Below, piece after piece: positions 1-64,000 of a stretch of 64,000 nt of DNA (position 1 is the first letter of the stretch; every line of letters begins with the position of its first letter). Both the position numbers and the translations under genes were made by a program. Source of the DNA: Dimorphilus gyrociliatus (taxonomy: Eukaryota; Animalia; Annelida). The stretch is from positions 240,892 to 304,891 of the forward strand of contig CAJFCJ010000046.1 in the NCBI GenBank assembly GCA_904063045.1, given 5' to 3'. The notes beneath the pieces are model-generated. The model saw only the letters and a program-made list of their open reading frames with translations. It made no database searches and was not told where the DNA came from.

Positions 1-40
1 GAGAGCCTGTTAAAACTTTTCTACAAAAAAGACAAAATGA

Positions 41-412
41 TCAGACAATAAAATATCATTTAGAGGTGGATTAAATCAGAATGATACGGATAATCCTAGT
101 TTAGAATGTCAAATTGTACAAGATGCTGATAGATTGGATGCCATTGGAGCAATTGGAATTGCTAGAACGTTTGCATATGGTGGACATCATAATCGTCTTA
201 TCTATCATCCGGATATTCAACCTGTTCAATACACAACAGTTGAATCTTATAAGAGAAACAACGCTCCTAGCATTAATCATTTCTATGAGAAATTATTACT
301 ATTAAAGGATAGAATGAATACGAAACCTGGTAAGGATATTGCTCAAGATAGACATCAATATATGCTTCAATTTTTACAACAATTCCACGATGAATGGAAT
401 GGGAAAAAGTAA
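41..412 (+). CDS. 3' part of HD-superfamily phosphohydrolase, YpgQ-like (5' end outside window or frameshifted)
   Basis: Frame is open from 41 and reads ISFRGG...LECQIVQDADRLDAIGAIGIARTFAYGG...SINHFYEKLLLLKDRMNT...AQDRHQYMLQFLQQFHDEW, the conserved motif set of YpgQ-type HD proteins. Stop at 410-412. Confidence 0.85.
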   Translation, partial: SDNKISFRGGLNQNDTDNPSLECQIVQDADRLDAIGAIGIARTFAYGGHHNRLIYHPDIQPVQYTTVESYKRNNAPSINHFYEKLLLLKDRMNTKPGKDIAQDRHQYMLQFLQQFHDEWNGKK

Positions 413-2226
413 TACAAGTGGAAAATATCTGAACGATAATACAGTACTACTCTGAATGTCAATGTGTTGGTTTCAAAAATAAATAAAAAGGTCATTTGCT
501 ATCATACTCTCTTCCATCAATCCATATGTAAAGAGTAGGAGAAGATAACATTTGCCTATCCATAAGATAAGATAAACCGCACTGCTTCTACTCCAACCTT
601 TAAGCATATGTTTCACTTTTAACTTTAACCGAAATCAGACACTTAAATGAAAAATAAAATCAAAGTTCAATGTCAGAGTAAATAGTTTGTAGTGGTGGGT
701 TGCCAAACTTTTTCCTGCCACAGAAAGGAAGGCATTAACTATCCACACTTATAAAATTGGTCTAAAGTTTTAATTAATAAATTAATTAAGTTGTTCAAGT
801 AGAAATATGCTAATTTATTCAAATATTGAAATGATTTTCTATGAATATTCATTAATTTTATAAACATTCCTTCTTTGTTACATGGGAAAAATCCTTGGAA
901 ATCAATCTTCTGTTTTATGTTAGTTGAAGGGAATACTTGTAGAAAATGTCTACCTTAGAATGAACTAGTCTTAAGCAAGTTGATGTATTATTTCAAATTG
1001 AAAACACTGTTTTTACACATATCTTTCCTCTCATTCTCTAAACCATAAACAAAATACTGTGTTGAATTTATCCTAAAACTGTTTGTTTGTCAGTATATCT
1101 TTGTATTGTCAATATGGGATTTGCAAAAATACTAACATAATTGAATATTGAACAAATTTTCAAGAGAAGCCTTTTTCAACGTTTGTATAACATGCATAAC
1201 ATTTAATAATAATGAACTATCACTCTTCTTCTCCTTTATTTTTAATGTAAAAACATCATATATTTGAGTAGTTTCAATAATTTCAGGAATAACAACCAAT
1301 CCTTTCCAATTTATGATACTGAGAACTTGCATTTATTTTATATAGAAACAGGTAATTTCAATACAAAAATTGATAAGATAGCAATTGTATTTTTACTTAC
1401 AAATGCTAAAAGTTTGTTTACAAGTAGCAATAGCAAACAAAACTTGAAAACACTACACATTTGTATTCTATTGCGAAAATTGCGATTATAGAAAGGGTTG
1501 TAACTGCCAATTAATCATGATACAGTCAGTTTGAAAAGTATACATACTATATACCATCTTCTGGAAAGAAGAAAATATATCTATAGAAGTCAAGTGTCAG
1601 TTGTTTTCAAATATTTAAGTGCATTGACTATAGATGGAATTTGTTATTTCTTTTTTCAGAAACATATAGCTTTGTCAGTGTTTCTGACAATGTTCCAATT
1701 TCCAAGATAGGCCTAGTAACGCTACTCAATTTAAACTTTTGTAGGATAGAAATTACTGAAACTACTATCAGGAAAGAAACCGAAAAATGTTGAGTAATCA
1801 TAAAATTTTACTTTTTTTTTAAAAAGAAACAAAACCATTGTTTTCAGTTACACAATTTGTGAAGAGAGAGAGAGAGAAAGAGAAATAATGATTTCCTTTT
1901 CTATTTCAGATGACTAATAGGATAAACTGTATATTGAAAATCAAATTACGTTCACTACATTCACAATTAATTAAACAATAATAATCAAACAAAATCTTAG
2001 ATTAGTTTGGCGCGGAGAGTATGCGTTTTGAACAACTTTTGAACAATTCATAGATTATATAAGGGTAATAATCCCAATTTTGTCAGGGTTAATACTCAAC
2101 AGTTGGCTGTTGTTAATCTATTCCGATTACTTCAATTATACAACAGTTATCCAAAAGATAAAAAAGCCTGGTAGTTTGCCTTAGTAAATTTCTCTGTGAG
2201 CAGATGAGTAGAAGTATGTAGATCTT

Positions 2227-2386
2227 GGGGTTGATAGAAAACGTCCGCAAATGAGAATTTGAAGGGTAGACTTTGGATTTAAATATTGTTAGGAAGAAGA
2301 AGACAACTACTAATTTTTACTTAAGAGGGTTTGCTGTAAGGGTTAGGGTAATGGAAAAGGTTAGGTACATCCAAAGGCTGGGTTAG
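2227..2386 (+). mobile_element. MITE family A, truncated copy (left TIR plus body)
   Basis: Starts GGGGTTGATAGAAAACGTCCGCAAATGAG, matching the TIR of the complete copy at 53257-53463. Body GGAAGAAGAAGACA...GGGTTAGGG..TGGAAAAGGTTAGG is shared with the other copies. Confidence 0.7.
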
Positions 2387-2588
2387 CAACACTAAAAACT
2401 ACAAAACATTTCCAACTTGAAATAATGATACATTATGGATGATAAATTGAACAACAAACTTCCAGTTGTTGAGCAACATTGATTTCTGATCTTTCAAAAC
2501 TTTTCCAAACTTCAAGGATTTTTCTCTGATTGTTGCAAATTTTCTTTTCAGATAGAAGCTTTTCAAAGACATTTATCAGATCTGCGTC

Positions 2589-2850
2589 ATGTTTCAACTA
2601 TTTTACCATTCAGCGAAAATTTTCTCAATACAGCTTTTACAAAAGGAGAATAGGCACACTAGGTGCCATTATTCATTTTCTGTAAAAACTATATTCACCT
2701 TCAAAAATCAAATATGGCTACCAATACATTGTATTATAATTGTAGGAATATCTGGTTTGTCACAACAGTATTGGTCATTTGTAATCATTTACCAATTTAC
2801 CAAAGTACTCAAACAAATAGAACATTTTAAGTTTGTCCACAGATAGTCTT
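2589..2850 (+). pseudogene. Degenerate fragment, probably from an NLR-family gene (paralog of 19923-20150)
   Basis: IIIVGISGLSQQYWSFVIIYQFTKVLKQIEH aligns with IVIVGISASSEQYSSSSIIYQLSKVLKQIEP near 19990. It lies upstream of NLR-type LRR fragments. The family assignment is contextual only. Confidence 0.3.
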
Positions 2851-3330
2851 AAGATTTTAATACAAGGCCAAACAATCATAAAGGTTATATAATAAATTAA
2901 TAATTGATTGCTGTGCAATTACACGAAAGTAGGTCAAGCCTGCTAACTTTGACAGTTAAATCATGAATCAAAGATTCTTGCTCTTTATGAAAAACTGTAA
3001 TTTCCATTATTTGCGTGAACAGATCGTAAAGGATTCAATGATTGAACAAGAATATTATCTTTGATTGAATTGCTGTTTGAAATATTCAAAAGATAAAAGT
3101 GACCTTGAACTTTTAATTTAAATCCATATTCATTTTACTTAAAAATGATATATGTTTGTAAACATTCAACATAGAAAGATGTAGAGCTTGTAGGGCATTG
3201 TATAAAAAAATACACCTGACTATCAACAGATAAGACATTTTCTTTATATTCTCATCCATTTTTGGATAGTGTTAATTATGCTATGATTCGTTTAGATGAA
3301 TATTTAAATTGAGAAAAAAAAATGACCATA

Positions 3331-3795
3331 TCAATATCTGTTGAAAACGGCCAAAGTAGGTAAAAGTGGAGAGAAAGTAAAGAATTGGATTTTGTATAAA
3401 TAAGCCAAAGGGTTAGAAAATTGGAGAAAGTTACAATTGAGCGCGCTGACCGTTTTCAACAATATTCCCAAAATATCTACAGATTCATAAAATACTACAA
3501 ATTGTAAACCTTTTATGGCCAGTAGAGCTTCCGGTTGTGATACATTTGCTGAGTAATTGCTTTTTAAATGACAAATTTCATCTTTTAATGAATAGACAAT
3601 TGCCCTGCAGAGATAATAAATAGAATAGATGAAATATAGTAATTTTGTAGAGCGTCTTTCCTCATTAAGAGGTCTGCTGCTGCCTGTTGAATTCTTTAAA
3701 TAGCACAACTGCAATATTACTTTATAATCAATCCGTCTGCAATAATTAATAATACGAGATGAGCAAAAATTTGTCAAAGGCAAGCATTTTTTCAT
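3331..3795 (-). pseudogene. Possible rhodopsin-class GPCR fragment (TM5-TM7 region)
   Basis: Basic stretch RRSTKLL precedes a hydrophobic helix, followed by a TM7-like LNCNFLQFSNPLAYL. No N-terminal helices or DRY motif found. Confidence 0.35.
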
Positions 3796-3889
3796 TGTTT
3801 TTTTTCTTTCTTTTCAAACAAATTACATTACAATAGAAGATAATTAAACAGTTTTTTGAAAAGTGTAATTTAAACGAACAACAAATGTT

Positions 3890-5040
3890 TCTATATTGGA
3901 AAATTGTTATTAAAATGCCAAAGAATTGAAAATTTACACTTTGGAGGCAATTTCAATATGGGAAATGGATTATTGTGCATTTGCGAAGGTGTTGAATCGT
4001 TTGTAAACACTTTGAAAAGAATTCATTTCAATTGTTGTCATTTAGAAATATGGGAGATGATGGCCTACAGGAGATTTGGGAAGGCGTTAGAAAATCAGTA
4101 GCAACTGGTCACCTTTCGACGAAATATGGAATGAAAATATGAGCGACGGATTAATAAAACTTTGCAAAGGATTAGAAAAATCATCAAGTAACCTAAGAGA
4201 AATCTATATGAGATCATTAAATTTGAATAGGAACATACATATATCTAACAGTAAAAACTGGAAGGCTTGTTGCAGCCGATGTTGTTTTGCAGGATTGTTA
4301 TTATAGGCCTAATGATTGGGAAAATGCATAATGACTAGAAAAACTCCTGCTAAAGAATAAATCAAAGATTTCACTGACTGAAACATTAAAAATATAAAAC
4401 TATTATTGAGATTGGGAAATTGTATTCCAAGTTATTCATAAGATATCCGTTGATGAGTTTGAGAAATATTACAACAATCAATAAATTGTGATGAATAATA
4501 CAATCGTTTAAACAAAAATTGATGTTTTGTAGCCGCTGTAACGCTTATCTCGTTACTCATTGCGTTTCAAAACTGTAAATTTCTCTTCATCTTTTCCTTA
4601 CTTTGATGAACATGAAACACATAACTTTTTTTTCTTTTTGATCAACATTTCATCAATTCTTTTTATCAAGATAATTTTTGGCCTATAATCTGTAATGGAC
4701 TTAGGAAATCAGTAAAAAGTTTAAAAGAAATTGATTGTTCATATTGTGACTTTATGGATGAAAGTTGTAATAGGCTAACACAACTATTGAGTAAATGTTA
4801 AAAAATTGAAAAAGTCAATTTATCTTCCAATTTAATTTTAAATGATGAACTATTCCATATATGCAAAGAATTGGAAAAATCATCAAATACATTGAAGGCA
4901 ATTAGTTTTAGAAACTGTTGTTTTGACAATAAAACTTTTAAAAAAGTGCAAAAAACTTGAAAGTATTAATCTAAGGGAAAATAATCTCTCTGCTAAAGTT
5001 TGTATTGAATTTGAAAATGTATTAAATTCATTAAAACAAT
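3890..5040 (+). pseudogene. Degenerate NLR-type (RI-like) LRR fragments
   Basis: KCQRIENLHFGGNFNMGNGLLCICEGVE (3904-4101) and further stop-interrupted repeats near 4130-4230 and 4680-5040 match the LRR unit at 12912-13478. Confidence 0.65.
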
Positions 5041-5050
5041 GCATGATTTA

Positions 5051-5110
5051 ACCCTAACCCTAACCTAGCCCTTGTCACTCCCTAACCTTTTTGATTACCC
5101 CTGACCCTTA
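5051..5110 (-). mobile_element. MITE family A, partial copy
   Basis: ACCCTAACCCTAACCTAGCCCTTGTCACTCCCTAACCTTTTTGATTACCCCTGACCCTTAG matches the body of 53257-53463 in the same orientation. No TIRs seen. Confidence 0.55.
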
Positions 5111-5278
5111 GAATTAGAAAACTGCAAATTGACAAAGAATGTTTGTGAAAGGTTTAATAATCTTTTAATTAAATGTCCCTACCTTCAATTTTCAGTTTTC
5201 TCAAATTCTCCTAAAGATTTTTGATGTTAGCTGAAAGGAGAGAGAAAAGAAGATATTTATCATTTCAGATAGTTTTAA

Positions 5279-8200
5279 TCAGTGAAAAATTACCTTAAGG
5301 GCAAAAAAATCAATAAATTCAATAATTGTTATGACAGAAGCGCCTAAAACCAAACCTAAAAATCCACCAATTTCAGAGATGAAAGAGAGAAATGCAAATT
5401 TTTCTTGTTGTATTATCTTCTGAAAGCTCATTTCTTTGTAGAAAACATCAACTTTTGCAAAATTCCTTCTGCTTATAGCCAGTTTATAAAATGTTTCCAA
5501 AGAAGGAGAAATGTTAGAATCTTACCTGAAGAAATCTTTATCAACCTTTGAAATTTTATCAAATTCATTCAAAAAAAGTTGAAGGTCATTGAATTTGTTT
5601 AAAACGTCAATAAACGATTGTTGAGAAATGTTAGGAAAATCAAAATTGTGTGAAATCATTCCATATGTAAATTGTTTTAAACAAGTACTCCAAGTATATC
5701 CTGAAAAATTCTGCAATCTTTCTTTTGGACAATTAAGATTGAGATTATTTTCATTTTTCTTCTTATTAATTATTGAATAAACCTGATTTACATCAGTGTA
5801 TTGAATATCTGTATTGTCTGGATGTTTGACTGCAATTGGCCACATAAATATGAAATCAATATAATTTTCAATAACTGAAAGTTTTCTGGAAACTTTTTCT
5901 ATTGCATTTTGAAATGTTGACTTTTGTGATTGTATATTTTCATAGAAATTCATTAAACTGTTAATATTATCAAGTAAACAACTCAAACTGAAAGAATTTG
6001 ATAAATTAGCCTTTTTTATTGTGGAATTAAAATGTAAGTATGATTGAAATTGTTGAGTTTTAGTGAGAACCAAATGATGAATATCATAAAATGGTCTTAT
6101 TGATTTATGAAATTCTCCTAATTCAAAAGAAATGTCTTCTGAAAGAATTAAAAGTTCCCTTATTCTATTATCGATCTCAATGAATATTCTTTTGTTAAGG
6201 AGACAGTAGGAATCATCAAAGTAATTAATTTGATATAAACTCTCCTCCATGCTTAATAATGCTTTAACAGCAATATTGATCTTTGTTCCAATATTAGCAT
6301 AACTATCATTTTGAAATACAGTTGGAAATGTCATTGAATTTTCCATAAATGCTAGACTATCATAGAATGGATGACATATTGTATTGAATGGTATTTTTGG
6401 ATTACTTATATTCAAACCAAATATTCTTTCTATTTCTTCAATATGCATTTTCTCTAAAGTTTCTGCTTGGATTATGCTACTCAGTTGATCTTGAAAATCT
6501 TTTAAAGCTACACTCCAAAAGAGGCGAAAGTCTTTCAAATGTATTTTATATTTAGAAAATTTAAAATGTTTCATAAATCTACTGCAATCCATAATAAACA
6601 AACTTTCATTCATTTTGTGTAGATCTTTTATACAGTTTTCCAGATTGGTCAGCATCTCTTCCTTCTCTATTGAAACTGGTCCAAATAGGCCTGTTCTATA
6701 TTGATAAATCTTATTTGATTTAATACGTAGTTGTTGTCTGATATGTCTCATTGGATAAGAATCAAAAGACTCGGCCATTGTTCCAAAGTTTATCATAATT
6801 TTATATAAATCAAAGAAAATGGCCCTAAACAATGCAATATCTTCTTGATCAGTTAAAAACTGTCTAAAAGGACCATCGAGTCGTTGCAAGACAAAATATA
6901 TTTTTGTTGTAAATGGAGAGATTATTGCAGTATTTTTTTCAAAATTACTTTTAACCCTTCTTTCTTTAATTTCTAAAATTTTTGAAAATTTTTGTTTTAA
7001 ATCATTCATTCCAGTTGAATTTCCGTTTAATAGCTTATTGGCTGCAAATTCTGATATTGATGAAAATGAGAGATTAGGTTCATAAATAATTTGTGAACAA
7101 GGAACAGAACATGAACAATGTATATTTTTGTCATTTTGTACTTTTTCCAATGATGCTCTTACACATCCATATGTCTCTGATAAATTACAATACCTTTTAT
7201 CATTTTTTATAGCCCTTCCTAGGATGAGAATCGCTTCGAATGGAATACAGTGGCACATATCCGCTACCCAGCTTAACCGACAGTAATCTATACATTCGGC
7301 GTGCGATTTATATTCCGATTTCACACATTCTCCGTATGGATTACTGAGCTTATAAGATTCAATTCGCTTTATTCCAACAAGTGTATGCATTCCAGGCGCA
7401 ATTGCGAATCCCAAGTCCGCTATAAGCGGCTTTTTGTAATCGTCGTGTAAGACTATTTTTACACCAGCATTGTTAAAGGGTCCAGGCATGTGTTCGTATT
7501 GCTCAATGTTGAATAGAAAAGAGAGGGCATTAGCCATGCCAGATTCACCAATGCTTATGCCTTTGGTTTCATTCAGAGCAGATGGAGAATTGAATGTATA
7601 ACATACTCCATACTCGGTAATAGTTCTTGAAATGTATTCAGATTTACATGGTTTATTTGCCCATTGACAATCAAATATAAAATTAGATTGTCTATGCGCT
7701 GTGTAATTGAAGACAAATTCTGTGTCATATATAAGATTTCCAGGCAAGTTTGCATCATAGATTGATGTATTTTCATTAGAGTCAGAGTTGTAAATGTTGC
7801 TAATATATTCATATAAACCCAATTCAACAGTACTACTCATCCTTTTTATAGAAATAAATTATTTAATTAGTATCTCATTATAATATTAGATAAGGAACCT
7901 TATGAATATTTGATTGAATAGTTACTGTAGCATTTCTAACTTTATATAAAACACTAAACTATGAAAAGTATGAAATAATGTATTATTCAAAGCGTATTGG
8001 CTAAGCAGACTTCTAGATTTACCTGAATTTATTTTGGTTGCAGACAGTAACTGATGGAAATCCCAGACTTTTTGAGTATATCACTTCAACATTTACTGTT
8101 ACATCTTTCTTGTTATAGTCCATTCCTCTTCTTACAACTTGATAACAGAATAGAAAAATTGCTCCAAAAACAATAAATACCCATCCAATACGCCTAAATA

Positions 8201-8333
8201 ATGATGTTTCTTTGGCAAAGATATTCTTTACACCATGAAATGTTGTTTCTTTAGAGAAATCTGTCCAATTTTTCTCTCGTTTTCTCTTCATAGCCGAGTT
8301 TTTTGACGTTGGTTGTTCGCTCTGAAAGTCCAT
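5279..8333 (-). CDS. DEG/ENaC (amiloride-sensitive) channel subunit, 3 exons (8333-8023, ~7841-5526, 5468-5279)
   Basis: TTFHG gating motif, TM1, FPSVTVCN, GVCYTFN, Cys-rich thumb, and IGGFLGLVLGASVITIIEF (TM2 with GAS belt). GT..AG introns join in frame (NKFR|MSS; a 57-nt intron 5525-5469 gives DFFRRNFAKVDVFY). The exon 2 acceptor is weak. Confidence 0.93.
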
Positions 8334-8429
8334 AGATTGCCACAAAATTTAAACGTTTACTGAACGCTAAAGATGTATTCTAAATAATAACTTATTTAAA
8401 TATTTATACTAAAATAACACACTCTCTTT

Positions 8430-9493
8430 TCAGAAGGAAATGCTAGTGCATTTGCTGACATCATGCTATTTAAATAATTCATCAGGTGCACTTTGGATCG
8501 AGAGAATTACCTGTTGGCAGAAAAAGCATGGAGAGATTGAATATCCTTCATTTCTATTGTTTTCAAGACGTCTTCAGGAATGACAATGACTGACTTATAC
8601 TGCAAAGTTGAACTTTTTCCCCATATGGACATTATCTATGCTACATAGATAACTTTTGCATATATATGCTAATGGAGATCATTATTGTTACCTTGGTGAC
8701 TATGGAAATTCTTGTAAATTCTCGATTACGTAATGAAGATGAGAGATATTTTAAGTTGTCCATTTAAAATTTCCATCATAAGCGAATGATGTCCATCTTC
8801 AATTCAGATAAAACGATACTTAGTTGCGACGGAAGGATTATTAATCAAGATAATATTTGCGATCATAAGATTGATTGTCGTCATAAATCAGATGAGAATT
8901 ACGCAATATGTAAAGAAACATTCAAAACGAGAAATCTATCATTGAAATTACCAAATTACAATCAAATATTTTTCAAATAAAACTATCGCTATTTGGTGAA
9001 ATATTTCAAATATCAAATATGGATTATTCAATTGATTTAATTTCAATTATCATTCAAACAAATGATATTCGAGTGTTCAACTTTCAAAAATATCCCAATT
9101 TAATAATTGCAATATTAAAAAATGTTAATCTTGGGAAAATTGATGGAAACGACGCTCAGCATTGGAGATCTTCTCTTCTCAATTTATATTCTTATCATTG
9201 TACTAGCGGATATTTACTATGGTAACGACTACGTTAATTATGACGAAGTATGGAGAAACAGCACTAGTTGCCAAGCAATAGGCGTGATTGCACTATTCTC
9301 AATTTGTTTGTCATCAATGAGCATCCTTCTGCTGACTATTGAGAGAACTGATATAATTTTAAATCATGGTATTCAATCAGCATTTTTCAGGAAGAAAATC
9401 TTTGAACACTTTTCAATTGTATTATCTTCATTATGCATGGCAATCACACCAAAGATTTTCATTCGAAATGTCGAGAATTCAATAGTAGCATAA
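8430..9493 (+). pseudogene. Degraded GRL101/RXFP-like LDLa-LRR GPCR
   Basis: LDLa motif CDGRIINQDNICDHKIDCRHKSDENYAIC, then TM2-TM4 LSIGDLLFSIYILIIVLADIYYGNDYVNYDEVWRNSTSCQAIGVIALFS...TIER. The LRR block is missing and frames are broken. Confidence 0.7.
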
Positions 9494-10186
9494 GTAGTAG
9501 TCGAAAAACATTTAGAATAGTGCTTTACACACAAACATTGGTGAGATACTGTTCAGAGGATATTTGAATTTCACAACAAAGACTCACTAAGCAATAAACT
9601 CTAAATATTAGTGTGATTGTGATCTTTACCAGAACATATTAATTTGCAGTAGGATAGTGTTTTAGATGGTTTTTGCTCAATGTGTTCAACAATTGACAAA
9701 TTGTCCTGCATACTGCTCCAGAGAATGAAAATATCATAGAAGTTGATCATTAAGAAGAGTGCACGACAACTGAAATCTTACAATAAGATAGTATTAGTGT
9801 AGTTGATGCCCAAAATCAAATATAGTTCTTTACTGTTTACTCTGTAATTGTTTATATTTCCTTCAATACTGAAAATCGGTGGAAAGAAGCCATGGGATTT
9901 GATTGGAAAAAAATATTCATGGTTTTATGGGTATGCATCCTTGAACATGTGATGATAAGGCTGATAAAATGGGACATTATTTTTTGCACTTAATATTTGG
10001 ATTTCTAGGATTGTAAATGAAATAGTTGTCAGAGGATACAGTTAAAATTTAAGCCTATTTAGGGTGAAAATTTTTTTTGAAAGTGGAGAATTTTTACAAA
10101 ATATTCATTCTTTAATAGTAAAGGAAGGACTCGGATTAAAGTTAGATTCAACTTCACAAAGTTCAAAAATACCTGGACCAAAATGC

Positions 10187-12340
10187 CTACTGCTGGAAAC
10201 TATCAGAGAGTAGTTTTATCTTTTTGTCAATAAAAACAAGACTAATTGATGACAGTGTCGCAGCAAATGTCATTAGACTATCAAGATATCTACAAAAAGA
10301 ACCCTTTCTCCAGCTGATATCTTCATCTAGGTAATTGTTACCATAATAACTATCCATTATTGCAATAATGAGAATGTAGAGACAGATACACAAGTCTCCA
10401 ACAAGTAATGTTGATTGGTATACCAGTTTATTCTTCTGATAAATATGTAAAATAGATAGAGCTAATCAGTTTCCAACTAACCCAACAAAACCATAACACC
10501 AAAAGAGAATTTTATTTAAATTTGTTCCTTAAAGGGTTGAGCACGTCTTGAAAAGTATTGGCTGTAGTACACAGGAAATATCATTCTTGATATAGGCCCA
10601 AGCTAAACAGCACAGATTAAAGCTGATACTGAATATTTTTTGAACTTTATCCAATTTGTGTATAATTGCATTTCCCTGTCCAAATGGAAAATCTGTTGAA
10701 TTCATATGCAATTCTTTCAAGTTTGTCAAATGCATAAATATTTCTTTTTGAATTTCTTTTATTCTCTTTTTAGTTATTTTTAAAATCTTTAAACTTTTCA
10801 ATTCTATTGAATAGTTTGAATGTAATTGAGTAATTCTTGTATAAGAAATATCAAGGAATCTCAGCAAATAATGGTTGAATTTAATTAAAAAGTCTATATT
10901 ACTTATTGGATTGTATGACATATCAATGTGCTGAATCAAATTTGATGAATTAGCAACATTCAAAGTTATCCACCTAGCAAGGCTTGTATTCCTAAGAGTG
11001 ACAATGACAATATTTGGAAAGTAATCAAGTTTCATAGTCGTAAACTTTGTATTTTGAATATGGATTGATATGAAAGAAAATATTTGTCTTTTTAAGTCAA
11101 TGTGAAATGGTCCAAGAATTGTCAATCCTTTGATGTGCTCATCAAATATTGTAAATTTGTAAGCTACATTTAACAGTTGCTTGTTGTGACAAAATAGACT
11201 GTAGGTGAGATTTTGAATGCAAATTCATTATAAATTGTTGGTTGAAAGCGTAAAAGTTCATTACTGCCATGTAAACAATTTATAATTCCATAACCAACAG
11301 GAAATGCTAAACTATATGTTTTTGATTTAAATTGATAGTAAAAATTGGACATAGGCACTCTGACAATTTTCATATCTTAAAAAATGTTCAATTAACAAAT
11401 AGACGGAGCTACTGTGGAAAACAGAATGTTGAAAAGTTGCCTGTCATATATGTTACATCTGGTTAGACAAATAGGGTTAAGTCTTGGGGTTAAGGTTTGC
11501 CATTTAGATCCATATGATTCTAGAGTTATTGAGTGATAGCTTCTACTATCAAATCCATCAAAATCTTTATACAGATATCTCGCAAAACCTTTTATATCTT
11601 TTGTAAAGAAATAATTATTGGCAAAATTTCCAATTAAAATATGTGCAACTTTGTATTTATCTGGAATTTCTCCAATGAGAAAATATGTATTGTCATTAGA
11701 AACAAAGTTTGTTCCAACTGCCAATAATCCTTCATTCTTCAGGAAGCATTCAGAGGTTTTAAAATTGCATACAAATGCTCTGCACTCGAATACTAATTTA
11801 CTCTCTTCTCCAAGAGATTGTGCTAAGCGTTAAAATCTCAATTTGTCATTGAGACCATATTCAATTAAGTTGAAAACAATCTGCAGGAGAATTTCCCAAT
11901 CTTGTACATTCATAATTATTCAAATTTCAATTTTGGAATGAAAGGACAAAAGCAAATGAATATTTCATTTTTGGATTATTTTGTAGATAATAAATAATCC
12001 TAAAGTGGCTATCATTTCTATTCTTCCATACCTGAATTAGAATAGTACAATAGACTAAAATACAAGAAATTCATATATTGATAATTTATATTTGCAAAAA
12101 CATATGAAAAAAATGTCAACTTTTCTATTGGAATGTTTTTTAAATTTAACAATTCAAAATATACTTTTCCATATTTCTTAATTTGTCTTTGCTCTACAGA
12201 ATTGTTGTTCCATTGATTAGAAAATTGCCTTGACCATAAAAGTCTCTTCCCCTCTGTTCCAGCCAATATCATTTGTACTTTGCATTTAAACTGACATAAA
12301 GATGTGTTTTTGTGTGACAATAGTAATGATTTATGGATTG
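10187..12340 (-). pseudogene. Degraded GRL101/RXFP-like LRR GPCR
   Basis: LRR block (11125-10529) ends in LCCLAW...C...FKTCSTL, followed by GDLCICLYILIIAIMDSYYGNNYLDEDISWRKGSFCRYL (TM2-TM3). Stops and frameshifts between blocks; truncated after TM3. Confidence 0.7.
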
Positions 12341-12911
12341 TTTATTAAAAAAAACAGAAAAGTTATCAATATGTCTTCTTACACTGTGACACAAAACTAT
12401 ATTTAAGGAGCATTAATTATTTATATAGAAAATATAGAATAATTGTTTTTTTTTTATCAATTATAACATTTCTGTGAAACCTTCAATTCTTTAACTCTTA
12501 TTATTTGTTTACTGATGCTACTGTTCTCTATAAGTGATCTATATTTGGAATATAAACCAGTTTTAAAACAGACGCTAATGGGGAGCAAAAAGAGAATTTT
12601 AGATGTACTCTATTTTCTTTTTCTATATTTAATTGCAGACCTATGTGAAACAAATGTTTTTGGTTTGTATTTTAAAAAACTACCACTTTGAGAGCTACTA
12701 CAATCAAACAGTTTCATCTTTTACAGATAATGTAATTGGCTATGAAAAATATGAAAAAGTAGAGTCTAGAGGTGATGACTTGTGGCTACAAACATTTACA
12801 TCCACTACATACTTATCACCTCAATTTCTTTAAAACTAAAAATAAATCTATAAAAAAAGAAGAAATGCAAATAAATTGCACTAAATTGGAAAATTTAAAT
12901 ATAGAAGAGAA

Positions 12912-13590
12912 ATGTTTATTTCCTTCTGCATTTTTAAAATTTGTGATGCACTTGTCTGTTCTTCAAGAACATTAAGAGTTGTAACTTTTTCTTTTTGCAA
13001 TCTGACAAAGAATAAATCTAAAATGATTGGAAATATCCTTAAAATGTTTCCTCAGCTAGGAGTAATTAATCTAAGAGGGAATTACAATATGGGTGATGGA
13101 TTACTAGAAATTGGTGATGCACTTGAGCAATCATCAAACATATTAAGAAAATTAAACTTTTCTTTTTGTGATCTAACTGAAAATCAATGTAAAATGTTTA
13201 GAAATATTTTGAAAAATTATTCTCAGATTGAAGTAATTAATCTAAGTTTCAATAAAATGATGGATGATGGATTATTAGAAATTTGTAATGCACTAGAGCA
13301 ATCATCAAACAGATTAAGAGAATTAATTTTTTCTTGTTGTGATCTAACTGAAAATCAATGTAAAATTTTTGGAAATATGCTAAAAAGTTGTTCTATGATT
13401 GAAGTAATTTATCTAAGTGGGAATAAATATATGGGTAATGGATTATTAGAAATTTGTGATGGACTTACACAATCATGAAGCAGATTAAGAGAGTTAAACT
13501 GTTCAAACTGTCATCTAACTGAAAATCAATTTCAATTATTTGAAAATATGTTGAAAAATTGTTCTAGGATAGAAGTAATTAATTAAAATT
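12912..13590 (+). pseudogene. NLR-type LRR array without a visible NACHT domain
   Basis: Tandem 171-nt (57-aa) units start at 13095, 13266 and 13437 (GLLEIxDALEQSSNxLRxLxFSxCDLTENQCK...IEVINLS). A TGA at 13476-13478 interrupts a further repeat. Confidence 0.75.
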
Positions 13591-14524
13591 GGAATCATAA
13601 TATAGGTTCATTAATGCTTTTTACGAAAGTATCACAAAAAAACTACTATATTTATATGTCTGTTTAACTGGTATAGATACCTTTTAGATGATATTGTTGG
13701 TCAACTTCCTGCTGATGTTGCTATGGGTCATTCTTCTTTAATTAATAGGGAAAAGCTTACTTCTTTCCTTTTTTACTGTTTAATATCCTTTCTTGTATCC
13801 TTGTTAGGTAAAGCATAATCTAAAAAGGGTCAAAGCTTTTAAAAAAGGCAAAGACTTTATGTACAATGAAAACAAAGGACCAAAAAAATAACAATTAAAG
13901 AATTTACATCAATACTTCAAATTTTCCCTCTTTAATATTGATTTTTCAAAACAAACTCTTTCTTTGACTGAAACCATCATGATGAGGAAGGTATACTTTG
14001 ACTGCTTTAGATAATGGTTACAGACTGACAAGCTTTGCAAATGCATCTGCAATGTTCCATTATTATTGTTTTCAAATATCAATATATCTATACTTCTAAG
14101 TCTTCACCATGTTTTAGAGATACCCATTTATAATATTTACTGATTAAATCATAACAAGTTTACACAGACATTAACAATTTAAAAATTCACATATTTTTAA
14201 TTACATATCAAACATTCCACAAAATAGAAAACAAGAATTTTATGTTAAAATGATAATGAAGACAAAAATTTGAAATTTCAATACAATTTCAAAATGGCGT
14301 CGATAGGAAAGGTCAATAAACATGAAAATGCAAAGTTAGGTTAAGATTTGAAGTAAAGAATCTTCAAAATATACTTTCATTTTGACCTAGATTTTTGTTT
14401 TTAATGTAAACAACAACTGGAAATTGAAAGTGATAAATTCTCTTTTTTAGAATATAGATAAAACTTTAAAATACTAAAACATCAAATTAAATAATAAAGA
14501 TTACTGTTTAACCTATTTGAAAAA

Positions 14525-15377
14525 TTGGTAATGGAAAATCAATTATTTAATATCTGTCAAGAGCTTGAAAAATCCTCTAATACTTTAACCACAATTGATT
14601 TTCAACAGTGTTATTTAAATGAAAGGCTAAGTATACAGATTGGAAATTTTTTAAAGAATTGTTGCAGAATAGAATCAATGAATCTATGTGGAAATAGGAA
14701 CATGGGTATTGGATTATTGAATATTTGTGATGGATTAAAAAATGTCTTCAAATTCTTTAAAGAAACTTGATCTACAGAACTGTAATTTAAATGAAAAGCA
14801 AAGTGAAAAGATTGGATATTTACTTAAACACTGCTCCATATTAGAAACAATAAAGATATCAAGGAATGAGCTTAGAGGTAAAAAGATATTAAATATTTGC
14901 AAAGGGCTGAAAATGTCATCAAATACACTGAAAAATCTGGAATTTATATTGTGTTTTTTGAAAGAAGAACAAAGTAGAGAGATTGGAAACTTGTTACAAA
15001 ATTGTTGTAGAATAGAGACAAATAAATCTATCTTGGAATCAGAAAATTGGTAATGGAATATTTCATATTTGTGAAGGGCTGAAAATGTCATCAAGTACCT
15101 TAAAGAATCTCGATTTAGAAAGGTGTGATTTAAATGAAGAACAAGCTACAGAGGTTGGACTTTTACTAAAGCATTGCTGTAGATTAGAAACAATAAATCT
15201 ATCTTGGAATAGAGAATGGGTAATGGAATATTAAATATTTTTGAAGGACTTCAAATGTCATCAAATACTTTGAAGTGTTTTTATTTAGTCCATTGTGATC
15301 TAAATGAGGAACAAAGAACAGCAATTGGAGATCTGTTACAATATTTTCCCAAAATAGAAGTAAATCAACAGCAATAG
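14525..15377 (+). CDS. LRR-only NLR-like protein (~280 aa after correcting 1-bp indels); mirror copy at 25434-26285 on minus strand
   Basis: RI-like repeats GLLNICxGLKMSSNTLKxLDLxxCxLNEEQ. The left copy has extra bases near 14740 and 15020 and the right copy lacks a base near 26190, so the two arms together give one continuous ORF. Confidence 0.7.
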
Positions 15378-15620
15378 ATTACAAATGTATCTAGGTTTTA
15401 CCTTATGTAAGGCAATTAGCAATGGCTTAATTTGCATTTTGTTTATATATGGGCTCCACTTTTTGTAAAAACAATCTTTCAAAAGAAAAAAAAATCTATG
15501 ATATGGTTTTGATATTAAGAGGAATTCTTTTATTGAAGAGCTCATGATCTTAATCTTTTTCTCATCAACTCTCAAATCTAAATCTCCTATGAAGTACTTT
15601 TACAAATAACCCTAACCCTG

Positions 15621-15790
15621 AGGCTAGATTTTGGATTGAAATATAGTCAGGAAGAAGAAGACAGCAACTAATTCCTACATGGGAGGGTCTCCCCTTAAGG
15701 TTAGGGCTATTGGAAAAGGTTAGGTATAGTCAAGCTCTGGGTTAGGGCTAGGGTAAAAGCAGCAATTTATGGACGTTTTCTGTCGCATCC
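15621..15790 (+). mobile_element. MITE family A copy (left TIR lost); mirror at 25022-25191
   Basis: Body matches the other copies and ends with the TIR ATTTATGGACGTTTTCTGTCGCATCC. Confidence 0.75.
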
Positions 15791-15946
15791 TAAAGCTATC
15801 TGTTTTGTTGATAACATACTTTTTTTAAATCTTGCTAAGGTGCTAAATGAAGGAAGGAAAAGAGTTTAGATGATGAAATTATACAGAATGACAGTTTTTC
15901 TGTTTGAGTAAAACCCACTCCCTACCACTTTTAGGCCTTTTCTTAC

Positions 15947-17812
15947 CACAATTCACTTCATCATCACCAAGTGGACAGTGTTTCAATTCATCACAAACAA
16001 ATTTGATGTCAATGCAATATTGATATGTTTTACATCTGTATTGACAAAATAAACATTTCTTATGAATATTACAATTTACATGTTTTCCCTTATGTTTTGA
16101 AGAAAAGAATATTAATCTTTCCATACTGTCGTATTTTATCTCACATAATTCACTAAAATAAAATCATTTTTTACTAATACTCTTTACCAGGTTTCTCCTA
16201 CTACTTACGTAACATATGAACACTCATTTATTAATTGTTTTTTCAATTTCCTATCATAACAGATGTTCATTTGGGAATATTGAATAAATCCATAGAAAAT
16301 GCATTGCGAAATACCATCGCATACCGACCTACTTGGAATTCAATATCCATATTTACCCAAAAGATTTGAGAATGAAAAAGAGAAAAAAGAATGTTCTTGT
16401 GGGGGGTTCAATACCATTTTAAGGGTATGTTTTCTTGACTCATAATCATTCCTATCCCAGGAATCAATGATAGTCTTTTTATTAATTGGAATTGCAGTTT
16501 TACAGTATGCTAAATAATTTCTTTGTGTACAAGATGAACAGCAATTTCTGTAAACCTAACCCTAATGTACTTTGTATTTGATACTAAAATAAACGAATGG
16601 CTTCAATTCGAATCTTCTACTTTTAAAATTAAAATCTAAGAGCTTCAACTCTATTCTTGGCAAAAATCCAAAAACTCTTTGGAACAAAATCAATAAGATC
16701 TAATTAATTTACTTTTGAAAGAGATTGTAAATTGAATCCTTATGTATTCATCTCATTTTTAAATGGAATATTAGTTTACAATAGGTGTCGCTGCTCCTAA
16801 TTCCATATCCATTCGTTAGCGTATATTCTATAATATTAGTGGTTTTCTCTAAAGGTACGCAGGTGGAAGGATAACCTTCAAGTGTTGCGTAATACGAATG
16901 ACTTTTGCACTGCGTATCATAACTTTTCACCTTTTTTCCCTCTAGAAAAGAATGACGGATTAGATCTGAATGAATTATTGAAGTATCTTATCCCTACCGA
17001 TATCAGTTATGGCAAAGTGATTAATCCTATTGGTTAATCCATTCTTAATTAGTATTTGTCTTATGTCTAGAGTAATGGCGACTTCAATGCTATGAATATG
17101 AATGTTTCGTAGCCTTTACCCATACCAATTGTTATCAGTGTCTCTGATAATTCAATCCAAAAATTTGTCCAATCAGTGCAAGAGATCAATTTAGCAGAGT
17201 TGCTTAGAATTTTACTTTCAATTGTCGGATTCATTACGTGTATTGATGAAATTCTCTTATTGCCAATAATCTCATCCAGCCGAATTGTTGATATAATTGA
17301 AATTTCATTTTTTAGGCTAATTACCATTGTTGAACAATCATTCAGTTGACCTTGACCTTTAACCTTGAACCTCATAGCTCTAAAACCTAAAACCCTAATG
17401 AATATTCATACCTTTTGTAAAGACATTGACGTATTGAAATCCAACAGTTTCGTCAATGTAAACGTCTTTTATAACAAGATTTAAACCCGATTCTATATCA
17501 GGAGTATTTGTATATTTGAAACAATACATTTTAAAGCCAGCAACATCGGATAGGTTTACTACCTGAGTGAAACCAGAACTCCATTCGACCTTGACACTTG
17601 CTATCCTTTCATCAAAGTTGAGCCTGTTTATAAACAAAGTTGAATGGAAATGTCAAGTAAAGGAAATAGCATAAGACCCGTGTGATAAACATAAGAATTC
17701 CGTCCCCGTCTTCGACCAGAATACAAGTTAACCTACTCAATGAAATTGCTGTAGTATTGCAGTATTCCAAAAGAAATAGAAGGAAGGCGAAAGTTTTTGT
17801 CATAATTTTCAT
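15947..17812 (-). pseudogene. 5' half of a multi-exon LDLa receptor-like gene (signal peptide, FAMeT-like domain, LDLa); no LRR/7TM part follows
   Basis: Signal-like MKIMTKTFAFLLFLLEYCN; a Methyltransf_FA-like block (FKVKG..NDC...LISCTDWTNFWIELSETLITIGMG); LDLa YCIDIKFVCDELKHCPLGDDEVNC followed by gtaag, as in the GRL101-like gene at 44817-45167. Another LDLa exon (~16330) contains an in-frame TGA. Confidence 0.65.
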
Positions 17813-18677
17813 TGCAGTTCGCTTCTTTTCCATTTTGCAGGAGAATCTTTACATTTTTTTTTTGGAAAGAAGTCTTTATAAAGTTTTCTACAGCAATCGA
17901 TTGTTGCCATGGTTATTACCACTTTTAAAGCTAAGGCTATGAAAATAATTTTTCTAAATGATATTAATTAATAATCATCTTATCGTTATTGCAATTCAAA
18001 ACTTATTTACATTGGTTTCGTTATAAGAAATGTCATATGATCTCTCTTGAATTGCACCTTAAGAAAAGAGCACAATCATCAATTTCCATTAAGTATCAAT
18101 AGAGAAAAAAATCAATGAATAACAGACTAATTAAGAGTGTAAATACTATTACAAAAGTCCCGCCAACTCATTTCTTTTTAAGTAAACAATAAAGAGAAAA
18201 CAGCACTAAACCTTTTTGACCTGATTTTCGCTGACCTTTGTGACCTCTTAAGCCTTAACCTAATTTTCAACAGCAATGCCTTTATCGCAAATCTACTAAA
18301 GCTGCTAAAAGTAATATTTCATTTATCCTGTTTGAATGTATTATCCTTAATAATTCATACATTAAATTAGTAAAATTGGCTTTGTCAGCACTTTTTGAAT
18401 TCTATAAAATAAATCCTTTTTGAAAAGTTTCAATGTTGTTGTACAACTTTGGTTATATTTTACATGGTTGAACTGTATTATTTGATGCAACTTATACATG
18501 TCCATCTTAAAACCTACGCAAGAAAATGCTATAACATTGGGCAAACATAAGTCTGATTAGTCAGCTTCAAGGCTCATCTTTAATCACCAATAAAGGTTTG
18601 GCCAAGTTATAATTTAATTAACTTGCCTAGGGTGTGGCCAAGTTATAATTCAATTAACCTTCCTAAATCTTCAACCT

Positions 18678-19074
18678 TGTAACATCCTGTTACTAAACAT
18701 AAATATGAACTACACATTTCAGCAACTGTAAAGTGATGATTGGATGTTAGAGGCAAACCTCAGAGTAAATAAATCCTCACTATTCTCATTCTGCATGCGG
18801 CTTCCATCTGGATCCAAGGACCTGGGAAGATAACCTGGAAACAACCTCCACTGGAACCATCCATCTACTCCTCAACATTGGAAGACAGTTTGGTAATTTG
18901 GCAACCTGCTTTTACAAACTATCTACTCTGCTATTGAACTCTCATATTGTTACTTGCTTAAGTATTATCATTGCGAATAAACCATTTTAATTTAAACATT
19001 TGCTTAAAGGTTCGAGTAGAACCAGTATTGTTATAACTTGCAAACGCATAGGTTTTGCCAGCAAGAGCAGTACA
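18678..19074 (+). mobile_element. 5' LTR (397 bp) of a Ty3/gypsy-like retrotransposon; mirror at 21738-22134
   Basis: TGTAACA...AGTACA termini and AATAAA at 18976-18981, followed 4 nt later by a PBS and then a gag-like ORF. Confidence 0.75.
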
Positions 19075-19078
19075 AATT

Positions 19079-19096
19079 TGGCACAGTCGACAGGAT
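19079..19096 (+). promoter_or_regulatory. Primer-binding site complementary to tRNA-Ser(AGA); mirror at 21716-21733
   Basis: TGGCACAGTCGACAGGAT matches at 17/18 the expected TGGCGCAGTCGACAGGAT, the complement of the 3' end plus CCA of the tRNA at 40330-40411. Confidence 0.9.
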
Positions 19097-19134
19097 AATA
19101 TTTTGGTTTATTCAAAAATCTGGAGAAAGTAAAT

Positions 19135-19728
19135 ATGGCAGAAGGAGGAAATGGAAATGCCACTGGGGCAGTTACAGACTCTAACCCTTCAACCCCACCA
19201 ACTCCAACAATTGCAATTCAGCCAGCAGAAATGTCAGAAAGGCAACAAAGACTAATTGAAGACTATGATAGATTGGTGAGTGAAATGAAAAGAAATCGAA
19301 TCACAATTCCAACAGATCATGGAGATGGAACACATCACGCAGCACAGAACCCAAATGTTGATATCACAACAGTAATTCAAGCATTAAGGGCTGCTTGGGA
19401 CCGCCCTCAAAGAACTATTCTCAAGTTGCATGATGGAAGCAAGGAGTGTTCAAAATTCAAGGAAGACTTTAATCAGGCATGTGATGCTTATGGTTGGATT
19501 GGTGAAGATGTTGTGAAAGCAAGTCTTTTAGATTATTTAACTGGCCCTGCAAAGGATTTGGTGTTGGCTCTGGATGGAGAGCCTACTGTAGAGGAAATAT
19601 GAAAAGCCCTCCATGACGAATTTGATCTGGATCCCTTGGAGTATCAAGAGAAATTGCTTAACTTAAAGCAAATGAATGGCGAAAGTGTGGTTCAGTTTGT
19701 TAATAGAGCAGTACATTGTAAATATTAA
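19135..19728 (+). pseudogene. Truncated gag (Retrotrans_gag-like) with internal stop; mirror at ~21085-21677
   Basis: KFKEDFNQACDAYGW...LLDYLTGPAKD...EEI*KALHDEF...LKQMNGESVVQFVNR (MHR-like). TGA at 19600-19602 is probably a mutated Trp codon. No pol or 3' LTR. Confidence 0.8.
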
Positions 19729-22700
19729 AATATTGTTGTTGGATATTCAACCTTCTATACAGTAAATCAAGTTTGTATAAACATCTTGAAGCGTCATTTA
19801 ACAATTAACTTTACTCAGCACTTTAATTTTCTGTCTCTAGATGTTGCTTTTGTTGTATAAAAATATGGAAGTAAAGATTATATTCCAGATCTACTGAAAA
19901 TTCCTCTGCAATTGAAATTGCATTGAATGACAGCTCTATTAACTCCTACATGATTGATTTTTCAGTGGTTGTACTTTGTTGTATTGTAATTGTTGGAATT
20001 TCTCGCTTCTTCAGAACAGTATTCGTCCTCTTCAATCATTTATCAATTGAGCAAAGTACTCAAACAAATAGAACCACATGTGCCACTGCAGCAGAGGCCT
20101 GCCCAGCAGCATCTGGTATTGCCTAAGATGTAACAAATTTCACATGCATCTTTTCTGTGTTCTTTGTTAACTTCATAGTGGCTCCATCTAATATGGGCAA
20201 ACAATCTATTTCCTACGAAATAGAGTTCTTTCTAAAGTTCTATAATCTTATTCTAACGAAATAAAAGACTTTCAAAAGTTGCAGCATTATAATTGCCACA
20301 AAATAGAAGTTATTCTAAAAACCTTTATATTTGGTTCAACCCTAACCCGTATCAATATGCTTTCTGCTCAAAATATAAATTATTGTATTCTGTTAACTAA
20401 GATTTAACATTAAAGAGAATTGAAAAGAAAAAGATTTTGTATGTCTACACTTAGACATAATGACATATTGATATTTAGACTTTAGATATAAATGAACTTT
20501 AGAATAACTTCTATTTTGTGGCAATTATAATGCTGCAACTTTTGAAAGTCTTTTATTTCGTAGAATAAGATTATAGAACTTTAGAAAGAACTCTATTTCG
20601 TAGGAAATAGATTGTTTGCCCATATTAGATGGAGCCACTATGAAGTTAACAAAGAACACAGAAAAGATGCATGTGAAATTTGTTACATCTTAGGCAATAC
20701 CAGATGCTGCTGGGGCAGGCCTCTGCTGCAGTGGCACATGTGGTTCTATTTGTTTGAGTACTTTGCTCAATTGATAAATGATTGAAGAGGACGAATACTG
20801 TTCTGAAGAAGCAGAAATTCCAACAATTACAATACAACAAAGTACAACCACTGAAAAATCAATCATGTAGGAGTTAATAGAGCTGTCATTCAATGCAATT
20901 TCAATTGCAGAGGAATTTTCAGTAGATCTGGAATATAATCTTTACTTCCATATTTTTATACAACAAAAGCAACATCTAGAGACAGAAAATTAAAGTGCTG
21001 AGTAAAGTTAATTGTTAAATGACGCTTCAAGATGTTTATACAAACTTGATTTACTGTATAGAAGGTTGAATATCCAACAACAATATTTTAATATTTACAA
21101 TGTACTGCTCTATTAACAAACTGAACCACACTTTCGCCATTCATTTGCTTTAAGTTAAGCAATTTCTCTTGATACTCCAAGGGATCCAGATCAAATTCGT
21201 CATGGAGGGCTTTTCATATTTCCTCTACAGTAGGCTCTCCATCCAGAGCCAACACCAAATCCTTTGCAGGGCCAGTTAAATAATCTAAAAGACTTGTTTC
21301 ACAACATCTTCACCATCCAACCATAAGCATCACATGCCTGATTAAAGTCTTCTTGAATTTTGAACACTCCTTGCTTCCATCATGCAACTTGAGAATAGTT
21401 CTTTGAGGGCGGTCCAAGCAGCCCTTAATGCTTGAATTACTGTTGTGATATCAACATTTGGGTTCTGTGCTGCGTGATGTGTTCCATCTCCATGATCTGT
21501 TGGAATTGTGATTCGATTTCTTTTCATTTCACTCACCAATCTATCATAGTCTTCAATTAGTCTTTGTTGCCTTTCTGACATTTCTGCTGGCTGAATTGCA
21601 ATTGTTGGAGTTGGTGGGGTTGAAGGGTTAGAGTCTGTAACTGCCCCAGTGGCATTTCCATTTCCTCCTTCTGCCATATTTACTTTCTCCAGATTTTTGA
21701 ATAAACCAAAATATTATCCTGTCGACTGTGCCAAATTTGTACTGCTCTTGCTGGCAAAACCTATGCGTTTGCAAGTTATAACAATACTGGTTCTACTCGA
21801 ACCTTTAAGCAAATGTTTAAATTAAAATGGTTTATTCGCAATGATAATACTTAAGCAAGTAACAATATGAGAGTTCAATAGCAGAGTAGATAGTTTGTAA
21901 AAGCAGGTTGCCAAATTACCAAACTGTCTTCCAATGTTGAGGAGTAGATGGATGGTTCCAGTGGAGGTTGTTTCCAGGTTATCTTCCCAGGTCCTTGGAT
22001 CCAGATGGAAGCCGCATGCAGAATGAGAATAGTGAGGATTTATTTACTCTGAGGTTTGCCTCTAACATCCAATCATCACTTTACAGTTGCTGAAATGTGT
22101 AGTTCATATTTATGTTTAGTAACAGGATGTTACAAGGTTGAAGATTTAGGAAGGTTAATTGAATTATAACTTGGCCACACCCTAGGCAAGTTAATTAAAT
22201 TATAACTTGGCCAAACCTTTATTGGTGATTAAAGATGAGCCTTGAAGCTGACTAATCAGACTTATGTTTGCCCAATGTTATAGCATTTTCTTGCGTAGGT
22301 TTTAAGATGGACATGTATAAGTTGCATCAAATAATACAGTTCAACCATGTAAAATATAACCAAAGTTGTACAACAACATTGAAACTTTTCAAAAAGGATT
22401 TATTTTATAGAATTCAAAAAGTGCTGACAAAGCCAATTTTACTAATTTAATGTATGAATTATTAAGGATAATACATTCAAACAGGGATAAATGAAATATT
22501 ACTTTTAGCAGCTTTAGTAGATTTGCGATAAAGGCATTGCTGTTGAAAATTAGGTTAAGGCTTAAGAGGTCACAAAGGTCAGCGAAAATCAGGTCAAAAA
22601 GGTTTAGTGCTGTTTTCTCTTTATTGTTTACTTAAAAAGAAATGAGTTGGCGGGACTTTTGTAATAGTATTTACACTCTTAATTAGTCTGTTATTCATTG

Positions 22701-22997
22701 ATTTTTTTCTCTATTGATACTTAATGGAAATTGATGATTGTGCTCTTTTCTTAAGGTGAATTCAAGAGAGATCATATGACATTTCTTATAACGAAACCAA
22801 TGTAAATAAGTTTTGAATTGCAATAACGATAAGATGATTATTAATTAATATCATTTAGAAAAATTATTTTCATAGCCTTAGCTTTAAAAGTGGTAATAAC
22901 CATGGCAACAATCGATTGCTGTAGAAAACTTTATAAAGACTTCTTTCCAAAAAAAAATGTAAAGATTCTCCTGCAAATGGAAAAGAAGCGAACTGCA

Positions 22998-24865
22998 ATG
23001 AAAATTATGACAAAACTTTCGCCTTCCTTCTATTTCTTTTGGAATACTGCAATACTACAGCAATTTCATTGAGTAGGTTAACTTGTATTCTGGTCGAAGA
23101 CGGGGACGGAATTCTTATGTTTATCACACGGGTCTTATGCTATTTCCTTTACTTGACATTTCCATTCAACTTTGTTTATAAACAGGCTCAACTTTGATGA
23201 AAGGATAGCAAGTGTCAAGGTCGAATGGAGTTCTGGTTTCACTCAGGTAGTAAACCTATCCGATGTTGCTGGCTTTAAAATGTATTGTTTCAAATATACA
23301 AATACTCCTGATATAGAATCGGGTTTAAATCTTGTTATAAAAGACGTTTACATTGACGAAACTGTTGGATTTCAATACGTCAATGTCTTTACAAAAGGTA
23401 TGAATATTCATTAGGGTTTTAAATTTTAGAGCTATGAGGTTTAAGGTTAAAGGTCAAGATCAAGGTCAACCGAATGATTGCTCGTCGATGGTAATTAGCC
23501 TAAAAAATGAAACGTCAATTATATTAACAATTCGGCTTGACGAGGTTATTGGCAATAAGAGAATTTCATCAATAAGCGTAACGAGTCCTGCAATTTTAAG
23601 TAAAGTTCTAAGCAACTCTGTGACACTGATATCTTGCACCGATTGGACTCACTTTTGGATTGAATTATCAGAAACGCTTATAACAATTGGTATGGGTAAA
23701 GGTTACGGATCATTTATATTGGCTAGCATTCGAACGGCCATTACACTAGACATAAGGCAAATACTTATTAAGAACGGCTTAACCAATAAGATTAATCACT
23801 TTGCGATAACTGATACAGGTAGGGATAATATACTTTAATTAATTTATTAATTAAAGTGTATTCGCCATTCTTTTATAGAAGGAAGAAAGGTGAAAAGTTC
23901 TAATACACAATGCCAAAGTAACGCTTATTACGCAACGCTTGATGGACATCCTTCCACTTGCGTACCTTTAGAGGAAACCAGTAATATTATAGAATATACC
24001 CTAACGAATGGAAATGGAATTAGGAGCAATGACACAAACTGTAAACTAATATTCCATTTAAAAATGAGATGAATACATAAGGATTCAATTTACAATCTCT
24101 TTCAAAAGTAAATTAATTAGATCTTATTGATTTTGTTCCAAAGAGTTTTTGGATTTTTGCCAAGAATAGAGTTGAAGCTCTTAGATTTTAATTTTAAAAG
24201 TAGAAGATTCGAATTGAAGCCATTCGTTTATTTTAGTATCAAATACAAAGTACATTAGGGTTAGGTTTACAGAAATTGCTGTTCATCTTGTACACAAAGA
24301 AATTATTTAGCATACTGTAAAACTGCAATTCCAATTAATAAAAAGACTATCATTGATTCCTGGGATAGGAATGATTATGAGTCAAGAAAACATACCTTAA
24401 AATGGTATTAACCCCCACAAGAACATTCTTTTTTCTCTTTTTCATTCTCAAATCTTTTGGGTAAATATGGATATTGAATTCCAAGTAGGTCGGTATGCGA
24501 TGGTATTTCGCAATGCATTTTCTATGGATTTATTCAATATTCCCAAATGAACATCTGTTATGATAGGAAATTGAAAAACAATTAATAAATGAGTGTTCAT
24601 ATGTTACGTAATAGTAGGAGAAACCTGGTAAAGAGTATTAGTAAAAATGATTTTTTTTAGTGAATTATGTGAGATAAAATACGACAGTATGGAAAGATTA
24701 ATATTCTTTTCTTCAAAACATAAGGGAAAACATGTAAATTGTAATATTCATAAGAAATGTTTATTTTGTCAATACAGATGTAAAACATATCATATTGCAT
24801 TGACATCAAATTTGTTTGTGATGAATTGAAACACTGTCCACTTGGTGATGATGAAGTGAATTGTG
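22998..24865 (+). pseudogene. Mirror copy of the FAMeT-like/LDLa gene with a divergent version of two exons
   Basis: Identical translation to the left copy at 23172-23414 and in the LDLa exon apart from 1-bp indels, but heavily substituted at 23422-24039. Confidence 0.65.
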
Positions 24866-26355
24866 GTAAGAAAAGGCCTAAAAGTGGTAGGGAGTGGGTT
24901 TTACTCAAACAGAAAAACTGTCATTCTGTATAATTTCATCATCTAAACTCTTTTCCTTCCTTCATTTAGCACCTTAGCAAGATTTAAAAAAAGTATGTTA
25001 TCAACAAAACAGATAGCTTTAGGATGCGACAGAAAACGTCCATAAATTGCTGCTTTTACCCTAGCCCTAACCCAGAGCTTGACTATACCTAACCTTTTCC
25101 AATAGCCCTAACCTTAAGGGGAGACCCTCCCATGTAGGAATTAGTTGCTGTCTTCTTCTTCCTGACTATATTTCAATCCAAAATCTAGCCTCAGGGTTAG
25201 GGTTATTTGTAAAAGTACTTCATAGGAGATTTAGATTTGAGAGTTGATGAGAAAAGATTAAGATCATGAGCTCTTCAATAAAAGAATTCCTCTTAATATC
25301 AAAACCATATCATAGATTTTTTTTTCTTTTGAAAGATTGTTTTTACAAAAAGTGGAGCCCATATATAAACAAAATGCAAATTAAGCCATTGCTAATTGCC
25401 TTACATAAGGTAAAACCTAGATACATTTGTAATCTATTGCTGTTGATTTACTTCTATTTTGGGAAAATATTGTAACAGATCTCCAATTGCTGTTCTTTGT
25501 TCCTCATTTAGATCACAATGGACTAAATAAAAACACTTCAAAGTATTTGATGACATTTGAAGTCCTTCAAAAATATTTAATATTCCATTACCCATCTCTC
25601 TATTCCAAGATAGATTTATTGTTTCTAATCTACAGCAATGCTTTAGTAAAAGTCCAACCTCTGTAGCTTGTTCTTCATTTAAATCACACCTTTCTAAATC
25701 GAGATTCTTTAAGGTACTTGATGACATTTTCAGCCCTTCACAAATATGAAATATTCCATTACCAATTTTCTGATTCCAAGATAGATTTATTGTCTCTATT
25801 CTACAACAATTTTGTAACAAGTTTCCAATCTCTCTACTTTGTTCTTCTTTCAAAAAACACAATATAAATTCCAGATTTTTCAGTGTATTTGATGACATTT
25901 TCAGCCCTTTGCAAATATTTAATATCTTTTTACCTCTAAGCTCATTCCTTGATATCTTTATTGTTTCTAATATGGAGCAGTGTTTAAGTAAATATCCAAT
26001 CTTTTCACTTTGCTTTTCATTTAAATTACAGTTCTGTAGATCAAGTTTCTTTAAAGAATTTGAAGACATTTTTAATCCATCACAAATATTCAATAATCCA
26101 ATACCATGTTCCTATTTCCACATAGATTCATTGATTCTATTCTGCAACAATTCTTTAAAAAATTTCCAATCTGTATACTTAGCCTTTCTTTAAATAACAC
26201 TGTTGAAAATCAATTGTGGTTAAAGTATTAGAGGATTTTTCAAGCTCTTGACAGATATTAAATAATTGATTTTCCATTACCAATTTTTCAAATAGGTTAA
26301 ACAGTAATCTTTATTATTTAATTTGATGTTTTAGTATTTTAAAGTTTTATCTATA

Positions 26356-26361
26356 NNNNNN
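26356..26361. other. Assembly gap (6 N)
   Basis: nnnnnn lies exactly at the outer end of the right arm of palindrome 1. Confidence 1.
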
Positions 26362-27323
26362 TTGATCATTTTCAACTTCCGGTTGTTGCTTATGTTAATA
26401 AATAATTTGTTTTTGTGGAACGAGAAACTGTCTCTTGAATATTCTTTACTGAAAGTGTTCAGCTAATAGTACATTTTCATGTTTATTGACCTTTCCTATG
26501 GACGCCATTTTGAAATTTTATAGAATTGTTTATCTAGTCTTGATATCCTTTTTTAAATTGAAAATTCTTTTTAATTCATTTTTGTTGATATTTTGTTGGA
26601 TGTCTCACAAAATATTAGAAATGTCTGAATTTTGAAATGGTTAACATCTTTGTAAATTTCATTTTATTTAAAATAGAAAATATTGTAAACGGGTATATCT
26701 AAAACAAGGTGTTGACTAAGAAATAGTGATATATCGATTTTTAAAGGACAGATGCAAGATGTGACTAAATAAAAATTCCTGCAATTACAATACAAAAAAC
26801 TACAATAAGACTAAACATTACATTGTACAGAAGAAGCTTATTTGGCTGAAACCTTTTTTCAAATGGGGATATTTTTAGATTATCTTAAATGATTAGATGA
26901 TGTGAATGTTGCAGTAAAATTTTATATTCTCTGGGTTTTGGTTTTTAATATCCAAGTAGCACTTTATAAAGTTCTGGGTTCACTTTGTCAAAGATTTCTC
27001 AAGATGAAATAAAACAATGTCATATTCGATGCGTAACAATCTCACATTGCTCGTTTTCATTCCATGTTTAAGTAATACCCTTTTGCGATCTTTTTAGATT
27101 TGTTTATATGGATTATAGACTAATGAATATTCAATAAAAACAAAATGAAAATGAAACAACAATGGAAACAGAAAAAAATACTCCATAATTTCAAAATGGC
27201 GACAATAAAAAAATATTATTAGTGAAGAAGAGGTAAAGTGTTGAAATTGTTTAAAATTATGTATAGAGAATGTTCAAAGAATTCATTTTCTCAAAATGGC
27301 TGCCAATAAAGGTGTATATATTA

Positions 27324-28394
27324 CTAGGCTGACAAGTTCACAATGTGTGTGTTGTTTACTTTTTTATTTTTTAAATTCATCTTTACAGGAGTAGTTGATT
27401 TCATACGAGGAGGATATCTCAAACAAGAGATGACCTTCAAGAATTCTGCTTTAAAAGTCTCACCACACAGACAATAGAATATAAAATTAGCCATATGATT
27501 CAAATGAGCTAATGTGACAGCTATTCCAGATGTTATACTACTCACTAATAGTGACATATTCTGAAGTAGGCCAGCCGTATTTAAAAAACTTCGTATAACT
27601 AATGGTAAAGTTGTTAGTACAAAAAATGTTGATAATGCAAGTGTTAGAACAACTAATCTAGCTGCTGATGATTTCAAATTATCTACCCGTTTATTATCTC
27701 CAATATTACCCATTTTTTTAATATGTCTTCGTAGTTTAACAATAATCAAAATGTTCAATAGTGCCATAGAAAAGCATGGAAAAATACTATACATTGTATT
27801 TGCAGTCGATTGCAAATGTGCAGTAAAGGGAAAGTCCATATCTACAAGACAAAAAATTTGCTGCGAAGATGCTCTAACGGCACCAGTAAAAATAAAAAAT
27901 ATACTAAAGTCAATTCCTATAGCATAGATCGATATAATTGAAATTACTATCTTGAAAACTGTAGGAGTTGACCATATTTTTGATTTTGTTGGAAAAGTAA
28001 CGCATAAGAAACGATCGAATGTAACAGCAATAAGGGTTAATGATGATATTTGACCCAAAGTGTATGATAGAAATGTATAGAGTCTACAACTGCTCCATAA
28101 ATATACTTTAACATCTATAATTTCAATTGTCAGATACGAAATGGATTGAAGAATTAACGATACTGACATTAGCCAATCAGCAATTGTCACAATCAGAATA
28201 TATCTAAAAACAGTCACCAACCTTAATTTACTCTTGACAATTGTAACTATGGAAAGTAAATTGAAAGGAATACCAATAATTAATGCCAATACTAATGTAA
28301 TAATCGGAAACACTTTATTTAACAACAATATAACAGTTTCAAAATCATCTGGTAGTCTGGTTACTGTTCTATTCACTGATGTATTCATTCTCAC
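27324..28394 (-). CDS. Intronless rhodopsin-class GPCR, peptide-receptor-like (FMRFamide/TRH-receptor-like group), 356 aa
   Basis: Seven hydrophobic segments, N-glycosylation sites at the N-terminus, TM3 TFDRFLCV, a TM6 TTLP proline and TM7 NHMANFIFYCLCGETF. Confidence 0.9.
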   Translation of the reverse strand: MRMNTSVNRTVTRLPDDFETVILLLNKVFPIITLVLALIIGIPFNLLSIVTIVKSKLRLVTVFRYILIVTIADWLMSVSLILQSISYLTIEIIDVKVYLWSSCRLYTFLSYTLGQISSLTLIAVTFDRFLCVTFPTKSKIWSTPTVFKIVISIISIYAIGIDFSIFFIFTGAVRASSQQIFCLVDMDFPFTAHLQSTANTMYSIFPCFSMALLNILIIVKLRRHIKKMGNIGDNKRVDNLKSSAARLVVLTLALSTFFVLTTLPLVIRSFLNTAGLLQNMSLLVSSITSGIAVTLAHLNHMANFIFYCLCGETFKAEFLKVISCLRYPPRMKSTTPVKMNLKNKKVNNTHIVNLSA

Positions 28395-28889
28395 TCTAAA
28401 AAATTTTCTCCACTTGCCAATTAGAATAATTGAACTGAAAATGAAAGTAAATCATAAACACACTTATATATTCTTTTCAAAGATAATAATGGTAATTTTT
28501 GTCAGGTTAACCAGTCTAATTACTTTATCTAAACATTTCAAACACGAGAGTGTTAGGTTAACTTGTCAAAGATTGAGAATTAGAGTTATTATCCTCTGAA
28601 ATATGAAACAACACAAATGAGTATAATTAACAAGATTAATTTGATATGGCCGCCATTTTTAAAAAAATGTAAACAGTCGATAAAAAATTCAATGATCACA
28701 AAAGAACAAAAGTTCCATTTTGAAGACAAAGAATGAAGAATGAATGTGTTTTCATTATTCCAAAAAAATTCCTTCTCTGCCTAAAAGTAGACCTCTATAC
28801 CAGAATAAGATTTTCAAACTTTATCCTTTCCTCTCCTCTTATCTTACAATTCTGTAAATATACTCTCCTCACTATTTAATGACTTTCTA

Positions 28890-29240
28890 AATCCTTTGTA
28901 AATGTTCAATATTGATATGAACGTATTTTCAGATTCAATTTTGGAACAACATTTTAACAAGTTTTCAATCTTTTTACTGTATAAAATTCAAATTACCTAA
29001 AATCAAAATTCTTGAAGGTGTTTGATGATATTTTCAGTCCTTTGCAAATATCTAATATGCCATTATTTATGACTATTACAAGACAGATCTATTGTTTCTA
29101 ATTCAAAACAATATCTCGACAAATTTCCAATTTCTCCCTAATGTTGTTCATTTAAATAGCAATCTTGAAAATAAATTCTCTTCAAAGTACTCGATGATGA
29201 TTAAAGTCCCCCCTGAAAATTTGTGAAAATCCATTTGTCA
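28890..29240 (-). pseudogene. Degenerate NLR-type LRR fragment
   Basis: Nucleotide similarity to 14850-15200 (e.g. GATATTTGCAAAGGACTGAAAATATCATCAAACACCTTC); multiple stops. Confidence 0.6.
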
Positions 29241-29749
29241 TTCTCAATTCATAAAATTGCAATGTATGATTTAAAAAAAAAAATGATGATAGAGTAAACA
29301 TGCATTTTCTTTAATCTCTCATAGAACCTTTTTTGCTATAGTTGATACAGATGCTATAATTAAATTTATGTAGAAAATAGATTCACTTTGAAATACATAA
29401 ATACGACTGACTCATTCCTTCTACTGTAAACATTCAGTAGGGATATATAAGCCTATTCTCCTATTTCCTATAGATAAATTAATATATATTTTGACGACAC
29501 CTGCTACAGACTATTTGCAAACTTTTGATGTATAATCTCATTGAGTTAGTTTTTTAAAACTGACAAACAAAAACAAATATGATTCATAATTTCATTTTAG
29601 GAATAGCAACCAGATTTATTTATAACCTTGTCTATACCACGCAGTTATAAAATCAAAGAGTTTAAGATATTAACCACGAAAAATATAAAGTGAACCATGG
29701 ATGATGATGAAATATTTCCACCTATGATTCTTTGGGGCAACTTAGAAAT

Positions 29750-30535
29750 GTTGTCAGACGAGGATTTGACTTGATAATGCAATCAGCTTCTTTTAAAAAT
29801 ACTGAACATTTTGATGGGTTGGTCATATTTTTTAAAGATCTAAATTATGATCAGCAGACAACAATTACTGATTTAAAGGAAAAGTTTAAACAACTCAACT
29901 ATTTGGTTCTATTTGAAGATAATCTGTATAATAAAATTGATTTAGAGAGTACAATTTTGAAAATGAGCCAGGAATTAGAATATTTACATAAAAAACCAAT
30001 TTTTATCTTTCTACTGTCTGATAATTGGCATGCTAATGGCACTTTTCTACAAAATATACTAAGTTTCACTACTCGACACTTTACATCGCTTAAATGTCTT
30101 TTTGCGATTGGAAACAGGAAAGGTTTGCATTCCAATAGATTTCATATTTTTCCCTTCATTCTTTCTATCATCACCTTCACACTTACAGGACACGTACAAG
30201 GTGATAACGAGATTCTTGATATAATTAATCAATTGGGTACGATGAAGAATATCGTGATGGTGTTCAGTACGAGAGCAGGTTGTTTGTCATTGATTATTCT
30301 CATCATTTCACTATTTTCATCAATTTTCTGTTTAGGTAAAGAGTGTCAAAGGAATGAAAAAGGGTCTCTATTCCTAAATGCTTTTCTGGATCTTCTTCAA
30401 TCGAATTCTAAATTGGATATTGAAAATTTTATCTTGAAAGTAAAGAGAGGAGTTGTAGATGACAGTAAAGTGTTGGGTAAAAAAATTCAAGTTCCAGTTG
30501 TAATTGACACAATTCAAAGAGTATTCTACTTTTGA
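29750..30535 (+). CDS. Caspase-fold (peptidase C14) protein lacking the catalytic dyad; two in-frame introns (30123-30188, 30279-30335); 5' end unresolved
   Basis: p20-like GFDLIMQSASF and p10-like STRAG/KECQRNEKGSLFLNAF...QVPVVIDTIQRVFYF. Two hydrophobic inserts in the ORF track are stop-free GT..AG introns of 66 and 57 nt. SHG is replaced by SDN and QACRG by GNRKG. Confidence 0.75.
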   Translation, partial: VVRRGFDLIMQSASFKNTEHFDGLVIFFKDLNYDQQTTITDLKEKFKQLNYLVLFEDNLYNKIDLESTILKMSQELEYLHKKPIFIFLLSDNWHANGTFLQNILSFTTRHFTSLKCLFAIGNRKGLHSNRFHIFPFILSIITFTLTGHVQGDNEILDIINQLGTMKNIVMVFSTRAGCLSLIILIISLFSSIFCLGKECQRNEKGSLFLNAFLDLLQSNSKLDIENFILKVKRGVVDDSKVLGKKIQVPVVIDTIQRVFYF

Positions 30536-30904
30536 GCAATGTTCTACCTTTCATCTTATAACATCTCACCTTGTGATATATGATTTTCTACATGATTTGG
30601 AAAAATTCGAATTTCATCATCTACATATGTCTATGTAAATACTAAGGTCAAGGACAAAACAAAAAGAAAAAATGATTATACCAGCCATTGCTGATTCAGT
30701 GGAACTATAAAAAATATAGAATAATTATATGAAACATTTGCAATTTAAATATAAAATTCCCAAATATCTCATTCAACTAAATTGATTATTGAATAGATTA
30801 ATATTTATTTAACTTTCGCTCTCTTTGTCGTCTTGTTAAAGATTTGAAACATTATCATATTTGTAGCTAACACAATCTAAATCTAACTAATTTATGGTCG
30901 TTTT

Positions 30905-31270
30905 CGTTAGGTGGGTCCAATATTAAGGGTTAGGGGCATTAAAAAGGATTAGGCAAAAACAAGGGCTAGGTTAGGGTTGGGGTAAAACCATGGATTTATG
31001 AAATAGATAAATTCAGTTGGGAAGAGAAGAAAATTTCTTGTATCATTACAAGTAGTTAGTTGTGCAATAATCAGTAAATTTCTGTTAAAATGACAACTTA
31101 AGATGTTGGTCATGTGACTACTATTTTTAAATTGTTACATATTATATAATGTGTTGTAATAGCATTTCATAGTTCACAAATCAGTTGCTATCTTCTTCTT
31201 CCTAACCATTTCTCAATCCAAAATATCTAGTCTTGAAATTTCTCATTTGTGGACGTTTTCTGTCGACCCC
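30905..31270. mobile_element. Two half-copies of MITE family A in opposite orientation (30905-31000 plus; 31181-31270 minus)
   Basis: GGTTAGGGTTGGGGTAAAACCATGGATTTATG, and CTCATTTGTGGACGTTTTCTGTCGACCCC (TIR). Confidence 0.7.
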
Positions 31271-31398
31271 TTTAAATCTTACTCATTAAACATGAATCAG
31301 TGCAGAAATATGAGTAGTTTATTTAAAATATGCTCAGAATTAGAAACAATTGATCTTCAATGGAATACAAATATGGGAATAGGATTTTTTCCATGGAC

Positions 31399-32388
31399 TC
31401 ACTTGTCTATCATTCGATAGTCTGCGAGATCTAGATTTTGGAAATTTCTTTTAATATTGAAAATACATAAATAACTCATTGTAAAGTGATTGTAAGTTTG
31501 ACGAGAGAACAATTGAAAATGACATACAATTGTAAGTATTACAATTGCAAAGATAAATACATTTATCATACATATCCCTCTCTGTAAAATATTCATTATT
31601 TGTATGCAACAGTTTGCATTCATTTAAATATTCCATTTTAAATGTAGAAATAACGTTAAAAAATCCTTATAACCAAAAACGTCCAATTCGCATAGGATGA
31701 GAACTGCAGGATTGGCGACGATAATTGCTGATAAATAACGACCAATTGTTGATTTTGGACATCTCACAGTTAAATAGGGAGGCAATCTTCCGAAGATTTT
31801 CCAATTTATCAGCAGTTTTGCTCTAGCAATTGTTGTTACTGCCAAAATTCGGCTGTTTCTCTAATATGGTAAAAGCACATTTAATACCATTTTGTCCATA
31901 AATCCAATTAGTTTCACCATCAACAGCAAAACCAGGGTTTATTAGATCGTCATAATAACTACTTCCGGTTGCTGGTTTATTTTTAGCAATATTTGGCAAA
32001 CTCCATATTTCAATTTGACAAATATTAATACCGCCAAATACATTTCTTTAAAATATAACTGTACTTGCGTAATGTGGTTTGTTGGAGAATTTAAATGTTT
32101 TAGTTCGAGAAGGTCCAAGTGTAGAAGTAAAAGAGTAAAATATTTCAAATTGATTGATGTCTATTGTAGAAATATTTCTTGATAGTTTGGTACCAACAAT
32201 TATATCATTAACTCTTTCCGGAAATGATGCTCTATTCAGAATCCTTATTGTCTGAATGATATATGATCCTTCGAATTGAATTAAATAAAATGGAAATGGT
32301 TTCGCTACAATTCCATATTCTATATTCTCCACTATTGAATGGGATTGCATTGATGAAGGTAGAACAATTGTCTTTGATTTCATTTCTT
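31399..32388 (-). pseudogene. F-type lectin/F5-8-type-C domain gene with a possible PAN-like tail, 5'-truncated
   Basis: IQTIRILNRASFPERVNDIIVG and VRCPKSTIGRYLSAII..LILCELDVFG are fucolectin-fold signatures; DKCIYLCNCNTYNCMSF is PAN-like. The pieces lie in different frames. Confidence 0.55.
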
Positions 32389-32951
32389 ATACGAATCCTG
32401 GTTTCTAAATTTTTTATTGGTGAATGACAATGAATGTTTGTCCCAATTGCAAAATTGCTTCCTTTTTGATTGATGCTTGCTTTACATTTTCTTTTTTTGC
32501 TTCTTACAGAACAAGTCCATACAGTAGTTGTTTCTGTTTTTAATTTAATAGTATATGAAAAGCTTTTGTGAAAAAGTAAGTCTTTGCCTTTTTGACTTCC
32601 ATTTGGCAGAATTTTAAAATGAAAATCGTCAGAAGAATTTTCTTTGGCAGATGTTTCACTTTCAAAAGATTCTTCATCAATTTTTTCAGATTCTATATAT
32701 GCATTTTGAATTGTTCCAAAATTTTCAATTTCAATTTCATTATCATATTCAATGTCACTTCCATTGATGATATTTTCTTTGCCAACCATACTTTCATCAG
32801 AATTGTCATTGCTACTCCAAGATAAAGATAATCTTAATTCATCTGTGAATTCTTCAGTACTTTTTTTTTGACCTTGACTAATCTCTCCTTTCTCTTCCAT
32901 ATATAATTTTTCCTCCTTTATCTTGTTATTGTCCTCAATATTCTTTTCCAA
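32388..32951 (-). mobile_element. FLYWCH zinc-finger fragment, probably the N-terminus of a Mutator-like transposase
   Basis: Acidic linker, then FHKSFSYTIK..TTVWTCSVRSKKRKCKASI...HCH (F-Y-W-C-C-H-H). It fuses directly to lectin sequence near 32388; no DDE domain. Confidence 0.7.
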
Positions 32952-34168
32952 AAAATCAATTTTTTTTCTCTTTCCTCATTAGGTTTTACAATAGAGTTAA
33001 TATTCTTTACAACACATGCCCTTTGTTTTTCTGGATCATCAATTTAATGGTGATTTAAAAGGAAAATTCTTTGGCAATTGTTCATTTTTGTGCAGTCATC
33101 TAGCCACTTGCATGTAAATATTGAAAATTTTCCAGAATGTCATTAACAATCAGTCATTTTTTTTAATGTAATATTTTTTTTCAGATCCTATAATTTTCAG
33201 GGCGAATATTGTTTTCTACTCTTCAATTTACATTAAGATTGACTAGCGAACTTCAGGATGACGGTGCCAATAACTATTAGTATTAAACTAATCTCTACAT
33301 AACAATAATGGCAACAGAAATGCCTGGTGACACATATCTCCTTCATTATCCACAAATCATTATTTCAATATTTCATTTATAACACAAAACAAAAAAGTTA
33401 TACATTGTAATGTCAAGGTCAAAATGATTTTCTTAATTTATGAGAACACTTGGATTTTCTTTCTTTCTCTATTCAGTTATATACAGTATTACATATTTCT
33501 TTTCAACTATTAAATCAAATATTCAATTCAAAATTGATTAATTTTTTAATTAAATTGATAATTAATCATTTAACCAATTGATCAGTCATTTTAGTTGAGT
33601 TTTTCGTGTTTTTTAAAAAAGAATGAATAGTTTCCTATCTTGGATTGTCACTATTTTAATAGTAATTATAATTGGCAGTTAAATATTTAAAAAAGTTTGT
33701 GTTTATAATAGATTCAATTCTAAACAGCCTACAAAGAACAAGATAAAAAAAAATGCTCAGAATACCAACATTGGATGATAAAAACATATGTTGAAGAGAA
33801 TGATAAATATTTTCTATACTTTTTAAATAGAGAATTTCTTTCAACTTGCCAATACAATTTTGATAATGAATTCCAACTTTACTGCCCATTTACCATGGAT
33901 AGTCAACCAAACGTGATTGGAAATGGAAATGAGATAATCTCCATCTTGATCTTGAAAATCAACTACTGTACACATATATTCACCTCAACAATCAACTTTA
34001 TCTTTAAGTGACAGATACAACAGTAAAATAAAAGAAAAAAACACTTGAAAAAAATCAAAAAATGATTATAAATGACATGAGCAAACAAACAAAACATATG
34101 ATTATTGAATTTTTCAACTATAAAACTAAACATAAATCTCCTTGTTTTTACAAAATTTAAAAGAAATA

Positions 34169-35597
34169 ATGAAATTCGTAACTATATTTTTAATTTGTAA
34201 ATATTCAATTTATTTTTCTCTCAATTATTTTTCGAATCACTTTTTATTCTTTCTGTCTCTCTATCTTTCTTTTTTTCCTTCTCTTTCTCTAAGAGTTAAA
34301 ACACTAATTGAATGGAACAACTCCCAATTTGCTTGTCCATTTGACTCTGAATTAAAACCAATTGATGGCTCATATCCAGATCCAGAAAACTGTGGAATTT
34401 ATTATCATTGTATCAATGGTACTGCACATCCACAGCAATGTCCACCTGGACTTTTATTTACCGTTTCCATAACAAACTGCAAATATTCAATACAGGGTCG
34501 GGTGCGAACGTACCTGTTAGCAAATATTTACAACCCTGAAAACATTTTAGGAAAGGGTAAGTTTGAAAATTTGATTGGATTTATTGTTAGAGGGGCTCCA
34601 ATTTAGGGTTAACACAGATATAACAGTCAACTTCAGATATATTGAGGTAGGCTTCAACCCTCCAAGGGTACGTTCGCACCCCCACCCATTCAATACAATT
34701 TAATACAACTAATAACACACTAAATATTGAAAAGAATGGTTACTATTTTCTCTCAACAACTGGTACAACAGCATTATTGGATACCAACCATTTCTTAATG
34801 GACTCATTGAATCTAGGAAATGATATAAGTTTACATCAAACATCAAGTTCTAGTAAAGGAACATTTTGTAGATAAGGAATTTATGCTATAACGGCTCTTT
34901 ATCCCCAACCTTTCATTGAGTTCACTTTTCCAACTGCAGCTATAAGCAGTGAAGATGGTTTTAAAACATCTTGGTCAGGTTTTAGGTATGAAGCAAACAG
35001 TGTATTCTTTGTTGGTCCAAGGTCTGATTTCTCCACTGTAAGACAACCAATTCTATTTACCCAGATTGTTTCACTGAGGGGTGTCAGTATAAGTAATGAC
35101 TATACACATATAAGAATATTATCACCTGGATGGTATTTTATCAACTTTGGTGCTGGATTTTTAAATAGAATGCCTTGCAAAGCAAGCATAACATTAAATG
35201 GCAAATCTGTATCTTTTGAGAGATCTATAACAAAAATTCATGGGAATTCCCTATTCTCTCAAGCATCTAGGGGTATAATTATTAAATTATATGAAAATGA
35301 CCAGGTATCATTAAAATTGCAGTTAGGCAGTGCAAGGGCAGGAAGAATATATACTTATGTAGCTGGATTTAAATTAAATGCAACTGAGCAAAGTCCTGCA
35401 TTTTATGCATATAGAACTAATGATGTAATAATAGCATTTAGATCAAAGATAACCTTTAATGCAATTGTCATTGACACAAATTCTAGTTGGAATTCTTCAG
35501 AAAATGCTCATAAGGTTGCAATTTCTGGACTCTATCATATTGATGTGTCTGTTGGCACATGGCCAAATTCACAATCTATAATATATATATATATATA
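34169..35597 (+). pseudogene. Disrupted tandem paralog of the CBM14/TSP1/C1q gene
   Basis: Near-identical first chitin-binding domain. The segment equivalent to ~37160-37750 is missing at a MITE insertion, there are stops in the C1q part, and the 3' end is cut at a (TA)n/Tc1 junction. Confidence 0.85.
34495..34687. mobile_element. MITE family B, 193 bp, with 10-bp TSD (Mutator-like)
   Basis: TIRs GGGTCGGGTGCGAACGTACC and GGTACGTTCGCACCCCCACCC; direct repeat ATTCAATACA at 34485-34494 and 34688-34697. Confidence 0.9.
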
Positions 35598-36180
35598 CCT
35601 GATGGGCTGTCCACTTTGGGTTTGATTTAGATGCCCTGGTAATTTGCCTTTCCATCTTTGGTGTCACTTTTTTTGGTCTACCACTTCTTTGTTTATCTTT
35701 GACAGACTTTAGCTCTTTAAATTTATTTTTTATGTTTTGAACAGTATTCGGACTACATTTAAAAACCTTTGCCACTTTTCAAATGAATGTTTCAGGTCTT
35801 TTCAGACAATTTAAGATAGAAATTTTTGTTGTGTCAGATAGCTTCACCATTTTATTTTAAATTTGTTAACTCTTTGATTACACATGCGCACACACATGAA
35901 TGACCTTAAAATCTGGTTAAAAGTGACACTACTCAATGATCAGGGTAAATTTTTCGAACATAAATAAAGCTTGCGGTTTTCCATAAATAGGCCTATCATA
36001 TTAAAGTGATCATATTTCTGAGATTTAAAATGGAAAACATATATTTTCTTTCTATAATGATAAGAAGAATATTATTAAATATAATAATATCCATCATTTT
36101 CATTCTTTAAGTACAGAAAGGGAAAACATCAAGAAAATATTATTTTTTTGAGGTGTAACACTGACTTACCACCTGTACTG
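35598..36180 (-). mobile_element. Tc1/mariner remnant (one end plus N-terminal HTH)
   Basis: AKVFKCSPNTVQNIKNKF...RSGRPKKVTPKMERQITRASKSNPKWTA (paired-like HTH with GRPR-type motif). The minus-strand end reads TA-CAGTACAGGTGG at 36180; truncated at a (TA)n tract. Confidence 0.8.
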
Positions 36181-36867
36181 TATATATTTCACATCAGATA
36201 TATGTCACTTCATTAGTTCAAAGAGTTGCTTCTATAAGTTTAAAATTTTTCTTAACATTTAAATTTATTATTTATAATATAAAATTTGGTCTTTAGTAAT
36301 TTTCAATCAGAGCTCTGGCTATTTTCATCCCACCTTTAGCCATTTTCTAATCTGGTTATTTTCAATCCTGGATGTTTTCTACCAGTCCCCATAAAGAGAA
36401 TGGCAAAAGTTTGCTATACTTTTAAAAAAGATAATATATTTTCAAGTTGTTAATACAATTATAAGAATAATATTCAAGTTTACTGCTCAATTAGCCTGGA
36501 ACAGTCAACAAAATATACCTGAAGATGGAAATGAGGTAATTTGTGTCTTGAAATTGTAAGAATAAAACTTTATACATATATTCACCCCAACAGTTAGCTT
36601 TATCTTTTTTAATGCTTATAAATGACTTCTAAAACAATAAGATAAAAGAAAAAAACACTTGAAGACAAAAAATTTGATTATAAATGAATGATAGATTATG
36701 AATTTGATTTAGATTTCAATAAAATCTCGTTCATTTCATTTTCTTACCTTATTTCATTTTATCTGTAAAACAACTCTAATCAAAAGCAAAAAAGTAAAAT
36801 TGTTGGATTTTTCAACTATAAAAGTAACCAAAAATCTCATTGTTTTATAGTAGACTAAAAAGAAATT

Positions 36868-38829
36868 ATGAAATTCTTAACTACATTTTTAATATGTAAA
36901 TATTGAATGCATTTTTTATTCTTTCTGTCTCTCTATCTCTCTGTTTTTCTTTCTCTCTCTCTAACAGTTAAAACACTAATTGAATGGAACAACTCACAGT
37001 TTGCTTGTCCATTTGACTCTGAATTAAAACCAATTGATAGCTCATATCCAGATCCAGAAAACTGTGGAATTTATTATCATTGTATCAATGGTACTGCACA
37101 TCCACAGCAATGTCCACCTGGACTTTTATTTACCGTTTCCATAACAAACTGTAAATATTCCCTATGTGTTGAACCACATCAAGCTGACTGTCTTGGAGGA
37201 ACTTTGTCTTCAGCAATAATGGAATCAGACATTGCTATGGAATGTTCAAAGGATGACATCAACACTTCTGAAAAGACTTGTTACATTAACAATGATGATT
37301 GTGAAGGAGGTCAGAATGGAACATTTCCAAATAAAAATGATTGTCGACAATACTATCATTGTTATAATGGAGTTGCCTGGCCTCAGCAATGTCCCATAGG
37401 CTACTTTTTTAGTCCATCATTAAATATTCGTGATTGTACAACTAGAATTTGTGTTACAGCAGAAGAATCTAAATGTCCAGTAAAGGGTGGATGGTCTGAA
37501 TGGTCAAGTTGGAGTAATTGCAATCCACAATGTGGAGATGGATTACGAACCCGAACAAGAAGTTGTACAAATCCTCCACCATCCAATGGAGGAGAGAAAT
37601 GTGAAGGAAGTTCAGTTGATATAGATTTATGCTCAAATCTTCCATGTAATTTAAATACAAATCCAGCATTCATGGTATCGTTGACAAGAACAACATCAGT
37701 TGGAAGGGGAAAGGTCTTTTGGCATAAAGTAAACCATAACAATGGAAATCTGTTTAATACAACTACTAATACACTAAATATTGAAAAAAATGGTTTCTAT
37801 TTTCTTTCAACAACTGGTACTAAAGAACTATCAAATATAAAACATTTCTATATGGACTCATTGAATCTTGGAAGAAAAATAGGCCTACATCAAATGGACA
37901 GCTCTGTGAAAGGTACATTCAGTAGATCAGGAATCATTGCACTAAGAGCCCTTTATCCTGAACATTACATTCAATTTTATTTTGAAACTGTAGCTGTAAG
38001 CAGTGAAGATGGTTTTGAAACATCTTGGTCAGGTTTTAGGTGTGAAGCAAACAATGTATTCTTTGCTGGTCCAATGTCTGATTTCAATATAGTAGGACAA
38101 AAAATTCGACTTAATCAAATTGTTTTACTGTCTGGTGTCACTCTTACTCAGGGCCAAAAAGATATAATAGTATCATCAGCTGGATGGTATTTTATCAACT
38201 TTGGTGCTGGATTTGTAAATAGAATGTCTTGCATAGTAAGCATAACATTAAATGGCGAATCTGTATCTCATGAGAGATCTTTAGCAAAAAATCATGGGAA
38301 TTCCCTATACTCTCAAGCATCTAGGGGTATAATTGTTCAATTGAATGCAAATGACAGGATATCACTAAAATTGCATTTAGGCATTGCAAGGTCAGGAAAT
38401 ATGAACACTTATATAGCTGGATTTAAATTAAATGCTACTGAGCAAAGTCCTGCATTCTATGCATATAGAACTGATGATGTAATAATAGTATCTAGGGCAA
38501 AGATAGCCTTTAATGCAATTGTCATTGACACAAATTCTGGTTGGAATTCTTCAGAAAATGTTTATAAGGTTGCAATTTCTGGACTCTATCATATTGACGT
38601 GTCTGTTGGAATATGGCCAAATTCACATTCTATAATATATATTATGGTAAACAATGAACAAAGATTAGGTATGAGAAGAGTGAAATTAACACCAAGCTAT
38701 GAAATAATGAGCAGAGTAGGTTTATTGAGATTGAAAGTGAATGATAGAGTATCCATAGAGACAAGTACTAATTTACATAGCAGTGATTGGAAATTAACAT
38801 CATTGTCTTTGTTTTATGTTTCTTCTTAA
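36868..38829 (+). CDS. Secreted protein: 2x chitin-binding peritrophin-A (CBM14), TSP1, 3x C1q-like domains; intron 36896-36967
   Basis: Exon 1 MKFLTTFLI splices in frame into FKTLIEW. CBM14 motifs YPDPENCGIYYHC..CPPGLLF and FPNKNDCRQYYHC..CPIGYFF; TSP1 GGWSEWSSWSNC..CGDG.RTRTRSC; three C1q-like units (PAFMV, GWYFINF, PAFYAY..GLYHIDV). Confidence 0.9.
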
Positions 38830-40329
38830 AAAAATATATCTTTTCTGCTTTTTTCTAATTGTATCTAATTTGTACTGGCGAGGAAGCTTCTTATGATGTC
38901 TGGCTGCAGTAGACTAGTTCAATTGATCAATTCCTGTTTATTGTATTAAGCTCTCTAATTGGTAATAGGGAAAAAAACTTCTCCAATCACATAGTGATGT
39001 TTGGACGGTAAAAAACTAACCTTGGTGTTTTTATGAATTGTTCCTGTTCCATTTGAAAACATTCTATTTAATGTAGCAATATGGAACTAAAATCAGATTT
39101 TTGCTTGTAACTTTGTTGTAACCAGAATGAATTAATAAATTCAAACATAAAAAACAGTGTTGTAAACATTCTTTTTTTTCTTGTTTCCGATAATATATAG
39201 GCCTTGTTTTTGGTTGGAGAATGTTATTTTTAGTTTACTCTTACTAAGTAGCTCTCAGGCAATCTAATAATGAATATTTTTCAAAGCACAAGTAGGCTTA
39301 AAAAGTATATTACACGGCTGTGTAAGCATTTTCTTTAACATTCACCTATATGAATTGCTAGATGTCATTTTCCAACATCAAATTAGCTGATGAATATCCG
39401 GCTTAATTATAATGGCATTCTTTGCAGGATAATCAGATTTAGAGATTTTATAAAATAATAAGGAATAAGAATTGTCCTATCATAGAAAAGAGACAGAAAG
39501 AGAGGGAGAGAGAGATAGAGAAGAAACCATACAAACTTGCTGTATAATCTTCCAAGAAAACTAGGATTAATCTGTTTAGAAACAAATTGACAGGTTATAA
39601 CAAGTCTAGTGTCTAGGTTACCCAGTCAATTTTAAAACACATAAACTGTCAAACATGACTGATACCTTCATTTCTTCCACTATGCAAAAATTCAGCAAAA
39701 TAGTTTTGTCTACAGCACTATTGCATGCTGTTTGTTGTGAACAATCTCACAAGTTAGTTCTATATCCATCTTCCATCAAATTTACATCTCTTCTAAGTGG
39801 CTAACTCCTAATTCGGTTCTATTTGGACAAGTACTTACCTACAACCCAACAGCAGGAAAGTACAATGACCAATATGTGGATTTGTTTAGGTCTATAGAAA
39901 TATTCAATTTCATATACAAAAGCTGGTATCTGGTAAAAGGTCAAGGAGAAGTGACGAGCAACCATGATTTTGTGAATGATGTGTTGATATATCATATAAT
40001 ACAGAGAGTGTCAACTCTGAATAATCTCTCATAGGCTAAATGCTAACAGATAAATCAAAATCATTGCAGAGATTACCCAACTATAAAAAGAATGAAATTT
40101 ATCAGAATGATTCTAAATTTTGAAATTTTGAAATGCAGTCTTTCCATTCCCTAAATAACAGAAAAGAATCAAAAAGATATGTGTAACAATTACTTAATAG
40201 CCAAATAAATGTAGGCTTAAGATCATCTTTCTCTTATCATTTATCTCTGATAGTAAATTGGCTATACTTGCAAAATACTTTGGAGAGTTTATGGAGAAGA
40301 TAAGAGGGGAATAAAAGAGAGAAGTTTAG

Positions 40330-40411
40330 CGCAGTCGACAGGATTCGAACCTGTGCGGGCAGAGCCCAATAGATTTCTAGTCTATCGCCTTAACCACTCG
40401 GCCACGACTGC
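40330..40411 (-). tRNA. tRNA-Ser-AGA: tRNA-Ser (anticodon AGA), 82 nt
   Basis: GCAGTCGTGGCCGAGTGGTTAAGGCGATAGACTAGAAATCTATTGGGCTCTGCCCGCACAGGTTCGAATCCTGTCGACTGCG has A/B boxes, a long variable arm and anticodon loop CTAGAAA. Confidence 0.97.
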
Positions 40412-40956
40412 TTTACAATAAAAACAGGAAGTAACTGCCTGTCACTAAGTAAATGTAACAAAACAGTAGATTTTCTCTTATCTTCTTTACTCATGTTACA
40501 CCTTGTTCAAAACTATTATACTCTTTCACTCTTTTTCTCTTATTTTTCCCTCCCTTTCTCTTCTTCTCTCTCTCTCTCTCTCTCTCTCTTTATCCTCCTG
40601 TCCCTCCCATTTATTTTTAAACAAGGAAGTATAAAAAAGGAGAATAAAATACTTTGAACTGCTGAGAAAAAACAACAAAGCATATTGTGAAAAGGATTAT
40701 TATAAAGCTATGTAGGAATTTTAACAATCACGTGACCTACTAGGCCACTCTTCCCATAGTTAATAGTTTGACACTATTGAAGAACAATATTGACAATAGG
40801 CCTTCAAAAGTTGATTTTATTTAATCTTAAAAAGAATATTATAAGTAAACAATTGTTAAATGTATGCATAACAGAGATTATAGTCCTTCTTTACCTGTCT
40901 GCCCTACCCAAATAAAAATTCTTCTTCTTTTATCAGTTATTCTCTTTTTCTCCCTT

Positions 40957-41871
40957 TCAATATCTAAACAATCTGAACACAGGGTATTGCTCTTGATTTT
41001 GCAGATGGTACTGTTGTTGTTGTTGTTGTTGTTGTTTTTGTTGTGAATGGTAGTTGTCGTACTGATGATGCGGATGCAATTGTAGAGCCTCCTTTTGATG
41101 TTGATAAATTTGGTGAAAATTAGACGGGTTTATATTCAATTGATTTGGGTAGTTTCTATTAGAGATATACTCGTCACTTAGGGCTCTATAATCATATCCT
41201 TTTGGATAATGATTCCTCATATTTCTATTTTCTTCATTATAGTCGACGCTATAATCATCTGAGTTGGTTACTATCGATTCGTCATCATCGTCTTCCTGAT
41301 GAAAAGCTCTAAACGAGAATATTGCGTTAAGAATCGCCAAAGCGCTTGTCATGCAAGCCATATAGAAGGCGACGTGAAACTGTCCATCCTCTCCAATGAT
41401 ATTACTCAGGAAGAGAGCCCAAGCAATAATTGAAGCCAACGAGCAGAGTATGGAAAACCATCCTATTATTTGCTTGTTCAACGGATAAGATAGACTTTTG
41501 GTTAGTTGAGAAATTATACAAGAAAACCATGCTATTACTATGGAAACTGCTGAGCCAATAAACAAGCTTTTCGTCGCTCTGAACCAATCATCTACAAATG
41601 ATCTTTGATTAGTATCACTACGTTCTTCTATCTCTGAACTAAACTAACCTGAAGAATATTTAAAATTTGATGAATCAATACTCTCGCAGCGCATTGATTT
41701 GTTAACCGTGTTACATATCTTAAACAATCCTATTTCAATGGTTCCTTGATTCGTACTCTCGAATTTAAACCAACTGTTTAATCCAATAGCCATACCACTA
41801 AGGGCAATATTCACTGGTAGTCCAATGAACAAGAGAACTTTAATTGTTACTGGCTGTCTATCAAATGCCAT
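40957..41871 (-). CDS. Claudin/PMP22-family tetraspan protein with poly-Q tail; intron 41648-41592
   Basis: Four TM segments; ECL1 W..GLFKIC......C signature; a 57-nt GT..AG intron joins SS|DDWFRATK in frame. Confidence 0.85.
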
Positions 41872-42918
41872 TCTCGTATCCTGCACAAACTGTAGCCAAT
41901 CACACAGCCAGAGTAGGAGAGAGAGACAGAGAAACAGACAGGGAGACAGACAGAGAGAGAGAGAGAGAGAGAGAGAGCAGAGAAAGAGGGAGGGGGTAAG
42001 AAAAAAAGGTAACTACAGTTTCCGCTTATTTTAAGCAATCAATATCTATAAATCCTATAAGAATGGGGCTGGCAATGATAGGCCAAAGATAGCAAATAAT
42101 TTTTTTCACTACCTCCACCACCACCACCAGCATACTACTTGTACAAAATATTATGGAAAGCAATTTTTATTTCTCTTTACAAACACTTTAAAGATGTTTG
42201 TCAACATTTTTAACAAATAGATAATAGGACAAACTATCAATTAGGTCAATGAAACAAATAATATCACTGTTGAGTAGGCTAAAAGCATAATGATCTATAA
42301 CAAATAATAAAGACACTTCATCTTTTCAGTTCCAACCGTTGTAACAGTCTTTTCAAAGTGTTTCCGTATGAATAAATGTCTTCCTTGTCAGCGTTATCTT
42401 GCAATCCTCCAATGTCAATCATTGACAATATCCATATTCTCTTTTTACTCTTCCTGTCCTAAAGAAAAAAAACAATATCTATTTTTAACTGGGTCTTTCA
42501 TTTCATATTCAAACAAGAGTTCTATCATCCAACCTGAAAAAATATGGCGTCTAATGAGATTTTACCCATCAGCACAAAATCGAGTGAATGACAAAATGTT
42601 ACTGCTGTTATTACATTTCTAGAAATTTCTAGAATATTATTAATTGTTAAACTCAATAGAGAATTCTTGTAATCTGCTAAACTGTTCAAAGGTTTGTAGA
42701 CACAGAGAAAATTCTTGTTCATTTCACTCATAAAAGTACAATCTATAAGACAAACATTTCATTTTAAATTTGAAAAAATTGTTTGACAAACATTTTAAAT
42801 ATTCAAAAAAAAAAGAATTCTCACTTTTTTCCAAATGTTTATTTACAACCATTTTCAAATGTTGCTCACTGAAAAAGAATTATCTTTCTCGCTCTGTTTT
42901 TCTTTCTCTTTTGTATTT

Positions 42919-45900
42919 TTAAAATTTTAATACTAAGACAAACTTTTTAATTTTCTTCCTATTCAAACTCATTATGACAAACTCTTTTATATCGTTAAAA
43001 GTGTAGAGAAATGGATTAATAACAGAATTCATTGGTAAGACAACAATGACAATTGCAGTATACAATTCTTTGGATATAACTAAATTGAAAAATGCTGAAT
43101 ACATTCCTGGTAACAAAATTTTTTTTTTTTAAAAAAAATTCCAAATTTTTATGACAAACAAACCTAAAAATGAAATTGGAAACCAACACAAAACGTTTGT
43201 TATAACAATTAAAAATGCTTTTAATTTTATCTTTTTCTGTTGAGTTTTAAATTTAGATTTTCCAAGAAGATTTTTAGATTCCAATGTTTTTTTCCAAATT
43301 ATAAAATAAAGAAGACAAATTACTAGACAAACAATACTTATGAAACAGCCAAACAATAGAAATGAATAAAACCATCCCTCCTTCTTTTCGCTGGAAATAT
43401 GCAGCGTAAAACATATTGAACTCTTCGAGTAGTAATCCTGTAAAAATTCAATTTGAGCTCATTTCTAATCTACTTCCGGTTTTTTTTAAATAATAAAAGT
43501 ATTCAAACACTATAAATGATAAGAGGTAGAATAGAAAATAGACTTGATAGGCAAACTATGACAAACATAACAATGAGTAATGTCAAAGCTGATTGAAAAA
43601 TCTTTAACCAAGGATAAATGATTATCTGAAATCTTTCAATTGTTATAAATAATAGACTAAGTGCAGATAGAAGAATTGAAAAACTGCAAAATAGTCCAAC
43701 AATTGAACAAGTTAAACTTTTCCTCCATTTAAAATCATTTTCAATATAATCTCCTTTAAACGTTAAATCTGCAATTCCAATTGAAATAAAATAGGCTGAA
43801 GTGATAAAATCCGAAAATGCTAAACTAAGATTGAAGACATTCAATCTTTTCTCGGTGATAAAAATTCCAAATATTAATGACGTAATATTTTCAAAAAATG
43901 CTAAACAACTGAATATCCATAATAGAACTCTTAATAGTTTGGATTCTAGGAGATCGGCACAAGAATTGAACAAGGATGTACTAGGTTGACAATCTTCTAT
44001 TTTCTTGGCATATTTCCAAGCAAAGCAGCATAATTCGAAATAATTACTGTTCAAATTCTGTAGATTATTCAAATACTGCACATAGTATTTACCAATACTC
44101 ATATCGATAACTGAATGCTCTAGTGAAAGATTTTCCAATTTGAAAAGATACGAAAATGACTGTTTGTCAACTGCTTTTATACGACAATAACTTAAATCTA
44201 AATGTCGAAGATTATATGAATTATTGAAAATATTCTTTGAAAGTTTTGTAATGTTTGTCCTTGACAGATCCAACAGAATCAAATTTTTAAACCAACCAAA
44301 TGAAAATTCAATGTGTAAGACGATACTATTTTTACGAAGAATGAGAATTTGTAAAAGTTTTAACAGATTGCTATTGAAATCTTGAAATGATATTGCAACA
44401 TTCCTGGTCAAGTTGAGTACTATCAAATTGGGAAATTTCATCGCAATATCAATTAGTCTGATCCTACTCTTAGCAATTTTCAAATAGGATAGACAGAAAT
44501 AGGTTCTACGAAAAAGTAGGTCAGAAGTAACATTATAGTTTAAGGCATAAAGATTCTTCCAAAATAATTGTCCAGTTACGTTAAAGCGTTGCGTTGTTGG
44601 CTTTTTAAAATTACATTCTATAGAATAGAAATTCTGACAAATGCAATTGTCAGGGCAGAATTTTGAAGTATTGCAGTACAATTCGTCACTTCCCTTCAGA
44701 CAGTCAACAATCTCATTACAAACATCTGAGAGAAGAATGAAATATCTCTCTTCTCTACATTTGAAATATCCTCTAGGTAGAAAATTTCCTATTATGTGGA
44801 AATATGGGGAATGTATTCATTTTGAAAGAAAAATTCCAAGGTTAAAGAAGGTCAACAAACCGCAATCAATTTCATCGTCGTACTCATCGCAATGTACAAC
44901 TCCATCGCAAACTTGCTTAATTGATATACAATAATGCTGATTTCTACACAAATACTCACCAATATTGCAGTTGTTAATTTTGCAGTCGTTTAAAGTCATA
45001 TACGGATAGTGAACCTTATTTAATAGAATTCCTGTCGAATCGTATTCTATCCTGCAATTTATCATACTCCTGAACACATCTTCGTGTACACGGTTGCAGA
45101 ATTGAACAGAATTTTCAATTTGAAATCTTTTATAGCAAGATTCAATGCTTTCGTCATTTCCATCCATACAATCATTTTGAAAATCGCACAGTTTTTGTGT
45201 AGGAATACATTTTCCATCGCAAAAATGAAATTGTTTGTCATTACTGCAATCTTTTAACCCAAAACCGCAAAAGCGTTAAGGTAAATTCAGTATTTTGAAA
45301 AAAAGAATAGTAATTACTTTGAATTTTAATTTTTTCAAATATATTTAGTTTTCCATCTATCGAACAGATTTCGTCACTTCCGTCTATACAATTGATATTG
45401 CTGTTGCAGAATTTCTCCGTCTCTAAGCATTCTTTATTCTTGCAGCTGTTGTTGTTGTTTTTTTTTTGGAAGTAGATGGGTTTGTTTGTTTGTTTTAAAA
45501 TGTTTGTCTAACCTTTGACCTCGGAGACAGACTTCCCTTTCTGGGGAATGGAAAGAGAAATAAAAAAGAATATAGTTCATTGATCTCCTCATTGATTTAA
45601 AATGTAATTAAACCGCAATTGTTCTCATCATTTCCGTTGGGACAATTTGGAATATGATCGCACACGAGTTTGTAATTAATTCTTATACCATCAACTCCAC
45701 AATCATACTCTTCGAAAAATGGACAATTATCCTCATCCTCACCGGAAATACAATCTTTCTGGCCATCACACTGATAAATTCTATTAATACAAATATTATC
45801 CACTAAACAATGGAATAGAGTATGAGAGCACGTGACCATGGAATTATTGATATCTAGTTGTCGATTTAAAGATGACTGATGATCTATCTTCTTTTTAGTA

Positions 45901-48820
45901 TTAACTATTGATAAATGTAATTATTATTATCAGGTTGAATTGGTGTTTTTGAGTAAAATCTCACCTGCAAAACTTTTGCAGTGTACTACTCTTATAGCCT
46001 TCAAGTTACACTCTAATGGATCAATATTATAAGGTTTTTCAATTCTTGGTCTACCAAGATAAATTACTTGAAATTGTATGGCTATAGGTTGATAATAGAA
46101 GCATGAAGTTAATTTCGAAACAATTGGCCTATGTTGTCCATAAGTTGTCACTCTCCCGCAAATACTTAGAGTACTATAAGTAGTTCATATAAATATAGAA
46201 GAACATATTATATCATAAATACTTTGCTTGAAATGAGGTAAACTCGAATGGTTTACCATCTAGATGAATATTAACAGAATTCTTTCTCCTATCTTCTATC
46301 CTCTTCAATTCTGTTGAGAATATATAATCCGACAAATATTTAAATCAATTTTTCTAGTTATTTTCTGTAATATACTTCCTGGAAAGCGTAGATTTTTTCT
46401 AATCATTAGAGTAGTATCAAGATCACTTTTACTAAGAATAGACATTTGTCTTATATCTTCAAGAATCATTAAAAATTCAAAATTTTTAAAAGAGATGTAT
46501 GCTAATGAGCTATTTTTCATATTGCATAATTCTTCACTCTGATCAATTGATATTTTTTTCTTTGAATGAATTAACAAATAGCAATACTGATAATAGAGGA
46601 ATGCAGATGGATTTTGGCATTCTTACAAAGAAAAAAAAATCAAATGAATTTTATCATTTTTTGTTTCTTTTTGGTTTTGGTAGAACAAAAATCTAGTTTG
46701 TTTGTCAAAATACTAACAAACTTGAATAAATGTTCCATAAAAATGGATTTAAATCTCCATTTTTTGTAAAGATTTACCTTTTCCTTCATTACTACATTCA
46801 ATGGTTATTAATGGTGAGCTTTCAGTTCTTATCATTTTGTATTTATTATCAAAGTTGGATGCTAATACTTCTTTATTTATTGAAAATGAACAGTTTGGTC
46901 TATTTTCCAAATGTTTGCAATTCATCTTTGCAGAGAAAAATACGAAATAATTTGTCTTTTTTTCAAATTTATATATTTTGCCATATTTAAAACCAAATGT
47001 CTTGCAAAGGTTTGTCAAATGCTCAACTTGAAATGTCTCATAAACAGGTTGATACCAAAAGTTATTGTAAAGTACTTGAACAATACCAATATAGTTTGTG
47101 AAACTGTGCTCTGAACCATAATTTAAAATGTTACCTTGACCTTGATAAATTCTATAATGAAAATCTACAAAAAGATTTCTTTTAATGGAAAACAAAAAAA
47201 AGTTGTTGACAAACTTTTAAAAACATTTTCTTCACATGAAACAGAAAATGTATTGGCTATATAAAGCTGAGATCTCAATACACAGTATGACAAATTTAAA
47301 TAGGTCAGATTACAAGAATAAAGCCCCGTGGTAGTAAACTCTTTATGGTTGTGATTGATTGACAAACAATTTTTTCTCATAGCCGACATCTATTTTGTAA
47401 GAAAATTAATTCAAAAATTAAGATAAAAAACAAAATTGTCAAAATCTTGAGAGATATTTATCATTTCTCCATAGAGTTGAACATGTTATAAAATCCTTCC
47501 ACCCCTTCCTACATACTTTACCTCACCCAATTCCACCCTACCTCCCCCGCCATCAATATCTCTCTCATTCGAAAAATATGAAATTTTAGCTAATTACGTA
47601 ATTATAAGACTTGTATATTTTGTTTTCAATGCCAAGCACTCGTGAGGACAATTTGCACAATTGAACCATAAGTTTTATTGGCTCAATTGACTCTGAAAAT
47701 GATAGTGGCATGTGTCCAAACGTTCTGGAATATATTATATAAGTACTTCCAACAGGGAAGGTATCGTTAAAGAGAATCTTGTGAAATTCTTCTGGCATTA
47801 CTTCTATTAAAAAATCTGAAATTTGAAAAAATTTTAAACATTCTCTTTTTACCAGTTTTCTCCATATTTTTACCTTTAAATTGATGAAAACTGCAAAAAA
47901 TTTCTTTAAATTTATTTGAAAATTTCAAGAATTTTGAATATTTTAAAATTGTAAAATTAAGATTGGAAGAGAGAATCGTAAATGATTGACTATCAATATT
48001 TCTCCTATCATATTTATCTAAGAAGAATTCACTATTCTGGCAAAGAAATTCCATTTCCTCCTCTTTAGACGTTGTATTAATGTTTTGAAAGACTGCAAAT
48101 GTCTTCTTCCTGTATCTCATGTAAAGTACATAATTGTCATCTCTCCTTATTGCAAACAAATCTATGTTAAAGAGACGACAGTTAAAAGGGTTAACATGAT
48201 TTAATTTTCTTTTTTCTACTATCTATCTTCTCCTTACATTGTTGTTGTACTTTGAAACATTTTAAACAAAATAATTTTTTTGTATTATCGCTCTTTTCAA
48301 GTTTGTAACTACAAGAAAAAAAAATATTAAACTCATTTGTATTTCTTTTTAAAATAAAGACAAACAAAACAACTTACAGAAGAAATGAATATTTTGAAAC
48401 TCCTAAAATAGCAGTCACATTTTCTGTTCAAAAAACAAATAAAAAGCAAACAATAAGCGTGTTTTGTTTGTCAAATGTTGCAGAAAAAATACCATTAGAT
48501 TGTTTGCAGATTTCAGACACAAAATGTATTTTATCATAACCCATTAGAGAGCAAATAGTCTTTATACTATTCATTGGAATAGTGAAATCATAGGCAAGAT
48601 ATTCTATTTGATTTTCTGACAATATTCTAGCATTTAATTTTCCATAAATAGACACTTGATTCTCTTCAATTGGCTTTAATGAAAATTTGAACATACTGTC
48701 ATTGAAAACTTGAGAGTTAATTGGTTTAACAAATGAACAATCTCCATTTCGAATTCTGTATTCTAAAGATATTTGACAAACATGTAATGAGAAAAGGAAA
48801 AAAATATTTAAAAATGACAT
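42919..48820 (-). CDS. Multi-exon GRL101/RXFP-like GPCR (large ectodomain, several LDLa, LRRs, 7TM); exon boundaries only partly resolved
   Basis: Signal peptide at 48820; SRCR-like ICSLMGY and LCKTFGFKYG blocks; LDLa repeats (CDGQKDCISGEDEDNC, VCDGVVHCDEYDDEIDC); LRR+TM1-4 at 44681-43503 with LCCFA, WRKSLTC and ITIERF; TM6 TNVLCWFPI; TM7 LPMNSVINPFLYT. Confidence 0.85.
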
Positions 48821-50024
48821 AACGTCAATAAAACTGTGACAAACTGACTACAAAAGTTTTCCTTTTATGACAAACAAGACAATAATAGACATTTACTTTA
48901 AGAAAATTTGAGATTTTATTAATTCTTTTTTCTCATTTACAGAATTTAATTACGTACTATAGTTTCATAGATAAGTTGAAGAGAGAGTGAAATCAATCTT
49001 CCACTTCCGGTCACACTTCTTCATCATATAACACCGAGTATTTTTTGTAAATGGGAAATTTTACTCTACTCAAAAGGTGAATATTGATTATAATATCATG
49101 TGAAACATTATTTCCAAAATTTCTTTAATGAATCTGATCAATGAGATAAACTGATAAGTAAAGTATTCAAATTATTAGAAATAGACAGAGTACATCGATT
49201 TAGAGTCAATTGAATTTGAAAATTTCCGCAGTGTCAACTTGATAGCACTATTGGAGAAGTTGTTGGTGAGGGCAATTAGTAAACAATCTCAATTAAGAAT
49301 CTTTCTCTATTTGATAATCCATTTGGATCAAAAATTGGAAAAAATATATTTGAAATGATTAGAGACAACTGTAAATCTTTGCCGATAATAAGAATTTCAT
49401 TGTTGGTGCAACAAAGTTACAAAATCTATAAAATAAAACAACAGAAATTTCAGGAACATGTGTAAGTAAACGTGATAACTACTCTACAGCAAGGGTACTT
49501 ATTGATGTTAAAAGAAAGATATAAATATATAGGGTGACAGGTGAAACCGTACCCATTGGTGATGAATCTCTTGCTATGACCAAGTAAAACTGTTGATACT
49601 TTTGGAAATAATTGAAGAGATATTATACTATATGTTAACTAAAGAAAAGAATAGATAATAGCAACTATGGAGGATAAATATAAGAAGTCTGGATTAATAA
49701 TTCATCAGCTAATATCCTTCCAAGCCTATAATCATCCCAGATTTCAAAGATTTTCTTCTCTGTATCACCATATTTTTTTCTCTGATATTTGATAATCTTC
49801 TTCTAGAAGAGAAGTTTTTCATAAATACAAACCAAATCACTCTCTCTTTTCAATTCATCAATCAACACCTAGAATGATCCTTTTGATTGTACTTTATTAT
49901 TCATTCTATTGTGCCATTCTTCCATACTATTATTAGTCCTTATTGATAATCCAAAAATTGACCAATTCAATGGTTTCCAAGTAGTATTCAAAATCCAATT
50001 CACTTCACCTTTTCAAAGGGGTCA

Positions 50025-50080
50025 GGACATTTTGGCCCACTTTTGGACATTTCGGCCCATTTCGGACATTTCGGCCCATT
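50025..50080. repeat. Three tandem 19-20-bp units GGACATTT(C/T)GGCCCA(C/T)TT, probably a transposon subterminal array
   Basis: Units start at 50025, 50045 and 50064 and are preceded by GGGGTCA, which resembles the MITE-A terminus. Confidence 0.6.
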
Positions 50081-50329
50081 CTAATGCAATCATAGAAAAA
50101 GCATTGTGCCTCACTTGAAGATAGGTTTAGTGCATAATAATTGATAAATTAAAAGTGATTAAAATACTGAAATATCTCAAACCTGAAGTACAGCAATCAA
50201 ACAGTTTTTCTTCTTGCTACTCATCAAAATATAGATCAATGGAACCTGTTCATATTCATCATGTTTTTTCAAGAATCAATCAATTGAAAAGAGTGGATAA
50301 AATGGATCTCTGACAGCTTTAAATGTTGC

Positions 50330-50785
50330 ATCAATGAACAAAATTTACCCTCATCAGTAAAAATAACCCTAGACCAGTCTAGATTTTCGCTAATAACTTT
50401 GAGGCAGTACACTTTTCTGTGTTTACAGTCTTTGGAGGTGAGATCAGTTCTTTGTCTGACTCTTTTATATTTGAAATTTTGTCTTTTCAGCTCCCTCTGT
50501 ATTGTTCTTACGCTTACATCTACTTCTAATTCCTTTAATATCTTTGCTGCTGTCACTCTTTGCTTGTTATCTTTTAGTTTCTTTATAATTCTTTTCATCC
50601 TCGCTATCTCTCTGTTGGAAAGCTTCTTTTTTTTCTCCCCTATTGTCTTGTTCTGGCTGCTTGTACTTCAGTATGTTACTGACTGATGATGGTGCCATTC
50701 CTAAAACTCTTGCTGTTGCCCTTAATTTCCCTATTTCGCTAAATTTCTTAATTACCAAATCCCTTATATCTTGACACCAAACCAT
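50330..50785 (-). mobile_element. Tc1-like transposase pseudogene (HTH to first catalytic Asp)
   Basis: RATARVLGMAPSSVSNIL, a frameshift, then VTAAKILKELEVDVSVRTIQREL...DWSRVIFTDEGKF; truncated afterwards. Confidence 0.85.
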
Positions 50786-51173
50786 AGTTAAAAAAATACA
50801 ATATAAATTATGTACAGTAATTTTGAATATTCAATAACTAATTAACTTAACTTAAAAAAGGAAAAAAGTTGAAAAATTTTTTGTTTGAGACGTCTATTTG
50901 AATGTCAAACCGGATGTCAACTCAATGTTCCAATAAACATGTCGCGCGGCCAAATAAAGAAAAAACTTATGAAAATTATTAAAAATTTTTGCTAATAATG
51001 TTCACAAAATATTATCATTTTCTTAAATTTTTTTCAATATTATGTCAATTTAACTCTTTTTCTATATAAATTTAGACAAAAAATACTAATTTGCAGAGGA
51101 CAAACAATTTTAACCATTAATTAAAAATTGGCCTATCAAAATTTGTGGTGTCCATATATACATGTCGTCCACT

Positions 51174-51539
51174 TTATATACCATTTGATAGCAAAAATGC
51201 TCCTGGCTTCTCTCCAGGTTCATAAAAATAATCATTTGTATTTTGAATGGCTCTTTTTCGTTTCTTTTCTGGAACATATTGAATTTTCAAAATTTCATTT
51301 GGTTGTAATGTTCCAGACAAATCTTGTGGATATTCTATTTCATTAGTATTGTCAGACTGAACAAATATTTCATATAAGTGTGTAGGGGTTAAATCTACTG
51401 CATACGATCCAACATTCTTAATCTCTATATAATTTTGTCCAAAACTTATTTCATTTATCAAAAGCTTCTGCACGGAATTTTGCAGTAGAATTAAATTTAG
51501 TATAGCTATAAAAGTTTTCTGCATTCTGTTTTGAATCAT
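51174..51539 (-). CDS. Signal peptide plus lamin-tail (LTD)-like domain, probably 3'-truncated or spliced onward
   Basis: LLINEISFGQNYIEIKNVGSYAVDL matches the INEI..IEL.N.G...VDL pattern of extracellular LTD domains. The ORF ends at a possible G|GTATAT donor. Confidence 0.5.
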   Translation of the reverse strand: MIQNRMQKTFIAILNLILLQNSVQKLLINEISFGQNYIEIKNVGSYAVDLTPTHLYEIFVQSDNTNEIEYPQDLSGTLQPNEILKIQYVPEKKRKRAIQNTNDYFYEPGEKPGAFLLSNGI

Positions 51540-53256
51540 TCAACTTTTCTATCTGTTTACTTATATTTTTAAACTACTCTTTTATATATGGCCGCATTTG
51601 AGCTTAGGCTATCAAGAAAAGGCCATTTGTCAAAAATAGACAATAATGCAAGCATTTTGATAGTTTTTGTAAGGAAATGAAGAAGACAATAATTGTACTG
51701 AAAGGAATAAATATAGTTTTTTAATTTTTCAATTGCTAAGCTTTTTCAATACTTCTATTATTTAATTGAATAGAGCAAAAATTATATAAATTCCTTCTTT
51801 TCTCCTACCAATATATGATAACTGATATTGTTAGCTCTATTTTCTACTATAGAAAGTGAACATTTGTTAGCTCTATTCTACAATAGATCCCAAAATTTCA
51901 ATTTGACTATGAAAAGATTTTTTCACTGTCTTTTTTACTATATTGTTTTTATGCATTTTGGTTATGATAGAATCTTACTTGTTTATATAGGCCACTTCCT
52001 TTTACACAAATAAACTGCTTAAAGCATTTATAATTTAGTGCAGAATTCTTAGGCCTTTATAAAAAATGATCAAGGAACTATGTTCTTGTTGTGAATAGCA
52101 ACTATCTCATCTGTTTTATCTCTTTTTACTTATTGTGATCTAGGTAGTTCTACTGTATTATTTGTGTAGGACCAAAACTTTATAGTAATATCAAAAGATT
52201 TATCATATAATCTGAATGCCAACTGTCTAAATGAATCATTCCTTTACATTAAAGGACAAAGAATAAAATTAAAGGTTATTAAAAATAAATACCTGTAAAT
52301 CTCAAATCAATGTTGTCAGCTTACCCAGGTAGATGGATGCTATTATAGATTAACAATAATATGAAACTGATAATATTTCAAAAGTATTAACAGCTATATT
52401 GTATATTGTAGGTGTTTTCTTGTTGTTATTTTTTCCTGTTTGATACATATGTTGCCTTATTAATTTCGGTGCATTAGTGGAAAATGGGGAAAAAAAACAA
52501 GTATTGTCAAGGATATTTAACCCATCAACCCTTTTACTCTTCTAGTTTTATTTCAACAATGCTACGTTAGGAATATATTTCCATTTTTTTTCTAGATTTT
52601 CATCACACAGACATCTGTATTTTTTGCTTGAAGCTTGTGCCTTAGCCTAATTTTTTGGTTTGACATGTCCCAATTGAAATTGCTTAGCAATTGAAAACAT
52701 AAAACTACAGTATAGGCAAAAAGGTTCATGTTTTGGCAAGGTGCCAAACTTGAAATTGAACAAACATACTTTACATTATCATCATTAAACACCACATTAT
52801 TATTTTAACTCTTTGTTAAGACCATATTATATGAACAGAATGTTGTTCATTATGTGTCAGCAGATGTAACATCATCGACTCCTTCTGACCATGCTTCAAT
52901 CACGTTGCCTTCAAAACTGGAAAAAAATCAAAAAATCTGGCATATCATCCAAAATATCTTCTATGATATCTCTTATAATCTGTCTACTCTTTAAACATTG
53001 ATCGTTCTGTATTGGTAGGTTTTTATATTATTGATATTGCACAAAAAGGATCCAATTATTCCTAAATCAACTTTCCACTGTGCAAAATTCTCATTTAGAA
53101 AAGGTCATCAAAGTTGTCTATTCTGATGAAATATGTTTACTATTTGAAAATGGAATATGGTTTGAAGCAACCAAAGAATAAGTTTGTCCATGAGTAATAA
53201 CAAATAAATAATTAACAAAAAGCCTGTATTTCACCAAGTAATACATGTGTTGAGCT

Positions 53257-53463
53257 GGGATGTGGTAGAAAACGGCCATAAATCTCTGGTTTTACCCTAA
53301 CCCTAACCTAGCACTTGCTTTTGCCTAACCTTTTCCAATGCCGCTAACCCTTAGACGGGACCCAAATAGTACATATCAATACTTATCTTATTCTTCCTAA
53401 CCATTTCCCAGCTTGAAATCTAAACTTTAAATATCTCATTTATGGCCGTTTTCGACCTGTCCC
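53257..53463 (-). mobile_element. MITE family A, complete 207-bp copy with 8-bp TSD
   Basis: TIRs GGGATGTGGTAGAAAACGGCCATAAAT and ATTTATGGCCGTTTTCGACCTGTCCC; direct repeat GTTGAGCT at 53249-53256 and 53464-53471. Confidence 0.9.
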
Positions 53464-54779
53464 GTTGAGCTGCTACATGTATATTTTTAAAGTTCTTTGT
53501 TCCACAGCCAATTTCATTGTGGTTCCATCTATTATTTTCCAATATTGTATTTCCCACAAAATAAAAGTTTTTCTAGAGTTCTTTCATTACAATTATTATA
53601 AATTAGAAGTCTTACTGATTACTATAAATGCTGCTATTTGTACAGATTACCCTCTAATTGGTGTAGAATGTAGTGTGGGATACTGGTAAGAGAGACTAAG
53701 GCAATTAAATGTTGACAAGGTATTATGATTAATTAGTATTATTTCTTGGTAAAATAATATATCATTGATTGTAGTTCAATACTAAATGTTTGACTTTATA
53801 ACATCTATTTGCTAAAAATATAAAATGAGCAGTTTCCCAACTGCAAAGCAACTAATTATAATCTTCTAGATTTTTGTCATTTCTGGGAAAGTTCCCTGTA
53901 GAAATCCAATAGAATAGATTGACCTAAAAGATTAAAGATTAAGTAATCCAGAATATGTGAACTACTTCAAATTGCTTAATTTAAAAAACTAATTGACAAT
54001 TGTAGTTTTTTTTTCCAATACTTCAGCTAATAAATGCTAGCAAATGAAACACTTTAGGAATATGTACATCTTGGTGTACTCAGCTAAAAACGAATATCGT
54101 TTTAACAGTAAGATCTAATCCTTTGACTTTGCTAATAAAAACCAAAGGTTATATACAAGACAACAAAGCTTTAACTTGGAATTCCTGGAGGATAAAATAA
54201 GATTTCTGAGAAAAAGGCTGTAAAGCTTTAAACGGGTTAGGATTATCTTGCTGATTAAATTCAATTAGATTATAATCCTTTGCGGTTTTCAGGCACGTTG
54301 TCTTTTTTGCTAAGGTCATGATTAGGTTGTCATATGTCATTCAAGTAGTATGAACTCGGGAAATTATTTTAAGAATCTAGATTATTAATTAATGAAGTAG
54401 TTAATATTTCAAGATATTACAATTATGACAGGATCAAATCAATCCTATTATTATTATTTATAAATGTTAGGGTTTAATTGCAAATTACACGATGAACAAA
54501 GTTCAAAATACATGGAATGAATTTAAAGGAACGGGTAAAAAAAAATATCAAACAATTCCGTAATTTCAGTTTTTGAACAATAAAGATCATATCAAACAAA
54601 GGTTATACAAATTTCCCAGCTATGGTTTGGTCAAGAAAATCAAAGTTGTTTGAAATTGAAGAAACTTATGACTTTGTTTTTGAAATATATCAATTTGATG
54701 AAAACAGTCTCAGAAACTTCTTTCCACACTTTTTTGGGGAAAGAATTAAGATTCAAAAGAAACTAAAAGAAGAAAGTAT

Positions 54780-55035
54780 GAGGTCTTTTAAAGGATGAAA
54801 AAGAATACCTTCTTGAAGCTTTCAACATTCCTCTCATTGTTTTGCTAATATCTACTTTTGATATAAAGAATATCCAATTTACCATCAAAACCTCACGTCA
54901 AACTTCTGCAGGCTATAATAACTCTTGCTCCCCTTTTGATGAAATCCGGTTCATTCTTTACCAATACCTGAATTATCTCCAGTAACTATAATGGTTTTCC
55001 TTCAAGTGAATGAGTTGACTGGCACATTTCATGTT
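54780..55035 (-). pseudogene. RDH11/12/13-like short-chain dehydrogenase remnant; mirror at ~62515-62770
   Basis: Frameshifted LEGK-TIIVTGDNSGIGKE* followed by GARVIIACRS, the N-terminal Rossmann motif of retinol-dehydrogenase-like SDRs. Confidence 0.65.
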
Positions 55036-55194
55036 GAGTTAGTCTGGAATGTTTGAATATTGAGTAGTATATAGACAATTAAAAGAAAAATTACTAATAA
55101 TTAATATATTCTTACGAAATTTCATCATTGGTTGCAGTTGCATCTTGTTTGTTTGTCACGTGGAACCAAGCTCCACCAATCGTTGTTGTTTGTA

Positions 55195-56730
55195 GTTTAT
55201 CTACCTAAATGTCATACTTTCAGCTATTATAGAAAACCTCTGTGTCAGCAATTATTTTACTACTATTACTCTGCTGCATATAGAACAGAACAAAGTTGGA
55301 AAAGTAGGACAATTGTGTTAATTGGCCTACAACATCTACTTTGGAGTAAACAGGTCTATGTGGCGATTACAAAGACCTATAGCTAATAATTGCTTGTGTT
55401 TGTTTTTTTGTTTGGTCCTATACACGTAAGAGAGGAAAACACAAATGGAATCTGTAGTATGATACGCAGCGACCTCTGTGTCCTAGTTTCGTATGTTGTG
55501 AAAGAGAAATGTGAAAGAATGATTGGTGTGTTGGAATTTAGTTTATTGTTGATTGGTATTGTTTGTTTTGAAGTGTTTATTATCAGTGAGGTGAGAACAG
55601 CAATGACTGCATTGAAATAAATCATTAAAAGTTGTAATTTATTTGTAATAATTGGTTAGGAAACTTTCATCAAAATCTAGCCATTAAAAACCATTCAAGA
55701 GAAATGCCACTTATCCGTAATTCTAGGCCTTATTGAGCTGCCAGCGCATTTATTGCTCTTGATTGAAGCAACTTTATATCATTTCCCTTTTCGACAATGT
55801 TTAAGAAGGATTTTCCTATATTTTCGGTGGTGGTTACCTTATTTGGAGCAAGGCATCTTAAGACTGGGTAGAGTACTTTTACAACGGGTTCTGCAGCTCC
55901 GTATGTTCTGGAACTAACCTCTCCTATCGGTTTTATAACTGCTAAACGAAAAACATATCCTTTTTTCCCAGAATGAATGATATAATTTTCAGTTTTCCCC
56001 CTAGCATCTTTCCAAAAAGACCCACTACTTTCTGTAGGATCACTGCCCTCTGCTGATATATATAAAAACGTCAGATCCGGATTTTGCTGCCAGAGAACGT
56101 CGGCAAACAATTTTGTAAGACCAAACGTCATTTTGTGATAATATTCTTCCTTTGCCCGAAAAGCAGTAATACCAATTGAAAAGAAGCAAGCATCGTAGCC
56201 CTTCAACTCCTCCTTAATGGAATCCAATTCGAACATATCCGTCAATAAAATTTCCTTCACCTTCGGATGGTTAAAACCAATGCTCTTTCGGTTGATTATT
56301 AACACTTCTTCCACTCTACTGTCTTTGACGCATTGCAGCAATGCTCCTTTTCCCATTAAGCCAGATGATCCTGTAATCACTACTTTCATACCTTTCTGTT
56401 TGAACACCATCAATCTAAGTAATGATAGATATAACATTGTACTAAAATCATGTAATTTTGATAAAAATTAAAATTACAAAGACACAAGTTCAATATTTAC
56501 CGGCTTTGTAAATCAAAATGAAGGTAATCTTAACGAAATATGGCAGGGAGGAAGCACCATCTCATGTTAAAGCGCCATCTGTAGTTTGTTAAATATTAAT
56601 AAACAAGCATAATTGTCCTACTTTTGCAACTTTGTTCTGCTCTATATGCAACAGAGTAATAGTAGTAGTATAGCAGCTGACACAGAGGTTTTCTATAATA
56701 GCTGAAAGCATGACATTCAGGTTGATAAAC
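55195..56730. repeat. ~123-bp inverted repeat pair (55195-55317 and 56608-56730) flanking the SDR gene
   Basis: GTTTATC(T/A)ACCT(A/G)AATGTCAT(A/G)CTTTCAGCTATTATAGAAAACCTCTGTGTCAGC...AAAAGTAGGACAATT, about 90% identical by eye, in opposite orientation. Confidence 0.85.
55730..56389 (-). CDS. Intronless atypical SDR / NAD(P)-binding epimerase-family protein (219 aa), bacterial-like; frameshifted mirror at ~61180-61832
   Basis: MKVVITGSSGLMG (Rossmann fold), LKGYDACFFSIG, NPDLTFLYISAEGSD, GKTEN and LYPVLRCLAPNKVTTTENIG follow the pattern I recall for Bacteroidetes epimerase-family proteins (no database search run). Confidence 0.85.
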   Translation of the reverse strand: MKVVITGSSGLMGKGALLQCVKDSRVEEVLIINRKSIGFNHPKVKEILLTDMFELDSIKEELKGYDACFFSIGITAFRAKEEYYHKMTFGLTKLFADVLWQQNPDLTFLYISAEGSDPTESSGSFWKDARGKTENYIIHSGKKGYVFRLAVIKPIGEVSSRTYGAAEPVVKVLYPVLRCLAPNKVTTTENIGKSFLNIVEKGNDIKLLQSRAINALAAQ

Positions 56731-57439
56731 AACATTATTTGCTGCCACAAAACTTTTTTCTAGCAGCTGATTTGAATTCTTTGCGTTCTATTTTTATAAA
56801 TTAATTATATTTTAATAATATTTGTTCATATTTATTGTATTTATTCAACAAAGATATGAGAGATCTTGTGACCAAGAAATATAAAAAAGTAAGAAAGTTA
56901 TAAGCAATAGGCAGAATCTAGACTAGCATAAAGCATCTTTAGCTGATGAGGCTAGATTCTCACTAAGATGACTTCAGGATGTGGACAAATGATGGTGAAA
57001 AAGACTTTAGGGCGACGAAAAATATGGGCAGGGATGGAGTAATGGTTCGGAGACTAATAACCTCTGATGGGTTATTCAAAGTAGGGAGGATAAGGAAACA
57101 GCTTGTGCTGACAAACATAGCTGCTGATATTATGTTCATTTGGTTATGAAATTAATTAATTATTTATTAATTAAATATATCAGTCATTTTCTTCGATATT
57201 GTCTATAATTTCGGAAGGGGAGGGGTTTTCTATAATTTTGAGGACGTTTTCTGTCCTTTTGGAACCATTTTCTGTCATCTTCAAACTTCTTGCGATAACT
57301 AGTGAAGGTTCTTAGAGTTGTTCTTGTCCCATTCTGAAGGTTGAGGTTTGATCCAGAAAGACTAAACCTTGGAAAGTCTAGATGGACTGGAAAATTAATA
57401 AATTTAAGGTTACAGAGCTTTAAACCAAGAGAATTTAGG

Positions 57440-57780
57440 GGACATTCCCAAATTTTGAATATTCCTCCATCCAGCTTTATATCTTTAAATAGAATAAATC
57501 TTTCATTTTGGCAGCCATGTTTTAAAATATATTCAATCTCAGTAGTAAGTTTCTCATTGAAATCACAAAAACGTAAATCTAGTTTCTTCAAAGTGTCCAA
57601 TGACATTTGAAGTCCTTCACAAATATTCTTCACTCCACCACCCAATTCTTTATTCTCGCATAGAATAATGGATTCAATATGGGAGCAATGCTGTAGCAAA
57701 TTTCCAAAATCTGTCTACTTTGTTTTTCATTTAAATTACAAGAATGAAAAGTTAAATTTTCAAAGTGCTTGATGACATTC
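57440..57780 (-). pseudogene. NLR-type LRR fragment; mirror at ~59800-60143
   Basis: LQHCSHIESIILCENKELGGGVKNICEGLQMSLDTLKKLDLRFCDFNE matches the LRR unit. It joins unrelated sequence at both ends. Confidence 0.7.
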
Positions 57781-57849
57781 GAAGTCCTCGACAAATATCC
57801 GCTTTTCCTTTACCTATTTTTCTATTGCCAGTTAGATTTGTTTTTTCAA

Positions 57850-58845
57850 CCATTTTATAATTGCTCATCAAATCTAGGAGTTGAAATAGGTCTCTATCAA
57901 TCAAAGGGCAAGTTTTCAAAAAGATACATTCACGAGATCAGGAATCTATTCCCTAACATCTCTTTCTGCTCAACCTTTCGTTGAGTTCAATTTTCAAACT
58001 GTAGCCGTAAGTAGTGAATATGGGTTGGAAACATCCTGGTCAGGCTTTATGTATGAAGGAAACAATGTATTCTTTGTTGGTAGAAACTCTCCTTTTTTAG
58101 AAACAGGATACCAAATACCATTTACTCAAATTGTTGCACTGAGGGGTGCTGCTCTAATCATGCAGAATAGAGAGATTCAAGTCTTTTCAACTGGATGGTA
58201 TTATGTTAATTTTGGCATTGGATTTTTAGGTAGATTATCTTGTTTGGTAAGCCTCGTGAAAAATGTAGAATCTAGATCTTTTGAAAGATCTATAGCAAAA
58301 AACCACATAGATTCAATAGCCACTCAAGCATCTAGAGGAATTATTGTTAAATTGAATGAAAATGACAGGATATCATTAAAATTGCATGCTGGTGCATCAA
58401 CATCAAGTAAAATGTCTACTTACATATCTGGATTTAAATTAAATTTAACTGTGGAAAGGCCAGCATTCTATGCCTATAGAACTGACAATGTGCTAGGATC
58501 ATCAAGGGTAAAGATAGCCTATGATGCATGTGTCATTGACACTAATTCTGGTTGGAATTCCTCAGAAAATGTTTTAACGTTGCAATTTCCGGTTTATATT
58601 ATATTGATGTGTCTGTTGGCACATGGCCAAATTCACAATCAATAATATATATTATGGTGAACAATGAACAAAGATTGGGTATGAGAAGAGCAAGACCAAG
58701 ACCAGGCTATGAAACAATGAGCAGGGCAGGTTTATTAAAATTGCAAGTTAATGATAGAGTATCGGTAGAGACAAGTACTAATTTACATCATTGGCTTTGT
58801 TTTACATTTCTCCTTTATAATTTGGCATTATGTACTGTTGCATGA
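57850..58845 (+). pseudogene. Third, 5'-truncated copy of the C1q-domain gene; partial mirror at 59001-59730
   Basis: ETSWSGF...GWYYVNFG...QASRGIIVKLNENDRISLKL...PAFYAYRTD...IMVNNEQRLGMRR is homologous to 38020-38780; frameshift near 58575. Confidence 0.85.
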
Positions 58846-61800
58846 TTAAATTGTATTTTAAATACCAGTGGAGTTGATTATTTATTCTGTCTTTTACCAA
58901 AGCTTAAGTGGATAATACATCAAAATAAAAGTTTTTAGAGAACTTTTGATGGTGCTTTTCAAATATCAATTTCTTTTCAAGCATTGAATTAAATCCACTA
59001 GTTAAAACATTTTCTGAGGAATTCCAACCAGAATTAGTGTCAATGACACATGCATCATAGGCTATCTTTACCCTTGATGATCCTAGCACATTGTCAGTTC
59101 TATAGGCATAGAATGCTGGCCTTTCCACAGTTAAATTTAATTTAAATCCAGATATGTAAGTAGACATTTTACTTGATGTTGATGCACCAGCATGCAATTT
59201 TAATGATATCCTGTCATTTTCATTCAATTTAACAATAATTCTCTAGATGCTTGAGTGGCTATTGAATCTATGTGGTTTTTTGCTATAGATCTTTCAAAAG
59301 ATCTAGATTCTACATTTTTCACGAGGCTTACCAAACAAGATAAATCTACCTAAAAATCCAATGCCAAAATTAACATAATACCATCCAGTTGAAAAGACTT
59401 GAATCTCTCTATTCTGCATGATTAGAGCAGCACCCCTCAGTGCAACAATTTGAGTAAATGGTATTTGGTATCCTGTTTCTAAAAAAGGAGAGTTTCTACC
59501 AACAAAGAATACATTGTTTCCTTCATACATAAAGCCTGACCAGGATGTTTCCAACCCATATTCACTACTTACGGCTACAGTTTGAAAATTGAACTCAACG
59601 AAAGGTTGAGCAGAAAGAGATGTTAGGGAATAGATTCCTGATCTCGTGAATGTATCTTTTTGAAAACTTGCCCTTTGATTGATAGAGACCTATTTCAACT
59701 CCTAGATTTGATGAGCAATTATAAAATGGTTGAAAAAACAAATCTAACTGGCAATAGAAAAATAGGTAAAGGAAAAGCGGATATTTGTCGAGGACTTCGA
59801 ATGTCATCAAGCACTTTGAAAATTTAACTTTTCATTCTTGTAATTTAAATGAAAAACAAAGTAGACAGATTTTGGAAATTTGCTACAGCATTGCTCCCAT
59901 ATTGAATCCATTATTCTATGCGAGAATAAAGAATTGGGTGGTGGAGTGAAGAATATTTGTGAAGGACTTCAAATGTCATTGGACACTTTGAAGAAACTAG
60001 ATTTACGTTTTTGTGATTTCAATGAGAAACTTACTACTGAGATTGAATATATTTTAAAACATGGCTGCCAAAATGAAAGATTTATTCTATTTAAAGATAT
60101 AAAGCTGGATGGAGGAATATTCAAAATTTGGGAATGTCCCTAAATTCTCTTGGTTTAAAGCTCTGTAACCTTAAATTTATTAATTTTCCAGTCCATCTAG
60201 ACTTTCCAAGGTTTGTCTTTCTGGATCAAACCTCAACCTTCAGAATGGGACAAGAACAACTCTAAGAACCTTCACTAGTTATCGCAAGAAGTTTGAAGAT
60301 GACAGAAAATGGTTCCAAAAGGACAGAAAACGTCCTCAAAATTATAGAAAACCCTCCCTTCCGAAATTATAGACAATATCGAAGAAAATGACTGATATAT
60401 TTAATTAATAAATAATTAATTAATTTCATAACCAAATGAACATAATATCAGCAGCTATGTTTGTCAGCACAAGCTGTTTCCTTATCCTCCCTACTTTGAA
60501 TAACCCATCAGAGGTTATTAGTCTCCGAACCATTACTCCATCCCTGCCTATTTTTCGTCGCCCTAAAGTCTTTTTCACCATCATTTGTCCACATCTGAAG
60601 TCATCTTAGTGAGAATCTAGCCTCATCAGCTAAAGATGCTTTATGCTAGTCTAGATTCTGCTATTGCTTATAACTTTCTTACTTTTTTATATTTCTTGGT
60701 CACAAGATCTCTCATATCTTTGTTGAATAAATACAATAAATATGAACAAATATTATTAAAATATAATTAATTTATAAAAATAGAACGCAAAGAATTCAAA
60801 TCAGCTGCTAGAAAAAAGTTTTGTGGCAGCAAATAATGTTGTTTATCAACCTGAATGTCATGCTTTCAGCTATTATAGAAAACCTTTGTCAGCTGCTATA
60901 CTACTACTATTACTCTGTTGCATATAGAGCAGAACAAAGTTGCAAAAGTAGGACAATTATGCTTGTTTATTAATATTTAACAAACTACAGATGGCGCTTT
61001 AACATGAGATGGTGCTTCCTCCCTGCCATATTTCGTTAAGATTACCTTCATTTTGATTTACAAAGCCGGTAAATATTGAACTTGTGTCTTTGTAATTTTA
61101 ATTTTTATCAAAATTACATGATTTTAGTACAATGTTATATCTATCATTACTTAGATTGTGGTGTTCAAACAGAAAGGTATGAAAGTAGTGATTCAGGATC
61201 ATCTGGCTTAATGGGAAAAGGAGCATTGCTGCAATGCGTCAAAGACAGTAGAGTGGAAGAAGTGTTAATAATCAACCGAAAGAGCATTGGTTTTAACCAT
61301 CCGAAGGTGAAGGAAATTTTATTGACGGATATGTTCGAATTGGATTCCATTAAGGAGGAGTTGAAGGGCTACGATGCTTGCTTCTTTTCATTGGTATTAC
61401 TGCTTTTCGGGCAAAGGAAGAATATTATCAAAAATGACGTTTGGTCTTACAAAATTGTTTGCCGACGTTCTCTGGCAGCAAAATCCGGATCTGACGTTTT
61501 TATATATATCAGCAGAGGGCAGTGATCCTACAGAAAGTAGTGGGTCTTTTTGGAAAGATGCTAGGGGGAAAACTGAAAATTATATCATTCATTCTGGGAA
61601 AAAAGGATATGTTTTTCGTTTAGCAGTTATAAAACGATAGGAGAGGTTAGTTCCAGAACATACGGAGCTGCAGAACCCGTTGTAAAAGTACTCTACCCAG
61701 TCTTAAGATGCCTTGCTCCAAATAAGGTAACACCACCGAAAATATAGGAAAATCCTTCTTAAACATTGTCGAAAAGGGAAATGATATAAAGTTGCTTCAA

Positions 61801-64000
61801 TCAAGAGAATAAATGCGCTGGCAGCTCAATAAGGCCTAGAATTACGGATAAGTGGCATTTCCTTGAATGGTTTTTAATGGCTAGATTTTGATGAAAGTTT
61901 CCTAACCAATTATTACAAATAAATTACAACTTTTAATGATTTATTTCAATGCAGTATTGCTGTTCTCACCTCACTGATAATAAACACTTCAAACAAACAA
62001 TACCAATCAACAATAAACTAATTCCAACACACCAATCATTCTTTCACATTTCTCTTTCACAACATAGAAACTAGGACACAGAGGTCGCTGCGTATCATAC
62101 TACAGATTCCATTTGTGTTTTCCTCTCTACGTGTATAGGACCAAACAAAAAACAAACACAAGCAATTATTAGCTATAGGTTTTCTTTGACGCCACATAGA
62201 CTGTTTACTCCAAAGTAGATGTTGTGGCAATTAACACAATTGTCCACTTTTCCAACTTTGTTCTGTTCTATATGCAGCAGAGTAATAGTAGTAAAATAAT
62301 TGCTGACACAGAGGTTTTCTATAATAGCTGAAAGTATGACATTTAGGTAGATAAACTACAAACAACAACGATTGGTGGAGCTTGGTTCCACGTGACAAAC
62401 AAACAAGATGCAACTGCAACCAATGATGAAATTTCGTAAGAATATATTAATTATTAGTAATTTTTCTTTTAATTGTCTATATACTACTCAATATTCAAAC
62501 ATTCCAGACTAACTCAACATGAAATGTGCAGTCAACTCATTCACTTGAAGGAAAACCATTATAGTTACTGGAGATAATTCAGGTATTGGTAAAGAATGAA
62601 CCGGATTTCATCAAAAGGGGAGCAAGAGTTATTATAGCCTGCAGAAGTTTGACGTGAGGTTTTGATGGTAAATTGGATATTCTTTATATCAAAAGTAGAT
62701 ATTAGCAAAACAATGAGAGGAATGTTGAAAGCTTCAAGAAGGTATTCTTTTTCATCCTTTAAAAGACTCATACTTTCTTCTTTTAGTTTCTTTTGAATCT
62801 TAATTCTTTCCCAAAAAAGTGTGGAAAGAAGTTTCTGAGACTGTTTTCATCAAATTGATATATTTCAAAAACAAAGTCATAAGTTTTCTTCAATTTCAAA
62901 CAACTTTGATTTTCTTGACCAAACCATAGCTGGGAAATTTGTATAACTTTGTTTGATATGATCTTTATTGTTCAAAAACTGAAATTACGGAATTGTTTGA
63001 TATTTTTTTTTACCCGTTCCTTTAAATTCATTCCATGTATTTTGAACTTTGTTCATCGTGTAATTTGCAATTAAACCTAACATTTATAAATAATAATAAT
63101 AGGATTGATTTGATCCTGTCATAATTGTAATATCTTGAAATATTAACTACTTCATTAATTAATAATCTAGATTCTTAAAATAATTTCCGAGTTCATACTA
63201 CTTGAATGACATATGACAACCTAATCATGACCTTAGCAAAAAAGACAACGTGCTGAAAACCGCAAAGGATTATAATCTAATTGAATTTAATCAGCAAGAT
63301 AATCCTAACCCGTTTAAAGCTTTACAGCCTTTTTCTCAGAAATCTTATTTTATCCTCCAGGAATTCCAAGTTAAAGCTTTGTTGTCTTGTATATAACCTT
63401 TGGTTTTTATTAGCAAAGTCAAAGGATTAGATCTTACTGTTAAAACGATATTCGTTTTTAGCTGAGTACACCAAGATGTACATATTCCTAAAGTGTTTCA
63501 TTTGCTAGCATTTATTAGCTGAAGTATTGGAAAAAAAAACTACAATTGTCAATTAGTTTTTTAAATTAAGCAATTTGAAGTAGTTCACATATTCTGGATT
63601 ACTTAATCTTTAATCTTTTAGGTCAATCTATTCTATTGGATTTCTACAGGGAACTTTCCCAGAAATGACAAAAATCTAGAAGATTATAATTAGTTGCTTT
63701 GCAGTTGGGAAACTGCTCATTTTATATTTTTAGCAAATAGATGTTATAAAGTCAAACATTTAGTATTGAACTACAATCAATGATATATTATTTTACCAAG
63801 AAATAATACTAATTAATCATAATACCTTGTCAACATTTAATTGCCTTAGTCTCTCTTACCAGTATCCACACTACATTCTACACCAATTAGAGGGTAATCT
63901 GTACAAATAGCAGCATTTATAGTAATCAGTAAGACTTCTAATTTATAATAATTGTAATGAAAGAACTCTAGAAAAACTTTTATTTTGTGGGAATACAATA

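Follow-up and report, generated by a model that had tools for sequence, protein, structure and literature searches.

A sharply bounded diverged block between otherwise identical mirrored gene copies in Dimorphilus gyrociliatus

In the genome assembly of the annelid Dimorphilus gyrociliatus, two mirrored 5.9-kb copies of a gene-bearing unit are letter-identical save for one sharply bounded 0.6-kb block. How could two copies come to agree in every base on both sides of a patch in which they differ so densely? A sequence-only reading of the 64,000-nt stretch analysed here (the window) had proposed that gene conversion homogenised all but the block, that a paralog donated a two-exon cassette, or that two deeply diverged alleles were captured, and saw in each of these the module-specific diversification of a receptor ectodomain. 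The first remains the best of the three explanations, and the chances are about even that recent copying of an old inverted gene pair onto itself overwrote all of it but one patch. Whichever explanation holds, the evidence does not support a diversifying receptor module.

Geometry and relative age of the mirrored arms

The left arm (14453-20319), the better-quality copy of the inverted repeat, was aligned globally to the reverse complement of the right arm (26355-20496). Outside the block, no real substitution occurs in ~5,260 aligned bases; the differences amount to ~26 one-base indels and a single apparent substitution adjoining a 2-nt gap. The arms are separated by a non-palindromic spacer of 176 nt (20320-20495), whose halves do not align as reverse complements. 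A missed SMRTbell adapter was considered as the palindrome centre and rejected given the length of this spacer and its ordinary AT-rich, partly transposable element (TE)-related sequence.

The block comprises 16781-17387 on the left, where on the minus strand it covers the end of intron 1, the module exon, a 56-nt intron and most of the last coding exon, and 23422-24039 on the right (plus strand), where the reading frame is intact. Its two versions (607 and 618 nt) are 84% identical, with 91 substitutions and four indels (one of 6 nt, one of 5 nt and two of 1 nt), an enrichment of substitutions over the rest of the arms with P=3e-91 (Fisher's test). The differences are distributed evenly over the block; no identical run exceeds 29 nt, as uniform placement predicts (P=0.37). 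The sequence-only reading had drawn the block correctly: all dense substitutions within the arms fall inside these limits, and the full alignment does not show them spread along the whole arm, the pattern named in advance as speaking against a confined block. The difference at the block start (TTTTAGGTTTTAG versus TTTTAAATTTTAG) is found in the comparison of the arms, as is a final difference lying 2 nt ahead of a GT. The amino acid counts also hold: the first exon has 21 changes among 126 residues and a 2-aa indel, the next exon 13 among 64.

That the arms differ densely nowhere else is true within their identical part only. A scaffold join of six Ns (26356-26361) lies exactly at the outer edge of identity (SSPACE-LongRead being the last step of the assembly pipeline; PMC7854359). 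Beyond it, the left outer flank (14067-14446) and its right partner (26750-26362) continue in register at ~78% identity, the level of old divergence, and weaker mirrored similarity reaches further out. Because the arms continue in register past the Ns, the old inverted duplication is regarded as real, and the alignment points to a probable old palindrome with the same axis. The divergence within the block, 20% in its intron and a dS of 0.40, is of the same order as the 22% of this flank.

Each arm also carries a 1.27-kb TE piece (18437-19710, plus strand, with a gag-like ORF at 19135-19602; mirror at ~21103-22375). This element is represented by more than 40 copies genome-wide at 95-96% identity, and the two arm copies are identical to each other. 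Since both arms hold the same young piece, their identity is recent and younger than the TE insertion. The in-register flank at 78%, the dS of the block and the young TE common to both arms imply that the duplication is older than the identity of its arms.

A truncated gene of a Methyltransf_FA-like family

The right-arm gene is annotated as DgyrCDS14548, a product of 225 aa that represents a truncated family member, starting inside a domain and stopping 33 nt after the block. Its first coding exon (23280-23397, plus strand; MYCFKY...FTK), ~25-55 nt from the block, is identical to its left counterpart (17412-17529, minus strand). Exon 2 (23452-23818) encodes the right version of the module, whose fold is predicted, and exon 3 (23879-24072) includes the stop codon, its last 33 nt being identical in both arms. 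On the left, the last coding exon with its stop codon lies at 16748-16941 and the module exon at 16998-17357, both on the minus strand; the latter is frameshifted by the loss of 1 nt at 17092/17093, which corrects the earlier description. The splice sites are not all kept, as had been stated, since a GG>AA change removes an AG present only in the left copy. The annotated model places the acceptor 30 nt further in and reads through the supposed next GT donor to the stop 33 nt later. In a word search of public assemblies for independent support, only the NCBI model DgyrCDS14548 was found, a cluster of one.

The module belongs to a family with at least 66 copies in the genome, its core being a divergent Methyltransf_FA (FAMeT-like) unit of ~125 residues, in which W..FW and G.G.Y motifs are conserved and a beta-sandwich is predicted. 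A profile built from 19 paralog modules (A1) matches the bona fide PF12248 proteins P0017, P0019, P0022, P0023 and P0024 at E values of 1e-17 to 1e-12; these score 3e-66 to 3e-131 on PF12248. The window module itself has no match to Pfam PF12248 at E<=10 and does not reach the gathering score, and of the 19 paralog modules only 2 match directly (best E 0.0027). Exons were searched singly, and codons were joined only in the scripts for dN/dS and local alignment; Pfam searches with single exons and long paralog ORFs returned nothing beyond an LDLa match, so that the module was identified by profile search only. The description of the exon as FAMeT-like is therefore upheld by profile homology, though below the Pfam threshold. 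An AlphaFold2 model of the module (pLDDT 86) contains ten strands, and its best PDB matches are galectin carbohydrate-recognition domains (TM ~0.6, E ~2e-3), with no solved Methyltransf_FA structure among them. The core is thus predicted to be a galectin-like beta-sandwich.

Invertebrate Methyltransf_FA proteins contain FAMeT-like repeats, often combined with lectin, fibrinogen or TSP1 domains. The worm family resembles them in that its module profile finds them at E values down to 1e-17, and differs in its companion domains as well as in the sub-threshold score of the window module. It pairs the module with galactose-binding-like N-terminal domains and a private cysteine-containing C-terminal domain in 600-aa proteins of secreted type, in which no transmembrane segment was seen by inspection. 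The window copies are without both of these end domains, and a search downstream of the DgyrCDS14548 stop for the second half of the C-terminal domain gave no convincing match.

The receptor ectodomain that had been proposed finds no counterpart here. Neither a transmembrane nor a receptor part was found, and no reading unit in the annotated product or the window exons combines a signal peptide, ectodomain modules and a membrane anchor. The LDLa-domain exon recognised by Pfam (15879-16124, minus strand; mirror at ~24690-24930, frameshifted) lies downstream of the annotated stop, and the leucine-rich repeat (LRR) frames (14525-15377, plus strand; mirror at ~25435-26285) form, within the arm, the terminal coding stretch of an adjacent gene on the opposite strand.

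Module-specific diversification fares no better. The coding part of the block has a dN of 0.09 and a dN/dS of 0.23-0.28 by three methods, equal in both exons, and the comparison of the two sequences revealed neither a ratio above 1 nor an excess of replacements in both copies. Given this ratio and a dS of 0.40, there is no sign of diversifying selection. Among the amino acid changes that can be polarised, 15 of 18 fall on the left copy and 3 on the right; with the outgroups branch-wise dS is saturated (>2.8), which leaves only dN to divide between the branches. The right version is conservative, and its intact frame and a dN/dS of 0.25 identify it as real DNA and not noise. The left version, with most of the changes and a frameshift, looks as if it were decaying.

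Weighing the origin of the identical arms

If an old inverted pair was re-copied, the starting point would be head-to-head copies of a truncated, lectin-like secreted-protein gene of Methyltransf_FA type within the old inverted duplication. A transposon piece may have landed beside one copy, after which nearly the whole 5.9-kb unit would have been copied from one arm onto the other, with gene conversion between the arms or repair synthesis as the likely routes, either in two events or in a single discontinuous one. The 0.6-kb patch, which spans the final two coding exons and their intervening intron, would alone have kept the old divergence, spared perhaps by selection against converting an intact copy, by patchy mismatch repair, or by chance. 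The contrast of 91 substitutions in 607 nt with none in ~5,260 nt favours such homogenisation, as does the 176-nt non-palindromic spacer, which is unlike a simple missed-adapter hairpin. Conversion is the probable maker of the flanking identity, provided that this identity exists in the animal's DNA. Two conversion edges within ~30 nt of the coding-exon limits, however, need either selection or luck, and selection as their cause sits uneasily with a dN/dS that carries no positive signal and with one copy that looks broken. A real palindrome under ongoing arm-to-arm conversion, with selection keeping the two-exon patch distinct, is an unlikely reading.

The quality of the right arm (20496-26355) bears on whether its identity is genuine. 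It is deletion-rich: one-base deletions number 22 here and 4-5 in the left arm, and the end of the right arm coincides exactly with the scaffold join. At 4 of 4 sites an independent TE copy has the left-arm sequence, which confirms the right-arm deletions as errors, and the frameshifted LDLa exon is a further sign of poor consensus. Zones free of indels, which might have betrayed polishing by anchored short reads, extend 357 and 406 nt around the right block; a 1.3-kb error-free stretch elsewhere in the arm makes these uninformative. The asymmetry recurs in a second palindrome of the window, which served as a control for assembly behaviour (53543-64000, with arms at 53543-58578 and 59001-64000); there the right arm, at the scaffold end, carries 33 deletions against 2. 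In a palindrome at the start of another scaffold (C37), the outer arm carries 54 against 7, and 2 of 20 sampled scaffold starts are palindromic. All three separate palindromes have zero substitutions, which fits a copy artefact better than biology.

The assembly was made from the DNA of pooled adult females with PBcR, Quiver, Pilon, HaploMerger2, which built a haploid mosaic, and finally SSPACE-LongRead (PMC7854359). HaploMerger by design splices one 'allele' onto another, and its authors warn of excessive haplotype switches. The strongest rival, a serious one but short of an even chance, is an assembly mosaic, in which the right-version block is a real old paralog and the identical sequence around it a fold-back or collapsed copy of the left arm. 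Its source would be a few chimeric or misplaced PacBio reads at a contig end, or haplotype merging, with a later join in register to the true right flank. The roughly fivefold excess of deletions in an arm ending at the 6-N join, the recurrence of this asymmetry at the scaffold ends of the two other palindromes, and a pipeline containing HaploMerger2 all speak for the mosaic and against homogenisation. The mosaic also accords with the position of the arm centre in multi-copy TE sequence, where unitigs tend to end, with an assembly of 78 Mb against an estimated 71-74 Mb, and with palindromic chimeras being a known class of long-read artefact. Yet no step can be named that would duplicate left-arm sequence in register to either side of a foreign block of 618 nt and keep this block clean, its frame intact and its divergence uniform. 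From a simple hairpin read one would expect complete identity between the arms and no unique spacer of 176 nt, and only coincidence would end a fold-back tail at the exact base from which the next contig resumes the old homology. A switch between alignment blocks would be expected to run through coding exon 1, which is identical between the arms, and the methods report no whole-genome amplification (PMC7854359).

Two further explanations do not involve a copied arm. Deeply diverged alleles, one block per arm position, might segregate as haplotypes in the culture and have been placed one per arm by merging. Pooled females, a merged haploid mosaic and the warning about haplotype switches are in keeping with this, as are substitution-free flanks, which are expected of alleles in a laboratory culture. 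It is nonetheless improbable: the divergence of the block matches that of the outer flank of the old inverted duplicate, and that flank represents paralogy rather than allelism because the sequence beyond it differs. A 16% allelic difference limited to 0.6 kb with razor-sharp edges would itself need explaining, and the assembly holds each version exactly once, at mirrored positions. Still less probable is that a third paralog donated a two-exon cassette to an arm of an inverted duplication that was young and elsewhere perfect. Donors exist in principle in so large a family, but DNA and protein searches of the 77.9-Mb assembly with both versions found no donor, and no near-identical copy of either version beyond the two arms. 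The two versions are each other's closest relatives among the modules, and homogenisation needs no external donor. The next relative at the DNA level is 74% identical over 134 nt, and those nearest at the protein level reach 55% and 51% identity; dS between such relatives and the window copies is saturated (>2.8), compared with 0.40 between the arms. The old diverged flank, moreover, shows that the duplication is not young.

Comparison with known systems and meaning

Arm-to-arm gene conversion operates in the ampliconic palindromes of the human Y chromosome and in primate X palindromes. The worm locus shares with these systems inverted gene-bearing arms around a unique spacer, an arm similarity too high for the age of the duplication, and an abrupt change to older divergence at the outer limit of the arms. 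Near-identical inverted arms around a unique spacer are thus present in the assembly, as is the older duplication. The locus differs in that its arms measure only 5.9 kb, an internal 0.6-kb patch is diverged, and one arm is of low quality at a scaffold join; the worm palindrome is known from the assembly alone.

Unconverted islands also occur in duplicated genes such as the primate L/M opsins and RHD/RHCE, where they hold sites of proven functional difference, and Innan and Teshima are said to have modelled gene conversion with selection. As in those pairs, the worm copies, as assembled, agree in introns and in some of the exons and differ in a short coding stretch. Unlike them, the worm pair has a dN/dS of ~0.25, changes lopsided toward a frameshifted copy, and a truncated family member.

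Fold-back artefacts have arms identical throughout, usually without a unique spacer, and the Pacasus paper reportedly describes palindromic chimeras in long-read libraries. Such chimeras, and inverted duplications at contig ends, resemble the present case in an outer arm of poor consensus at a contig or scaffold end, in the lack of substitutions between arms, and in their recurrence within an assembly. The low-quality outer arm at a scaffold end is found here; arms identical throughout without a unique centre are not. The 176-nt spacer, the clean foreign block and the in-register continuation into old homology set the worm locus apart.

Should the locus prove a mosaic, it would serve as a warning that many 'perfect' gene palindromes in a widely used reference lie at contig ends with one poor arm, and are unsafe as biology, or in counts of gene families or excess assembly size, without a check of the reads. 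If the palindrome is real, it would be a clean, small-scale case of patchy concerted evolution, in which an old inverted pair was recently overwritten across a TE insertion except for one coding patch. Conversion tracts could then be seen, with dates, before and after the event in a spiralian genome that seems to contain unusually many palindromes. Were the patch in fact an island held by selection, two distinct versions of a glycan-binding-type module would persist in mirror genes that are otherwise homogenised, and the worm would offer a compact case from the Spiralia of selection restraining conversion at exon resolution.

A confined block of divergence between identical arms

In the Dimorphilus gyrociliatus assembly, the final 64 kb of scaffold C46 (total length 304,891 bp) contain an inverted repeat, delimited by aligning 13800-20408 with 20409-27000 in reverse complement. 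The two arms (14453-20319 and 26355-20496) flank a central 176-nt non-palindromic spacer and are identical except for some 26 one-base indels and a single block. Dense substitutions are limited to this block (left 16781-17387, right 24039-23422), which holds 91 mismatches, a 6-nt indel, a 5-nt indel and two 1-nt indels (84% identity). Outside the block, the roughly 5,260 aligned arm bases carry no real substitution (block versus rest, Fisher P=3e-91). Differences are evenly distributed within the block and its longest identical run, 29 nt, is as predicted by uniform placement, so the edges are steps, not gradients. Re-alignment confirmed the block coordinates, edge sequences and amino acid counts of the sequence-only reading, and settled its question of whether substitutions are confined or arm-wide in favor of confinement.

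The right arm encodes an annotated gene, DgyrCDS14548 (225 aa; coding exons 23280-23397, 23452-23818 and 23879-24072). The left copy is its mirror image on the minus strand, thus the pair is arranged head to head. The block starts 30 nt before the end of intron 1 and runs through exon 2 and the 56- or 60-nt intron 2 into exon 3, stopping 33 nt short of its end. Exon 1 shows no difference between the arms.

A module shared with a large family

The module encoded by exon 2 is present in at least 66 copies in the D. gyrociliatus genome, with conserved Cys, W..FW and G.G.Y positions in a 19-member alignment. In searches run exon by exon, Pfam gives the window module no score, and the methyltransferase FA domain (Methyltransf_FA, PF12248) is touched by just two of the 19 paralogs. 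A family profile search retrieves invertebrate proteins that carry bona fide Methyltransf_FA domains in tandem (E 1e-17 to 1e-12). The AlphaFold2 model (pLDDT 86) predicts a beta-sandwich of ten strands; among solved folds, it comes closest to galectin carbohydrate recognition domains, though the match is weak (TM ~0.6, E ~2e-3). Given the profile matches, the Pfam scores and the predicted fold, the earlier label ‘FAMeT-like’ holds at the superfamily level, though not as a Pfam assignment. A carbohydrate- or ligand-binding role may reasonably be inferred, but no more than that.

In full-length relatives, for example DgyrCDS14776 (638 aa), the module is accompanied by a signal peptide, two galactose-binding-like domains and a C-terminal domain that contains Cys. 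Neither the N-terminal domains nor the latter half of the C-terminal one is present in the window copies, which are truncated family members, not receptors. Two annotated family members, P0002 (DgyrCDS9666) and P0009, are fused to transposase domains (Tc1-type; MULE plus FLYWCH), and are probably gene-model chimeras in transposon-rich surroundings.

Origin of the arms and of the block

Past a 6-N run (26356-26361), the right flank at 26362-26750 is in register with 14446-14067 at ~78% identity, hence an old inverted duplication centered on this axis exists. Weaker mirrored similarity extends several kb further outward, and sequence comparison suggests that the identical arms are embedded in a far larger and far older inverted duplication of LRR-type genes. 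In the outer flanks, weak mirrored similarity (58-76%) is found between 12646-13561 and 29586-28934 and between 7855-7966 and 33572-33460. Tandem repeats of ~170 nt (12927-13607, 77-78% identity) are probably LRR-coding units of the gene that has its last exon in the left arm. A dispersed repeat of ~170 nt at 15621-15794, found at least 15 times on many scaffolds (83-87% identity), may be a small non-autonomous element.

Each arm carries a 1.27-kb transposable-element piece (18437-19710, with a gag-like ORF at 19135-19602). Between the arms the two copies match completely, but they share only 95-96% identity with more than 40 further copies in the genome; the event that made the arms identical is later than the insertion and carried the transposon across. 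Some of the copies found elsewhere are immediately preceded by a short, inverted duplicate of their own first 100 nt.

In the simplest biological account, gene conversion or repair synthesis would recently have re-copied one arm onto the other, leaving the two-exon patch unconverted. We give about an even chance to a real old inverted pair, recently homogenized except for the patch, including the sub-case in which true arms differing by a few per cent were flattened by the pipeline. The block's divergence is of the same order as that of the old outer flank; that the versions are instead deeply diverged alleles is improbable. Donation of a two-exon cassette by a third paralog, as the sequence-only reading had also proposed, is more improbable still. 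No near-identical copy of either version, and thus no donor, was found elsewhere in the 77.9-Mb assembly, where the next-best DNA match reaches 74% identity over 134 nt and the closest other proteins are 55% and 51% identical. Moreover, the two versions are sisters, which disfavors a donated cassette.

An assembly mosaic is a possible, somewhat doubtful, rival to homogenization. The right arm is a low-coverage consensus, since it has 22 one-base deletions against four or five in the left arm, its LDLa exon is broken by such deletions, and an independent transposon copy on scaffold C37 agrees with the left arm at four of four sites within this piece. It also terminates exactly at the N-run, a scaffold join. 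A deletion-rich outer arm recurs in two other palindromes. In the second window palindrome (53543-58578 and 59001-64000; 422-nt spacer containing the final part of a C1q-like exon), the right, outer arm reaches the scaffold end and has 33 one-base deletions versus two in the left arm. The palindrome at the start of C37 (~640-10000) has its center near 5320, where two copies of one transposon family lie head to head; its outer arm, towards the scaffold end, carries 54 one-base deletions and the other arm seven. Real substitutions between arms are absent from all three palindromes, and the assembly was built from pooled females with PBcR, Quiver, Pilon, HaploMerger2 and SSPACE-LongRead. However, a pure artefact would have to explain the non-palindromic spacer, a clean foreign block with uniform divergence and in frame, an in-register junction with the old right flank, and an identical exon 1 only a few dozen bases away; we could name no pipeline step that would produce all four. 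Near the start of scaffold C35, a further inverted repeat (7596-10000, center near 8798, 98.7% identity) extends past the 10,000 nt examined.

Divergence of the two copies

Between the versions, dN is 0.09 and dS 0.40 (190 codons); dN/dS is 0.23-0.28 by three methods and equal in both exons. In intron 2, 20% of aligned sites differ. Four outgroup paralogs allow 18 replacements to be polarized: 15 fall on the left copy and three on the right. Apportioned by branch with outgroups, dN is ~0.07-0.08 for the left copy and 0.004-0.02 for the right; branch dS is not usable, as the outgroup distances have reached saturation. In addition, a single base is missing from the left copy at 17092/17093, shifting its reading frame. 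At the inner edge, a GG/AA difference costs the right copy an AG able to retain the family's conserved ‘FRAMRFKVK’ strand; the acceptor in the annotated model is common to both copies and lies further in.

The dN/dS ratio, the lopsided replacements and the left frameshift do not suggest two modules driven apart. Nor do they support the earlier proposal of module-specific diversification of a receptor ectodomain, and neither do the truncated genes, the LDLa exon (15879-16124, minus strand), which lies past the annotated stop, and the LRR frames (14525-15377), which are on the opposite strand as part of a neighboring gene. Instead, one copy seems to be conserved and the other relaxed or decaying.
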